From: Bacillota bacterium
Lineage (GTDB): Bacteria > Bacillota > Proteinivoracia > UBA4975
DNA: 41,709 nt
Assembly (NCBI GenBank): GCA_012727415.1
Contig: JAAYHI010000023.1
Coordinates: 1-41,709, forward strand
Reading direction: 5' to 3'
Position numbers and translations under genes: made by a program
Notes under the pieces: generated by a model
Told to the model about the DNA's origin: nothing
What the model saw: the letters and a program-made list of their open reading frames with translations, nothing else
The model's database searches: none
Shown: positions 1 through 41,709 of the stretch, piece by piece
Layout: every line of letters starts with the position of its first letter
How positions within the stretch are numbered: the stretch's first letter is position 1

Positions 1-287
1 ATGGAGGAGAAGGCTTCGGCAGCGGCACCGCCGACCCCTCACCCAGCAGCTATGTATATATACCCGGCCAGGGGGAAGTGATTTTATCCGGGGAAGGGGA
101 ACCGGGGGAATATACTTTGCGGGAATTGATTCCCAACAATCCCGGCCTGGTAGATGACTATACCGAATTTTTCAGCGGCTATCGGCGCCAGGCTTTGAGC
201 CGCCTCAACCGCAGCCCGATTCCGCGGCCGCTAGCAGACTTTGTGCGCAGTTATTTTGAAGCGATTGCGCCCCAAGGGGGTAAGTAA
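1..287 (+). CDS. C-terminal end of an unrecognised protein (partial; frame open to the left window edge)
   Basis: Frame 3 has no stop from nt 3 to TAA 285-287, so the listed GTG-78 ORF is only its tail. The stop abuts ATG-288 of the MoxR gene, suggesting the same operon. No family motif recognised. Confidence 0.4.
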   Translation, partial: GGEGFGSGTADPSPSSYVYIPGQGEVILSGEGEPGEYTLRELIPNNPGLVDDYTEFFSGYRRQALSRLNRSPIPRPLADFVRSYFEAIAPQGGK

Positions 288-1247
288 ATGAATCTGGAGC
301 TAATAGAAAAACTCAGTGGTGTAAAAGAAGAAATCGGACGGGCCATGGTGGGCCAGAAGGAGGTCATTGACCTTACTCTCACCGCATTACTGGCGGGAGG
401 CCACGTGCTCCTGGAAGGGGTGCCCGGGCTGGGGAAAACCCTGCTTGCCCGCACCCTGGCCAGAGTGCTGGACATATCTTATAACCGCATTCAGTTTACT
501 CCCGACCTGATGCCTTCGGATATAACCGGCACCAACCTCATCTTGACAGGAAGGGATGATTTCCAGTTCAGGCCCGGCCCCATTTTTGCCAGTCTGGTAT
601 TGGCGGACGAGATCAACCGGGCGACGCCAAAAACCCAAAGTGCTCTCCTGGAGAGCATGCAGGAGGGCAAGGTCACAGTCTTTGGGGAGACCCGGGACCT
701 GCCCCGGCCCTTTTTCGTCATCGCCACCCAAAACCCGCTGGAGATGGAAGGAACCTACCCTCTGCCCGAGGCCCAGTTGGACCGCTTCCTCTTTAAAGTG
801 CTGGTGCCCTATCCCAGCCTTGAGGAGCTGCGGGAAATCGTCAATCTTACCACCGGCACAGCGCAGGCAGAACTGGAGCCGGTGATGACGGGTGCTGAGA
901 TCCTGGAGGTCAACCGCCTGGCCCGGGAGGTGCCAGTGGCAGACAAGGTGCTGGAATATGCTCTGAAGATTCTGGTGAGCACCCATCCCGAGAGTCCTTC
1001 GGCGACCCCCATGGTCAAGGAATACGTCCAGGTGGGGGCAAGCCCCAGGGGCATTCAAAGCATCATCCTGGCCGCCCGGGTGACGGCCCTGCTGGAGGGC
1101 CGCTTTAACGTCAGCTTTGCCGACGTAGAAAAGGTCTGTGTGCCCGCCTTGCGCCACCGCCTGTTTTTGAACTTCGAGGCCCTGGGGGGCGGCATCAACC
1201 CCGATGCCATCATTGCTGAAATCCTTGACGCCACCGAAAGGGGATAG
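288..1247 (+). CDS. MoxR-family AAA+ ATPase
   Basis: 319 aa. Walker A 'LLEGVPGLGKT', Walker B region 'LVLADEINRATPKTQSALLESMQE' and 'FFVIATQNPLEMEGTYPLPEAQLDRF' form the canonical MoxR (AAA_3) signature. Confidence 0.93.
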   Translation: MNLELIEKLSGVKEEIGRAMVGQKEVIDLTLTALLAGGHVLLEGVPGLGKTLLARTLARVLDISYNRIQFTPDLMPSDITGTNLILTGRDDFQFRPGPIFASLVLADEINRATPKTQSALLESMQEGKVTVFGETRDLPRPFFVIATQNPLEMEGTYPLPEAQLDRFLFKVLVPYPSLEELREIVNLTTGTAQAELEPVMTGAEILEVNRLAREVPVADKVLEYALKILVSTHPESPSATPMVKEYVQVGASPRGIQSIILAARVTALLEGRFNVSFADVEKVCVPALRHRLFLNFEALGGGINPDAIIAEILDATERG

Positions 1248-1251
1248 ACCC

Positions 1252-2118
1252 ATGGCCCCTTTTGATCTCAACCTTGCCCGGCTGGATCGGCTGATGCTGA
1301 GGCATAAAGGCGGGTTGACGGGGACCAGCAGCGGCAAGCGCCTGTCCAATAAATTTGGCACTTCCCTGGAATTTGCCGACTACCGGCCCTACCTGCCGGG
1401 AGATGACATCCGCCGCATCGACTGGGCCCTGTATGGCCGCAGCCGTCGCCTGTATACCCGCCTCAACCGCAGCGAGCTGGATGCCACCGTCAACATAGTC
1501 ATCGACGGCAGTGCCTCAATGGCTTGGGGAGAGTGGTCCAAGGGGAGGCGCTCCCTGGCCCTGGCCTTTGCCCTGGGGTATATCAGCATCCGCTCCTATG
1601 ACCGGGTGGCTTTGGCAATGGGGACTAAGGATGTCGGCAGTTTCCTGCCCCCCGTCCATGGCAGGGCCGCCCTGCCCCGCATTGCCGGCTTTCTTGAGAG
1701 GCAGGAGTATGGACATGCAGGCAATGTCAGTTCCCTGCTTCTTTCCCTGAAGAAAATGCTGCGCCCCCATCAGTTTACCGTCGTGATTTCTGATTTCCTC
1801 AGCGACTGGCGCCAGGGTTTGGAGAGCTTGGTCTCTGCCCGCCAACAGGTGCTGGTCTTCCAGGTCATCAGCCCCGACGAGGCTGAGCCCCAGTGGCGCG
1901 GCCCCCTCACCCTGGTGGATTCGGAAACAGGGGGCAGGAAGGATGTGGAGCTGGACCAGTTTACCCTGGCGGCTTACAAGCAAGCGGGGGAAGAACATCG
2001 CCGGGAGATTCGGGACTATTGCCGTTCCCTAGGCATCAGTTCCTTTGTGTACAATGTGGGCACCGACCCGGTGGACTTTCTGGTGGAAATTGCCCCTGCT
2101 ATTCTGAGGACAACTTAA
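1252..2118 (+). CDS. DUF58 family protein (vWA-like MoxR partner)
   Basis: DUF58 signature 'FADYRPYLPGDDIRRIDWALYGRSRRLYTR' followed by 'NIVIDGSASM'. ATG-1252, 4 nt after the MoxR stop, is preferred to the overlapping ORF-track start at 1204. Confidence 0.85.
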   Translation: MAPFDLNLARLDRLMLRHKGGLTGTSSGKRLSNKFGTSLEFADYRPYLPGDDIRRIDWALYGRSRRLYTRLNRSELDATVNIVIDGSASMAWGEWSKGRRSLALAFALGYISIRSYDRVALAMGTKDVGSFLPPVHGRAALPRIAGFLERQEYGHAGNVSSLLLSLKKMLRPHQFTVVISDFLSDWRQGLESLVSARQQVLVFQVISPDEAEPQWRGPLTLVDSETGGRKDVELDQFTLAAYKQAGEEHRREIRDYCRSLGISSFVYNVGTDPVDFLVEIAPAILRTT

Positions 2119-2137
2119 AGGGTTAGGAGGGTAATCT

Positions 2138-3874
2138 ATGGAGCTGCTGACGCCTTTGGCTTTATTGACAGGCCTGGTCATACCGGCAATCATCATTCTC
2201 TATATGCTGAAAAAGCGCACCCGCCCCCAGACGGTGTCCAGCATTATGCTGTGGCAGCGCCTGGAACGGGTAAATCGCCCTGCTTTGCGCCTGTCGAAGC
2301 TGCTACGCAGCCTGCTTCTGGCTCTGCAGCTGCTGACGGCCCTGCTGCTGGTGCTGGCCCTGGCCCGGCCCGTCCTCAACATCTTTGCCGGTTCGGGGGA
2401 GACCAGCATTGTCATCATCGACACCTCAATCTCCATGGGGGTAAAAGACGGAGACACGCGTCTGGAACAGGCCGTTGAGCGGGTGCGGTCGCGAATCCGA
2501 GGCAAGGCCCCTGGCGACAAAGTCGCCCTCATTGCCATGGGGGAGGAAGCGGTGGTCCTCAGCGGCTTCAGCACCGACAGCGCTGCCCTTTTAGCTGCCC
2601 TGGCCCAGGTGGGGATAACTTCAGCCCGGGCCAATCCCAACGCTGCTCTGGCCCTGGCGGCCAACATGGCTGCTGCTGAGGACGGCGCGACAATCATCCT
2701 TTACAGTGCAGGCTGTTTTGGGCCGCTGGCACGGCTGCCGGAAGGAGGTTTCGATTTTATCGCCCTGGGCAGCGGGGAAGTTGAGAATCTATTAATCGAA
2801 GATGCTGTCTCCGACGGAGACAGGTTATATGTAACTGTGTTCAATAACGGCACTGTTGCCGCTGCTGCCAGTATTGAAATTCGGGATGCCCAGGGGCAGT
2901 TGACGGGAAGGCGGGAAGTTAAGCTGGATCCTCAACAGCGCCAGGTGCTGGTATGGCGAAACCTGCCTCAGTCCCCCTGGATTTCTGCGGCGGTAGTCAG
3001 TGCAGGGGACCAGCTGGAGCTGGATAACATCCACTATTCCCTGCTGGACCAGGATGCTGCAGGGAAACTCCTGCTGGTCAGCGAAGGAAATTTGTTTCTG
3101 GAGCGGGCCTTAGTTTTATACCCCGACATTTCTGTCAGCAGGGTTGCCCCGGCAAGCTATAAAGCCGCCATGGCCGGGATGTATGACTACTTTGTCTTTG
3201 ACGGCTTTTTGCCCTCGGAGTTGCCGGCGGCACCGACACTGGTTTTCGATCCCCCCCATCCCAATCCCCACTTTGGCACGGGGGCGGCTGTGAAAATTCA
3301 AGCTTACCGGCCCCTTTCCCATCCCCTTCTCGCCCATGCGGATTTTTCTGATGTCAGCATCGGTTTTGGCAAGGCAATTGTCGGCGGCAGCGGCCTGTTG
3401 GAATTTGAAGGGGGCTTGTTGGCAACTGCTATGGAGAGGCAGGGCCTGCCTCTGGTGGTCTTTGGCTTTGCCCTGCAGGCAGGGGATTTGCCCCTGCGCC
3501 CTGCATTTCCAATCCTCTTGCGCAATGTCCTCGACAGTTTCACCGGCAGTCGTCAGCCTTCCACCCTTCTGAGATACGGCGACCTGGTGCCGGCAGGGGA
3601 AATGGCAGTGCTGTCCTTTGGCGGCGACCCCCTGCCCCAGGGGCACAGGCTGGGGGCAGGGGCCTATATCCTTGTCACAGGTGAAACTCAAGAGCTCATC
3701 CTCCTCAATCCTCCTGTCACTACTGACAGCGTGGCGACTCGGGACATCCTGGAGTCCCCCGGGGGCCAGGTCAAGGGGAAGGGGGAACGGGGCATGCCGC
3801 TGTTATGGCCCTTGATTTTATCGGCCCTGCTTCTGGTGGGCATAGAATGGTGGGTGGATAACTATGGGGGTTAG
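2138..3874 (+). CDS. BatA-like membrane protein with vWA domain (aerotolerance-regulator N-terminal domain type)
   Basis: N-terminus 'LTPLALLTGLVIPAIIILYMLKKRTRPQTVSSIMLWQ' is the typical BatA N-terminal TM motif. It also has the MIDAS-like 'SIVIIDTSISMG' and a C-terminal TM helix. RBS GGAGGG lies upstream of ATG-2138. Confidence 0.8.
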   Translation: MELLTPLALLTGLVIPAIIILYMLKKRTRPQTVSSIMLWQRLERVNRPALRLSKLLRSLLLALQLLTALLLVLALARPVLNIFAGSGETSIVIIDTSISMGVKDGDTRLEQAVERVRSRIRGKAPGDKVALIAMGEEAVVLSGFSTDSAALLAALAQVGITSARANPNAALALAANMAAAEDGATIILYSAGCFGPLARLPEGGFDFIALGSGEVENLLIEDAVSDGDRLYVTVFNNGTVAAAASIEIRDAQGQLTGRREVKLDPQQRQVLVWRNLPQSPWISAAVVSAGDQLELDNIHYSLLDQDAAGKLLLVSEGNLFLERALVLYPDISVSRVAPASYKAAMAGMYDYFVFDGFLPSELPAAPTLVFDPPHPNPHFGTGAAVKIQAYRPLSHPLLAHADFSDVSIGFGKAIVGGSGLLEFEGGLLATAMERQGLPLVVFGFALQAGDLPLRPAFPILLRNVLDSFTGSRQPSTLLRYGDLVPAGEMAVLSFGGDPLPQGHRLGAGAYILVTGETQELILLNPPVTTDSVATRDILESPGGQVKGKGERGMPLLWPLILSALLLVGIEWWVDNYGG

Positions 3875-6473
3875 CCTTGGTCGGCCTTGGTTCTTATTGC
3901 TATTAATTCCCGGGGCCTTGCTGCTGCTGGTGCGGCAAGGCAAACAGCGCTATCCCCAGCACTCCCGCTGGCTTATCCTTGCCCTGCGGGGGCTGATTAT
4001 CCTCCTGCTGGTGCTGGCTCTGGCCCAGCCCCACCTGGTGGTCAAGGTCAAGGGCCGCACCGTAGTCTACCTCCTGGATCAATCCCGCTCCGTTGAGGAG
4101 GATTACAGCAGTTGGATTGGCGAAAGCCTCAGGGCCAAGGATTCCCGGGATCGGGGGGCAGTGATGGGCTTTGGCCGGGATACCAGCTTGCTTAAGCCCT
4201 TTTCCATGGAGCAACTGCCGGCCCTGGCTTCGGCGGTGGACGAGGAATTCACCGATATCGCAAAGGCTCTGGAATCGGCTTACAGTCTGCTGCCGGGAAG
4301 CGGCGGTCGCCTTGTGCTCATCAGCGATGGCCTCGAGAATACCGGCGATGCCTTGAGGGCAGGAGAGATGCTGGCTGCTGCCGGCATCCCGGTGGATGTG
4401 GTGGCCATCCCTGCCAATGCCAAGGAAGATGTGGCGGTAAGCAATATTCTCTTGCCCAAGAACACCTGGCCCGGCCAACAGGTGGTGGCTGAGGTCACTG
4501 TGGAGTCCACTGTGACCACCAAGGCCCGGCTGACAGTGTTTATGCAGGGTGATATTGCCTGGCAGCAGCAGGTGGAAATATCACCGGGAGTGCAGGCATT
4601 TTCTGTGCCCCTGGTTGTTGGCGGACAGGGCTTGCAGCGGGTGCGGGCCACCATCGACCCGGAAAGGGATGGCGAGGTTCGCAATAACAGCATCGACGGT
4701 CTCACCTTTGTCCAGGCTCCCCCGAAGGTGCTCATTGTCGAAGGGGCGGCAGGGAAGGGAGCCGCCCTGGCAGCAGTTTTTGAGGAGGCAGGTCTGGAGA
4801 CTGCTGTCACTGGCCTTGCCGCTGCCAATTTGACTCCGGTGGCTTTGGCAGGGTACCGGGGCGTCGTCCTGGTAGACGTTCCCGCCTATAAACTGGATGC
4901 TGCGAGATTAGGCGCTCTGGAAACCTTTGTCCGCGTCCTGGGAGGAGGCCTGGTGGCAGTAGGGGGCAGGTCTTCCTTTGGCCCCGGCCTCTATGAAGGC
5001 ACTTTGCTGGAAGACATGTTGCCGGTAAAGATGACGGTTGAAGACAAGGAAGAGCTGCCGGGTATGGATATGGTGCTGGTCATAGACCGCTCCAGCAGCA
5101 TGGGCGGTGAAAAGATCAACATGGCGAAGAATGCAGCCATTCAAGCCCTGGAGCTGTTGAAAGAAGATGACCGCCTGGGAGTGGTTACCTTTGACATGGC
5201 TCCCAGAACAGAATTGCAGCTTACTTCCCTGAAAAACAAAGATGCAATAATTGATATCATTGCCGCCATCGGCAGCGGCGGCGGCACCTCCATCTACCCT
5301 GGCCTGGCCCAGGCGGTGTCACTGTTCGAAGAGGGGGAAAAGGTCAAGCATATAATCCTCCTCAGCGACGGCCAGGACGGTTCCGCCATGTCGGACTACG
5401 AGGCTTTGCTCAATAATGCCGCTGACATGAGAATCTCCATATCTACCATTGCCTTGGGAGAAGGGGCGGACTTAGGTTTGATGCAAACCCTGGCGGCTAA
5501 GGGCAATGGCCGCAGCTATTATGCAAAGCACGGCCAGGATCTGCCGGCGGTGTTTTTGCAGGAGACGGCCCTGGCCGGCGGGGATTGGCTGGTGGAAGAA
5601 GACTTTATTCCCAGTCTCCTTCATCCCGATGCCCTGGCCCTGGCGGGCAATACTCCCCAGTTTCACGGCTATGTGGCCTCTACAGCCAAGCCCTTGGCAG
5701 AAGTGCTGATGTCCACCCACAGGGACCATCCCCTGCTGTCCCGCTGGCAGTATGGCCTCGGCCGCACCGCAGCCTTTACCAGTGACACCTTTGGTATGTG
5801 GAGCAGAGAATTCCTCTCCCACCCCGGCTTTGCCAGCCTGTGGCTGGACATCATCAACTGGACGGTTCCCACGGGGTCAGAGGCGGATATAGCCCTGGAG
5901 TCGCGGCTGGAAGGGGCAGGGGTGGAAATATCTGCCCTCCTCGGTGCTCCCCTGGAAGAAGGAGAGACGTTGACAGCCACCCTGGTGGATAATGAGGGCA
6001 AGACTGAGACCCTGGAACTGTTGCCCACCGGAGGGGGGCGCTATGGGGCCAGCCTGGAGCAAATTGCCCAGGGGGTCTACCTCATTGCTGTCACCCGCTT
6101 TAATGAGGGCAAGGTGGTAAGCCATGTCCAGGGGGGCTTTGCCGTGCCCTATCCCGCCGAATACAGCATTCAAAATTATTCAGGGCAAGAGCTGTTGACG
6201 GCCCTGGCGGCGAAAACCGGCGGCAGGGTGCTGAAGGACCCGGCAGAGGTCTTTGCCGCTAATAAGGCGCCCAGCCGCAGGCTTACAGATATCACCTGGT
6301 GGCTGTTGCTGGCTGCCGTCCTGGCCTGGCCTGCAGATATTGCTCTGCGCCGGCTGGGAGGTTTGCCGGGACCCAGGGCAAAAAAAGAAGCTCCCAGGCC
6401 AAAGCCTCCCAAAGAAGAGCCAGCAGATGAGACTATGGAACGCCTGCTGGCGGCTAAACGCCGTCGGCGCTGA
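3864..6473 (+). CDS. Large membrane-anchored protein with two vWA domains (Bat-type)
   Basis: 869 aa with an N-terminal TM hairpin. Two DxSxS MIDAS motifs ('VYLLDQSRSV', 'VLVIDRSSSMGGEK') each have a downstream 'ISDG'/'LSDGQDG'. There is a C-terminal TM helix and a Lys/Arg/Pro-rich tail. It overlaps the previous gene by 11 nt. Confidence 0.8.
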   Translation: MGVSLGRPWFLLLLIPGALLLLVRQGKQRYPQHSRWLILALRGLIILLLVLALAQPHLVVKVKGRTVVYLLDQSRSVEEDYSSWIGESLRAKDSRDRGAVMGFGRDTSLLKPFSMEQLPALASAVDEEFTDIAKALESAYSLLPGSGGRLVLISDGLENTGDALRAGEMLAAAGIPVDVVAIPANAKEDVAVSNILLPKNTWPGQQVVAEVTVESTVTTKARLTVFMQGDIAWQQQVEISPGVQAFSVPLVVGGQGLQRVRATIDPERDGEVRNNSIDGLTFVQAPPKVLIVEGAAGKGAALAAVFEEAGLETAVTGLAAANLTPVALAGYRGVVLVDVPAYKLDAARLGALETFVRVLGGGLVAVGGRSSFGPGLYEGTLLEDMLPVKMTVEDKEELPGMDMVLVIDRSSSMGGEKINMAKNAAIQALELLKEDDRLGVVTFDMAPRTELQLTSLKNKDAIIDIIAAIGSGGGTSIYPGLAQAVSLFEEGEKVKHIILLSDGQDGSAMSDYEALLNNAADMRISISTIALGEGADLGLMQTLAAKGNGRSYYAKHGQDLPAVFLQETALAGGDWLVEEDFIPSLLHPDALALAGNTPQFHGYVASTAKPLAEVLMSTHRDHPLLSRWQYGLGRTAAFTSDTFGMWSREFLSHPGFASLWLDIINWTVPTGSEADIALESRLEGAGVEISALLGAPLEEGETLTATLVDNEGKTETLELLPTGGGRYGASLEQIAQGVYLIAVTRFNEGKVVSHVQGGFAVPYPAEYSIQNYSGQELLTALAAKTGGRVLKDPAEVFAANKAPSRRLTDITWWLLLAAVLAWPADIALRRLGGLPGPRAKKEAPRPKPPKEEPADETMERLLAAKRRRR

Positions 6474-6486
6474 CGGGGACGTCCCC

Positions 6487-6515
6487 TCGACTTATATATA
6501 ACAATTAGCTATAAT
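6487..6515 (+). promoter_or_regulatory. Putative sigma-A promoter of the sel operon (TCGACT-17-TATAAT)
   Basis: -35 TCGACT at 6487-6492, a 17-nt spacer and a perfect -10 TATAAT at 6510-6515, in the only AT-rich gap upstream of selA. Confidence 0.4.
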
Positions 6516-6554
6516 TATCTTAAGCTAATATTTTGCTGTTGGAGGGGATTGCCC

Positions 6555-7940
6555 ATGAAGGAACTGTTGAGCCGCTTGCCTAAAGTGGGAAAACTGTTGG
6601 ACAGCCCGGAGTGGAAAGGTGTACAGTCCCGCTGCAGCCGGGAGCAGGTCAAGGCCGCCCTGGAAGCGGAACTGGATATTGCCCGGCAGGCAATCAGGGC
6701 CGGTGTTCGCCAGGCCCCCAGCGGGGAGGAGCTGCTTCTCCGGGTGGAGGCCCGTCTGGGACGGCTGTTGCAGGCAGGTCCCCGGAGGGTGCTCAACGGA
6801 ACAGGGGTAATAATTCACACCAATCTCGGCCGCTCTCCCCTGGCCCGGGAAGCGGCGGCGGCTGCAGCGGAGGCTGCAGGCTATTGCAATCTGGAGATGG
6901 ACATGGATTCAGGGGAGCGGGGTTCCCGCCATGCCCATGTGGAGCAACTTCTCTGTCGCCTCACCGGCGCAGAAGCTGCCATGGTTGTGAATAATAACGC
7001 CGCTGCCGTCATGTTGGCTCTTGGCGGCGTCGCCCGGGGTCGGGAGGGCATCATTTCCCGGGGACAGCTGGTGGAAATTGGCGGTTCCTTCCGGGTGCCG
7101 GAAGTGATGGCGCAAAGCGGCATCCGCCTGGTGGAGGTGGGCACCACCAACAAGACGTACATAGAAGACTACAGACAGGCAATTGGCCCGGATACCGGCG
7201 TTATTCTCAGGGTTCACCCTTCAAATTTTCGGGTAGTTGGCTTTCAGCAGGAGGTGACCCTGGCAGAGCTGGTGGCCCTTGGCCGGGAGTACAACCTGCC
7301 CGTCCTTGACGACCTGGGCAGCGGCAGCCTCGTTGATCTCCGTCCCTGGGGCATTGAGGAACCAACAGTCCAGGAAAGTGTGGCCGCCGGGGCCGACCTG
7401 GTCTGTTTCAGCGGCGACAAAATGCTGGGGGGACCCCAGTGCGGCATTATCTGCGGCAAGAAGCACTGGCTTGCCCGCCTGAAGACCCATCCCCTGGCCC
7501 GGGCCCTGCGCTGTGACAAAATTGCCCTCGCCGCTCTGGCTGCCACCTTGGCTTTATATATGCAGCCTGAAGGCTGGCGGCACATTCCCGTCCTGGCCAT
7601 GCTCACCGAGGACATGGCAGCAGTGGAGGAAAGGGCACAACAGCTGGCGGGACAGATCAGGAGCCTGCCAGCCCAGGCGGAGGTTGTCGCGGATACCAGC
7701 CCTGTGGGCGGCGGCGCCCTGCCCCTGCACCAGCTGGAGACCCGGGCGGTGCGGGTGCAGCCTGAGGGGCTTCCTGCGCAAGCTGCGGCCCGGGCCTTGC
7801 GCTTGGGCAGCCCTCCCTTGGTTGTCCGGATCCATGAGGATGCTCTCCTCATAGATGTGCGCACTTTGCGGGGCGAGGAAATTGCCTTGGCAGCCAAGGC
7901 CCTTGCCCAGGTTCTTGGCGGTGAAGCAAATGGACAATAA
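6555..7940 (+). CDS. selA: L-seryl-tRNA(Sec) selenium transferase
   Basis: 'VINGTGVIIHTNLGRSPL', 'NNNAAAVMLAL' and the PLP-lysine motif 'FSGDKMLGGPQCG' match SelA. ATG-6555 fits the GGAGGGG RBS at 6541-6547 better than TTG-6549. Confidence 0.92.
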   Translation: MKELLSRLPKVGKLLDSPEWKGVQSRCSREQVKAALEAELDIARQAIRAGVRQAPSGEELLLRVEARLGRLLQAGPRRVLNGTGVIIHTNLGRSPLAREAAAAAAEAAGYCNLEMDMDSGERGSRHAHVEQLLCRLTGAEAAMVVNNNAAAVMLALGGVARGREGIISRGQLVEIGGSFRVPEVMAQSGIRLVEVGTTNKTYIEDYRQAIGPDTGVILRVHPSNFRVVGFQQEVTLAELVALGREYNLPVLDDLGSGSLVDLRPWGIEEPTVQESVAAGADLVCFSGDKMLGGPQCGIICGKKHWLARLKTHPLARALRCDKIALAALAATLALYMQPEGWRHIPVLAMLTEDMAAVEERAQQLAGQIRSLPAQAEVVADTSPVGGGALPLHQLETRAVRVQPEGLPAQAAARALRLGSPPLVVRIHEDALLIDVRTLRGEEIALAAKALAQVLGGEANGQ

Positions 7941-9828
7941 CTTAATTATAGGCACTGCCGGCCATGTAGACCATGGCAAGTCTGCCCTCATCCGGGCGCT
8001 GACGGGCATTGAGACTGACCGCCTGCAGCAGGAAAAGCAGCGGGGGATTACAATAGAGCTGGGGTTCGCCTGGTTTGACCTTCCCGACGGGAGGCGGGCA
8101 GGGATTATCGATGTACCCGGCCACGAGCGCTTTGTGAAGAATATGCTGGCGGGGGCCGCCGGCATTGATGTGGTTTTACTGGTGGTGGCTGCCGATGAGG
8201 GAGTCATGCCCCAGACCATGGAACACCTGGCGATACTGCAATTGCTGGGGGTGCAAAGGGGCATTGTCGTCATCACTAAAATCGACCTGGTGGATGACGA
8301 GATGCTGGAGTTGGCAGAGATGACCATTGATGAGGCCCTTGAGGGGACCTTTCTCCAGGATGCTCCCCGGGTGCGGGTTTCGGCAGTCAGCGGCGAAGGT
8401 TTGGAAGAGTTGCGGCAGGTGCTGGCCGACATCGTCACCGCCGCACCTTCCCGGCCGCGGCGGAGCTTTTCCCGCCTGCCTGTAGACAGGGTCTTTGTCC
8501 TCAAGGGTTTTGGCACAGTAATTACCGGCACATTGCTGGACGGCAGCATTAAGGAAGGGGACCAGGTGCTGCTGATGCCTGGGGAAATCAGCGCCCGGGT
8601 CAGGCAGTTGCAGATTCATGGCAACCACGTCCCTGAAGCCCATCCCGGCCAGAGGGTGGCGGTAAATCTGGCGGGAGTTGAGCGCCAGGGAATTCACCGG
8701 GGACAAGTTCTCTTTAAGGGGGAAGGCCTTGAGCCGGTGGACAAAGTCGCCGGCCGCTTCTATCTCCTGCCCTCGGCCCCTGTTCTCACAAGCAATACTC
8801 GCATTCGCTTTCACTGCGGTTCCAGCGAGACCATAGGCCGCGCTGTAATCCTGGGTGCCGACCAGGTGGAGCCGGGCAAAGACGCCCTGGTGCAGTTTCG
8901 CCTGGAAGAACCAGTGGTGGCGGTGCGGGGGGATCGCTATGTCATTCGCTCCTGGTCACCGGTCACTACCATCGGCGGCGGCGAAATTATTGAGACCGGC
9001 CGTCAGCGGCTCAGCCGCCACAAGCGCGAAGTGGTGGATAATTTACTGCTGCGGGAAGAGGGGGATCCCCCTGCCCTGGTGTTATCTTACCTGGATGAGG
9101 CCGTCCGGCCCTTATCCCGGCGGCAACTGCTCCTCAAGGCCCAATTGGCTCCTGAGGAACTTGAACAGGCTTTAAAGGAGCTGGGGGGCACCGTCATTAC
9201 TTTTCAGGCCGATGGTGAAGAATGGCTTTTCAGCAAAGGGGAACAGCTGCTGGCTCAACTGAGGGATTTGTTGGCCAAGTGGCATCAGGATAACCCCCTG
9301 CGCCAGGGGATGCCCCGGGAGGAGGTGCGGACCCGGTTGTTGCCCAATGTCGGCAGCCGCGGTTTTGCCTCTTTGCTGGAAAAGCTGTTGCCGGGGTCGG
9401 GGATTAAGGAGCAGGACAGGGAGCTGGCCCTGGAAACCCATGAAGTATCTTTGTCGCCGGAACAGCTTGCCCTCCAGGAAAAGCTGCTCCAGGTTCTGCG
9501 GGAAAATCTCTTTTCTCCGCCTCAGGGGGAGGAGTTGGAGGCCTTGGGTCCCGTGGCGCCCTTGCTCAAACTCCTGGCCCAGCAGGGCAGCATTGTCATT
9601 GCGGGAGGGATGGTCTTTGCCCGGGAAGCCATCGAGGCCGGGGGAGCCTTCCTGCGCAAGCATTTTGAGCAGGAACCCCAGCTGACCTTAGCGCAATTTC
9701 GGGACTTCATCGGCAGCAGCCGCAAATACGCCTTGCCCTTGCTGGAATACTTCGACGGTGCCGGCTTTACACGGCGGCGGGGAGATGTGCGCATCGCCGG
9801 CCCGAATTTAAGGGGTGTGGAGCTATGA
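7930..9828 (+). CDS. selB: Selenocysteine-specific translation elongation factor
   Basis: GTPase motifs 'GTAGHVDHGKSALIRALTG', 'DVPGHERF' and 'ITKIDL', followed by a long C-terminal winged-helix extension typical of SelB. ATG-7930 overlaps the selA stop by 11 nt. Confidence 0.92.
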   Translation: MDNNLIIGTAGHVDHGKSALIRALTGIETDRLQQEKQRGITIELGFAWFDLPDGRRAGIIDVPGHERFVKNMLAGAAGIDVVLLVVAADEGVMPQTMEHLAILQLLGVQRGIVVITKIDLVDDEMLELAEMTIDEALEGTFLQDAPRVRVSAVSGEGLEELRQVLADIVTAAPSRPRRSFSRLPVDRVFVLKGFGTVITGTLLDGSIKEGDQVLLMPGEISARVRQLQIHGNHVPEAHPGQRVAVNLAGVERQGIHRGQVLFKGEGLEPVDKVAGRFYLLPSAPVLTSNTRIRFHCGSSETIGRAVILGADQVEPGKDALVQFRLEEPVVAVRGDRYVIRSWSPVTTIGGGEIIETGRQRLSRHKREVVDNLLLREEGDPPALVLSYLDEAVRPLSRRQLLLKAQLAPEELEQALKELGGTVITFQADGEEWLFSKGEQLLAQLRDLLAKWHQDNPLRQGMPREEVRTRLLPNVGSRGFASLLEKLLPGSGIKEQDRELALETHEVSLSPEQLALQEKLLQVLRENLFSPPQGEELEALGPVAPLLKLLAQQGSIVIAGGMVFAREAIEAGGAFLRKHFEQEPQLTLAQFRDFIGSSRKYALPLLEYFDGAGFTRRRGDVRIAGPNLRGVEL

Positions 9829-10721
9829 ACCTCAACTTCTTGCGCACCTTTGTCAGTGTTGTCGAAGAAGGCAACTTCTCCCGGGCGGCTGCCCGCCTGC
9901 ATCTGTCCCAGCCTGCAGTGAGCATGCAGATGCAGACTTTGGCAGATGACCTGGGTGTAGAATTGTTTCGGCGCCGGGGCCATCGGGTGGAACTGACTGA
10001 AGGCGGGCGCCTCCTGTATGACAAGGCCCGGGATATCCTGGGACTTTGGCAGAAGACGGTGCACCAGCTGGAGGGGCTGCAGCAGCAGCTGCAGGGCAGG
10101 CTGCAGTTGGGGGCCAGTACTGTCCCGGGAGACTACATTCTTCCTCCGCGACTATGTGAATTTTTTCGCCTCCATCCCGATATAGAAGTGCGCATGCAAG
10201 TTGCCCCCAGCCGGGAGATTATCAGGGAGCTGAAAGCGGGGCACCTGGACCTGGCAGTAGTGGGCCTTGAGCCTGAGGAGCCTGATTTGGCCAGGGAAGT
10301 GCTGCTGCGGGATCAGTTGGTGGCAGTAGTCAGCCCTGACCACCAGCTGGCTCAGGGCAGGCATATTACTGTTGACGATTTGCTGGCCCATCCCTTTTTG
10401 CAGCGAGGGGAGGGCTCGGCAACAAGACAGGTTTTGGATGATGCCCTCAAGGCAAAGGGAGTGAACCCCAGGCGGTTGCCGGTGGTGATGGAGCTTGGCA
10501 GCAGCCGGGCGCTGCTGGAAGCTGCCGCCCAGGGCTTAGGGGTGGCAGTGGTGTCAAGCCTTGCGGCCGCCGACTATTTCCAACAGGGGCAACTGGTGGG
10601 CAAGCCCGTCTCGGGCCTGGAGCTCAAGCGGAGCTTTTGGCTGGTGCAGCCCAAGGTTTCCCTGTCTGCAGTTGTGACCGCTTTCATTAATTTTTTGCGA
10701 AGGAGTGAAAATCTTGCCTGA
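9825..10721 (+). CDS. LysR-family transcriptional regulator
   Basis: N-terminal HTH 'LRTFVSVVEEGNFSRAAARLHLSQPAVSMQMQTLADDLGVELFRR' and a LysR substrate-binding-type C-terminal half. ATGA overlap with the selB stop. Confidence 0.9.
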   Translation: MNLNFLRTFVSVVEEGNFSRAAARLHLSQPAVSMQMQTLADDLGVELFRRRGHRVELTEGGRLLYDKARDILGLWQKTVHQLEGLQQQLQGRLQLGASTVPGDYILPPRLCEFFRLHPDIEVRMQVAPSREIIRELKAGHLDLAVVGLEPEEPDLAREVLLRDQLVAVVSPDHQLAQGRHITVDDLLAHPFLQRGEGSATRQVLDDALKAKGVNPRRLPVVMELGSSRALLEAAAQGLGVAVVSSLAAADYFQQGQLVGKPVSGLELKRSFWLVQPKVSLSAVVTAFINFLRRSENLA

Positions 10722-11742
10722 AGATATTCGCCTTACCCAAATGACAGAGGCAGCAGGCTGAGGTGCTAAACTGGGTCCGGGAGACCTGGCGCAAGTACTG
10801 GCGAAGCTGGATCTTAAGCCCGATGCCAACCTGCTGGTGGGGGCAAACACTGCAGATGACGCCGCTGTATACAAACTCAATGCCGAGCTGGCTGTTATCA
10901 GCACTCTGGACTTTTTTACCCCGATGCTGGATGACCCATACTCCTTCGGTCAGGTGGCTGCCGCCAACGCCCTCAGCGACATCTATGCCATGGGAGGGGT
11001 TCCCTTTCTCGCCCTCAACATCGTCGTCTATCCCCGCAAGCTTCCCCTGGAAGTGTTGGAATCGATTCTGCGGGGAGGCGCCGACAAAGTGATGGAAGCC
11101 GGTGCCAGGCTGGCGGGGGGGCATTCCATTGCTGAAGACAGCCCCATGTATGGCCTTGCTGTCAACGGCCTGGTCCACCCCGATAAAATCTGGACCAATG
11201 CCGGCGCAAAACCCGGGGACGCTTTGGTGTTGACCAAGCCCCTTGGCAGCGGCATCCTCTGCACAGCCATCAAGGGCGGCATTGCCACTGAGGAAGAAAT
11301 CTCCGCCGTTACCGAAGCAATGACCACTCTCAATGCCGCTGCCGCGAAAGCCGCTGCGGATTTAGAGGTTCATTCCTGCACTGACATCACCGGCTTCGGC
11401 CTGCTGGGCCATTTATCGGAAATGATGCTGGCCAGCAATGTGCGGGCAGAACTGGAATATGCCAGCATCCCCTTGATTACCGGTGTGGTGGAAAAGGCAA
11501 GTATGGGCATGGTCCCGGGAGGAGCCTACCGCAACAAAAAGCACCAAAGCTGCATGGTGCATTTCGCCAAGCCTGTAAGCGATGCTGAGGCCGATGTCCT
11601 CTTTGATCCCCAGACTTCCGGGGGCCTGCTCTTCAGCCTGCCCGAGGAGGATGCCAGGGTGTTGACCCGGCAGAATGTCGGCTGGCGCATAGGGCGGGTT
11701 CTGCCTCCGGGTGAAGATGGCAAATTGCTGCACATTGTCTAG
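10714..11742 (+). CDS. selD: Selenide, water dikinase (selenophosphate synthetase), Sec-containing form
   Basis: Reading from TTG-10714 (RBS AGGAG at 10701-10705) gives 'MPEDIRLTQMTEAAG-U-GAKLGPGDLAQVL'. TGA 10759-10761 sits where E. coli SelD has the catalytic Cys ('IRLTQYSHGAGCGCKI'). The ORF-track entry 10837-11742 is only the part downstream of the UGA. Confidence 0.88.
10771..10789 (+). promoter_or_regulatory. Candidate bacterial SECIS hairpin for the selD UGA
   Basis: CUGGGUC-CGGGA-GACCUGG forms a 7-bp stem (two G.U pairs) starting 10 nt after UGA-10759. The apical region contains GGUC, as in known bacterial SECIS elements. Confidence 0.4.
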
Positions 11743-11780
11743 CTCTTGCATCCCTTTGGGGATAAAGCTATAATATTACC

Positions 11781-11875
11781 GGGAATGGAGGAGTCCTGGT
11801 GGACTCTCTGGACTTCAAATCCAGTAACGGGCAGTGTATGTCCGTGGTGGGTTCGATTCCCATGCATTCCCGCCA
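11781..11875 (+). tRNA. selC: tRNA-Sec (anticodon UCA)
   Basis: 95 nt. It has a long acceptor stem (GGGAATG.../...CATTCCC), a 6-bp D stem GAGTCC/GGACTC with a 4-nt loop, and an anticodon stem CTGGA/TCCAG with loop CTTCAAA (UCA). It also has a long variable arm, T-loop GGTTCGATTCC, discriminator G and an encoded CCA. Confidence 0.93.
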
Positions 11876-11911
11876 TTTTTTTATATTCTTGGTTTAAGGA
11901 GGTGTTCCGCC

Positions 11912-12607
11912 TTGAACCTTAAGACAAAGCGCCAGGTAGTTACTGTTACCAGCGGACAAGCTGGGGAAAGGACTGACTTGCTGGCAACTGAAAGGCCGCT
12001 GACTATAATTGTCAACGGCCGTCAATATATTAGCCTGTTTTCCAGCGGCGGGTACGTGGAAGAACTGGCTGTGGGCTATGCCTTCAATCAGGGACTGCTG
12101 GCTTCCAGGGAAGACATACGCTCTCTGTCTGTCGGCGGCGACAGGGCGGTACTGGACCTTGCCGCCAAGCCGGGATCGGGAACCCTTCCCAGGATCACGG
12201 CGGGGATTAAGCTGCCGCCAGCCCAGATAACCAGACTTATGACAGAGTTTTCTTCAGCTTCTGTACTGTTTCAGGAGACCGGGGCGGTGCACTCGGCGGC
12301 CCTGGCGGGGGAGACAATCCTTGTCTTTCGGGAGGATATCTCCAGGCACAACACCATTGACATGTTGGCCGGTACCATAATTCTGCAGGGACTGAATCCT
12401 GAGTCCTTGTGCCTGCTTACCAGCGGCCGGATTTCTTCCGAGGTCGTCAGCAAATGCCATCGCATGGGAATAGGCCTTCTCATATCCCGCTCCGCTCCCA
12501 CTGCCCTGGCAGTGGAGCTGGCTGCAGAAGCGGGCATTACTGTAATTGGTTTTGCCCGGGAACAGCGCTTTAATATATACTGCAATCGGTGGAGGGTGGA
12601 GATATAA
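11912..12607 (+). CDS. fdhD: FdhD-family formate dehydrogenase accessory protein (sulfurtransferase family)
   Basis: 'GAVHSAALA', 'REDISRHNTIDMLAG', 'LLTSGRISSEVVSKCHRMGIGLLISRSAPTALAVELA' and 'GITVIGFAREQRFNIY' match the FdhD core. TTG-11912 (RBS AGGAGG at 11897-11902) is chosen because the ORF-track start at 11834 lies inside tRNA-Sec. Confidence 0.8.
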   Translation: MNLKTKRQVVTVTSGQAGERTDLLATERPLTIIVNGRQYISLFSSGGYVEELAVGYAFNQGLLASREDIRSLSVGGDRAVLDLAAKPGSGTLPRITAGIKLPPAQITRLMTEFSSASVLFQETGAVHSAALAGETILVFREDISRHNTIDMLAGTIILQGLNPESLCLLTSGRISSEVVSKCHRMGIGLLISRSAPTALAVELAAEAGITVIGFAREQRFNIYCNRWRVEI

Positions 12608-13144
12608 GTGTTGAGACAGATCTTGGGCTTGTTGCTCCTGGCGGGAGTGGGCATAGCTTTGCTGGCAGGCGGCATTGCCGGAGCCCATGGCTGGGAGCTG
12701 CTTGCCCTGATAACCATAGGCCTGTTATTTTGCTTGGGGTTGGCCAGGCTCTTTTTCGCCCTGAAGGGAGGCGCCGCCAGCGGGGAAAGGGCGGGATTTC
12801 TGCCCATTGTTACTGCTGCAATTGTTGGCGCTGCTGCAACCTGGGGGCTGAGGGCGGGCCTGGGAATCAACCCATGCGTCGCTTCGGGGTTAGTGGGCAT
12901 TGTTGCTGCTCTGGCCCTGTCGGAGAATGTGGCGGCGGCGGTTTACGCAGCGTCCTTTGTCGCTACTTCCTCGCTGACGGTGTTGCCAGGCCTGCCCTTG
13001 GTGCTGTGGGCAGGGGCTTTAACAGGCGGCATTTGCTGCCTCACCTCCTCCGCCTATGCAGGCGTCGGCGGCAAACTGGGCACGATCGCTGCCGGGGCAG
13101 TGTTGGCTACCATGCTGATCTTCAGGGCTTTAGGGGGGATGTAG
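12608..13144 (+). CDS. Gly/Ala-rich integral membrane protein, unknown family
   Basis: 178 aa, about 5 hydrophobic segments. GTG start lies immediately after the fdhD stop. The C-terminal motif 'AYAGVGGKLGTIAAGAV' is shared with the next ORF. Confidence 0.6.
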   Translation: MLRQILGLLLLAGVGIALLAGGIAGAHGWELLALITIGLLFCLGLARLFFALKGGAASGERAGFLPIVTAAIVGAAATWGLRAGLGINPCVASGLVGIVAALALSENVAAAVYAASFVATSSLTVLPGLPLVLWAGALTGGICCLTSSAYAGVGGKLGTIAAGAVLATMLIFRALGGM

Positions 13145-13145
13145 C

Positions 13146-13523
13146 ATGTCCTTCCTCCAGGTCCTCATTACTTCCCTGGCGGCAGGTCTGCTGACCCGGT
13201 TTCTCACCTCCCGCCTGCAGCGGGGGCCGGTGCTTTCCTCAGCTCTTGTTACAGTGGCGGCCGGCTTAGCGTTGCCTGTACTTCTCTCCCAGGGAGGAGC
13301 CCTGGTGCCGGTGGCAGCCTGTGCTTCCTATGTTGGGATGACGGCCGACAATCGCTTGGACAGGCCCTGGCAGCTGGCAGTTGCCTTGAGCCTCAGCGCA
13401 GTTCTCTATGTTGCCTCCGCTGCAACCTTTACAGGCATTGGCGGCAAGGGGGGCACTATAGCTGCCATCGCTGTCATTGCTGTATGGGGATGCGTCGGGC
13501 GCCATGCTCAGGATTCTCAATAA
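13146..13523 (+). CDS. Gly/Ala-rich integral membrane protein, paralog of the preceding ORF
   Basis: 125 aa, starting 1 nt after the previous stop. 'TFTGIGGKGGTIAAIAV' aligns with 'AYAGVGGKLGTIAAGAV' of the neighbour, and 'VAACASYVGMTA' with 'VYAASFVATSS'. Confidence 0.6.
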   Translation: MSFLQVLITSLAAGLLTRFLTSRLQRGPVLSSALVTVAAGLALPVLLSQGGALVPVAACASYVGMTADNRLDRPWQLAVALSLSAVLYVASAATFTGIGGKGGTIAAIAVIAVWGCVGRHAQDSQ

Positions 13524-13530
13524 ACCTTGA

Positions 13531-13556
13531 CCTCAGCCCACAGGGGCTGGGGTTTT
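13531..13556 (+). terminator. Rho-independent terminator
   Basis: 9-bp stem CCTCAGCCC/GGGCTGGGG (one G.U pair), loop ACAG, then TTTT. It starts 8 nt after the stop at 13523. Confidence 0.55.
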
Positions 13557-13684
13557 GTATATTTGATTCTTTTGGGGAAATAATGATATGGTGGACTCAG
13601 GAAGGCAGGCGCCATAATCAGGAGCTTCAGCAAGCTTTGGCAAGCTAATTGCCCATAATCGCTGAAAATCGCAAAATATCATTG

Positions 13685-13713
13685 TTGCCCTTAATGGCCC
13701 TAGACCTTAAAAT
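13685..13713 (+). promoter_or_regulatory. Putative groESL promoter (TTGCCC-17-TAAAAT)
   Basis: -35-like TTGCCC at 13685-13690, a 17-nt spacer and -10-like TAAAAT at 13708-13713, immediately upstream of the CIRCE operator. Confidence 0.4.
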
Positions 13714-13724
13714 AATACTTGGTG

Positions 13725-13751
13725 TTAGCACTCAGCAAGGGCGAGTGCTAA
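13725..13751 (+). promoter_or_regulatory. CIRCE operator (HrcA binding site)
   Basis: TTAGCACTC-N9-GAGTGCTAA is a perfect match to the CIRCE consensus, 30 nt upstream of groES. Confidence 0.95.
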
Positions 13752-13780
13752 CAAAAACAATAAAGAAGGAGGTCAATTTG

Positions 13781-14068
13781 ATGAACATCAAGCCTCTTGG
13801 CGATCGTGTGGTAATTAAGGCATTGGAACAGGATGAAATTACCCCCAGCGGCATTGTCTTGCCGGACAAGGCCAAGGAAAAGCCCCAGGAAGGTGAAGTT
13901 ATCGCTGTTGGCCCCGGCAAAGTCCTGGAAAACGGGACCCGCCAGGAAATGGAAGTCAAGGTCGGGGACAGGGTAATCTATTCCAAGTATGCCGGTACCG
14001 AAATTAAGAAAGATGGCCAGGAATACCTGATTCTCAGCGAACGAGATATCCTGGCAATAGTGGGCTAA
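13781..14068 (+). CDS. groES: Co-chaperonin GroES
   Basis: '[13 protein letters not shown]...[15 protein letters not shown]...[14 protein letters not shown]' is GroES. ATG-13781 follows RBS GAAGGAGG. The longer ORF-track start at 13649 would run through CIRCE. Confidence 0.95.
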
Positions 14069-14071
14069 TAA

Positions 14072-15721
<1,650 letters not shown>

Positions 15722-15730
15722 AATAATCAA

Positions 15731-15757
15731 AAGGACCGTTAAGCGGTCCTTTTTTTA
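15731..15757 (+). terminator. Rho-independent terminator of groESL
   Basis: AAGGACCG-TTAAG-CGGTCCTT hairpin followed by a T7 run. Confidence 0.85.
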
Positions 15758-15819
15758 TGTGTTTTGTTACGAAAAAACAAAAAACAGGAAGGCATTTTTT
15801 CAAATTATGGCGAAGTAAT

Positions 15820-17055
15820 ATGAGACATTTTTTTAAAGGGGGTCTTATTTTGCCTAAGTTCAGGGGAGGTTTTTGGGTAATGTCCCTCTTTACATGTATC
15901 GCCCTTATGAGTGCCGCCTGGATTCATAAGCCCCTGTTGTGGTTTCTCTTTTACCTGGGCCTGGGCTGCATCCTGCTGGCTGTGCTCTACCGCTGGAGGA
16001 ACTGGTCAGCCCTTGAAATTACCAGGAGCTTTAACACCGACAAGATTATAATGGAGGCAGGTTCAACCCTGCAGATATTGCTGCATGCCAGGGTCATGAG
16101 ATTATTGCCCTGGCCCTGGATAGAAATTGAGGATGTTTTGCCCCCGGCCCTGGCCAGGCACATGGCCAGGGAGCCAAAGGAGCATTTAGTCTGGGCTCGC
16201 AAAGGCACAGTGCAATATGCTTCTTTCCGCGTCCCCAATCTTCCTCGCGGCATACACCAGTGGGATACTTTTCTGTATCAATCAGGAGACCCCCTGGGGT
16301 TTGTCACTTACAGGGGACGGATAAGACAGCCAGCCGAACTCTTGGTTTACCCGCGGACAATTGAATTGCCTGCCTGGAGTTTCTTTCCCCGCCGGGTGGA
16401 GGGAGCTGTCATGCCCAAGAGGACTTTTAACCAAAGCCAGGTGCAATTAGCCGGAATCCGGGATTATCAGCCGGGAGACAGGTTTGGCCTTATCGACTGG
16501 AAGTCGACAGCCAAAACCGGAAATTTGCTTTCCAAGGAATTCGAGCCCTTGCTGATGAGTTTTTCTCTGGTAGTCCTGGATTGCACCATAGATTCCTGGA
16601 AGCGGGATTATGACCCGGCTTTTGAAGACGCAGTGGTTGTAGCTGCCTCGTTGGTCAAAGGGGCGGTGGCAGCCCATATTCCCACCCGGTTTCACAGCAA
16701 TTACACCCGGCAGCGGGGACAGATGTCGATCACTTCCAAGGCAGATTACTATACTCTTCTGGGGCATCTGGCTGCTATTGACTCTGACGGCAGGGATATT
16801 ATGACCCAAATGCTGTACCAGGAATTGTTCCTCCGGGATAATAATGTAGTGGTTGTATCTTCCCACCGGGGAATAAAGCTGCGCCAGGTGCTGCGCCACA
16901 TATCGGTGCGGGGAAATGCCGTTACTTTAATTATGGTCAACGGCAAGACTGAGCTTCAGGCACCTGTCTCCACCAGGAGAGACGGGTACTATACTGAAAT
17001 CTTTATCGACACGCCGGAAGATTTAATTCAGGCTAGGGCAAAGGAAGTGATTTAA
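15820..17055 (+). CDS. DUF58 family protein with N-terminal TM hairpin
   Basis: 'IRDYQPGDRFGLIDWKSTAKTGNLLSKEFE' is the DUF58 signature. The start is uncertain: ATG-15820 is used here, and TTG-15850 and ATG-15880 are also possible. The ORF-track start at 15757 lies in the groEL terminator tail. Confidence 0.75.
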   Translation: MRHFFKGGLILPKFRGGFWVMSLFTCIALMSAAWIHKPLLWFLFYLGLGCILLAVLYRWRNWSALEITRSFNTDKIIMEAGSTLQILLHARVMRLLPWPWIEIEDVLPPALARHMAREPKEHLVWARKGTVQYASFRVPNLPRGIHQWDTFLYQSGDPLGFVTYRGRIRQPAELLVYPRTIELPAWSFFPRRVEGAVMPKRTFNQSQVQLAGIRDYQPGDRFGLIDWKSTAKTGNLLSKEFEPLLMSFSLVVLDCTIDSWKRDYDPAFEDAVVVAASLVKGAVAAHIPTRFHSNYTRQRGQMSITSKADYYTLLGHLAAIDSDGRDIMTQMLYQELFLRDNNVVVVSSHRGIKLRQVLRHISVRGNAVTLIMVNGKTELQAPVSTRRDGYYTEIFIDTPEDLIQARAKEVI

Positions 17056-17056
17056 T

Positions 17057-19090
17057 TTGCGGGCCGATGTAATTAAAAAAATCCTCTGCGGGCTGTGGTT
17101 TATGATACTGGTGGCAGGACTGAATACTGTAATGAGGTTCATTGATTCCGGCATTCTCATTCTCGTCTTTCTCTTCTTCACCCTGGTGGACCTGATCTTC
17201 TCCAAAGCAGGTATATTTATCAAGGTGTTTATCTCTCTATTGTTGGTACACAGGAAATATTACATCGGCAATTTTTTCAATTTGCGGTGGCTTACCTGGC
17301 TGGCCCAGGACATGGGCAGGGACCTGGCAGCTATCAGCCAACAAGGTTTGGTTATGGTACAGCCGGTTACGGCAATGGTTCTCACTTTAGCAACACTGAT
17401 TGTGTTGCAGACTGTTTTCTTCATTGTCTTTAAACGGGGCAGGGGAATAACTTTTTTCCTCTGTTTGGGGACTGCCCTCCTTGCTGCTGCTTATACATGG
17501 CAGGGAGATGGCTCGGTGTGGTATACCGTATTCTTTGTCATCCTTGGCCTGATTTTGAAGGCCACTTTACCCCTGGAGATGAAAGCCTCCTTCCCCCTGG
17601 GCCGCTGGCTGAGGCTGTTGCTGGCAACGGTGCTGGTGTTAACTGCTGTTGCCTGGGCAATGCCTGACCCCGGCCTGGATTTCAGCGATTGGATGGGGGA
17701 CGGGTTGGTATGGAAGTATGATCCCCTTGCGCCCCCAAGGGGCAAGGTGGGCTACAGCTCTTATGACGGGGCACTGGGTTCCGCCCTTAACGATGACGAT
17801 ACTCCTGCCTTGCTGGTAATAACCCCAGTACCCGTATACTTACGGGGAGAAACCAGGTGGCATTATACCGGCTCTGGCTGGGAGTCTCCCACTCTGGTTA
17901 AGGAGGACTCACCCCAGTTGGCACCGCAGCATCTCAAGGGCGAAGAAATTGACATTACTGTAGAGGTGCTTGCTGCTGCCAGCCTCATCTTTGCCCCCCG
18001 CTACCCCGTAGATATAGAAGTGCAAGGCGGCAGTTATGACGTCTATCTCCCCAGGGACATTAATCCGGTTTATCCGTACGAGAATTATAAATACAGCGCC
18101 CACTTAGAAGAAGGGGATACATATCGCCTGTCGGTGTTTTTGCCGGAAGATGATCCCGAAGCCCTGAGGGAGTTAACTTCTGCCAAGGCAGACTCCAAGT
18201 ACTATTCCCTGGATAATATTACTGCCAGGGTTTATGAACTGGCGCAAACCATCGTGGCGGGAAAGACAAACAGTTACGACAAGGCGGTGGCGATTGCATC
18301 CTACCTGCGTTATAACTGGGACTATTCCCTGGAGACTGAGCAACCGGAACCGGGAACAGATTTTGTCGAGGACTTCTTGTTTAACAGGAGAGATGGTTAT
18401 TGCGTGCATTTTTCCACATCCTTTGTCGTCCTTGCCCGTGCGGCAGGGCTTCCCGCCCGTTGGGTCAAGGGATACAGTTTCGGCTCTCGGGAAGAGGAGG
18501 GCACTTACCTCCTGCGCAACAACAATGCCCATTCCTGGGCGGAAGTGTGGTTTGACGACTACGGCTGGATACCTTTTGAACCTACTCCCGGGGGCGCCCA
18601 TTTGCGGCCGGATGTTGGGGTTCCCCCGCCAAGGAATCCAAGTACCAATAAACCCGATCCCGGGGAAGAGCAGCCGCCTCCTGACCCCGGGACCAGCGGA
18701 CCCAAGACCGAAACACCTGAAGGTAAGAAAGCGGTTAAATGGTGGCCCTATCCAGTGATTGGGGGGGCTGTCATTGCCCTGGCTGTTGCCCTCTACCTGG
18801 TAGTGAAAAAGAGACGGGACGCCATCGGCATCCGGGAAGTTTATGCCCGGTTGCAGGCTCGCCTCAGGATATTTGGCTGGCAGCGGCACCGGTGGGAAAC
18901 TCCGCGCGAGCATTTGGACCGGGTGGAGGGCTTGCCTGACCGGCCAAAACTCGGTAGATTTGTCCGCCGGTTTGAAGACTCGGTTTATGGGGGTGCGGAA
19001 GAGCCTCCGAAAGATGAACGTCAACTCGGCAGGGGCTATTCCCTGGTGGGGCTGCTCATCCATCGCCTCACCCGCGCCAAAGGAAATTAG
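17057..19090 (+). CDS. Transglutaminase-like membrane protein (TgpA/YebA type with DUF4129-like C-terminus)
   Basis: 677 aa with a multi-TM N-terminus. The transglutaminase core is 'RDGYCVHFSTSFVVLARAAGLPARWVKGY ... NAHSWAEVWFDDYGWIPFEPTP' (Cys-His-Asp). A Pro-rich linker, a late TM helix and a C-terminal region follow. Confidence 0.88.
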   Translation: MRADVIKKILCGLWFMILVAGLNTVMRFIDSGILILVFLFFTLVDLIFSKAGIFIKVFISLLLVHRKYYIGNFFNLRWLTWLAQDMGRDLAAISQQGLVMVQPVTAMVLTLATLIVLQTVFFIVFKRGRGITFFLCLGTALLAAAYTWQGDGSVWYTVFFVILGLILKATLPLEMKASFPLGRWLRLLLATVLVLTAVAWAMPDPGLDFSDWMGDGLVWKYDPLAPPRGKVGYSSYDGALGSALNDDDTPALLVITPVPVYLRGETRWHYTGSGWESPTLVKEDSPQLAPQHLKGEEIDITVEVLAAASLIFAPRYPVDIEVQGGSYDVYLPRDINPVYPYENYKYSAHLEEGDTYRLSVFLPEDDPEALRELTSAKADSKYYSLDNITARVYELAQTIVAGKTNSYDKAVAIASYLRYNWDYSLETEQPEPGTDFVEDFLFNRRDGYCVHFSTSFVVLARAAGLPARWVKGYSFGSREEEGTYLLRNNNAHSWAEVWFDDYGWIPFEPTPGGAHLRPDVGVPPPRNPSTNKPDPGEEQPPPDPGTSGPKTETPEGKKAVKWWPYPVIGGAVIALAVALYLVVKKRRDAIGIREVYARLQARLRIFGWQRHRWETPREHLDRVEGLPDRPKLGRFVRRFEDSVYGGAEEPPKDERQLGRGYSLVGLLIHRLTRAKGN

Positions 19091-19110
19091 CATAAGGAGA
19101 GAGGGGAAAA

Positions 19111-20040
19111 ATGCAAAAGATAAAAGGACTGCTCGATAACCTGAATAAGGTGCTGATTGGGAAAGAAGCGGTGGTGGAGATGGTGGCAGTGGCCCTGATT
19201 TGCCAGGGCCATGTCCTGGTAGAGGACGTGCCCGGCCTGGGCAAGACCATGCTGGTCAAGGGGCTGGCCCGTTCCCTGGGCTGCAAGTTCAGCCGCATTC
19301 AGTTTACCCCGGACTTGTTGCCCTCCGACGTGGTGGGCGTGCAGGTCTACAATCAGAAGACCATGGAGTTCCAGTACCGGCCCGGCCCCGTCATGGCAAA
19401 TATAGTGCTGGCAGACGAGATCAACCGCACCTCCCCCAAGACCCAGTCCAGCTTGCTGGAAGCCATGGAGGAACGTCAGCTTACGGTGGACGGCGAGACG
19501 CGGCCTCTGCCCGAGCCCTTTATGGTCCTGGCCACCCAAAACCCCATTGAATATGAGGGAACCTTTCCCCTGCCCGAAGCTCAGCTGGACCGGTTTTTGC
19601 TGCGGCTGCAGATAGGTTACCCTTCCCCGGACAATGAAGTGCAAATTATCCGCACCCAGGAGCATGGGGAGCATCCCCTTGATGACCTGGACCAGGTGCT
19701 GTCCATTGAAGAGCTGCAGTCTATCCAGAGAGAGGCGGCAAATGTTTCTCTCAGCGACAGCCTGGCGGCATATATAGTAGAATTGTGTAAACGCACCCGC
19801 AACAATTCCAGCCTCTACCTGGGGGCCAGCCCCCGGGGATCCCTGGGCCTGGCGCGCACAGCAAAGGCCTTGGCCTGGTTGCGGGGCCGCGACTATGTCC
19901 TTCCCGATGACATCAAGGCCATGGCCGTTCCCGTTCTTGCCCACAGGGTCATCCTCAACCCCGAGGAAAAACTGCAGGGGCAGACAGCCGAGGATGTCAT
20001 TCGCAAGATTATCAATACTGTTTACGTCCCAACCCGGTAA
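19111..20040 (+). CDS. MoxR-family AAA+ ATPase (second copy)
   Basis: 'LVEDVPGLGKT', 'IVLADEINRTSPKTQSSLLEAMEE' and 'FMVLATQNPIEYEGTFPLPEAQLDRF'. Confidence 0.93.
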   Translation: MQKIKGLLDNLNKVLIGKEAVVEMVAVALICQGHVLVEDVPGLGKTMLVKGLARSLGCKFSRIQFTPDLLPSDVVGVQVYNQKTMEFQYRPGPVMANIVLADEINRTSPKTQSSLLEAMEERQLTVDGETRPLPEPFMVLATQNPIEYEGTFPLPEAQLDRFLLRLQIGYPSPDNEVQIIRTQEHGEHPLDDLDQVLSIEELQSIQREAANVSLSDSLAAYIVELCKRTRNNSSLYLGASPRGSLGLARTAKALAWLRGRDYVLPDDIKAMAVPVLAHRVILNPEEKLQGQTAEDVIRKIINTVYVPTR

Positions 20041-20061
20041 TACTACTGAGGGAGGATACAG

Positions 20062-21522
20062 ATGAAAAGACCAGTAATAGTAATAGATTTCGACGGCCAC
20101 TACAGCGGCCTGGCCAGAAGCATCCGCAAACTCAAGATCTGGTCGGAAGTATTGCCCTGCCATGCAACCCTGGAGGAAATTGCAGCCCGCAAGCCCCTGG
20201 CCCTTATTGTCGCCGGGGACGGGGCAGCATTAACCCCGGAACTGTTGAGCCGGGGCTGGCCGCTGCTGGTCCTGGGCCAGGGAGTAAAGCTGCTGGCAAG
20301 ACTTACCGGGGGGAACCCCGTTGAACAAGGAAGCATCCACTCCACAGAACTTAACAGTACTGACCCCCTCTTTGCCGACTTTCCGGAAGCCATTGAGCTC
20401 AGGGGGAAAGTCCAGGCCCCTCCCGGCTTTGATGTCATTGCCGGTACAGCCACTGAGGCAATAGCTGTTGCCGATAAAAACAGAAAGCTATATGGCCTGG
20501 AATTCCATCCCGCCCCCCAGCAGACCGACATTCTCCTGGCCAACTTTCTGCAGGGAATTTGCGGCCTGCAGCCCAACTGGTCTGCGGGGGAATATATTGA
20601 CCAAGCCGTAGAAGCCATCAGGGTGCAAGTAGGCAAGGAAAAAGTCATCTGCGGCCTCAGCGGCGGCGTCGATTCCGCTGTCGCTGCCGCCCTGGTGCAC
20701 CGGGCAGTGGGGGACCAACTGACCTGCTTTTTTGTGGACCACGGTCTGCTCCGCCAGGATGAGGCCGGAGAAGTCATGAAGGCCTTTGCTGGCAAGGGCA
20801 TCAAGGTCCTGCAGATCGACGCCCGCCAGAGATTCCTGAAGGCCTTGAAAGGCGTTGCCGATCCTGAGGCTAAGCGCAAAATAATCGGCCAACAGTTTAT
20901 CCGGGAATTTGAAGCCGCCGCCAGGCAATTGGGGGATGCCAAGTTCCTGGTGCAGGGCACCGTCTACGCCGATGTCATCGAAAGCGGCAGCGGCGATGCC
21001 GTTGCCGTCAAGAGCCATCACAATGTGGGCGGCCTCCCTGAAGAGATGAAATTTGAGCTCTGCGAGCCATTGCGGGAACTGTTTAAGGATGAAGTGCGGG
21101 AGGTGGGCCTGCAACTGGGGCTGTCCGAGAAAATAGTCTGGCGCCAGCCCTTTCCTGGCCCCGGCTTGGGGATTCGGGTGCTGGGAGAAGTCACAGAAGA
21201 GCGCCTAAACATAGTGCGGCATGCTGATGCCATCGTCAGGGAGGAAATGGCCGCCGCCGGCCTCGAGCGGGAAGTTTGGCAGTACTATGCCGCCCTTCCC
21301 AACGTCCGCAGCGTCGGCGTCAAAGGCGGCCGCCGCACCTACATGGAATTGGTGGCAGTGCGCGCCGTCACCAGCATCGACGCCATGACTGCTGAGTGGG
21401 CCAGGCTCCCCTGGGAGGTCCTGGAGCGCATCTCCCGGCGCATACTCAGTGAAGTGGACCAGGTCAACCGGGTGGTATACGACATCACCCCCAAACCCCC
21501 CGGCACCATCGAATGGGAATAG
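20062..21522 (+). CDS. guaA: GMP synthase; ATP-pyrophosphatase and dimerisation domains intact, N-terminal amidotransferase domain degenerate
   Basis: 'CGLSGGVDSAVAAALVHRAVGDQLTCFFVDHGLLR', 'KSHHNVGGLPE', 'VWRQPFPGPGLGIRVLGEVT' and the C-terminal 'ITPKPPGTIEWE' are near-identical to canonical GuaA. See the findings for the N-terminal domain. Confidence 0.93.
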   Translation: MKRPVIVIDFDGHYSGLARSIRKLKIWSEVLPCHATLEEIAARKPLALIVAGDGAALTPELLSRGWPLLVLGQGVKLLARLTGGNPVEQGSIHSTELNSTDPLFADFPEAIELRGKVQAPPGFDVIAGTATEAIAVADKNRKLYGLEFHPAPQQTDILLANFLQGICGLQPNWSAGEYIDQAVEAIRVQVGKEKVICGLSGGVDSAVAAALVHRAVGDQLTCFFVDHGLLRQDEAGEVMKAFAGKGIKVLQIDARQRFLKALKGVADPEAKRKIIGQQFIREFEAAARQLGDAKFLVQGTVYADVIESGSGDAVAVKSHHNVGGLPEEMKFELCEPLRELFKDEVREVGLQLGLSEKIVWRQPFPGPGLGIRVLGEVTEERLNIVRHADAIVREEMAAAGLEREVWQYYAALPNVRSVGVKGGRRTYMELVAVRAVTSIDAMTAEWARLPWEVLERISRRILSEVDQVNRVVYDITPKPPGTIEWE

Positions 21523-21561
21523 TATCAAGAAAGGCAAAAACCCCGATGTTCCGGGGTTTTT
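21508..21561. repeat. Direct repeat copy 1: last guaA codons (IEWE-stop) plus the guaA terminator (att-like)
   Basis: ATCGAATGGGAATAGTATCAAGAAAGGCAAAAACCCCGATGTTCCGGGGTTTTT. By hand alignment it matches 25876-25929 at 34 of the first 39 positions and in the 3' stem half CGGGGTTTT. Confidence 0.8.
21536..21561 (+). terminator. Rho-independent (bidirectional) terminator of guaA
   Basis: AAAAACCCCG-ATGTTC-CGGGGTTTTT. The A-run and T-run flanks let it also terminate the convergent minus-strand ORF 21636-21872. Confidence 0.85.
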
Positions 21562-21635
21562 GACCTTATAAGTGGGATTGATAACAAAATGATAACATTA
21601 ATTTTTTTGGGGTAATGATATCGTGGATACCGGGT

Positions 21636-21872
21636 TTACTTTTTTACTAATTGACTAATGGCAAAAAGAACCGCTAAAACAATGCCCCATTCCCATAAAG
21701 AGGGAAACGTAAGTATGATTATTATTGCGGCTATAATTGACGCTAAGATTGGGGCATGACGACGAAACCATTTTGTCAATACGAGTGCAGACAAAAATGC
21801 CATCAGGATTGCTTTTGGTGTTAAGAATTCATCACGAACAAAATTTTTAAATATCGCAGCTATCTCATCCAC
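21636..21872 (-). CDS. Small two-TM membrane protein, unknown function
   Basis: 78 aa, GTG start with AAGGGTG upstream. It has two clear hydrophobic helices ('AILMAFLSALVLT', 'ILASIIAAIIIILTF...GIVLAVLFAI'). AT-rich codon usage marks it as island DNA. Confidence 0.45.
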   Translation of the reverse strand: MDEIAAIFKNFVRDEFLTPKAILMAFLSALVLTKWFRRHAPILASIIAAIIIILTFPSLWEWGIVLAVLFAISQLVKK

Positions 21873-21911
21873 ACTATCACCCTTTTAAGACGTCTATTAT
21901 TACGCCAATAG

Positions 21912-22379
21912 CTACTTGAAAGGATGTGATCGCCATTCCTCTAGCCATTTTACCAATGTGCTGCCTACAGCACATAAATAGCTAATCCGGTCTGGGTCTG
22001 CGCAGTATGTGTTTATACTTTCAATGTTACCGACAGTTGCGAAGAGATTATCTACTCAGGTTGCAGCTCTGCTGGGTTAAGAGAACAGTATATTGGGAAA
22101 CTCTTCCGTCCCTTCTAGGCTTTCTTGTTTATTACAGAGCCATTCATCAAGCAAAAATTCAATTGAATCCTTTTCGATATATTCGATATATATGTAGAAG
22201 AGCGAAGCAATCCCGGAGTTATCAAAGAGGCTCTTTCTTTTCCAGAGTGTCCGCTCGAATCTGTAATTATCTGCAGCAACTGCTAGTGTCCAGAATAATC
22301 CTGTCGAGTGATAGCGGATTGTTAAATTGCAAAGGTATACATTATGAAGCGGACGTGGGAGCGCATTTAGAGTTATATA
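21912..22379 (-). pseudogene. Decayed minus-strand gene (fragments in different frames, no usable start)
   Basis: Hand translation of the minus strand gives a roughly 100-codon open frame at 22080-22379 ('...ADNYRFERTLWKRKSLFDNSGIASLFYIYIEYIEKDSIEFLLDEWLCNKQESLEGTEEFPNILFS*'). It has no ATG/GTG/TTG in its first ~70 codons. A second protein-like frame lies at 21912-22049 ('NLFATVGNIESINTYCADPDRISYLCAVGSTLVKWLEEWRSHPFK*'). Family not recognised. Confidence 0.35.
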
Positions 22380-22566
22380 TTATTAGGTCCGAGTGGAAAA
22401 GATCGTTTATTTGCGCGTCTTATTTTTTTGAGAGCAACTAATCCTGAGTAGCGGAAGAAATAGCCCTCAATTTTGCATTATTCATGGACGTACCTATCTG
22501 GGGGGGGACATAAAAACGGCGGAGCATAATCCAACAACAATGTCGAAATTTGTATTGAGGAAATTG

Positions 22567-22595
22567 TTGACAATCCCCCAAAAGTAAGGTATGCT
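22567..22595 (+). promoter_or_regulatory. Strong sigma-A-type promoter (TTGACA-17-TATGCT)
   Basis: Perfect -35 TTGACA at 22567-22572, a 17-nt spacer and -10 TATGCT at 22590-22595, about 140 nt upstream of the peptidase gene. Confidence 0.55.
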
Positions 22596-22736
22596 GAGAA
22601 TATAAAGTCAAAGGAGATGGATATTTTTTAGTCGCCATTACTATTATACAATCTTTACGTCCAAGATACACTTTTTGTCTATATGTGCCTAAACATATAA
22701 ACAAAAAATAATATCTAGTATAAAGGAGGTCCCCCA

Positions 22737-23420
22737 TTGAAGGTACTGTTATTAAGTCTTAGTTTGTTGCTCGTTTTCTTACCCACTGCAAATGCACTAA
22801 TTGAACCGGAACAAGCCCCTGATTATTATTCACTTGAGTATCAGACTATATTAGCATCACAATCTGATTCTTTAGTGTCCCCACAATCTTTAAGAGGTTA
22901 TAGCTTTAAGTTTCTGGATGTTCCTGTCTATAGTCAACAACAAACCAACTGGTGTGGCCCAGCATCGACGAAAATGACCATTCATAGTATAAATGGATCT
23001 AGTCCTTCTCAATCCGTTCTCGCTGAAGAAACCGATGCGGATCCAAAGGGGTCATATGTTTACCTGATTGAGAGGTCCTTAAATAAATATATCGCAGGGA
23101 AACCATACAAATATTATACAATAAAAGATGTTAATCTAATTAATAAAAGTGTTCAATCCTTCCAAAACGGGCTGCCAGTGATTTATCGCCTAAAAACGAA
23201 GAACTTGCCAGGTTATGGGGCACATGATACTACTCATTATGTTGTCGGGACAGGGTACTTTGTTGCCTGGGACGAAACTGGAACTATTCGGAATGATGTC
23301 TGGTACAATGACCCTAATGGTTACCGTGCAGGATGCCTAGGAGAGCATATTATACCGTTCAGCACCTTAGAAAACGCTGTTCGAAGAGCTGGAGACGGTT
23401 GGTTCATTCCAAAAAAATAA
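22737..23420 (+). CDS. Secreted papain-fold cysteine peptidase (C39-like / C47-like)
   Basis: Signal peptide 'MKVLLLSLSLLLVFLPTANA'. The nucleophile block is 'VPVYSQQQTNWCGPASTKM' (Gln, then Cys73). 'THYVVGTGY' carries His167 and 'VWYNDP' carries Asn/Asp191-192, in the Q-C-H-N/D order and spacing of papain-like peptidases. TTG start follows RBS AAAGGAGG. Confidence 0.7.
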   Translation: MKVLLLSLSLLLVFLPTANALIEPEQAPDYYSLEYQTILASQSDSLVSPQSLRGYSFKFLDVPVYSQQQTNWCGPASTKMTIHSINGSSPSQSVLAEETDADPKGSYVYLIERSLNKYIAGKPYKYYTIKDVNLINKSVQSFQNGLPVIYRLKTKNLPGYGAHDTTHYVVGTGYFVAWDETGTIRNDVWYNDPNGYRAGCLGEHIIPFSTLENAVRRAGDGWFIPKK

Positions 23421-23539
23421 TGATATTGATTTTTTATTAGTTATCCGTGAAGGCTGATCTTTGAATGGCTATTGTTAAGACACCGCTTGTTCGGAGGCTA
23501 TAAACAAAATGATACTTCGTGAAGTAGAGGAGGGTCCCC

Positions 23540-24676
23540 TTGAAAAATATTTTTCTCTTTTTCTTGCTTTCCATTATGTGTATTACCTTGGTGGGATGCT
23601 CCAGTACTAGGCCTTTGGTCTTAGAAGTGGTCGACACTCCTTCGATAGAGTACGAGGAAGTTCTCTTTACCTCACTGTATAATACGCTTGATAGCTCGGC
23701 GTTGACTGTACTAGGTTTTTGTGAGGACAGTCTATATTTTGCAGAGAACATCTGGGAGGAACAGCCGATAGCGCAAAGTCTTAATAAATATAATATTAGT
23801 TCAGGACTTATTGAAACAGTTTTTTCATTTCCTCAGAGTCCGCCTCTTGCCTTAATGTCACTGGTAGTCCAGGACGACGCTCTGTATTTTTCTGCATTTA
23901 ATAGTAGGACACAGGATCAATATTATATCTATAAATATGATAGTCAGTTAACTTTACTGGCAGAAGGTTATTTAACTCACCCACTCAGCACCCCAGACTT
24001 AGTTGAGTACAAAGACAGTTTGTTATTTATTGACGAATATTATTTAGATGATAATTATTATTATCGGGTTAATCAAATAGCTGAAGGTAAGTGCTCAGAG
24101 ATAATATCAGATCGGTCTTCAGATAGTGACTCCGTTGCCGTCGTTGTGTCCTCTTTAACCGCTAACACGAATTATTTTGCCTATTCTGTTACCACTGCGG
24201 ATAGCACCCGAGTATATATTGCACAGGATAGCGCTATCTTTAAGGAATTTACCATTGAATTTCGTGTGGGCGAGATAGCCTTTTTGGACGAATATATTCT
24301 GATTCCTTATTATGCTGGAGACTTAGAGCACCCTCGAAATATTGAGGAAGGTATAATGTTAATTGAAGTGAATAAGGATACTCGCTACCAACTGGAGGCT
24401 TTTAATAACCGTTTGTATGATTTCTGCCCTATCAATGATAGCATTGTCTTTGCTGATATATATAAGGACTTAAGCAATTCGAAAGAAAACTACGTGCCTT
24501 ATCTACTCAGTGCTGAGGAGGGAACATTATATGCGGCAAAACTGGATAAAAGCAAATTGCCTAATCAGCCTGTTTTCGCTGCAAGGCTAGACGATACTGA
24601 GTTCCTAATGTTTAATTGGTCTCTTGAGAACGATCAATTACAAGCGGTACGGGTTAGAGTTAAATGGCAGAATTGA
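23540..24676 (+). CDS. Lipoprotein with repeated beta-propeller-like blades (DUF5050-like)
   Basis: Lipobox 'ITLVGC|SS'. Six or seven repeats of a 'D-x-hydrophobic-(Y/F)F ... Y(I/R)Y' unit occur, e.g. 'DALYFSAFNSRTQDQYYIYKYD', 'DSLLFIDEYYLDDNYYYRVN' and 'DSIVFADIYKDL'. TTG start follows RBS GAGGAGGG. Confidence 0.65.
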   Translation: MKNIFLFFLLSIMCITLVGCSSTRPLVLEVVDTPSIEYEEVLFTSLYNTLDSSALTVLGFCEDSLYFAENIWEEQPIAQSLNKYNISSGLIETVFSFPQSPPLALMSLVVQDDALYFSAFNSRTQDQYYIYKYDSQLTLLAEGYLTHPLSTPDLVEYKDSLLFIDEYYLDDNYYYRVNQIAEGKCSEIISDRSSDSDSVAVVVSSLTANTNYFAYSVTTADSTRVYIAQDSAIFKEFTIEFRVGEIAFLDEYILIPYYAGDLEHPRNIEEGIMLIEVNKDTRYQLEAFNNRLYDFCPINDSIVFADIYKDLSNSKENYVPYLLSAEEGTLYAAKLDKSKLPNQPVFAARLDDTEFLMFNWSLENDQLQAVRVRVKWQN

Positions 24677-24784
24677 CAAATTGTATCCTCTGAAATAGCA
24701 TCTTTCAATACTAACATGCTCCCCTTTGGGTAAACACCTGAATTAACAATAATTCAGGACTACGCAAAGGGGGGGTTTCAGTAA

Positions 24785-25198
24785 GAAACAATTAGCTACC
24801 TGACCACCCTAGGGCTTTCTCACATCAGGGACAATCTCTACCAGTTGTTGCCGGATATAACCGGCGGAGAAGTTTCTTACCTGCAATTTCTACACAGTCT
24901 CGCCAAAGAAGAGATTACAGCTAGGGAGAAAAGGTCCAGGGACCGCCGTTTGAATTCGGCAGACTTCCCCTACATCGGGACCCCTGACGACTATGACTAT
25001 AGCTTCAACAACTCGGTATCTAAACGCCAAATTACTCAGCTATTAGACTTGTCCTGGGTTGAAGCTGCCTACAACATAGGATTTCTTGGCCCCTCAGGTG
25101 TAGGGAAGACACACCTTGCTGTCACTCTTGGAATCCACGCGGTGGAATCTTCTCGATCACCTGTGGACCTTAGTAATATTGTTTTTACCGTCCATTAG
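24785..25198 (+). mobile_element. IS21-family istB (helper ATPase) remnant, truncated at both ends
   Basis: 'LSHIRDNLYQLLPDITGGEVSYLQFLHSLAKEEITAREKRSRDRRLNSADFPYIGTPDDYDYSF...LDLSWVEAAYNIGFLGPSGVGKTHLAVTLGIHAVES' matches the IstB N-terminal region and Walker A. There is no ATG (a stop lies at 24782-24784). Similarity ends near 25150, before Walker B. No istA is present. Confidence 0.75.
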
Positions 25199-25342
25199 CT
25201 CTTTACCAAGGGGACTATCAATTGTTTTTACGCTTATCGTCGGTGTAGCTTTTGCTTTTATATTGATAAATGTAACGTTCCATCCATGGAAAAAGAATTT
25301 GGGTAATTAGAGAATAAAGTCGCCATCCTCTATTTGCGCAGT

Positions 25343-25366
25343 AAAAACCCCGATATTTGGGGTTTT
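25343..25366. repeat. Third, partial copy of the guaA terminator hairpin (also a plausible terminator)
   Basis: AAAAACCCCGAT-ATTT-GGGGTTTT. The first 12 nt are identical to 21536-21547. Confidence 0.6.
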
Positions 25367-25875
25367 ACTGTGCGTATGCTGTGTGTGTTTTTGACATGGA
25401 TCCTTGATACTCGAATTCATATAAGCCTCCAAGGCCCCCACTACAAAAAACTCGGATTAAAGGGGGAAAGCAATTCCACATTGCTGCGGACTTACACGTG
25501 CCTATTGAAACCATTTTGCATTCAATTTTTTACTCTCAAGGCGCGTTGCTGGACGAATTAAAGGCAATTATTTTATTCGCTAAAAAGGATAGACGCAAAA
25601 AATACCGGGAAATACGTGCCAGAAGGATCTTCCAGTTTTTATGACGACGATTCAAAATGTCGATGTCCTGGTAACTTGGATGCGGATTTTTCGGTCGTAG
25701 AAATCGAAGGCCAGAGATATTGACGCCGTCCGCGTCGTATCTGCTTTGTGGGGCTATCTCGCCCGTAGCGTGTAACAAAAACAATGTAAACCAAAATAAT
25801 AGAGAGAAATTAGCCCAAATATAACCCTAGAGCAGGTGAAAAATACCTCGAAACACCTGGTATTAATACCGGATT

Positions 25876-25929
25876 ATTGAATGGGAATAAGAGCAAGAAA
25901 GCCAAAAACCCCGAAAACATCGGGGTTTT
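25876..25929. repeat. Direct repeat copy 2: degenerate duplicate of the guaA 3' end plus terminator (att-like)
   Basis: ATTGAATGGGAATAAGAGCAAGAAAGCCAAAAACCCCGAAAACATCGGGGTTTT. It still reads I-E-W-E-stop in frame, but the sequence upstream of it is unrelated AT-rich DNA. Confidence 0.8.
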
Positions 25930-26173
25930 AGCATTTAGGGTCTTGAGAATACTGGTAATATATAGATATCATTGACAAAATATTATACTTCTATATTGCT
26001 GCAAAGTCAACCGGATTTACATAGGGGTTTTACTGGAAGGGAATCCAAACAATTCCTCGAATACTTGATTCAGACCTTTACGGAAAGAGAGGGGATATAA
26101 TGAAAGACTAATAAAATAGTTACTATGAAATGAATCGTTCCATAAATTAGAAATGAAGGGTGGGATAGACTAA

Positions 26174-27028
26174 ATGTATCGGAAGATAATTTCTTTTTTC
26201 TTGGTTGTATTAGTGTTTCTATCTAGTGGAAGGGCACTAGCTTCAGGTGTAGTGGAAACAGTTATTTATCAAGAAGAACTGCTAGATGATAACGGGAACC
26301 CTGTGAGCATTACCGTAAAGAAACAAAACGGTGATCTTCTTGTAGAAGTGTGTGTGAACAATCAGCTTGCTAAAACCGCACATGTAGTTGGGGGAAAAGT
26401 AGATCCAACAACGGAAATCATTTTAACCAACCACGAAAGCAACCTCACGACTAAACATATTGTTAAGGAGATACCGTATTGTATTGTTGAGGAGTCCCCT
26501 AAGGCGCATGGTAATATTTCTACCATGCAAGGTGGACTTATTGCCCCTTGCGCTGTCCCGTCATATCCACTAAAGATGACCGGTTATAGTGGTGTTTGGG
26601 GTAAATGGGGTTACCTTTATGCAGAAGATTTTTATTACACTCGTGATGTTTTCCTTTTAATAGAACCAGGGACTTCATTAGCTCTGGTCGTTGCCTTACT
26701 TGTTGGGATAGCGTTGGGGGCAGTTGCCTTTACCGTAAAAGAAATAATCTATGCTCTCGGGGGTACGCTGATTGGCTCGGTGGTAACGTCTCTAGCGAAA
26801 GGAACGGTACGTCAAGACGTTGTAAAAACATTGGGTGAGGTATTTGTAGATGGAAAATTTGTTTCAGGAATAAGAATTGAAAAATATACCACAAAACTTT
26901 ACAATAGAACGGGTGGACTAGCAAAAATTAAACATGGAGCAAGCTATGGTGGACCATACACAACTCTCAGTGAAGCTCTTTTCTGGGGTATAGAGTATTA
27001 TTGTTTGCATGAACCTTGGTTTAGATAG
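26174..27028 (+). CDS. Secreted or membrane-inserting protein with a Gly/Ala-rich hydrophobic core, unknown family
   Basis: 284 aa. Signal peptide 'MYRKIISFFLVVLVFLSSGRALA'. The central segment 'SLALVVALLVGIALGAVAFTVKEIIYALGGTLIGSVVTSLA' contains small-xxx-small glycine-zipper-like spacing. No family recognised. Confidence 0.55.
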   Translation: MYRKIISFFLVVLVFLSSGRALASGVVETVIYQEELLDDNGNPVSITVKKQNGDLLVEVCVNNQLAKTAHVVGGKVDPTTEIILTNHESNLTTKHIVKEIPYCIVEESPKAHGNISTMQGGLIAPCAVPSYPLKMTGYSGVWGKWGYLYAEDFYYTRDVFLLIEPGTSLALVVALLVGIALGAVAFTVKEIIYALGGTLIGSVVTSLAKGTVRQDVVKTLGEVFVDGKFVSGIRIEKYTTKLYNRTGGLAKIKHGASYGGPYTTLSEALFWGIEYYCLHEPWFR

Positions 27029-27114
27029 AAAATCGGTTAAGGAGTATACATGGTTTTTGTTTTTGGAGTAATTACTCAGGCTTCCAGTTTGGCGGCTAAG
27101 AATGGGGGATAAAC

Positions 27115-27531
27115 TTGATAGAAAAAAAACAGTGCACCATGGTAATTGTAAGGTTAGCGATTGGTGGAATAGGTTTTCTTCTTCTGCCCCTATTTTTTCA
27201 TATTTATTTCCTCAAGGCATACTACGTCTTTAGTTCCGCAATTATGTTTATTGGGACTGTAAAACACTTAGTATGCCTCAACCGGGAAAGGCTACGTGAA
27301 CAACCTTATCTCTTAAACGTTGTGAGGGAAGGATTGCTGTTTACGACCTGGGTTGTTACATCATTTTTCGCTATTGCTGTATTCTCTAGGGGTTATTCAC
27401 CTGCAGAGTTATTACAACTCATTACACCTACGCGATTGGTACTGATGCTTCTTGCTTTAGTCGCAGTTTGTTTGGGTTCAGGTGCCCTTATTTACAGCCG
27501 AAAGAAAAAAAAGTTTCGCGGTATTTCATAG
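27115..27531 (+). CDS. Four-TM membrane protein, unknown family
   Basis: 138 aa with four hydrophobic helices and a C-terminal 'SRKKKKFRG' tail. The start is either TTG-27115 or ATG-27139. Confidence 0.5.
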   Translation: MIEKKQCTMVIVRLAIGGIGFLLLPLFFHIYFLKAYYVFSSAIMFIGTVKHLVCLNRERLREQPYLLNVVREGLLFTTWVVTSFFAIAVFSRGYSPAELLQLITPTRLVLMLLALVAVCLGSGALIYSRKKKKFRGIS

Positions 27532-27725
27532 GAACGCGACACCGGGAATTTGCGCCATTGTCAGCATCCTCCTTAATACCTCCCCTCATAATTGACCTAT
27601 AAGGGTAGGTTTCTATGGGGCTGCTGCAATGGCCTTCTCTATCTGCAAAAGCAGGGAATTTTACTTTGCAGCTTCCGGGAAACCTATCTTGCAATTCCCG
27701 GTAAAACTAGTCTACAACAAACATT

Positions 27726-28963
27726 TCAAGGGCTCATGCTACTTGTAGGGGGTTTGCAGGCGCGGCGGTGGAGATGCAAGTAGAGGATTACCACTGGTGT
27801 AAGGATGAGGCCGGAGACGACCAGGGATATAGAAATGCTGGTTTTCAGGGCGATGAAGCCGATTAAGGGCCCGCTGATAATCTGTCCCAGGGAGTTGAAC
27901 TGGCCATAGGTGGAAAGGACTGTTGCCCTGATACCAGGTTCAATGCTCTCGTTGAGCCAGGCTCTGTAGATGGGGCCATTGGTGGTCCTGAGAATGTAGT
28001 AGGTTAGGTAGGTGGAAGCTGCCAGGGGGAAGTTTCTGGCCACAGCAAAGCTGACTATTGCTAGCAGCATCCCTGAGTTGATTGCTGTCAGCAGCCATAC
28101 TTTCTGCAGCTTGCCAGTCCTGGCCAACCTGCGTTTTATATACTCTACAGCTGCGATGCTGGTGACCATGGCAGTGCCATTGATCAACCCAACCCATACT
28201 ATGGGCGGGACTACAATGGCAGGAAGCTTGACATTGTCAATGATATGGGCTATCCACAGCCTGTCCAGTCCTTCGCTGTACAGGCCGTAGAAGAAGGTTA
28301 CTGCCATCATGACAATGAGGAAATGTTTTTTTTTGATGGACTTGAGCCCCTGAGTAAAGATATGTACCATCTGACGGGCAGGGCCTCTATTTTGGGTAAT
28401 GGCAGGTGTAAAGGCAGTCTCGGGCATAAAGCGCAACAAGAAGAGCCCTAGCACTATGAAGAGGGCACCGCCTATGAGCAGGGGCAGATTAATCATAATT
28501 GTCCCAATGAGGGTGCTGATGATAATGGCCAGCAGGGCGCCTACCTGGCCGACCTGGGCCCCTCTGAGAAATCTTTCTCAAGGCCGCGACCTCCCAGTTC
28601 ATCGGTTATCCATGCTTCATCGGCTCCGCTGGTAAAAGTGTAGCCAATGCCCCATACTACCTGGCTAAGAAAGATGAAGAGAAAATTGGGAAACAGGCCT
28701 TCGAGGAAAAAGCCCAAGCCAATTAAGCACAGTCCAATTACGACAGATAGCTTGCGGCTTTTAAGGTCAGCTAAAACTCCTGTGGGAATTTCAAAGAGAA
28801 AAGTGGATAATTCCAGGGCCGTTCCTACCAGGACCAGCTGCATGGCATTAAAGCCTGCAATTTCAATGCGATAAAGCTCGTTAACCGTGAAGACCATTTC
28901 AAAGAGGAAAGCAGAGACCCCTGCGTAGATTAGGTAGATTTTATAGGCGGGCTTAGAAGTCAT
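27726..28963 (-). pseudogene. MFS transporter (EntS / MFS_3-like) interrupted by a frameshift
   Basis: ORF 28541-29002 carries TM1-4 with MFS motif A 'GVLADLKSRKLSVVIG', and ORF 27726-28496 carries the remaining TMs. The downstream frame stays open upstream of its Met as '...FLRGAQVGQVGALLAIIISTLIGTIMINLPL'. The two halves therefore join by a 1-nt shift near 28560-28600. Confidence 0.7.
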
Positions 28964-29093
28964 GGCTACCTCCGGAAGGATAGAATGATTCCATAATACC
29001 ATATCTCGCAGCTGCAGAAGGTGGGTACTGTTGTATCAGCAGGGTTCTTTGCGGTAGAATGAACTGGAACTTAGTGAATGGGAAGCTTAATTC

Positions 29094-29522
29094 TTGGGAG
29101 TGAGGGGTATCAGTACACAGATAGTAAATGTCATTTGGGTCTTCAACCCTGCTGGAGATAAGGTTTTAATGTGTTACCGAAAAAAGGACCCGTACAAGGG
29201 GCTGTATAACCTTGTGGGCGGCAAAGTGGAGCCGGGTGAAGAGGGGCTGGCGGCAGCATACCGGGAACTGCGGGAGGAAACGGGTATCACCGACATTGAC
29301 CTCATTCACCTGATGGATTTCACCTACCACCTGCTGGATGCCTGTACTGTTGAGGTATATGTGGGCAGGCTGAGGCAGGAAGTTGACCTCAGCGGAGATG
29401 AAGAGCAACTGGTGTGGCTGGACCTTACAGAGGACTTCTTTGACATGCAACGCTTTGCCGGCGAGGGCAACATCGGGCATATTTACGAGATCATCAAGCA
29501 GAACAGCCATTATTTTGACTGA
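29094..29522 (+). CDS. Nudix hydrolase
   Basis: Nudix box 'GGKVEPGEEGLAAAYRELREETGI' (GX5EX7REUXEEXGU). The start is TTG-29094 or GTG-29100. Confidence 0.85.
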   Translation: MGVRGISTQIVNVIWVFNPAGDKVLMCYRKKDPYKGLYNLVGGKVEPGEEGLAAAYRELREETGITDIDLIHLMDFTYHLLDACTVEVYVGRLRQEVDLSGDEEQLVWLDLTEDFFDMQRFAGEGNIGHIYEIIKQNSHYFD

Positions 29523-29535
29523 GGGGAGAGCAAGG

Positions 29536-30219
29536 ATGCGGGATTACAGTGTATTTGACATTGTTGGCCCGATAATGATTGGGCCCTCCAGCTCCCACAC
29601 TGCCGGTGCGGCAAGGCTTGCCAAGGTGGCGGCGATCATTGCCGAAGGGAAGATAATAAAGGCCGAGTTTTTGCTCCACGGCTCTTTTGGGGAAACATAT
29701 AAAGGTCACGGCACAGACAAGGCGTTAGTGGCCGGCATTTTAGGTATGGAGCCCTGGGATGAAAGACTGCGGGATTCCTTTGCCCTGGCAGCGGAGCAGG
29801 GGATAGAAATAATCTTTACTCCTGCTGATCTGGGAGAAGTGCATCCCAATACAGTTAAGTTTATTCTCACTAAGGAAGATGGCAGTGTCTCGAATATTAC
29901 CGGCTCCTCTGTCGGCGGCGGCAATATCCTCATCTTTGATATCGACGGACAAGAGGTTGCCTTTACCGGCCAATATCCAACTCTCCTGGCTCAGTACAGG
30001 GACTTGCCGGGGGTTATATCCAAGGTGTCTTCTGTTTTGTATGAAGAGAACATCAATATCGCCAACATGCGCGTCTATCGCAGCGGCAAGGGAAAGACTG
30101 CAATGATGGCCCTGGAAGCTGACAGTGAAATAACCGAAGCCGTCACGGAGAAAATAAGAAACATAGAAGAAATGGAGCGGGTGCAATCGATTAATCCCGT
30201 TGTCGAGGGGGTGTTTTAG
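29536..30219 (+). CDS. sdaAB: L-serine dehydratase, iron-sulfur-dependent, beta subunit
   Basis: 'MRDYSVFDIVGPIMIGPSSSHTAGAARL' is the typical SdaAB N-terminus, and an ACT-like C-terminus follows. ATG-29536 is used, not the longer ORF-track start. Confidence 0.9.
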   Translation: MRDYSVFDIVGPIMIGPSSSHTAGAARLAKVAAIIAEGKIIKAEFLLHGSFGETYKGHGTDKALVAGILGMEPWDERLRDSFALAAEQGIEIIFTPADLGEVHPNTVKFILTKEDGSVSNITGSSVGGGNILIFDIDGQEVAFTGQYPTLLAQYRDLPGVISKVSSVLYEENINIANMRVYRSGKGKTAMMALEADSEITEAVTEKIRNIEEMERVQSINPVVEGVF

Positions 30220-31091
30220 TGGTTGCCAGCGGCGAAGAATTAGTGAAGATATGCAGGGAAAACGGCATCCCCATTTGGGAATATGCCATTCGGGAAGAAG
30301 CCTTACGCAGCGAAACCAGCAGCGAAGAAGTGGTGGAAAAGATGCGGCGCACCCTCCACGTCATGATGGACTCCTCCACCATTGCCCAGGAGCAAGAAGT
30401 AAAGTCAATAAGCGGTCTTATCGGCGGTGACGCGTACAAAATCAGGTCATACGCCGACAGGGGCAATACCCTTACCGGCAGCTTTATCAACAGAGCAATG
30501 GCCAGGGCCATGTCTGCTTCGGAAGTAAATGCAGCCATGGGCAGAATTGTGGCCTGCCCCACGGCAGGTTCCTGCGGCATCCTGCCGGCAGTTATTTTGT
30601 CGGCGGGGGAGGAACTCCATAAAACTGAGGATGAACTGGTAAACGCTTTATTTACTGCGGCAGGAGTGGGGATTATCATTGCCAGGAATGCCACCCTGGC
30701 CGGAGCGGAAGGGGGCTGCCAGGCGGAATGCGGTTCTGCAGCGGCCATGGCGTCGGCAGCGGTTGTGGAGATGATGGGGGGAACCCCCGAGCAGGCACTA
30801 AATGCAGCCGCCATAGTGATTAAAAACGTGCTGGGCCTTGTCTGCGACCCGGTGGCGGGCCTGGTTGAAGTCCCTTGCGCCAAGAGAAATGTCGCCGGCA
30901 CTGTCAGCGCCTTGACGACTGCAGACCTGGTGATGAGCGGGGTGGCCAGCAAGATCCCCTTCGACGAAGTAGTGGAGGCAATGTACAGGGTGGGGAGGCA
31001 GATGCCTGCAGAGCTTCGGGAAACTGCTCTGGGGGGAGTAGCCATAACCCCCACAGCCTTAAGGCTGAAAAAGGAAATATATAAAGACTGA
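30219..31091 (+). CDS. sdaAA: L-serine dehydratase, iron-sulfur-dependent, alpha subunit
   Basis: 'ACPTAGSCGILPA', 'AEGGCQAECGSAAAMA' and 'VCDPVAGLVEVPCAKRN' are SdaAA motifs carrying the cluster Cys residues. The GTG start overlaps the sdaAB stop. Confidence 0.9.
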   Translation: MVASGEELVKICRENGIPIWEYAIREEALRSETSSEEVVEKMRRTLHVMMDSSTIAQEQEVKSISGLIGGDAYKIRSYADRGNTLTGSFINRAMARAMSASEVNAAMGRIVACPTAGSCGILPAVILSAGEELHKTEDELVNALFTAAGVGIIIARNATLAGAEGGCQAECGSAAAMASAAVVEMMGGTPEQALNAAAIVIKNVLGLVCDPVAGLVEVPCAKRNVAGTVSALTTADLVMSGVASKIPFDEVVEAMYRVGRQMPAELRETALGGVAITPTALRLKKEIYKD

Positions 31092-31093
31092 AA

Positions 31094-31135
31094 AAAGCAC
31101 CAGCAGCCTGATTAAGGCAGGACTGGTGCTTTTAT
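31094..31135. terminator. Bidirectional terminator between the convergent sdaAA and ABC-2 permease genes
   Basis: AAAAAAGCACCAG...CTGGTGCTTTT. An 8-bp outer stem plus an inner CCTG/CAGG pairing is flanked by an A-run and a T-run. Confidence 0.7.
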
Positions 31136-31162
31136 CTGCATTTAACGAAAGCAAAAATTAGT

Positions 31163-31762
31163 TTACATAACCTGTACCCGGACTGGGGGGCTTATGCCTT
31201 GCCGCCGGTCATTTTTCTTTTGAAGGCGTATTGCCAGCAGGAAGACCACGGCGGTATAGGCCAGAACCAGCAAGAGGTGGGGCAGGCTGGCGCTGAAGTT
31301 GCCCGCCAGCAACCCCAGGGCGATAAACAACAGGTAAGTAAAGGTGGTTACTAAGATCGCTGGAATGAGGTAAATGGTAATTTTAAATCCCCAAATGCTG
31401 GCCGCCAGGAAGGTGATTGCCGCCTGGGGCAGCGTCAGGGCCAGCAAGGGCAGAGCGTAGCCGCTGATAAAATCCTTTGCCGTCATTGGCGAAGTGAACA
31501 AGCGCATTAAGAAGGAGGTAGTCCTGTCCTTGGACAACAGCATCCCTGCAAATAAAGCCATAAACACCGTGCCAAATATCGCCAGGCCGGGAGCGAGGTT
31601 TTCAATGGTAAACATGGTATTATTCGCATCCGGGGGGATGCTGGCATTGACTATGGACAACAGCACCAACAGGACCAGGGGAAAACCGAGGCCAAAACAG
31701 AAACTGAGGGGGTCCCTTAAGATCTCTTTGGTATTGCGTTTAGCAAACAATGCAGTCCTCAT
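31163..31762 (-). CDS. ABC-2 type transporter permease
   Basis: 199 aa. 'AKRNTKEILRDPLSF' is the typical ABC-2 N-terminus, followed by about five TM helices. It overlaps the ATPase gene by 4 nt. Confidence 0.75.
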   Translation of the reverse strand: MRTALFAKRNTKEILRDPLSFCFGLGFPLVLLVLLSIVNASIPPDANNTMFTIENLAPGLAIFGTVFMALFAGMLLSKDRTTSFLMRLFTSPMTAKDFISGYALPLLALTLPQAAITFLAASIWGFKITIYLIPAILVTTFTYLLFIALGLLAGNFSASLPHLLLVLAYTAVVFLLAIRLQKKNDRRQGISPPVRVQVM

Positions 31763-32484
31763 GCTATCCCTCCTGCCAGGGCAACAAAGGCATCCTCCAA
31801 CTTGCTGGTGCCGGTTTGTGCCAGTAATTCAGCTACTGTTCCCACGGCTGTCAATTTGCCCTTCACCATTACGCCCACCCTGTCAGAGAGGGCTTCAATT
31901 TCTTCCAGGTAGTGGGTTGTGAGGATAATTGTCGCCTTGCCTTTGAGGGCGAGGATGGATGCCCACAATTCCCGGCGGGCAAGGACATCGAGGCCCAAGG
32001 TGGGCTCATCGAGGAACAGTATTTTGGGGTTTGTAATCAAGGCCATGGCCAGGGAGAGCCGCCTTTGCATGCCGCCGGAAAGATGTTTGGCTTTCTTCTT
32101 GCGCACATCGGCAAGGCCAAATTGGGCAATTATTTCTTCAGCCCTTTGCCGGGCGGATCTTTTACTTTGCCCATAAATTTGCGCCATCAGTTCCAGGTTT
32201 TCACTGACTGTGAGGTTAGCAGCCACAGCTGTTTCCTGGGGCGAGATATTGATTATTTCTTTGACTGCCTGGGGCCGGGTGTTGATGCTGTTGCCCAGCA
32301 GCACTGCTTCCCCGGCAGTGGGTTTCAGAAGGCAGGACAACATTTTTATTGTTGTGGTTTTGCCGGCGCCGTTTTCCCCCAAGAGGGCAAACAATTCACC
32401 TTGCTCAATTGTCAGGTTGAGATTGTCTACCGCAACAATATCTCCATACTGCTTCGATAAGTCCTTGATGGTAATAGCGTGCAT
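31759..32484 (-). CDS. ABC transporter ATP-binding protein
   Basis: Walker A 'GENGAGKTTT', signature 'LSGGMQRRLSLA' and Walker B 'ILFLDEPTLGLD'. ATG-32484 follows RBS AAAGGGGG. The ORF-track start at 32538 would precede the predicted promoter's transcript start. Confidence 0.9.
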   Translation of the reverse strand: MHAITIKDLSKQYGDIVAVDNLNLTIEQGELFALLGENGAGKTTTIKMLSCLLKPTAGEAVLLGNSINTRPQAVKEIINISPQETAVAANLTVSENLELMAQIYGQSKRSARQRAEEIIAQFGLADVRKKKAKHLSGGMQRRLSLAMALITNPKILFLDEPTLGLDVLARRELWASILALKGKATIILTTHYLEEIEALSDRVGVMVKGKLTAVGTVAELLAQTGTSKLEDAFVALAGGIA

Positions 32485-32544
32485 CTGGCATTCCCCCTTT
32501 CTGGACTCTGAATCAGCAGCACTAACCTTGACTTTCATAAGCTA

Positions 32545-32572
32545 TCATATCATGCACAATAATCAAGTCAAT
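32545..32572 (-). promoter_or_regulatory. Putative promoter of the ABC operon (TTGACT-16-TATGAT on the minus strand)
   Basis: The reverse complement reads TTGACT (32572-32567), a 16-nt spacer and TATGAT (32550-32545). Confidence 0.45.
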
Positions 32573-32714
32573 TAGAGGGGTTGGCCCGGGGGGAAGGTTA
32601 AATTACAGTCATTTAAATTTCTGAAATAAAATATAGCTTAAATAGCAGGATTTTGGCGAATCATGTAGAATACAAAATTATACCCAGCAACAGAAGAATT
32701 TTTTTGGGTACTGC

Positions 32715-32743
32715 TTGACTGCCCATAGCTAATGGTCTATGCT
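32715..32743 (+). promoter_or_regulatory. Promoter upstream of riboswitch 1 (TTGACT-17-TATGCT)
   Basis: -35 at 32715-32720, a 17-nt spacer and -10 at 32738-32743, about 30 nt before the aptamer. Confidence 0.5.
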
Positions 32744-32774
32744 TATTCATGTAATTTTACAAGTAAAGAATGCG

Positions 32775-32841
32775 CTCGTATAATGTCGGGGATAGGGCCC
32801 GAGAGTTTCTACCAGGCAACCGTAAATTGTCTGACTACGAG
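32775..32841 (+). promoter_or_regulatory. Purine riboswitch aptamer, guanine class
   Basis: CUCGUA-UAA-UGUCGGG-GAUAGGG-CCCGAGA-GUUUCUAC-CAGGCAA-CCGUAAAU-UGUCUGA-C-UACGAG has the P1/P2/P3 architecture and loops of the xpt G-box. The specificity nucleotide before the P1 3' strand is C, which indicates guanine/hypoxanthine. Confidence 0.9.
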
Positions 32842-32897
32842 GATTTACCCGGGTTTTTCCTGGTCCAAACAGCATGAACATGCTGTACTTGGTATGG

Positions 32898-32950
32898 GAA
32901 AAAATCCAGGGGTAGGTTGTCGTTGGTCAACCAGCCCCTGGATTTTTTTA
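32898..32950 (+). terminator. Riboswitch 1 expression-platform terminator
   Basis: ATCCAGGGG...CCCCTGGAT stem followed by T8, 27 nt before the permease start. Confidence 0.8.
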
Positions 32951-32976
32951 TAAATAATCTATCAGGAGGGAAATGA

Positions 32977-34368
32977 ATGTTAGAAAAGTTTTTTAAGCTC
33001 AAGGAGCATGGCTCCAATGTCCGGACGGAAATAATCGCCGGTCTCACCACATTTATGACCATGGCCTACATCATTTTTGTTAACCCAAGCATTCTGTCTG
33101 TCGCCATTGACACCCCGAATGCCTTTGCGGCAATAACTACGGCCACAATCATTTCTGCTGCTTTTACAACGATTTTGATGGGCCTAGTCACCAATTATCC
33201 CTTTGCCCTGGCCAGCGGCATGGGCCTCAACGCCTTTTTCACATATTCCGTTGTCCTGGGGATAGAGGGTGCCACCTGGCAGGCTGCCCTGGGTGCAGTC
33301 CTGATTTCCGGGGTAGTCTTTGTGCTCCTTTCTGCCACCCGCTTGATTGGCTGGATTGACAGGGCCATCCCCGGCAGCTTGAAAAAAGCTGTTGCTGCCG
33401 GTATCGGGCTGTTCATTGCCTTAATTGGCTTTTTCGGCACAGGCTTAGTGGTTCCCAATGCAGATACAACTGTTGCCTTTGGCAATCTGCTCTCCCCACC
33501 AACATTACTAGCCCTGGTAGGCCTGATACTTACTGCAATCCTCATGGCCGCCAAAGTCCGGGGAGCCATCCTTCTTGGCATCCTCATCACGACAGTATTA
33601 GGCTGGTTTGTCCCCAGTGCTGCAGCCTATGAAGCTGGAGCTCCCTTTATCGGCTGGTTCTTTGGCTCTGACATTGCAACAGTAACGCCCATTCCTACAG
33701 GAATCAACAGCTTTGTGGAATTAAACGTGTTCAAGAACTTCCAGGCCCTGGGCGAAACTGCCTTTAAGTTCGACATAGCCGGAGCCCTTAAGCTCGGCTT
33801 CATCACCATCTTCGCCCTGCTTTTTGTCGACGTATTCGACACCATGGGCACTATCCTGGGCACCGGTGCCCGGGCTGGCTTCCTGGATGAAAAGGGCCGC
33901 CTGCCCAAGGTCAATAGTGTGATGCTGGTAGACGGTATCGGCACAATGTTTGGTGCCCTCATGGGAACTTCCACCGTCACTACCTATGTAGAGAGCACTG
34001 CAGGGGTTTCCGAAGGCGGCCGCACCGGCCTCACTGCAGTGGTGGTGGGCATCCTCTTCCTGCTGGCCCTCTTCTTCACTCCCCTGGCGGGCATGATTCC
34101 CACCCAGGCCACTGCTCCGGCTTTGATCATCGTCGGTGTCCTGATGATTGGTGCCGTCACCGGTATTAACTTCGAAGACTTTACCGCAGCCTTCCCCGCC
34201 TTCCTGACCATGGCCTTTATGCCCTTTACCTACAGTATTGCCAACGGTATCGCCATTGGCTTCATCTCCTACCCCATCATCAAGCTGGTTTCCGGCAAGG
34301 GCAAGGAAGTGCACTGGCTGGTATATGTTTTGGCAGTTGCCTCTATCATCCACTTTATAACCCTCTAA
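32977..34368 (+). CDS. NCS2/AzgA-family purine (guanine/hypoxanthine/adenine) permease
   Basis: 463 aa. 'FKLKEHGSNVRTEIIAGLTTFMTMAYIIFVNPSIL' and 'ESTAGVSEGGRTGLTAVV' are typical of PbuG/PbuO/AzgA-type permeases. It lies directly behind a guanine riboswitch. Confidence 0.88.
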   Translation: MLEKFFKLKEHGSNVRTEIIAGLTTFMTMAYIIFVNPSILSVAIDTPNAFAAITTATIISAAFTTILMGLVTNYPFALASGMGLNAFFTYSVVLGIEGATWQAALGAVLISGVVFVLLSATRLIGWIDRAIPGSLKKAVAAGIGLFIALIGFFGTGLVVPNADTTVAFGNLLSPPTLLALVGLILTAILMAAKVRGAILLGILITTVLGWFVPSAAAYEAGAPFIGWFFGSDIATVTPIPTGINSFVELNVFKNFQALGETAFKFDIAGALKLGFITIFALLFVDVFDTMGTILGTGARAGFLDEKGRLPKVNSVMLVDGIGTMFGALMGTSTVTTYVESTAGVSEGGRTGLTAVVVGILFLLALFFTPLAGMIPTQATAPALIIVGVLMIGAVTGINFEDFTAAFPAFLTMAFMPFTYSIANGIAIGFISYPIIKLVSGKGKEVHWLVYVLAVASIIHFITL

Positions 34369-34432
34369 AGACAGGGCCGGCGCAAGCCGGCCTTTTCCAT
34401 GTACTCCAGCAGCAAAAAATTCATCACCGGGT

Positions 34433-34461
34433 TTGACATCTCTCCCCGGCAGGGGTATGAT
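34433..34461 (+). promoter_or_regulatory. pur operon promoter (TTGACA-17-TATGAT)
   Basis: Perfect -35 at 34433-34438, a 17-nt spacer and -10 TATGAT at 34456-34461. Confidence 0.6.
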
Positions 34462-34483
34462 GGAGGTGCAAATTGAATAGCAG

Positions 34484-34549
34484 CTCGTATAATCCCGGGA
34501 ATAAGGCTCGGGAGCTCTACCAGGCAACCGTAAATTGTCTGACTACGGG
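34484..34549 (+). promoter_or_regulatory. Purine riboswitch aptamer, guanine class (second copy)
   Basis: CUCGUA-UAA-UCCCGGG-AAUAAGG-CUCGGGA-GCUCUAC-CAGGCAA-CCGUAAAU-UGUCUGA-C-UACGGG. The specificity position is again C. Confidence 0.9.
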
Positions 34550-34619
34550 GAAAGTGTACCTAGGGTCATATTGATCCAAGTGGTACAGGCTGCCATCAGG
34601 CGGCTACACCGAAGGGATA

Positions 34620-34677
34620 AAAGCCCAGGCGGGTAGGTTTCTTACCGTAACCTACCGCGCTTGGGCTTTTCATTTTG
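34620..34677 (+). terminator. Riboswitch 2 expression-platform terminator
   Basis: Long stem AGCCCAGGCGGGTAGGTT / AACCTACCGCGCTTGGGCT followed by TTTTCATTTT. Confidence 0.8.
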
Positions 34678-34699
34678 TCAAAAAACAGGAGGTGCTGTG

Positions 34700-35197
34700 A
34701 TGGAAGTGGCAATTATTATGGGCAGTGATTCCGATTGGCCCAGGCTGGAGGCAGCCTGGGAACTGCTGCGAGGTTTTGGCATTGAAGTGGGGGTGAGGAT
34801 ATTATCCGCCCACCGCTCTCCCGAAGATTGTGTTCGCTTTGTGCAGCAAGCTGAAGGGGCGGGGGTGCAGGTCTTTATTGCGGCAGCAGGCCTGGCTGCC
34901 CATCTCCCCGGAGTGGTGGCGGCCCATACCCAGCGGCCGGTGATAGGGCTGCCCTTAGCTGCAGGCCCCCTCCAGGGCCAGGACGCACTGTATTCGGTGG
35001 TGCAGATGCCCCCGGGGGTTCCCGTAGCCACAGTGGGCATAGACAATGCCCGCAACGCCGCCCTCCTGGCTGCAGAAATACTCGCCCTGGGGGACAGAAG
35101 GTTGGCGGACAAGCTCAAGGCTTACCGGCAAGATCTCCGGCGCCAGGTTCTGGCCCGGGACGGGCAACTGCAGGAGGAATTGGAGGCAAGAGCATGA
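34700..35197 (+). CDS. purE: N5-carboxyaminoimidazole ribonucleotide mutase (class I PurE signature)
   Basis: 'VAIIMGSDSDWP', 'SAHRSPE' and 'AAGLAAHLPGVVAAHTQRPVIGLP' match PurE. ATG-34700 lies 7 nt after AGGAGG. The ORF-track TTG-34661 lies inside the terminator. Confidence 0.92.
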   Translation: MEVAIIMGSDSDWPRLEAAWELLRGFGIEVGVRILSAHRSPEDCVRFVQQAEGAGVQVFIAAAGLAAHLPGVVAAHTQRPVIGLPLAAGPLQGQDALYSVVQMPPGVPVATVGIDNARNAALLAAEILALGDRRLADKLKAYRQDLRRQVLARDGQLQEELEARA

Positions 35198-36498
35198 TTG
35201 AGCGCTACAGCCGCCGGGAAATGGCGGCGATCTGGAGTGAGGAAAACAGGTATCGCCTGTGGCTGGAAATTGAAATCCTGGCTTGTGAAGCCTGGTCCCG
35301 CCTGGGCCGCATCCCTCCTGAGGAGGTGGCAAAAATCCGCAGGGCTGCCCGGTTTGACTGTCAGCGGATTGCCCAGCTGGAGGCCAGCACCCGCCACGAT
35401 GTGGTGGCCTTTACCCGCTGCGTCGCCGAGAGCCTGGGCCCCGAGTCCCGCTACATCCATTACGGCCCTACTTCCCATGATGTGGTGGATACCGCCCTCA
35501 GTTGCCAGTTGGTCCAGGCTGTGGACATCCTCGATGAGGGCCTGGCGGGGCTGCTGGCAGTCCTCAGGTCTCAGGCCAATAAATACCGGCACACCCTCAT
35601 GATGGGCCGCACTCACGGGGTCCATGCCGAGGTGACCACCCTGGGCCTGAAATTTGCCCTGTGGTATCAGGAGTTTTTGCGCCAGCGGCGGCGGCTGGCC
35701 CAGGCCCGCCAAGAGGTTGCGGTGGGCAAGCTCTCGGGGGCGGTGGGCAGTTTCGCTAATATTCCCCCGGAAATAGAGGAGTATGTGTGCGCGCATTTAG
35801 GGCTAAAGCCTGCCCCGGTGGCCACCCAGGTGCTGCAGCGGGATCGCCATGCCGTCTTGCTGAGCGTGCTGGCCCTTATCGCTGCCTCCATCGAGAAGGT
35901 GGCTTTGGAAATCCGCAACCTCCAGCGCACTGAGACCAGAGAGGTGGAAGAGCCTTTCTATGCCGGGCAAAAGGGGTCCTCGGCCATGCCCCACAAGCGC
36001 AATCCTGTCACCTGCGAGCAATTGTGCGGCCTGGCCAGGATTTTGCGGGGCAACAGCCAGGCGGCATTGGAGAACGTCGCCTTATGGCATGAGCGGGATA
36101 TTTCTCACTCTTCGGTGGAGCGGATCATCCTTCCTGACAGCACCATCCTCGTCGACTATATGCTGCATCAACTGACCAGAGTGGTGCGGGACCTGCAGGT
36201 CTATCCCCGGCACATGGCGGCCAACATCGGCTTGTCCCGGGGCTTGAGTTTCTCGGGAGCTGTGCTTCTGGCCCTGGTGGATAAGGGAATGACCCGGGAG
36301 CAGGCCTACGATCTGGTGCAAGGGGCTGCCATGGAGGTATGGCAGGAGGGGGGCAATTTTCGGGAGGCCCTGGAGCAAATCGCGGGGAAGGTTTTGTCCA
36401 CCGTGGAACTGGATGAAATCTTTAATTATAAAGACCTGCTGGCCCAAGTAGACATAATCCTGGCCCGGGCAGGCATAGGGGATGGGGAGAATGCATAA
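35194..36498 (+). CDS. purB: Adenylosuccinate lyase
   Basis: 'MIERYSRREMAAIWSEENRY', 'TSHDVVDTA' and 'GSSAMPHKRNP' (fumarate-lyase signature). ATGA overlap with purE. Confidence 0.95.
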   Translation: MIERYSRREMAAIWSEENRYRLWLEIEILACEAWSRLGRIPPEEVAKIRRAARFDCQRIAQLEASTRHDVVAFTRCVAESLGPESRYIHYGPTSHDVVDTALSCQLVQAVDILDEGLAGLLAVLRSQANKYRHTLMMGRTHGVHAEVTTLGLKFALWYQEFLRQRRRLAQARQEVAVGKLSGAVGSFANIPPEIEEYVCAHLGLKPAPVATQVLQRDRHAVLLSVLALIAASIEKVALEIRNLQRTETREVEEPFYAGQKGSSAMPHKRNPVTCEQLCGLARILRGNSQAALENVALWHERDISHSSVERIILPDSTILVDYMLHQLTRVVRDLQVYPRHMAANIGLSRGLSFSGAVLLALVDKGMTREQAYDLVQGAAMEVWQEGGNFREALEQIAGKVLSTVELDEIFNYKDLLAQVDIILARAGIGDGENA

Positions 36499-37207
36499 AA
36501 AAGAATTGTTGCATGCAGGTAAGGTAAAGGCCATTTGGGCCACCGCCGATCCGGATCTATGCATTGCCGAGTTCAGCGACCGGATAACCGCTGGCGACGG
36601 GCTGAAAAAAGCGGATTTGCCCGGCAAGGGCCGGCTGCTGAACCAAATATCTGCACTGCTTTTTACCCGCCTGGCAGAGGCAGGAGTGCCCAGCCATTTT
36701 ATCCGGACCCTGGGGGATAATGCCATGCTGGTGAGAAAGGCCCAGCTGCTGCCCCTGGAAGTGATTGTCCGCAACCGCACCGCCGGCAGCATCTGCCGCC
36801 GCCTCGGCCTGGGGCCAAATATTAGGATTGAGCCGCCCCTGGTGGAGTTTTACTACAAGAACGACGCCCTGCATGATCCCCTGCTCACCCGGGACCACAT
36901 TGCCATGCTGGCCCTGGTCACTGCCGGGGAATATGAGGAGATTAAAGAGCAGGCATTGGCTGTAAACCAGGTGCTCCGCAAGACCTTTGCCGAAGCAGGC
37001 CTGGAACTGGTGGACTTTAAACTGGAGTTTGGCCGCGCCCAGGGGAGCATTCTTCTCATTGACGAAATCTCCCCTGATACTTGCCGGCTGTGGATACAGG
37101 GAACCACCGCCAGCCTGGACAAGGACCGCTTCCGCAATGACTCAGGGGATGTGCTGGCAGGTTACCGGGAAGTGCTGCAACGCCTCCAGGGGACAGCAAA
37201 ACAGTGA
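36491..37207 (+). CDS. purC: SAICAR synthetase
   Basis: 'LLHAGKVKAIWAT', 'LEVIVRNRTAGS' and 'LVDFKLEFG...LIDEISPDTCRLW'. ATG-36491 overlaps the purB stop. Confidence 0.93.
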   Translation: MHKKELLHAGKVKAIWATADPDLCIAEFSDRITAGDGLKKADLPGKGRLLNQISALLFTRLAEAGVPSHFIRTLGDNAMLVRKAQLLPLEVIVRNRTAGSICRRLGLGPNIRIEPPLVEFYYKNDALHDPLLTRDHIAMLALVTAGEYEEIKEQALAVNQVLRKTFAEAGLELVDFKLEFGRAQGSILLIDEISPDTCRLWIQGTTASLDKDRFRNDSGDVLAGYREVLQRLQGTAKQ

Positions 37208-37221
37208 AGGGAGAAGGGGAA

Positions 37222-39372
37222 ATGAAGAAATGGCAAATGCATGGCCTCACCCCGGAAGAATACCAGGCAATTCAGCAACAGATGGGCAGGGAGCCCAACG
37301 ATTTGGAACTGACCCTCTTTGGCGTCATGTGGTCAGAACATTGCAGCTACAAGCATACTCGCCACTTGCTGCAGCAATTGCCCAGTCAGGGGCCCCTGGT
37401 GGTGCAGGGCCCCGGGGAAAATGCCGGCGTCATCAAAGCCGGAGAGGGTTTGGGGGTGGCCTTTAAGATTGAAAGCCACAACCACCCTTCTGCTGTTGAC
37501 CCCTTTCAGGGAGCAGCCACCGGCGTCGGCGGCATTGTCCGGGATGTGGTCAGCATGGGAGCAAGGCCCATTGCCCTGCTCAATTCCCTGCGCCTGGGGC
37601 CCCTGGACAACGAGCACAACCGTTGGCTGTTGCAGGGCATAGTGGGGGGAATGGCAGCATACGGCAACTTCCTGGAAGTGCCCACAGTGGGAGGCGAGAT
37701 TTACTTTGCTTCCTGTTACAGCAATAACCCCCTGGTCAATGCCATGTGTATTGGGCTGGTGCCCCTCAAGAGCATGCTAAAAGGCACTGCCGCCGGCAGC
37801 GGCAACCGGGTACTGGCAGTCGGTGCCCCCACAGGCAGGGAAGGCATTGCCGGAGCTGCCTTTGCCTCGGCAGAATTGGCTGCCGCCACTGCCCCCGCAG
37901 CTTCCGAAATGCAGGTGGGGGATCCCCGGGCGGGCAAGGCCTTGATGGAAGCCTGCCTTGAACTGGCGGGCCTTGAAGAGGTTGTTGGCATCCAGGACAT
38001 GGGGGCTGCCGGCCTCACTTCTTCCAGCTGTGAGATGGCCTACCGCGGCGGCTGCGGCATTGAGCTGGAATTGTCCCTGGTGCCCACCAAGGAAGAGGGA
38101 ATTACACCCCTGGAGTTAATGCTTTCGGAATCTCAGGAGCGGATGCTGGTGGTGGTTAAGCCCGACGGCGTTGAGAAAGTGCAGGCAATCTTCCGCCGCC
38201 ACGGCCTGGAGGCAGCCGCCATTGGCCAGGTGACGGAAGGCAGGGATTTAGTGCTGCTGTGGCAGGGAGAAGAAGTGGGCCGCATTCCTGCGGCCGCCCT
38301 GGCTGCCGGCGTCCCCCGCCGCAATCCGCCCCTGGAAAAGCCGGAACCTGCTCCATGGCCTGCCAATTGGGCGGACATGCCTGAACCGGAATATGAGGAG
38401 GCTCTCCTCACCCTGCTGGCCAGCCCAAATATCTGCAGCCGGGCTGCCCTGTGGACTCATTTTGACCAGGCGGGTGGCTGCACTGTCCAGGGACCCGGGG
38501 CCAGTGCGGCTGTGCTGCGACTGCCGGGAAAAAAGGGAATAGCTGTTGCCATCGACTGCAACAGCAACTACTGTGCCCTGGACCCCCGGGAAGGGACCAA
38601 GAGAGCTGTGGCCGAAGCTGCCCGCAATGTGGCCTGCACGGGAGCGAGACCGGCTGCCATTACCAATTGCCTCAACTTCCCCAGCCCGGAAGTTCCGGAG
38701 CAGTACTGGGCTTTGTCCGAGTCAATTCAGGGAATGGCGGAGGCCTGCCGCGCCCTGGAGACCCCGGTGGTGAGCGGCAATGTCAGCTTGTATAACGAAG
38801 GGGGAGGGGTGGCGATTAACCCCACCCCTGTCATCGGCATGGTGGGCCTGCTGGAGGATGCAAAAAAGGCATGCATCATCGCCCCTGAGAGGGGTCAGAT
38901 CCTGGTGCTGTTGGGCAAAATCCAGGCCCTGCCCGGGGGCAGTGAATACTTCGGCCTCCGCAGCGGCCCGGTGCCGACAGTGGATTTACAGCTGGAGGCT
39001 GCTTTATGCCGGCTGTTGCCCCAGGCGATCTCTGCCGGGACAGTAAAGGCAGCCCACGACGTCAGTGAAGGGGGCATCGCCGTCACCCTGGCGGAAATGG
39101 CCCTTGCCGGCGATGTGGGCATAGAAATAGCAGTGCCGGAAGCTGTGCGCCCTGACTTCTGGTTGTTTGCCGAATCCCCCGGGGCGGTAGTGGCCGCCCT
39201 GGAAGAGGCGGAGCTGGACAAGTTAAGGTCGCTGGCCGGGAGAGAGGGCGTCCCCCTGGCGGTATTGGGCAAGGTGGGAGGCAAGGAGTTTGTCCTCGGG
39301 GACTTAATCCGCCTGCCCCTCATCCGGCTCTCCGAGGCCTGGACAGGACCATTGCCCCAGGTGATGCCATGA
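37222..39372 (+). CDS. purL: Phosphoribosylformylglycinamidine synthase subunit PurL (small type)
   Basis: 716 aa. 'LTLFGVMWSEHCSYKH', 'FKIESHNHPSAVDPFQGAATGVGGIVRD' and 'SLYNE' match small PurL. Confidence 0.95.
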   Translation: MKKWQMHGLTPEEYQAIQQQMGREPNDLELTLFGVMWSEHCSYKHTRHLLQQLPSQGPLVVQGPGENAGVIKAGEGLGVAFKIESHNHPSAVDPFQGAATGVGGIVRDVVSMGARPIALLNSLRLGPLDNEHNRWLLQGIVGGMAAYGNFLEVPTVGGEIYFASCYSNNPLVNAMCIGLVPLKSMLKGTAAGSGNRVLAVGAPTGREGIAGAAFASAELAAATAPAASEMQVGDPRAGKALMEACLELAGLEEVVGIQDMGAAGLTSSSCEMAYRGGCGIELELSLVPTKEEGITPLELMLSESQERMLVVVKPDGVEKVQAIFRRHGLEAAAIGQVTEGRDLVLLWQGEEVGRIPAAALAAGVPRRNPPLEKPEPAPWPANWADMPEPEYEEALLTLLASPNICSRAALWTHFDQAGGCTVQGPGASAAVLRLPGKKGIAVAIDCNSNYCALDPREGTKRAVAEAARNVACTGARPAAITNCLNFPSPEVPEQYWALSESIQGMAEACRALETPVVSGNVSLYNEGGGVAINPTPVIGMVGLLEDAKKACIIAPERGQILVLLGKIQALPGGSEYFGLRSGPVPTVDLQLEAALCRLLPQAISAGTVKAAHDVSEGGIAVTLAEMALAGDVGIEIAVPEAVRPDFWLFAESPGAVVAALEEAELDKLRSLAGREGVPLAVLGKVGGKEFVLGDLIRLPLIRLSEAWTGPLPQVMP

Positions 39373-40733
39373 ACAGGCCCATCCATGAGGAGTGTGGCAT
39401 CTTTGGCATCTGGCTGCCAGGCAGAGAGGCGGTATCCACGGCTCTTACCGGCCTCATTGCTCTCCAGCATCGGGGCCAGGAAAGCGCCGGCATCAGCTGG
39501 AGCCAGCAAGGGGAACTGCTGGAAAAGCGGGGCATGGGGCTGGTAGAGGATGTCTTCGGCAGTTTTGATTACCGGACTGTGCCTGCCCATGCCGCCATCG
39601 GCCATGTGCGCTATTCCACCATGGGCAAGTCCTCTCTGGTCAACGCCCAGCCCTTGACCTTCTCCAGCCGCATGGGCCCGCTGGCCCTGGCCCATAACGG
39701 CAATCTGGTCAACGCCCCGGCCATACGCACTCAGTTGGAACAGCAGGGGTCAATTTTCCAAACCAGCTCCGACCTGGAGGTGGTGGCCCATTTGCTGGCC
39801 AGAGCAACCACTACAGACCTGGACAGGGCTCTGGTTTCTGCCCTCGGCCAGGTGCGGGGAGCCTATGCCCTTCTCATCCTCACCCCCCAGCGCTTGCTGG
39901 CTGTCCGGGATCCCAATGGCATTCGCCCCTTGGTATTGGGCAAGTTCAGGGGCGGCTGGGTGGCAGCTTCCGAAACCTGCGCCCTGGACACAGTGGGGGC
40001 AGAATTTGTCCGGGAGGTGGAACCCGGGGAGATGGTGTCTATGAGCAACAGAGGGCTGGAATCTGTTCCTTTGTTTCCCCCCCGCCAACACGCTTTCTGT
40101 ATTTTTGAGTTTATCTATTTTGCCCGTCCTGACAGTGTCTTTATGGGCCGCAATGTCCACATGGTGCGTCGGGAACTGGGCCGGGCCCTGGCCCGGGAGG
40201 CCCCTGCAGAGGCAGATATTGTAACCGGTGTTCCTGATTCCAGCCTGTCAGCGGCAGCAGGCTATGCCGAGGCAGCGGGGCTGCCCTATGAGACAGGCCT
40301 CATTCGCAACCGCTACCTGGGCAGGACTTTTATCCGCCCCTGCCAGCAGCAACGGGACCTGGGGGTGGCTCTCAAGCTCAATCCCATCCGGGGAGTGGTG
40401 GCAGGCAAGAGGGTTGTCCTCGTCGATGATTCTCTTATCAGGGGGACCACCAGCCTGCGCATAGTGCAGCTGCTGAAAGAAGCGGGAGCCAGGGAAGTGC
40501 ACCTGCGGATAGCATCTCCCCCCATTGCCTTCAGCTGTGGCCTCGGCATCGATACCAAGGATGACCTGGTGGCTGCCAGGATGGGTCCCGGGGAGATTCG
40601 GGAATACGTCGGTGCCGACAGCCTGGAATTTCTATCCCCGGAAGGAATGGTGGCAGCTACAGGCTTCAATGCCAAGCAACTTTGCCTCGGCTGTTTTCTC
40701 GGCAATCATCCAATAAGGAGAGTAGAGAGATGA
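39369..40733 (+). CDS. purF: Amidophosphoribosyltransferase
   Basis: Propeptide plus nucleophile 'MNRPIHEECGIFGI', 'LQHRGQESAGI', 'VPDSS' and the PRPP loop 'VVLVDDSLIRGTT'. ATGA overlap with purL. Confidence 0.95.
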   Translation: MNRPIHEECGIFGIWLPGREAVSTALTGLIALQHRGQESAGISWSQQGELLEKRGMGLVEDVFGSFDYRTVPAHAAIGHVRYSTMGKSSLVNAQPLTFSSRMGPLALAHNGNLVNAPAIRTQLEQQGSIFQTSSDLEVVAHLLARATTTDLDRALVSALGQVRGAYALLILTPQRLLAVRDPNGIRPLVLGKFRGGWVAASETCALDTVGAEFVREVEPGEMVSMSNRGLESVPLFPPRQHAFCIFEFIYFARPDSVFMGRNVHMVRRELGRALAREAPAEADIVTGVPDSSLSAAAGYAEAAGLPYETGLIRNRYLGRTFIRPCQQQRDLGVALKLNPIRGVVAGKRVVLVDDSLIRGTTSLRIVQLLKEAGAREVHLRIASPPIAFSCGLGIDTKDDLVAARMGPGEIREYVGADSLEFLSPEGMVAATGFNAKQLCLGCFLGNHPIRRVER

Positions 40734-41709
40734 TCACATACAAGGAAAGTGGCGTCGATGTGGCCGCTGCCGACAAGCTTACGGAAGAGTATAAGGCGGT
40801 GGCGGCAGCCGCCAGCACCCCCCATGTGCTGGGGGGTATAGGCGGGTTTGCAGGATTTCTCGCTCTGCCCGAAGGCTATGAGCGGCCGGTGTTGGTGGCC
40901 TGCACCGACGGAGTCGGCACTAAGCTGCGCCTCCTCATCGACCATGGTGAGGCAAGGACGGCAGGCAAGGATGCCGCCGCTATGTGCCTCAACGACTTGG
41001 CAACTTGTGGTGCTCAACCGCTCTTTATGCTCGATTACCTGGCGGTGGGCAAGCTGGACCCGGCTGTGGCTCAGGAAGTGGTGGCAGGGTTTGCCGACTA
41101 CTGCTGCCAGGCGGGATGTGCCCTGATTGGCGGAGAAACAGCGGAAATGCCGGGCTTTTATCCTCCAGGAGATTTTGACGTCGCCGGTTTTGCCGTCGGT
41201 GTGGTGGAGAAGGAGGGCATCGTCGATGGCAGGGGTTGTCAGGCAGGAAATCTGGTCCTGGGCCTGGCCAGCTCAGGAGTACACAGCAACGGATTCTCCC
41301 TGGTGCGCCTGCTGTTGGACCGGGGCCTCTTAGACCTGGAAAGGGACTGTGGCGGCATGCCCTTAAAGGAAGCGCTGCTGCAGCCCACGCGCCTCTACCT
41401 TCCCCTGGGGCACAGGCTGGGGCAGGTGCAGGCGGTTAAAGCCATGGCTCATATTACCGGCGGCGGCCTGCCCGGCAATGTGGGGCGCACCATCCCCGAC
41501 TCGTTGGATACTGTAATTGAATGGGGGAGTTGGCCCCGGCCTGCAGTCTTTGCCCTCATTGCCCAGGCAGGGGTGCCGCGGCAGGAAATGTTGGCGACTT
41601 TTAACCTCGGCATCGGCTATACCCTGGTGGTGGATAAAGATTACGCCGACAGCACCTTGGAACTTTGCCATCAAAGCGGGGTGGAAGCATGGGTTATAGG
41701 CAGCCTGCG
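40730..41709 (+). CDS. purM: AIR synthetase (partial, runs off the right edge)
   Basis: Hand translation from ATG-40730 gives 'MITYKESGVDVAAADKL...GGIGGFAGF...LVACTDGVGTKL...NDLATCGAQPLFMLDYLA...GGETAEMPG'. It has no stop before 41709, so it is absent from the ORF track. Confidence 0.9.
   Translation, partial: MITYKESGVDVAAADKLTEEYKAVAAAASTPHVLGGIGGFAGFLALPEGYERPVLVACTDGVGTKLRLLIDHGEARTAGKDAAAMCLNDLATCGAQPLFMLDYLAVGKLDPAVAQEVVAGFADYCCQAGCALIGGETAEMPGFYPPGDFDVAGFAVGVVEKEGIVDGRGCQAGNLVLGLASSGVHSNGFSLVRLLLDRGLLDLERDCGGMPLKEALLQPTRLYLPLGHRLGQVQAVKAMAHITGGGLPGNVGRTIPDSLDTVIEWGSWPRPAVFALIAQAGVPRQEMLATFNLGIGYTLVVDKDYADSTLELCHQSGVEAWVIGSL

Follow-up and report, generated by a model that had tools for sequence, protein, structure and literature searches.

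Downstream of guaA, the window (the whole stretch of 41,709 nucleotides analyzed here, from a Bacillota bacterium) carries a decayed genomic island, island 1, which has no integrase gene and was probably placed by conservative site-specific recombination into an 11-nt core at the end of guaA (Table 1). The synteny groESL-DUF58-TGase-MoxR-guaA is kept in all relatives. The guaA reading frame survives the insertion, the gene ending in ATC GAA TGG GAA TAG at 21522, and PGTIEWE is the GuaA C terminus in seven of seven aligned sequences. Direct repeats built from the guaA 3' end flank the island, with copy 1 at guaA itself and copy 2 4.4 kb downstream, and the consensus of the core is GA(A/G)TGGGA(A/G)TA.

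Table 1. Features of the guaA locus and adjoining low-GC DNA in the window
Feature	Position	Strand	Evidence or content
guaA (GMP synthase, 486 aa), target gene	20062..21522	+	Pfam GMP_synt_C E = 3e-42
attL core GAATGGGAATA, last guaA codons	21511..21521	+	Exact 11-mer shared with attR core
Island 1, ~4.36 kb, GC 0.38-0.44	21522..25878		Right ~3.3 kb near-identical in L104; absent from L021
Probable island-supplied replacement end	21522..21615	+	Last stop-codon base, bidirectional terminator hairpin 21535-21562, TGATAACA-N3-TGATAACA pair 21579-21597
78-aa hydrophobic ORF, adjoins attL	21636..21872	-	68% aa identity to equivalent ORF in L060/L088
Decayed remnant of a gene like the 417-aa ORF of L047	21900..22450	-	Six-frame translation
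Secreted C39-like cysteine peptidase, 227 aa, cargo	22737..23420	+	Pfam Peptidase_C39_2 E = 6e-14
378-aa protein, lipoprotein-like N terminus (sequence reading), cargo	23540..24676	+	ORF
Truncated IstB (IS21 helper ATPase) fragment, N-terminal half only	24803..25198	+	Pfam IstB_IS21 E = 3e-26
Right arm of island 1, putative P arm	25736..25878	+	One degenerate arm site ~25771-25777; GGTATTAATACC palindrome just before core
attR core GAATGGGAATA	25879..25889	+	Exact 11-mer; L104 island-to-host junction at start of equivalent ATTGAGTGGGA
Probable displaced older guaA end	25890..25973	+	TAA stop, hairpin 25905-25929, decayed TGATAACA block
Second low-GC block, 284-aa and 138-aa ORFs	25974..27575		GC 0.39-0.45

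Empty and Occupied Sites in Relatives

An empty site was sought among the relatives, as the original prediction had proposed, and was found in L021, which lacks the AT-rich genes and has guaA, the conserved module and the downstream genes with a single copy of the core and intact flanks. Relative L060 follows L021 through guaA at 98.6% identity, beyond which it runs into the island. L104 is 96.8% identical to window positions 22623-25929 (the right ~3.3 kb of the island) and past the island is 99.9% identical to L021 from L021 position 11459 on, with no donor sequence past the core. The contigs of L060 and L104 represent either side of a single IS insertion that has 15-nt inverted repeats. Comparison of the empty site with this occupied pair mapped both island junctions inside the 11-nt ATTGAGTGGGA, the crossover interval to which the attL core of the window corresponds. 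The host guaA of the L104 lineage is only ~80% identical to that of the window. Two species whose right flanks are unrelated carry this island against the same core.

Among further loci, L386 is a virgin site, in which guaA is followed directly by a riboswitch and a permease, L024 and L026 agree fully up to and including the stop codon and have unrelated sequence from there on, and the distant relative L030/L031 holds a second, independent doublet (E = 3e-10). Within the window species the island is present in every contig except L047, where another island occupies the site. The idea that the guaA end serves as an integration site is supported by the empty/occupied pair, by the junctions in ATTGAGTGGGA and by the literature discussed below, and neither outcome that the original prediction had named as a refutation was observed. 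At its ends (~320 nt on the left, ~140 nt on the right) the island shows 61-87% identity between species compared with 96-100% for the cargo, indicating that arms and cargo have different histories.

Putative Arm Sites

In most of the relatives examined, the TGATAACA pair lies at +67 to +82 relative to the core. The right arm of L104 carries TGATAACAATTTGATAACA at -120/-109 from the core, where the window has a 12-nt deletion, and the viral contig L271 has an identical 19-mer arm pair exactly -120 from a guaA-type core; by our arithmetic, ~0.0025 matches of the L271 type are expected among 42 arm-pair matches. The TGATAACA pairs are likely to be binding sites of a tyrosine integrase, forming the P' and P arms. 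Alternatively, the block could be a host promoter or operator for the genes downstream (TTGATA-N17-TATTAT in several lineages) that was copied by the islands. It reads as a near-consensus sigma-70 promoter in L027, L070, L132 and L387 and is better conserved than the neutral third-codon positions of guaA (e.g., 95.6% versus 59%), and a weak version is kept at the virgin site L386, so that it might belong to the host instead of forming an arm of the element. However, the -10 element of the window is poor (ATTTTT) and was missed by the promoter scan, and the same pair recurs with the same geometry in the island right arm and in the phage contig, a recurrence that a host promoter would leave unexplained. 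We find a promoter role improbable. The question touches the function of the block only and leaves the att interpretation alone.

Site-Specific versus Homologous Recombination

In the mechanism we propose, the circular form of the island would contain the core flanked by its own guaA replacement end (with stop codon and terminator) and by TGATAACA pairs on both arms. A crossover within the core, presumably catalyzed by a tyrosine recombinase, would let guaA read into the island end, giving copy 1 (attL), and would push the previous guaA end 4.4 kb downstream as copy 2 (attR), the GuaA protein remaining unaltered. No match to Phage_integrase, Recombinase or Resolvase was detected in the island ORFs, in the six-frame translation covering 24.7-25.9 kb or in those further ORFs of the window that were searched, a few of them being assigned by synteny only, which suggests that the integrase came from a helper at the same site, acting in trans or in cis, or that the island lost its own integrase before it spread. 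Mobilization in trans or in cis is suggested by the 96.8% identity of the island between species whose guaA genes are ~80% identical, and the island may be mobile at present. Among the loci examined, no contig contained the attP junction (...ACCGGATT-ATTGAATGGGAATA-GTATCAAGAAAGGC...), and neither a circular or excised form nor an intact autonomous element with this att architecture was found there. A decayed tyrosine-recombinase fragment (PF00589, E = 4e-15) lies in a low-GC island at guaA in L387.

Homologous recombination in guaA in addition carries occupied loci between related species, and one such transfer was observed: L023 is identical to L060 at 251 of 251 positions from -148 of guaA through the left end of the island and differs from it at 258 sites upstream, which places a clear breakpoint inside guaA. 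This raises the question of whether homologous recombination could be the only process involved, i.e., RecA-dependent cassette exchange via guaA on the left and the ~110- to 130-nt module on the right, with the two copies arising from a Campbell-type single crossover of homologous modules and no dedicated recombinase. Such a scheme would agree with the missing integrase and with the similarity of the copies, which spans ~130 nt rather than 11. Against it, the modules are ~70-87% identical and their longest exact matches, read from the alignment, are 11-12 nt, a length too short for efficient RecA-dependent recombination. Moreover, in L104 the L021-like host sequence (99.9%) begins with the first base of the core whereas copy 2 of the window differs just after it, which confines the right crossover to ≤11 nt. 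Three unrelated doublets (window, L104 and L030) also agree to the nucleotide in where the similarity boundary lies, and the same core string is part of a published att site (PMC13418153). Homologous recombination as the sole process is hence unlikely.

It is also unlikely, to our minds, that the guaA end acts as a gene-capture platform, in which the conserved module, consisting of the core, the terminator and the TGATAACA pair with its promoter-like reading in several lineages, would be re-used time and again by a trans-acting, possibly phage-borne recombinase (L271 provides a lead) and small recombinase-less cargo islands would be stacked, making the system functionally closer to an integron- or satellite-like one than to decay of an ICE or IME.

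Origin of the Two guaA Ends

Under site-specific integration copy 1 would be the replacement end brought by the island and copy 2 the older resident end, and comparison with relatives is consistent with this. Copy 1 resembles the end of L022, the only relative sharing this end variant; similarity of the replacement end to L021 stops at 21615 and to L022 at 21586. Copy 2 closely resembles the ends that guaA actually has in L021, L024 and L030, and its 25 nt after the core are all identical to the real guaA end of strain L047, which matches the window at 100 of 100 positions upstream of the core, diverges immediately after it and carries a different island beyond its copy-2-type end. Strain breakpoints at the left junction mark the island boundary only, as same-species homologous recombination would look alike. 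From these matches, the stop codon, terminator and TGATAACA pair of copy 1 appear to have been imported with the island, and copy 2 appears to be the displaced older end. The copies had been described as a degenerate duplicate; two related copies do exist, but they do not stem from decay of one sequence, only ~11 nt serve them as a common crossover core, and the term is misleading. Each variant is found in relatives as a genuine guaA end.

Similar copies in direct orientation, the second without the remaining gene, would also result if the guaA 3' end had been duplicated locally in tandem, foreign DNA had then entered between the copies and the second had decayed. This is contradicted by the variant comparison and highly improbable, given that copy 2 matches another variant, which is a functional guaA end in L047, L021, L024 and L030, that a species with ~80% identical guaA has the island at 96.8% identity together with both junctions, and that the empty site has a single copy.

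The repeat itself is well supported. The two strings reported in the original prediction lie where it had placed them, at 21508 and 25876, and our computed alignment reproduced its hand count of 34 of 39 matches (87%, 21508-21546 versus 25876-25914), the longest direct repeat found by repeat search in 19-32 kb. The local alignment score of the copies was 53, more than 12 SD above 1000 dinucleotide shuffles (mean 17.8, SD 2.8, maximum 31), a comparison that the prediction had named as its check, and the pair is the top non-self local alignment match across the whole window. Both copies encode I-E-W-E-stop, as the prediction had stated (ATC GAA TGG GAA TAG in copy 1, ATT GAA TGG GAA TAA in copy 2), and an A5-CCCCG...CGGGG-T5 hairpin stands 3' of each (terminator scan, minus-strand listing; Table 1). 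A third similar hairpin is located at 25343-25366. With an nhmmer profile of the real guaA ends of nine relatives, copy 2 aligned over 25845-25973 (E = 5e-13) and is thus longer than first described, reaching upstream into ~35 nt of degraded coding sequence and downstream into a TGATAACA block that has likewise decayed. All independent assemblies of the window species examined contain the repeat. Chance likeness or convergence of two Rho-independent terminators would account for a generic hairpin of A-tract, GC-stem and T-tract, of which there is a third, but the match takes in the last four guaA codons, and with the shuffle and profile statistics we count this explanation as refuted.

Island Contents and the Second Low-GC Block

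Island 1 contains the peptidase, the 378-aa protein, the IstB fragment and the pseudogene remnant. The 78-aa ORF gave no significant Pfam match in ORF and six-frame searches, and none was obtained for the 378-aa protein. The six-frame translation of the remnant (...RPLHNVY...FERTLW...DSIEFLLDEWLCNK...WLEEWR) matches the 417-aa ORF of L047, with 67% identity over 22129-22370 by blastn. The exact peptidase protein occurs in 97 index blocks of the collection, and all 10 of the places listed share the guaA-island context; the 378-aa protein accompanies it in all loci listed and in L104. Several guaA islands carry secreted peptidases. The IstB fragment covers profile positions 3-119 of 238, with no IstA beside it. 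The island ORFs returned no Pfam domains for a conjugation module, a relaxase or an integrase of its own, as an ICE or IME would have, and the att sites flank DNA without recombination or transfer genes, as in a CIME.

The AT-rich DNA previously noted between the copies is real (GC 0.38-0.44, compared with 0.57-0.61 in guaA and upstream), but it is not confined to that interval, as low GC continues past copy 2 to about 27.55 kb. This second low-GC block adjoins attR, where copy 2 carries its decayed arm block, and its right edge, which adjoins the start of a truncated gene, is set by the conserved leader and gene start at ~27577-27723 (minus strand). Its ORFs had no Pfam matches and no homologue in the guaA regions of relatives, and the profile search detected no distal att copy bounding it and no third core in the window. 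The block is probably the remnant of an older island left by accretion. Nearly every relative has unrelated DNA right after the conserved module, which, together with the low-GC DNA after copy 2, suggests tandem accretion by repeated integration at the guaA-proximal core, successive events moving older remnants outward; the order of accretion would follow from this scheme.

Discussion

In other bacteria, site-specific tyrosine integrases are known to insert elements at the guaA 3' end, with short direct repeats of the gene end (PMC4844618, PMC4701971, PMC5357655, PMC13418153), and island 1 is a fairly ordinary example. Tn5801-like ICEs and islands of Staphylococcus, Enterococcus and other Gram-positives use this site, with 11-bp imperfect direct repeats as putative core (PMC4844618). 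Their likeness to island 1 ends with the target site and the 11-nt core length: Tn5801 elements are 20-27 kb long, encode a tyrosine integrase of their own beside guaA and carry tet(M) as well as a Tn916-type conjugation module, whereas island 1 is 4.4 kb and has no integrase, conjugation module or tet(M), and neither a Tn916-type backbone nor int(Tn5801) nor tet(M) was found among the window genes (ORFs and Pfam). Streptococcal elements at the guaA 3' end, mentioned in the original prediction, are indeed documented; tyrosine integrases of streptococcal ICEs and IMEs target this end, and accretion with decayed elements occurs (PMC4701971, PMC5357655). Such elements (ICE_SmiB6_guaA; IMEs with integrase family Tyr_3) possess their own integrase and conjugation or mobilization genes, and island 1 possesses neither.

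In GIflu-1 of Vibrio fluvialis, an island after guaA, attL and attR are both GAGTGGGAATAAT (PMC13418153), which contains the core string of the window. With its 31.6 kb, integrase gene, multidrug-resistance region and gammaproteobacterial host, GIflu-1 is otherwise unlike island 1, and the core string common to both is probably due to the universal conservation of the ...IEWE-stop end of GuaA and not to any kinship between the elements. The CIMEs of the ICESt1/ICESt3 family in Streptococcus thermophilus (Pavlovic 2004 and Bellanger 2011, as cited in PMC5357655) resemble island 1, as summarized there, in being att-flanked DNA without recombination or transfer genes that lies 3' in a housekeeping gene. 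They sit in tandem with other elements, as island 1 may do, and a helper using the same att site can mobilize them. Their mobilization was shown experimentally at fda according to that summary, whereas that of island 1 is suggested by near-identical copies in two species. Compared with the CIME tandems described there, no helper was found for island 1 and the second block lacks its outer att copy.

Our findings leave the current understanding of integrative elements unchanged, and extend the guaA 3'-end hotspot from staphylococci, enterococci, streptococci and Vibrio to an uncultured Firmicutes-like lineage of ~60% GC. The host lineage comes from anaerobic digester and fermentation metagenomes. 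For annotation, we recommend labelling the ~6 kb that follow guaA as foreign DNA gained by accretion, and the present stop codon and terminator of guaA would have been imported by the island, itself a candidate for mobilization in trans. With empty and occupied versions, strain variant ends, a virgin site and one transfer by homologous recombination, the locus offers an unusually clean natural dissection of this integration site.

The Repeat Pair at the guaA End

The original prediction held that att-like direct repeats mark an element integrated at the guaA 3' end, and both strings were present when the sequence was re-read. Positions 21508-21546 and 25876-25914 are identical at 34 of 39 positions, as had been claimed, and form the longest direct repeat within 19-32 kb, with the I-E-W-E-stop reading holding for both copies. 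Their local alignment scored 53, against a mean of 17.8 (SD 2.8, maximum 31) for 1000 dinucleotide-preserving shuffles, and the pairing was the top non-self match across the whole window. Both copies contain the same 11-nt core string, GAATGGGAATA, with a symmetric A5-CCCCG...CGGGG-T5 hairpin downstream of each. An nhmmer profile of relatives' guaA ends recovered copy 2 with E = 5e-13. Alignment, shuffles and profile thus confirm and extend the observation of repeats. The AT-rich DNA between the copies (island 1) has a GC content of 0.38-0.44 compared with 0.57-0.61 in guaA, and low GC persists to ~27.5 kb, well past copy 2. A third hairpin inside the island, AAAAACCCCGATATTTGGGGTTTT, is 83% identical to the copy-1 terminator with no guaA-like codons before it; as a further copy it was non-significant by the profile (E = 0.07-0.5).

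Features of the window and of related contigs (window positions unless a contig is named)
Feature	Position	Remark
Selenocysteine cluster	6549-11875	selA, selB, LysR regulator, selD-like ORF, tRNA-Sec (11781-11875)
groES-groEL, DUF58, transglutaminase, MoxR		before guaA
guaA	20062-21522	N-terminal domain 20062-20620
Copy 1 (attL)	21508-21561	core 21511-21521
Hairpin, copy 1	21535-21562	terminator scan, minus strand
Island 1	21522-25878	cargo ~21841-25735
78-aa ORF		island 1, minus strand
Decayed gene remnant	21.9-22.45 kb	minus strand
Secreted C39-like peptidase	22737-23420	island 1
378-aa protein, function unknown	23540-24676	island 1
Third hairpin	25343-25366	island 1
IstB, N-terminal half		island 1, before copy 2
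Copy 2 (attR)	25876-25929	core 25879-25889; profile span 25845-25973
Hairpin, copy 2	25905-25929	terminator scan, minus strand
284-aa and 138-aa ORFs, function unknown		after copy 2
~124-nt segment	27577-27723	minus strand
Frameshifted MFS gene	27726-29002	minus strand; after the 284-aa and 138-aa ORFs
NUDIX, sdaAB/sdaAA, ABC transporter		after the MFS gene
Purine riboswitch, permease	32756-32857 (riboswitch)	end of gene order
Second purine riboswitch, purE, purB	34465-34565 (riboswitch)	end of gene order
Guanidine-I-like match	34549-34633	sub-threshold
124-nt segment, related contigs	L022 15968-16091; L070 14111-14228; L132 3037-3104	either orientation
Secreted peptidases, related contigs	L263/L264 11619-18126; L030 12251-12769	guaA-adjacent
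Direct repeat, L020	11524-11666; 12548-12690	hairpin ~12478-12505

Empty and Occupied Sites

A GuaA scan of a species-representative genome collection found nothing closer than 52% identity; relatives were obtained by GuaA homologue search, which gave proteins at ~80%, ~65% and lower identity, and by exact-protein and contig look-ups. The look-ups placed the window's species in many metagenome assemblies, and all contigs with island proteins share the window's layout and both copies. A metagenome scan by 17-mer for the block downstream of the terminator returned mostly chance matches, from which the profile filter left seven true modules (guaA end plus block).

In one of the contigs compared, L104, no guaA precedes the module. 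Its left 3.3 kb are 96.8% identical to window 22623-25929, and from the first base of ATTGAGTGGGA on it is 99.9% identical over 4.3 kb to a second contig, L021. L060, from the same metagenome as L104, matches L021 at 98.6% identity across guaA, after which it passes into island sequence. Perfect 15-nt inverted repeats (TGATTGAACCCCAAA) are carried by L060 at its end and by L104 at its start, and the flanks abut in the window at ~22625, so the two contigs flank one IS insertion at a single locus. This IS-like insertion interrupts the island copy of the L021-like lineage and is the cause of both contig breaks. The relative without the AT-rich genes has one copy of the repeat: L021 is the empty site, and L060 with L104 the occupied one. 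In another contig, L386, the site is virgin, with riboswitch and permease directly after guaA and the block only in a weak version.

Base-by-base alignment of L021, L060 and L104 gave an attB junction of GGGAACA-ATTGAGTGGGA-GTAAGAGC..., an attL junction that follows attB through ATTGAGTGGGA and thereafter differs in its stop codon, its terminator and its block, and an attR junction of ...ACCGGATT-ATTGAGTGGGA-GTAAGAGC..., which together confine the crossover interval to at most 11 nt. Empty and occupied sites, with junctions inside the core, support the predicted reading of the guaA end as an integration site. Excision of the island would be expected to produce the attP junction ...CCTGGTATTAATACCGGATT-ATTGAATGGGAATA-GTATCAAGAAAGGC... 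and to restore the attB junction ...CCGGCACC-ATCGAATGGGAATA-AGAGCAAGAAAGCC....

Variants of the guaA-End Module

Most relatives examined have a conserved block 3' of the terminator that contains TGATAACA-N3-TGATAACA (putative P' arm sites) at +67 to +82 nt relative to the core. Its conservation exceeds that of guaA third-codon positions: between L027 and L070, identity is 95.6% in the block, 68% in the terminator, 80% in the last 300 nt of guaA and 59% at third positions. The copy-1 variant of the guaA end (TAG TATCAAGAAAGGC...) is common to the window and L022, and in L021, L024, L030 and L047 the genuine end of guaA is of the copy-2 variant (TAA GAGCAAGAAAGCC...). L047, which by its sequence most likely belongs to the same species as the window, is identical to the window's guaA at 100/100 positions up to the core, past which it has the copy-2 variant (25/25 nt match) and then a different island. 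Since L047 carries this variant as its guaA end, copy 2 of the window is the older resident end, displaced by island 1, and the stop codon, terminator and block of copy 1 were imported together with the island. The terminator stems are identical in window copy 2 and L047 (reverse complement, ~131-157) with the loops inverted, AAAACAT versus ATGTTTT, as if the hairpin had been flipped.

The profile also found a doublet independent of the window's: in the distant L030/L031 (66% GuaA identity; E = 3e-10 for the second copy), guaA ends at 11513 and 14035 bracket a 2.5-kb islet with small ORFs of unknown function and an M10 peptidase. The order is reversed relative to the window, with a guaA-proximal copy of the TAA-GAGCAG type and a distal copy of the TAG-TAGCAA type.

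Site-Specific and Homologous Recombination

Homologous recombination plays a part as well. The contigs L023 and L060 have 258 differing sites in upstream guaA and, starting at guaA position -148 and including the left end of the island, are identical at 251/251 positions, a breakpoint which implies that strain-level left-junction breakpoints mark the island boundary only and not each strain's mode of acquisition. What discriminates in favour of site-specific recombination is the right junction: in two species whose right flanks are unrelated, the same island meets the same core, and nothing from the donor extends beyond that core. The modules share only ~70-87% identity, and their exact matches extend over 11-12 nt as read by eye from the repeat alignment; matches this short are poor RecA substrates.

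The cargo is 96-100% identical between the two species, whereas the arms (~320 nt by attL and ~140 nt by attR) are only 61-87% identical, so that arms and cargo have different histories. The right arm of L104 carries TGATAACAATTTGATAACA at -120/-109 from the core; in the window, 12 nt are deleted at the equivalent spot.

Recombinase Leads

No recombinase was found among the window ORFs searched or in a six-frame Pfam search of the island stretch 24.7-25.9 kb, and a site-specific recombinase gene was absent from the islands of L132, L047, L022, L030 and L263. The low-GC island at guaA in L387 (11754-13130), which has a tRNA-Ala(GGC) gene, contains a catalytic fragment of a tyrosine recombinase (PF00589, E = 4e-15; two decayed C-terminal fragments on opposite strands).

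A viral contig, L271, carries a 19-mer identical to the right-arm pair of L104 at exactly -120 from a guaA-type core, with a GGTAT...ATACC-type palindrome just ahead of the core, as in L104. This att-like segment lies just beyond putative phage lysis genes, and the contig stops before any integrase. Among the 42 viral matches to the 19-mer, a guaA-type core occurs in L271 only, the other 41 having none nearby; by our own arithmetic, ~0.0025 such arm-pair and core matches are expected by chance. The att segment and guaA are both absent from the close phage relatives L272-L278, and a search with the segment matched only L271 itself. A 16-mer scan of viral contigs gave chance matches only, and the core plus P'-arm pattern had no match in viral contigs.

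Gene Content and Variation Downstream of guaA

Upstream synteny is conserved across the relatives' contigs, and the DNA directly downstream of guaA differs in each; L024 and L026 are identical up to and including the stop codon and unrelated beyond. Many of these contigs end <1 kb past the guaA stop, as contigs typically do in repeated DNA or in DNA that varies between strains. Islands downstream of guaA in three other lineages also contain the ~124-nt segment (78-85% identity), and it is the breakpoint of five contigs of the window's species. In L070 it runs into an RBS and start codon (ATGCTGACAATGGCA); the same gene start is cut after 13 codons in the window, at the right-hand limit of the low-GC block. 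The segment was rejected as a structured RNA because covariation was absent, and Rfam gave no family for it or for the module, only the two purine riboswitches further downstream. These riboswitches lie ahead of the purine permease and purE, and the second is overlapped by the Guanidine-I-like match (42 bits versus a gathering score of 63).

Within island 1, the decayed remnant resembles a 417-aa ORF of L047, and the 78-aa ORF has no similarity to the 81-aa minus-strand ORF beside the junction in L021. Secreted peptidases are recurrent as guaA-adjacent cargo: the P0022 lineage (L263/L264) has another 227-aa C39_2 peptidase, in the orientation opposite to the window's 227-aa C39_2 and accompanied by IS3 and rve/AAA_22-domain genes, and the L030 cargo peptidase is of the M10 type. 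The MFS transporter is split into ORFs of 256 aa and 153 aa and is intact (412 aa) in the same-species contigs L010-L013, the split being due to a sequencing error or to a frameshift that has made the gene a pseudogene. Genes of the selenocysteine cluster upstream were named via Pfam matches of equivalent genes in relatives. In L020, two direct repeats of 143 nt, spaced 1,024 nt apart and 87% identical, bracket ~0.9 kb of AT-rich DNA directly upstream of sdaAB, with a degenerate hairpin resembling copy 2 nearby; the arrangement may be a further insertion scar within the same plasticity zone.

The Glutaminase Domain of GuaA

In the N-terminal domain of the window's GuaA, the GICYGMQ motif is replaced by VLGQGVK with loss of the catalytic Cys, the SGGPxSVY motif has lost 8 residues by deletion, and FHPE has become FHPA (FSPD, FFPN or FSPN in the ~80% relatives). 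A GATase domain is absent from this protein by Pfam, and the distant relatives P0008, P0034 and P0061 retain all three glutaminase motifs. The domain therefore looks catalytically dead in the window's clade, as judged from its motifs.

Relation to Known guaA-Targeting Elements

Tn5801-like islands occupy the guaA 3' end, and the 11-bp direct repeats on either side of them have been proposed to be the core (PMC4844618). In a Vibrio island, attL = attR = GAGTGGGAATAAT (PMC13418153). The guaA 3' end is also the target of streptococcal ICEs and IMEs whose integrases are of the tyrosine type (PMC4701971, PMC5357655). Island 1 works like these guaA-targeting elements; having no integrase and no transfer genes, it falls outside the ICE, IME and Tn5801 classes. 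Its closest match is an att-flanked decayed remnant, mobilisable in cis or in trans, of the kind that builds up by tandem accretion. Island 1 adds one case to the already known integration at the guaA 3' end, and it is most notable for how cleanly nature has dissected the site and for the copy of an integrase-less island in a second species.

Follow-up and report, generated by a model that had tools for sequence, protein, structure and literature searches.

A strain-variable, AT-rich genomic island downstream of guaA that has lost its own mobility genes in an uncultured Bacillota lineage

The window, that is, the whole stretch of 41,709 nucleotides analysed here, contains an AT-rich region of about 6 kb between guaA, encoding GMP synthase, and a gene for an MFS transporter. 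Its features are listed in Table 1. The original prediction had described the content as two pairs of secreted and membrane proteins, an ORF with two transmembrane (TM) segments, a decayed gene, an istB fragment and non-coding debris, and this list was confirmed.

Table 1. Features of the guaA–MFS locus (positions in the window)
Feature	Coordinates	Strand	Description
guaA (GMP synthase)	20062..21522	+	NCBIfam PRK00074, E 5e-176; conserved gene, 3' end is the putative insertion site
attL-like site	21508..21562	+	final 15 nt of guaA (IEWE-stop) and terminator hairpin
Conserved 24-nt motif GATTGATAACAAAATGATAACATT	21576..21599	+	single copy, same place in alleles A and C and in G002
orf78, 78 aa	21636..21872	-	2-TM ORF, low G+C
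Decayed PDC-S50 defence gene (AlbA_2/Schlafen-like)	21912..22379	-	PADLOC; C-terminal ~170 codons
Secreted papain-like cysteine peptidase (Peptidase_C39_2), 227 aa	22737..23420	+	Pfam PF13529, E 6e-14
Lipoprotein, 378 aa	23540..24676	+	lipobox LVGC; predicted beta-propeller fold
Orphan IS3-family left end	24716..24779	+	64-nt hairpin; multi-copy in relatives, often at contig ends
IS21 istB fragment	24785..25198	+	N-terminus to Walker A; Pfam IstB_IS21, E 3e-26; NCBIfam IS21_help_AAA
Small membrane-protein gene remnant	25116..25310	+	C-terminal part, ending ...LPSISSLPRGLSIVF...FHPWKK
attR-like site	25838..25930	+	decayed copy of last ~45 nt of guaA and terminator hairpin
Exported 284-aa protein	26174..27028	+	signal peptide; beta-rich N-domain; one homologue
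4-TM membrane protein, 138 aa	27115..27531	+	partner of the 284-aa protein; 35% homologue in contig L039
Orphan IS21-family left end	27547..27723	-	right border of the island; terminus and first ~20 nt of istA
TetA(P)/Tet(40)-like MFS transporter	27726..29002	-	right flank; NCBIfam matches for both halves

In the sliding-window profile, the G+C content is 58–61% in guaA, 45% at 21400–21799 and 35–44% up to about 27400, and it regains 50% by the interval 27600–27999. Thus the island (about 21.55–27.72 kb) has 35–44% G+C against a genome mean of 52.3% (1-kb windows, sd 4.0%), the lone exception being the interval 24800–25199 (48.5%), which covers the istB fragment. The run 21501–27500 is the longest one below 44% among the 193 contigs of the assembly. 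The GC3 values of five island ORFs are 0.30–0.37, compared to 0.605±0.058 for the 635 long ORFs of the genome, whose first percentile is 0.43, and the genome-typicality index is 0.53–0.63 in the island and 0.67–0.80 in the flanks. The drop in G+C after guaA, its recovery at about 27.7 kb and the codon usage unlike that of the flanks, all noticed in the original prediction, are thus borne out. The flanks had been estimated at well over 55% G+C; this holds on the left, in guaA, but not on the right, where the MFS and NUDIX genes have only 45–54%. TTG starts, suggested as another mark of the island, do not discriminate, since they are also used by two genes in the flanks, those for the transglutaminase (17057) and the NUDIX protein (29094).

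The guaA product scores only 59 bits with guaA_Nterm, the cut-off being 172, and its glutaminase domain looks degenerate. The attL-like site includes a terminator-like hairpin (21535–21562). Its counterpart, the attR-like site, carries a 10-nt insertion and a hairpin at 25905–25929. The direct repeat formed by the attL-like site and positions 25876–25914 (D1) is 39 nt long at 87% identity; within it, the two copies agree at every position of the 11-nt core GAATGGGAATA. The attR-like region also shares a 38-nt stretch, at 95% identity, with the end of guaA in genome G008. The pair brackets a 4.4-kb module (module A, 21547–25930), of which the attR-like site forms the right end. The 24-nt motif next to the attL-like site, found nowhere else in eight genomes of the family, may be a candidate arm-type or operator site. 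A similar arrangement is seen in the complete genome G013 from the same class, where a decayed copy of the guaA 3' end (about 85 nt) lies 11 kb downstream of guaA, and the pair encloses a Mob_Pre relaxase fragment, a Fic gene and an IS-split DUF6119 gene.

Within module A, orf78 has no family match in Pfam, NCBIfam, PADLOC or PHROGs. Its dS relative to the congener G002 is 0.67, as in guaA, with dN/dS of 0.26; judged by this divergence, it is an old resident of the locus. The PDC-S50 remnant (PADLOC E 5.9e-11, profile positions 231–383 of 387) has 61% identity with the PDC-S50 protein of another allele of the locus, allele C (see below), which is intact at 412 aa. Relative to G002, the remnant is also broken by an 88-nt deletion at 22052/22053.

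The C39-like peptidase has a signal peptide ending in ANA, the catalytic Cys in QTNWCGP and His in THYVVGTGY. The lipoprotein is, by sequence, a member of a near-orphan family: a search of 1.84 billion representatives gave only four clusters, all at ≥84% identity, and a single homologue at 33%. Its AF2 model is all-beta (pLDDT 65, pTM 0.67), and Foldseek with this model yields only generic propeller matches (TM about 0.5).

Downstream, the orphan IS3-family end is the same as the one that directly adjoins the start of IS3 OrfA in G004:C20. The istB fragment spans Pfam profile positions 26–118 of 238, has a frameshift near the start and is fused to unrelated sequence; the same fragment, with the same junction, occurs in G002. 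The C-terminus of the small membrane-protein remnant matches a 118-aa membrane protein of G008, located there after guaA and a secreted protein.

The second cassette lies outside module A. The 284-aa protein contains a Gly/Ala-rich hydrophobic helical hairpin (approximately residues 165–208) and a strongly conserved C-terminal region of 70 aa. It has a sole homologue, at 44–48% identity, and no match in Pfam, NCBIfam, PADLOC, PHROGs or PDB sequences; 50,697 phage records searched by tblastn gave none either. Its AF2 model is too poor to be used (pLDDT 37). In the unrelated contig L039, homologues of the 284-aa (48%) and the 138-aa (35%) proteins follow each other, that is, they are kept as a pair, adjoined by an ArpU/DUF722 phage-type late regulator (phrog_36, E 2e-26).

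Only 2 nt separate the orphan IS21 left end at the right border from the stop codon of the MFS gene. This IS21 end shares 92% identity with C49:1588–1764 and 80% with C29:2275–2450, both directly upstream of istA in the same genome. The MFS gene had been called broken; it is indeed split here by one missing A at 28572, but this 1-nt deletion is unique to the present assembly, and in four other conspecific assemblies the A is present and the gene is intact at 412 aa. The intact 412-aa gene is seen in contigs L031–L034, L046 and L049.

No integrase or recombinase was detected in the island by profile searches, and of istA only the first 20 nt or so are left. The claim that no intact mobility gene is present was correct. 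The genome (98% complete) encodes only two Xer-sized tyrosine recombinases. A guaA-type integrase was found neither in this genome (G000) nor in the examined loci of G002, G004, G005 and G008, and no intact integrase-bearing guaA-targeting element was found in the genus or family.

Conspecific metagenome contigs sharing an identical MoxR protein show three states of the locus. Allele A is the island described here. Allele B is a 5.4-kb deletion (21533–26929) with a 3-nt microhomology junction; its remaining 796 nt are 100% identical to the window, and the 138-aa protein is intact and 100% identical in the allele B contigs L046 and L049. Allele C is a different defence-gene island, with PDC-S15, PDC-S50 and an HTH gene. 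The left limit of the allelic variation is at about 21608, alleles A and C parting some 10 nt past the 24-nt motif. The locus is thus polymorphic both in presence/absence and in alternative cargo, as the suggested comparison of strains was meant to reveal, and since the species also has alleles in which the island is deleted or replaced, it is dispensable.

The island structure and its junctions are shared by at least ten independent assemblies (ENA, NCBI, JGI, Logan) from different samples and pipelines. The diversity within the island is 0.49 SNP/kb, compared to 13.8 SNP/kb in the left flank and 5.5 SNP/kb in the quietest flank (Poisson P = 5e-10); the eight sequences used for this estimate were fetched by exact lipoprotein identity, which biases it downward at or near the lipoprotein gene, but the contrast persists without this gene. 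Diversity in the flanks ranges from 5 to 30 SNP/kb, and guaA itself is polymorphic, with 47 SNPs among nine sequences. Since the invariant block of about 6.3 kb spans attR and takes in the second cassette and the IS21 end, it is the whole 6.3 kb that spreads, and not the att-bounded module. As the non-coding debris is equally invariant, selection cannot be deduced from intraspecific conservation.

Between species, parts of the island are 90–100% identical to G002, while dS of guaA is 0.70–0.75. The identity rises from 58–78% to 95–100% at about 21837, within orf78 rather than at attL, and the homology ends at 25930, exactly at the end of attR. In the peptidase gene dS is 0.147, and in the lipoprotein gene it is 0.017. 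As orf78 lies inside the bracketed module and yet has a core-like divergence, either the insertion predates the species split or the module itself is a mosaic. The dN/dS ratios of the peptidase and the lipoprotein between species are 0.16–0.23 (0.20–0.23 for the peptidase relative to G002 and G004, 0.16–0.20 for the lipoprotein relative to G004). The claim that the intact genes are under selection is therefore supported for this pair, whereas for the second pair the support, its joint conservation in L039, is indirect. Two genera of the family encode C39-like peptidases with lipoproteins downstream of guaA. In G006, guaA is directly followed by a purine permease gene and purE, and the island is absent.

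The AT-rich 6 kb is a real strain-variable genomic island at a well-known integration hot spot. Tn5801 integrates at the guaA 3' end, and GAGTGGGA is the core used by GIsul2 (PMC9376610, PMC4844618); the core found here covers the same Glu-Trp-Glu codons. As in the Tn5801-like ICEs and GIs (PMC4844618) and the GIsul2/CR2-sul2 unit (PMC9376610), the last codons of guaA appear to have been entered with the gene left intact, the insert lies between short direct repeats of the guaA terminus, and the cargo is accessory. Unlike them, the island has no integrase, excisionase, relaxase or conjugation gene, its repeats are longer and degenerate, its cargo is exported proteins and a defence remnant instead of resistance genes, and its host is an uncultured Bacillota lineage; the likeness is one of insertion site and layout. 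Like defence islands and other variable hot spots, the locus has the same core flanks with alternative cargo (allele C), and allele A has its PDC-S50 remnant, IS debris and low G+C; unlike in defence islands, the defence content of allele A is dead and its live genes encode exported proteins.

The island is a well-documented case of an ordinary type of element that has lost its own mobility genes and was recently exchanged between strains and species. It is probably a decayed guaA-targeting integrative element, eroded by IS elements and deletions and now spread passively by homologous recombination. We infer a site-specific origin from the guaA-end repeat and by analogy with the elements above. 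The element would have entered the last codons of guaA by site-specific recombination, providing a replacement 3' end and terminator, the present attL, whereas the original 3' end, displaced 4.4 kb downstream, would have decayed into attR. IS3 and IS21 insertions, followed by deletions, would then have cost the element its integrase and whatever transfer genes it had, and cut short the PDC-S50 and small membrane-protein genes, leaving intact the two cassettes and orf78. Present movement would be passive, by homologous recombination via guaA, the MFS gene and homology within the island. Against this scenario, the limits of allelic variation (about 21608) and of G002 identity (about 21837) both miss the attL core. 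Horizontal acquisition, as originally proposed, is supported by composition and codon usage, allele polymorphism, the mosaic relationship with G002, the guaA-end repeat and three IS remnants. The island was also said to be immobilised: no mobility gene is left, but recent movement of the block is clear, homologous recombination in the flanking sequence being its most likely route. The search for a donor lineage could name none, the cargo proteins being near-orphans.

CIMEs and tandem accretion at ICE/IME att sites are exemplified by the ICESt1/ICESt3 family at the fda 3' end. Module A is similarly att-flanked, lacks recombination and transfer genes, and lies at the 3' end of a protein gene in a strain-variable locus, beside more accessory DNA (the second cassette). 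It is possible, although unlikely, that module A is CIME-like, that is, mobilisable in cis or in trans through usable att sites by the integrase of a visiting related guaA-targeting element, and that this site-specific route, not homologous recombination, caused its recent spread between species. The exact core, the end of the G002 homology at attR and the recurrence of an integrase-less module between guaA-end repeats, as in G013, are consistent with this, and the GIsul2 integrase does mobilise an att-flanked unit lacking an integrase (PMC9376610). However, in contrast to CIMEs, the island has neither a known helper element nor an integrase, and its mobilisation is putative; a guaA-type integrase was not seen in the genome and loci listed above; the att arms are degenerate; the left breakpoint with G002 is in orf78; and the invariance within the species extends beyond the att-bounded module, pointing to whole-block spread by homologous recombination.

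It is quite improbable that the island is a prophage or phage-satellite remnant with the cassettes being phage accessory genes (a lysis-type peptidase and morons). SaPI-type satellites do use the GMP synthase 3' end, the peptidase weakly matches PHROG endolysin families near its catalytic Cys (E 4e-7), and the sole homologue of the second cassette adjoins the phage-type regulator. But no gene for structure, packaging, replication or lysogeny, nor a recognisable fragment of one, occurs in 21.5–27.7 kb, the 284-aa protein is unmatched in the phage records, and the Sec signal peptide and lipoprotein partner of the peptidase are unlike the typical endolysin–holin arrangement. Finally, a native, vertically inherited region, AT-rich for functional or mutational reasons, or a chimera of assembly or binning, would agree with the core-like divergence of orf78, the presence of peptidase–lipoprotein pairs in two genera and the fragmented state of this MAG, but this highly improbable reading is already contradicted by the presence, absence and replacement of the locus within the species and by the dS contrast (0.017–0.15 in the island, 0.7 in the flanks), as well as by the IS remnants and the att-like duplication, the identical junctions in independent assemblies and the islandless G006.

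Returning to the cargo of the decayed element, each cassette could tentatively be regarded as an exported effector with a membrane-anchored protective partner. Known systems with which the first cassette can be compared are staphopain/staphostatin, a secreted cysteine protease with a co-encoded protective partner, and the T6SS amidase/immunity pairs of the Tse1/Tsi1 type, acting on peptidoglycan. Homology to these families was not detected, and the island, unlike those systems, has no secretion-system genes. Like them, it has an exported papain-like peptidase followed by a co-directional gene, whose product is predicted to be all-beta and anchored in the envelope, and purifying selection acts on both genes. 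The substrate of the peptidase may be the cell wall or surface proteins.

The island, lying between guaA and a TetA(P)-like MFS transporter gene, belongs to a well-known kind of element, the islands without an integrase that occupy the guaA attachment site. In 400-nt windows the G+C content is 58-61% in guaA, drops to 45% at 21400-21799, then stays at 35-44% up to about 27400 and is again about 50% by 27600. The one exception in the low-GC stretch, 24800-25199 (48.5%), covers the istB fragment. The assembly (1.84 Mb in 193 contigs, the window being one entire contig, C169) has a mean G+C content of 52.3% with a standard deviation of 4.0% in 1-kb windows, and the segment 21501-27500 is the longest run below 44% anywhere in it. 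For the five island ORFs, GC3 lies at 0.30-0.37, as opposed to 0.605±0.058 for 635 long ORFs of the genome (1st percentile 0.43). Both the sharp AT-rich transition after guaA and the codon usage unlike that of the flanks, claimed in the original prediction, are thus borne out by the profile and the genome-wide comparison, and the segment has the atypical composition and codon usage of a genomic island. However, the G+C content of well over 55% ascribed to the flanks is valid for the left one only, since the right flank (the MFS and NUDIX genes) has 45-54%. The TTG starts, also suggested to set the island apart, are not discriminating, as the flanking genes at 17057 and 29094 use TTG too.

Features of the island and its left border, listed from left to right in window coordinates
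Feature	Coordinates	Strand	Remarks
guaA	ends 21522		followed by terminator hairpin, 21535-21562
orf78	21636-21872	minus	78 aa, two TM segments
Decayed gene	21912-22379	minus	C-terminal ~170 codons of PDC-S50 candidate defence protein; PADLOC E 6e-11, profile positions 231-383 of 387
Pair 1	22737-24676		signal-peptide Peptidase_C39_2 protein, then 378-aa lipoprotein
IS3-family left end	24716-24779		64-nt hairpin
istB fragment	24785-25150		IS21 family, ~40% of istB
Debris	extends to the attR-like copy
Pair 2	26174-27531		exported 284-aa protein, then 138-aa protein with four TM segments
Orphan IS21 left end	27547-27723		opposite orientation to the istB fragment; 92% identity with the istA upstream sequence of contig C49

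The decayed gene next to the left repeat was considered as a possible integrase and rejected, being a PDC-S50 remnant by PADLOC. A full-length PDC-S50 protein has about 387 aa; the window retains only the interrupted C-terminal match, broken further by an 88-nt deletion relative to the congener G002. The plus-strand ORF 22007-22441 overlies this minus-strand remnant and hence is spurious. Both genes of pair 1 have TTG starts behind near-identical GGAGG(G)TCCCC spacers. The hairpin downstream of them was rejected as a REP or MITE, as it is an IS3 end. The istB fragment runs into what is left, at the C-terminal end, of a gene for a small membrane protein; a full-length relative of this gene sits after guaA in the related genome G008. 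The debris at 25.3-25.9 kb, searched for hidden gene fragments, has no Pfam match. The stretch 25773-25895, left of the attR-like core, has 78-80%-identical copies elsewhere in G002 (contig C19) and in the second congener, G004 (contig C20), the latter copy being about 270 nt away from an IS3 end.

The terminus of the orphan IS21 left end is 2 nt from the MFS stop codon. A complete IS21 element has istA and istB between terminal inverted repeats; the island has only a partial istB and a separate left end, and intact copies of the element reside on contigs C29 and C49 of the same genome. The mobility genes are thus represented only by remnants (the istB fragment, the IS21 left end and the IS3 end). 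The predicted absence of an intact integrase or recombinase agrees with domain and profile searches, which found no recombinase domain in any ORF of 21.5-27.7 kb, and Pfam and NCBIfam profile searches found no relaxase or conjugation genes in the island. The tyrosine recombinases of the whole genome are two Xer-sized Phage_integrase genes on other contigs. An Rfam scan of 21.4-29.2 kb yielded nothing above the threshold, and promoter and terminator scans yielded no excess over shuffled controls.

The last 15 nt of guaA and the hairpin are repeated at 25876-25930 (39 nt, 87% identity), with the 11-nt core GAATGGGAATA exact in both copies; fainter similarity reaches about 45 nt further upstream, through a 10-nt insertion. 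The resulting duplicates of the guaA 3' end, 21508-21562 and 25838-25930, enclose no more of the island than its left 4.4 kb. Site-specific integration into the 3' end of a protein gene classically leaves such a duplicated gene end as its footprint, and the island thus combines insertion at a conserved gene with flanking direct repeats. Tn5801-like elements of Gram-positive bacteria integrate into guaA with 11-bp repeats (PMC4844618), and the integration site of GIsul2, GAGTGGGA, covers the same Glu-Trp-Glu codons (PMC9376610). Like guaA-targeting elements, the island has a shared att core in the guaA 3' end, here exact over 11 nt, but it has neither a recombinase next to the att site nor transfer genes. 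Flanked by att sites and free of recombination and transfer modules, the segment between the repeats has the arrangement of a CIME (cis-mobilisable element); its att sites are degenerate outside the core.

A similar signature is seen in G013, a complete genome from the same class (locus L065, C1:2199800-2213000), where a decayed copy of the guaA 3' end, about 85 nt long, is situated 11.1 kb downstream of guaA. Between the repeats lie a fragment of a Mob_Pre relaxase gene, one Fic/DOC and one HTH gene, and a DUF6119 gene that IS3 insertions have split; the locus is another integrase-less remnant at the guaA site. Given the guaA-end duplication, the documented use of guaA as a target and the like signature in G013, the part between the repeats (module A, 21547-25930) is best read as a putative stripped remnant of an integrative element inserted at the guaA 3' end. 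Pair 2 and the IS21 end would then be accessory DNA of that hot spot lying next to the module. An uncultured lineage of the Bacillota is thereby added to the bacteria in which the guaA 3' end is known to serve as a landing site.

Retrieval by an exactly identical lipoprotein gave eight contigs, which align colinearly with the window over 13.5-34.7 kb at 99.4-99.65% identity. Among these nine sequences, the window included, three variable sites fall in 21438-27758, 47 in guaA and about 40 in the MFS gene. The SNP density is 0.49 per kb in the island compared to 13.8 per kb in the left flank and 5.5 per kb in the quietest flank (Poisson P = 5e-10); selection by lipoprotein identity biases the island value, which is 0.40 per kb with the lipoprotein gene excluded. 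Genes and non-coding debris are equally invariant, hence the low diversity reflects recency and not constraint.

Contigs retrieved by an identical MoxR protein show three states of the locus. State A is the island of the window. In state B, 21533-26929 is deleted, with a 3-nt microhomology at the junction CAAGAAA/CATGG. What is left, 796 nt, matches the window at 100% identity; it includes a complete 138-aa gene, and the 284-aa gene is reduced to its last 33 codons. State C departs at 21608 into an intact three-gene set (L050:12579-15310) formed by PDC-S15 (FRG), a full-length PDC-S50 (E 1e-102; AlbA_2/Schlafen-like) and an HTH control gene, the contigs stopping short of the right border. This set is a candidate anti-phage module. 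Between the PDC-S50 protein of state C and the remnant of state A, the identity is 61%. Just past the guaA terminator, at 21576-21599, alleles A and C and G002 share a 24-nt motif, GATTGATAACAAAATGATAACATT, with two TGATAACA repeats. Each of these genomes has a single copy, and searches of other family members found none; its role may be that of an operator or of an arm-type site for a recombinase.

In G002 ('Firmicutes bacterium UBA5286'), the same module lies beside guaA, including the istB junction and the attR-like copy. The identity between the two genomes is 60-89% in guaA and 58-78% in orf78, then 95-100% from about 21837. Within the island, blocks at about 99-100% and about 99% flank one at about 90-97%, which is the peptidase gene; the homology ends at 25930. 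The Nei-Gojobori dS values are 0.70-0.75 for guaA, 0.67 for orf78, 0.147 for the peptidase gene and 0.017 for the lipoprotein gene. In G004 (UBA5509), at the same position, the lipoprotein gene is intact and the peptidase gene truncated, with dS of 0.21-0.24. Directly after guaA this genome encodes an IS200-like Y1 transposase of 262 aa with a C-terminal HTH (L025:4612-5400), standing where the window has orf78 and the defence-gene remnant. A second low-GC block in this genome, between the MFS gene and sdaAB, encodes secreted proteins and an ABC transporter.

In G005, from another genus, guaA is followed by a different C39-like peptidase gene and a lipoprotein-like gene amid IS and Tn elements. 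In G006, guaA is followed directly by a purine permease gene and purE, with no island. Presence/absence polymorphism is thus seen at two levels, as three alleles within the species and as absence from G006 and partial presence in G002 and G004. Together with the composition, the guaA-end repeat and the IS remnants, such presence, absence and replacement in relatives support the horizontal acquisition originally proposed. A locus from Logan SRR8925713 (L041:9700-12773) carries a lipoprotein gene of 84% identity and what remains of the peptidase gene 3' end, after a type I restriction-modification system and before a large beta-helix surface protein. As this context is quite different, the cassette has been relocated at least once. 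Homology searches gave no candidate for the donor lineage: in protein sets of 5.8 billion and 1.84 billion sequences, almost no relatives exist of the peptidase, its lipoprotein partner or the 284-aa protein; the few distant homologues of the cargo proteins are on short, low-GC (35-40%) metagenome contigs.

The island was suggested to be now immobilised. It indeed has no mobility genes, but it has moved recently, sweeping within the species and being exchanged between species whose core-gene dS is about 0.7. The best explanation of this recent movement would be homologous recombination, since the block that is invariant within the species runs across attR, from inside guaA to inside the MFS gene, and since the left breakpoint relative to G002 is inside orf78 and not at attL. 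Mobilisation of the module in trans by a visiting guaA-specific integrase, the route of CIME-like elements, is consistent with the core being intact in both att copies; however, no guaA-specific integrase was found, nor any helper integrase in this genome, and we consider this route improbable. With homologous recombination as the probable vehicle, the locus provides a quantified, metagenome-only example of an island devoid of mobility genes that still circulates as a hot-spot allele. The original interpretation of the region as an island is supported, and is refined in the boundaries, the mode of movement and the status of the MFS gene.

The peptidase of pair 1 has a Peptidase_C39_2 domain (Pfam, E 6e-14; 53.2 bits at a gathering cut-off of 24) of the clan CA cysteine peptidases. 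The catalytic Cys in QTNWCGP and His in THYVVGTGY are both retained in the G005 paralogue, and the protein weakly resembles cysteine-peptidase domains of phage endolysins (PHROG, E 4e-7). The lipoprotein model is a predicted beta-propeller (pLDDT 65, pTM 0.67), matching generic beta-propellers in Foldseek at TM of about 0.5; a single homologue, at 33% identity, is present among 1.84 billion representative proteins. The dN/dS ratios of the two genes, 0.16-0.23, indicate purifying selection, which supports for this pair the expectation that the surviving intact genes are under selection. These two near-orphan families of exported proteins are candidates for functional study.

The model of the 284-aa protein is unusable (pLDDT 37). 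One pair homologous to pair 2 (48% and 35% identity) was found, on a 2.2-kb metagenome contig with 37% G+C, adjoining an ArpU-type phage regulator; the 284-aa protein has no match in the phage records searched. The secreted and membrane protein pairs after guaA in G008 and G004 were considered as homologues of pair 2, and no similarity was found. Neither the peptidase nor the pair-2 profile found a meaningful match among PDB chain sequences, and neither pair matches a toxin or immunity family in Pfam, NCBIfam, PADLOC, PHROG or PDB sequences.

The layout of an exported protein with a membrane partner is present, pair 2 has been kept as a pair, and the 138-aa partner alone is left in allele B. 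A candidate effector/protector logic is plausible for both pairs. A bolder and rather doubtful extension is that both cassettes are undescribed antagonism modules of Gram-positive bacteria, traded between species at guaA as integrase-less att-flanked units. Pair 1 would be a Sec-exported C39-like lytic peptidase that the beta-propeller lipoprotein neutralises, and pair 2 an exported protein with a glycine-rich hydrophobic hairpin, which a four-TM immunity protein neutralises. If so, allele B, with the four-TM gene only, would be a genotype of 'orphan immunity' that persists because the toxin is still produced by neighbours.

The MFS gene was described as broken. It is split in the window by one A at 28572 (minus strand) that is missing relative to four conspecific assemblies; all other assemblies encode an intact protein of 412 aa. 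The frameshift would mark a pseudogene particular to this strain or else an error of assembly. The annotation of the contig should be corrected accordingly: the MFS 'pseudogene' belongs to this assembly alone, and ORF 22007-22441 should be dropped. The G004 orthologue has an independent frameshift near the 3' end.

The N-terminal domain of guaA (20062-20640) scores 59 bits with NCBIfam guaA_Nterm at a cut-off of 172. It has LVLGQGVKLL in place of the GICYG nucleophile block, as does G002, and the glutamine-amidotransferase domain looks dead by its sequence. In G004 the domain is lost altogether (guaA of 321 aa), and guaA of G008 retains GICYGMQ. The window genome has only one guaA match, and the N-terminal part is the most polymorphic and diverged part of the gene, with 60-73% nucleotide identity to G002. 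The only tRNA gene of the window is that for tRNA-SeC (11781-11875), near selB, selD and fdhD-type genes seen in conspecific loci; hence the organism uses selenocysteine.
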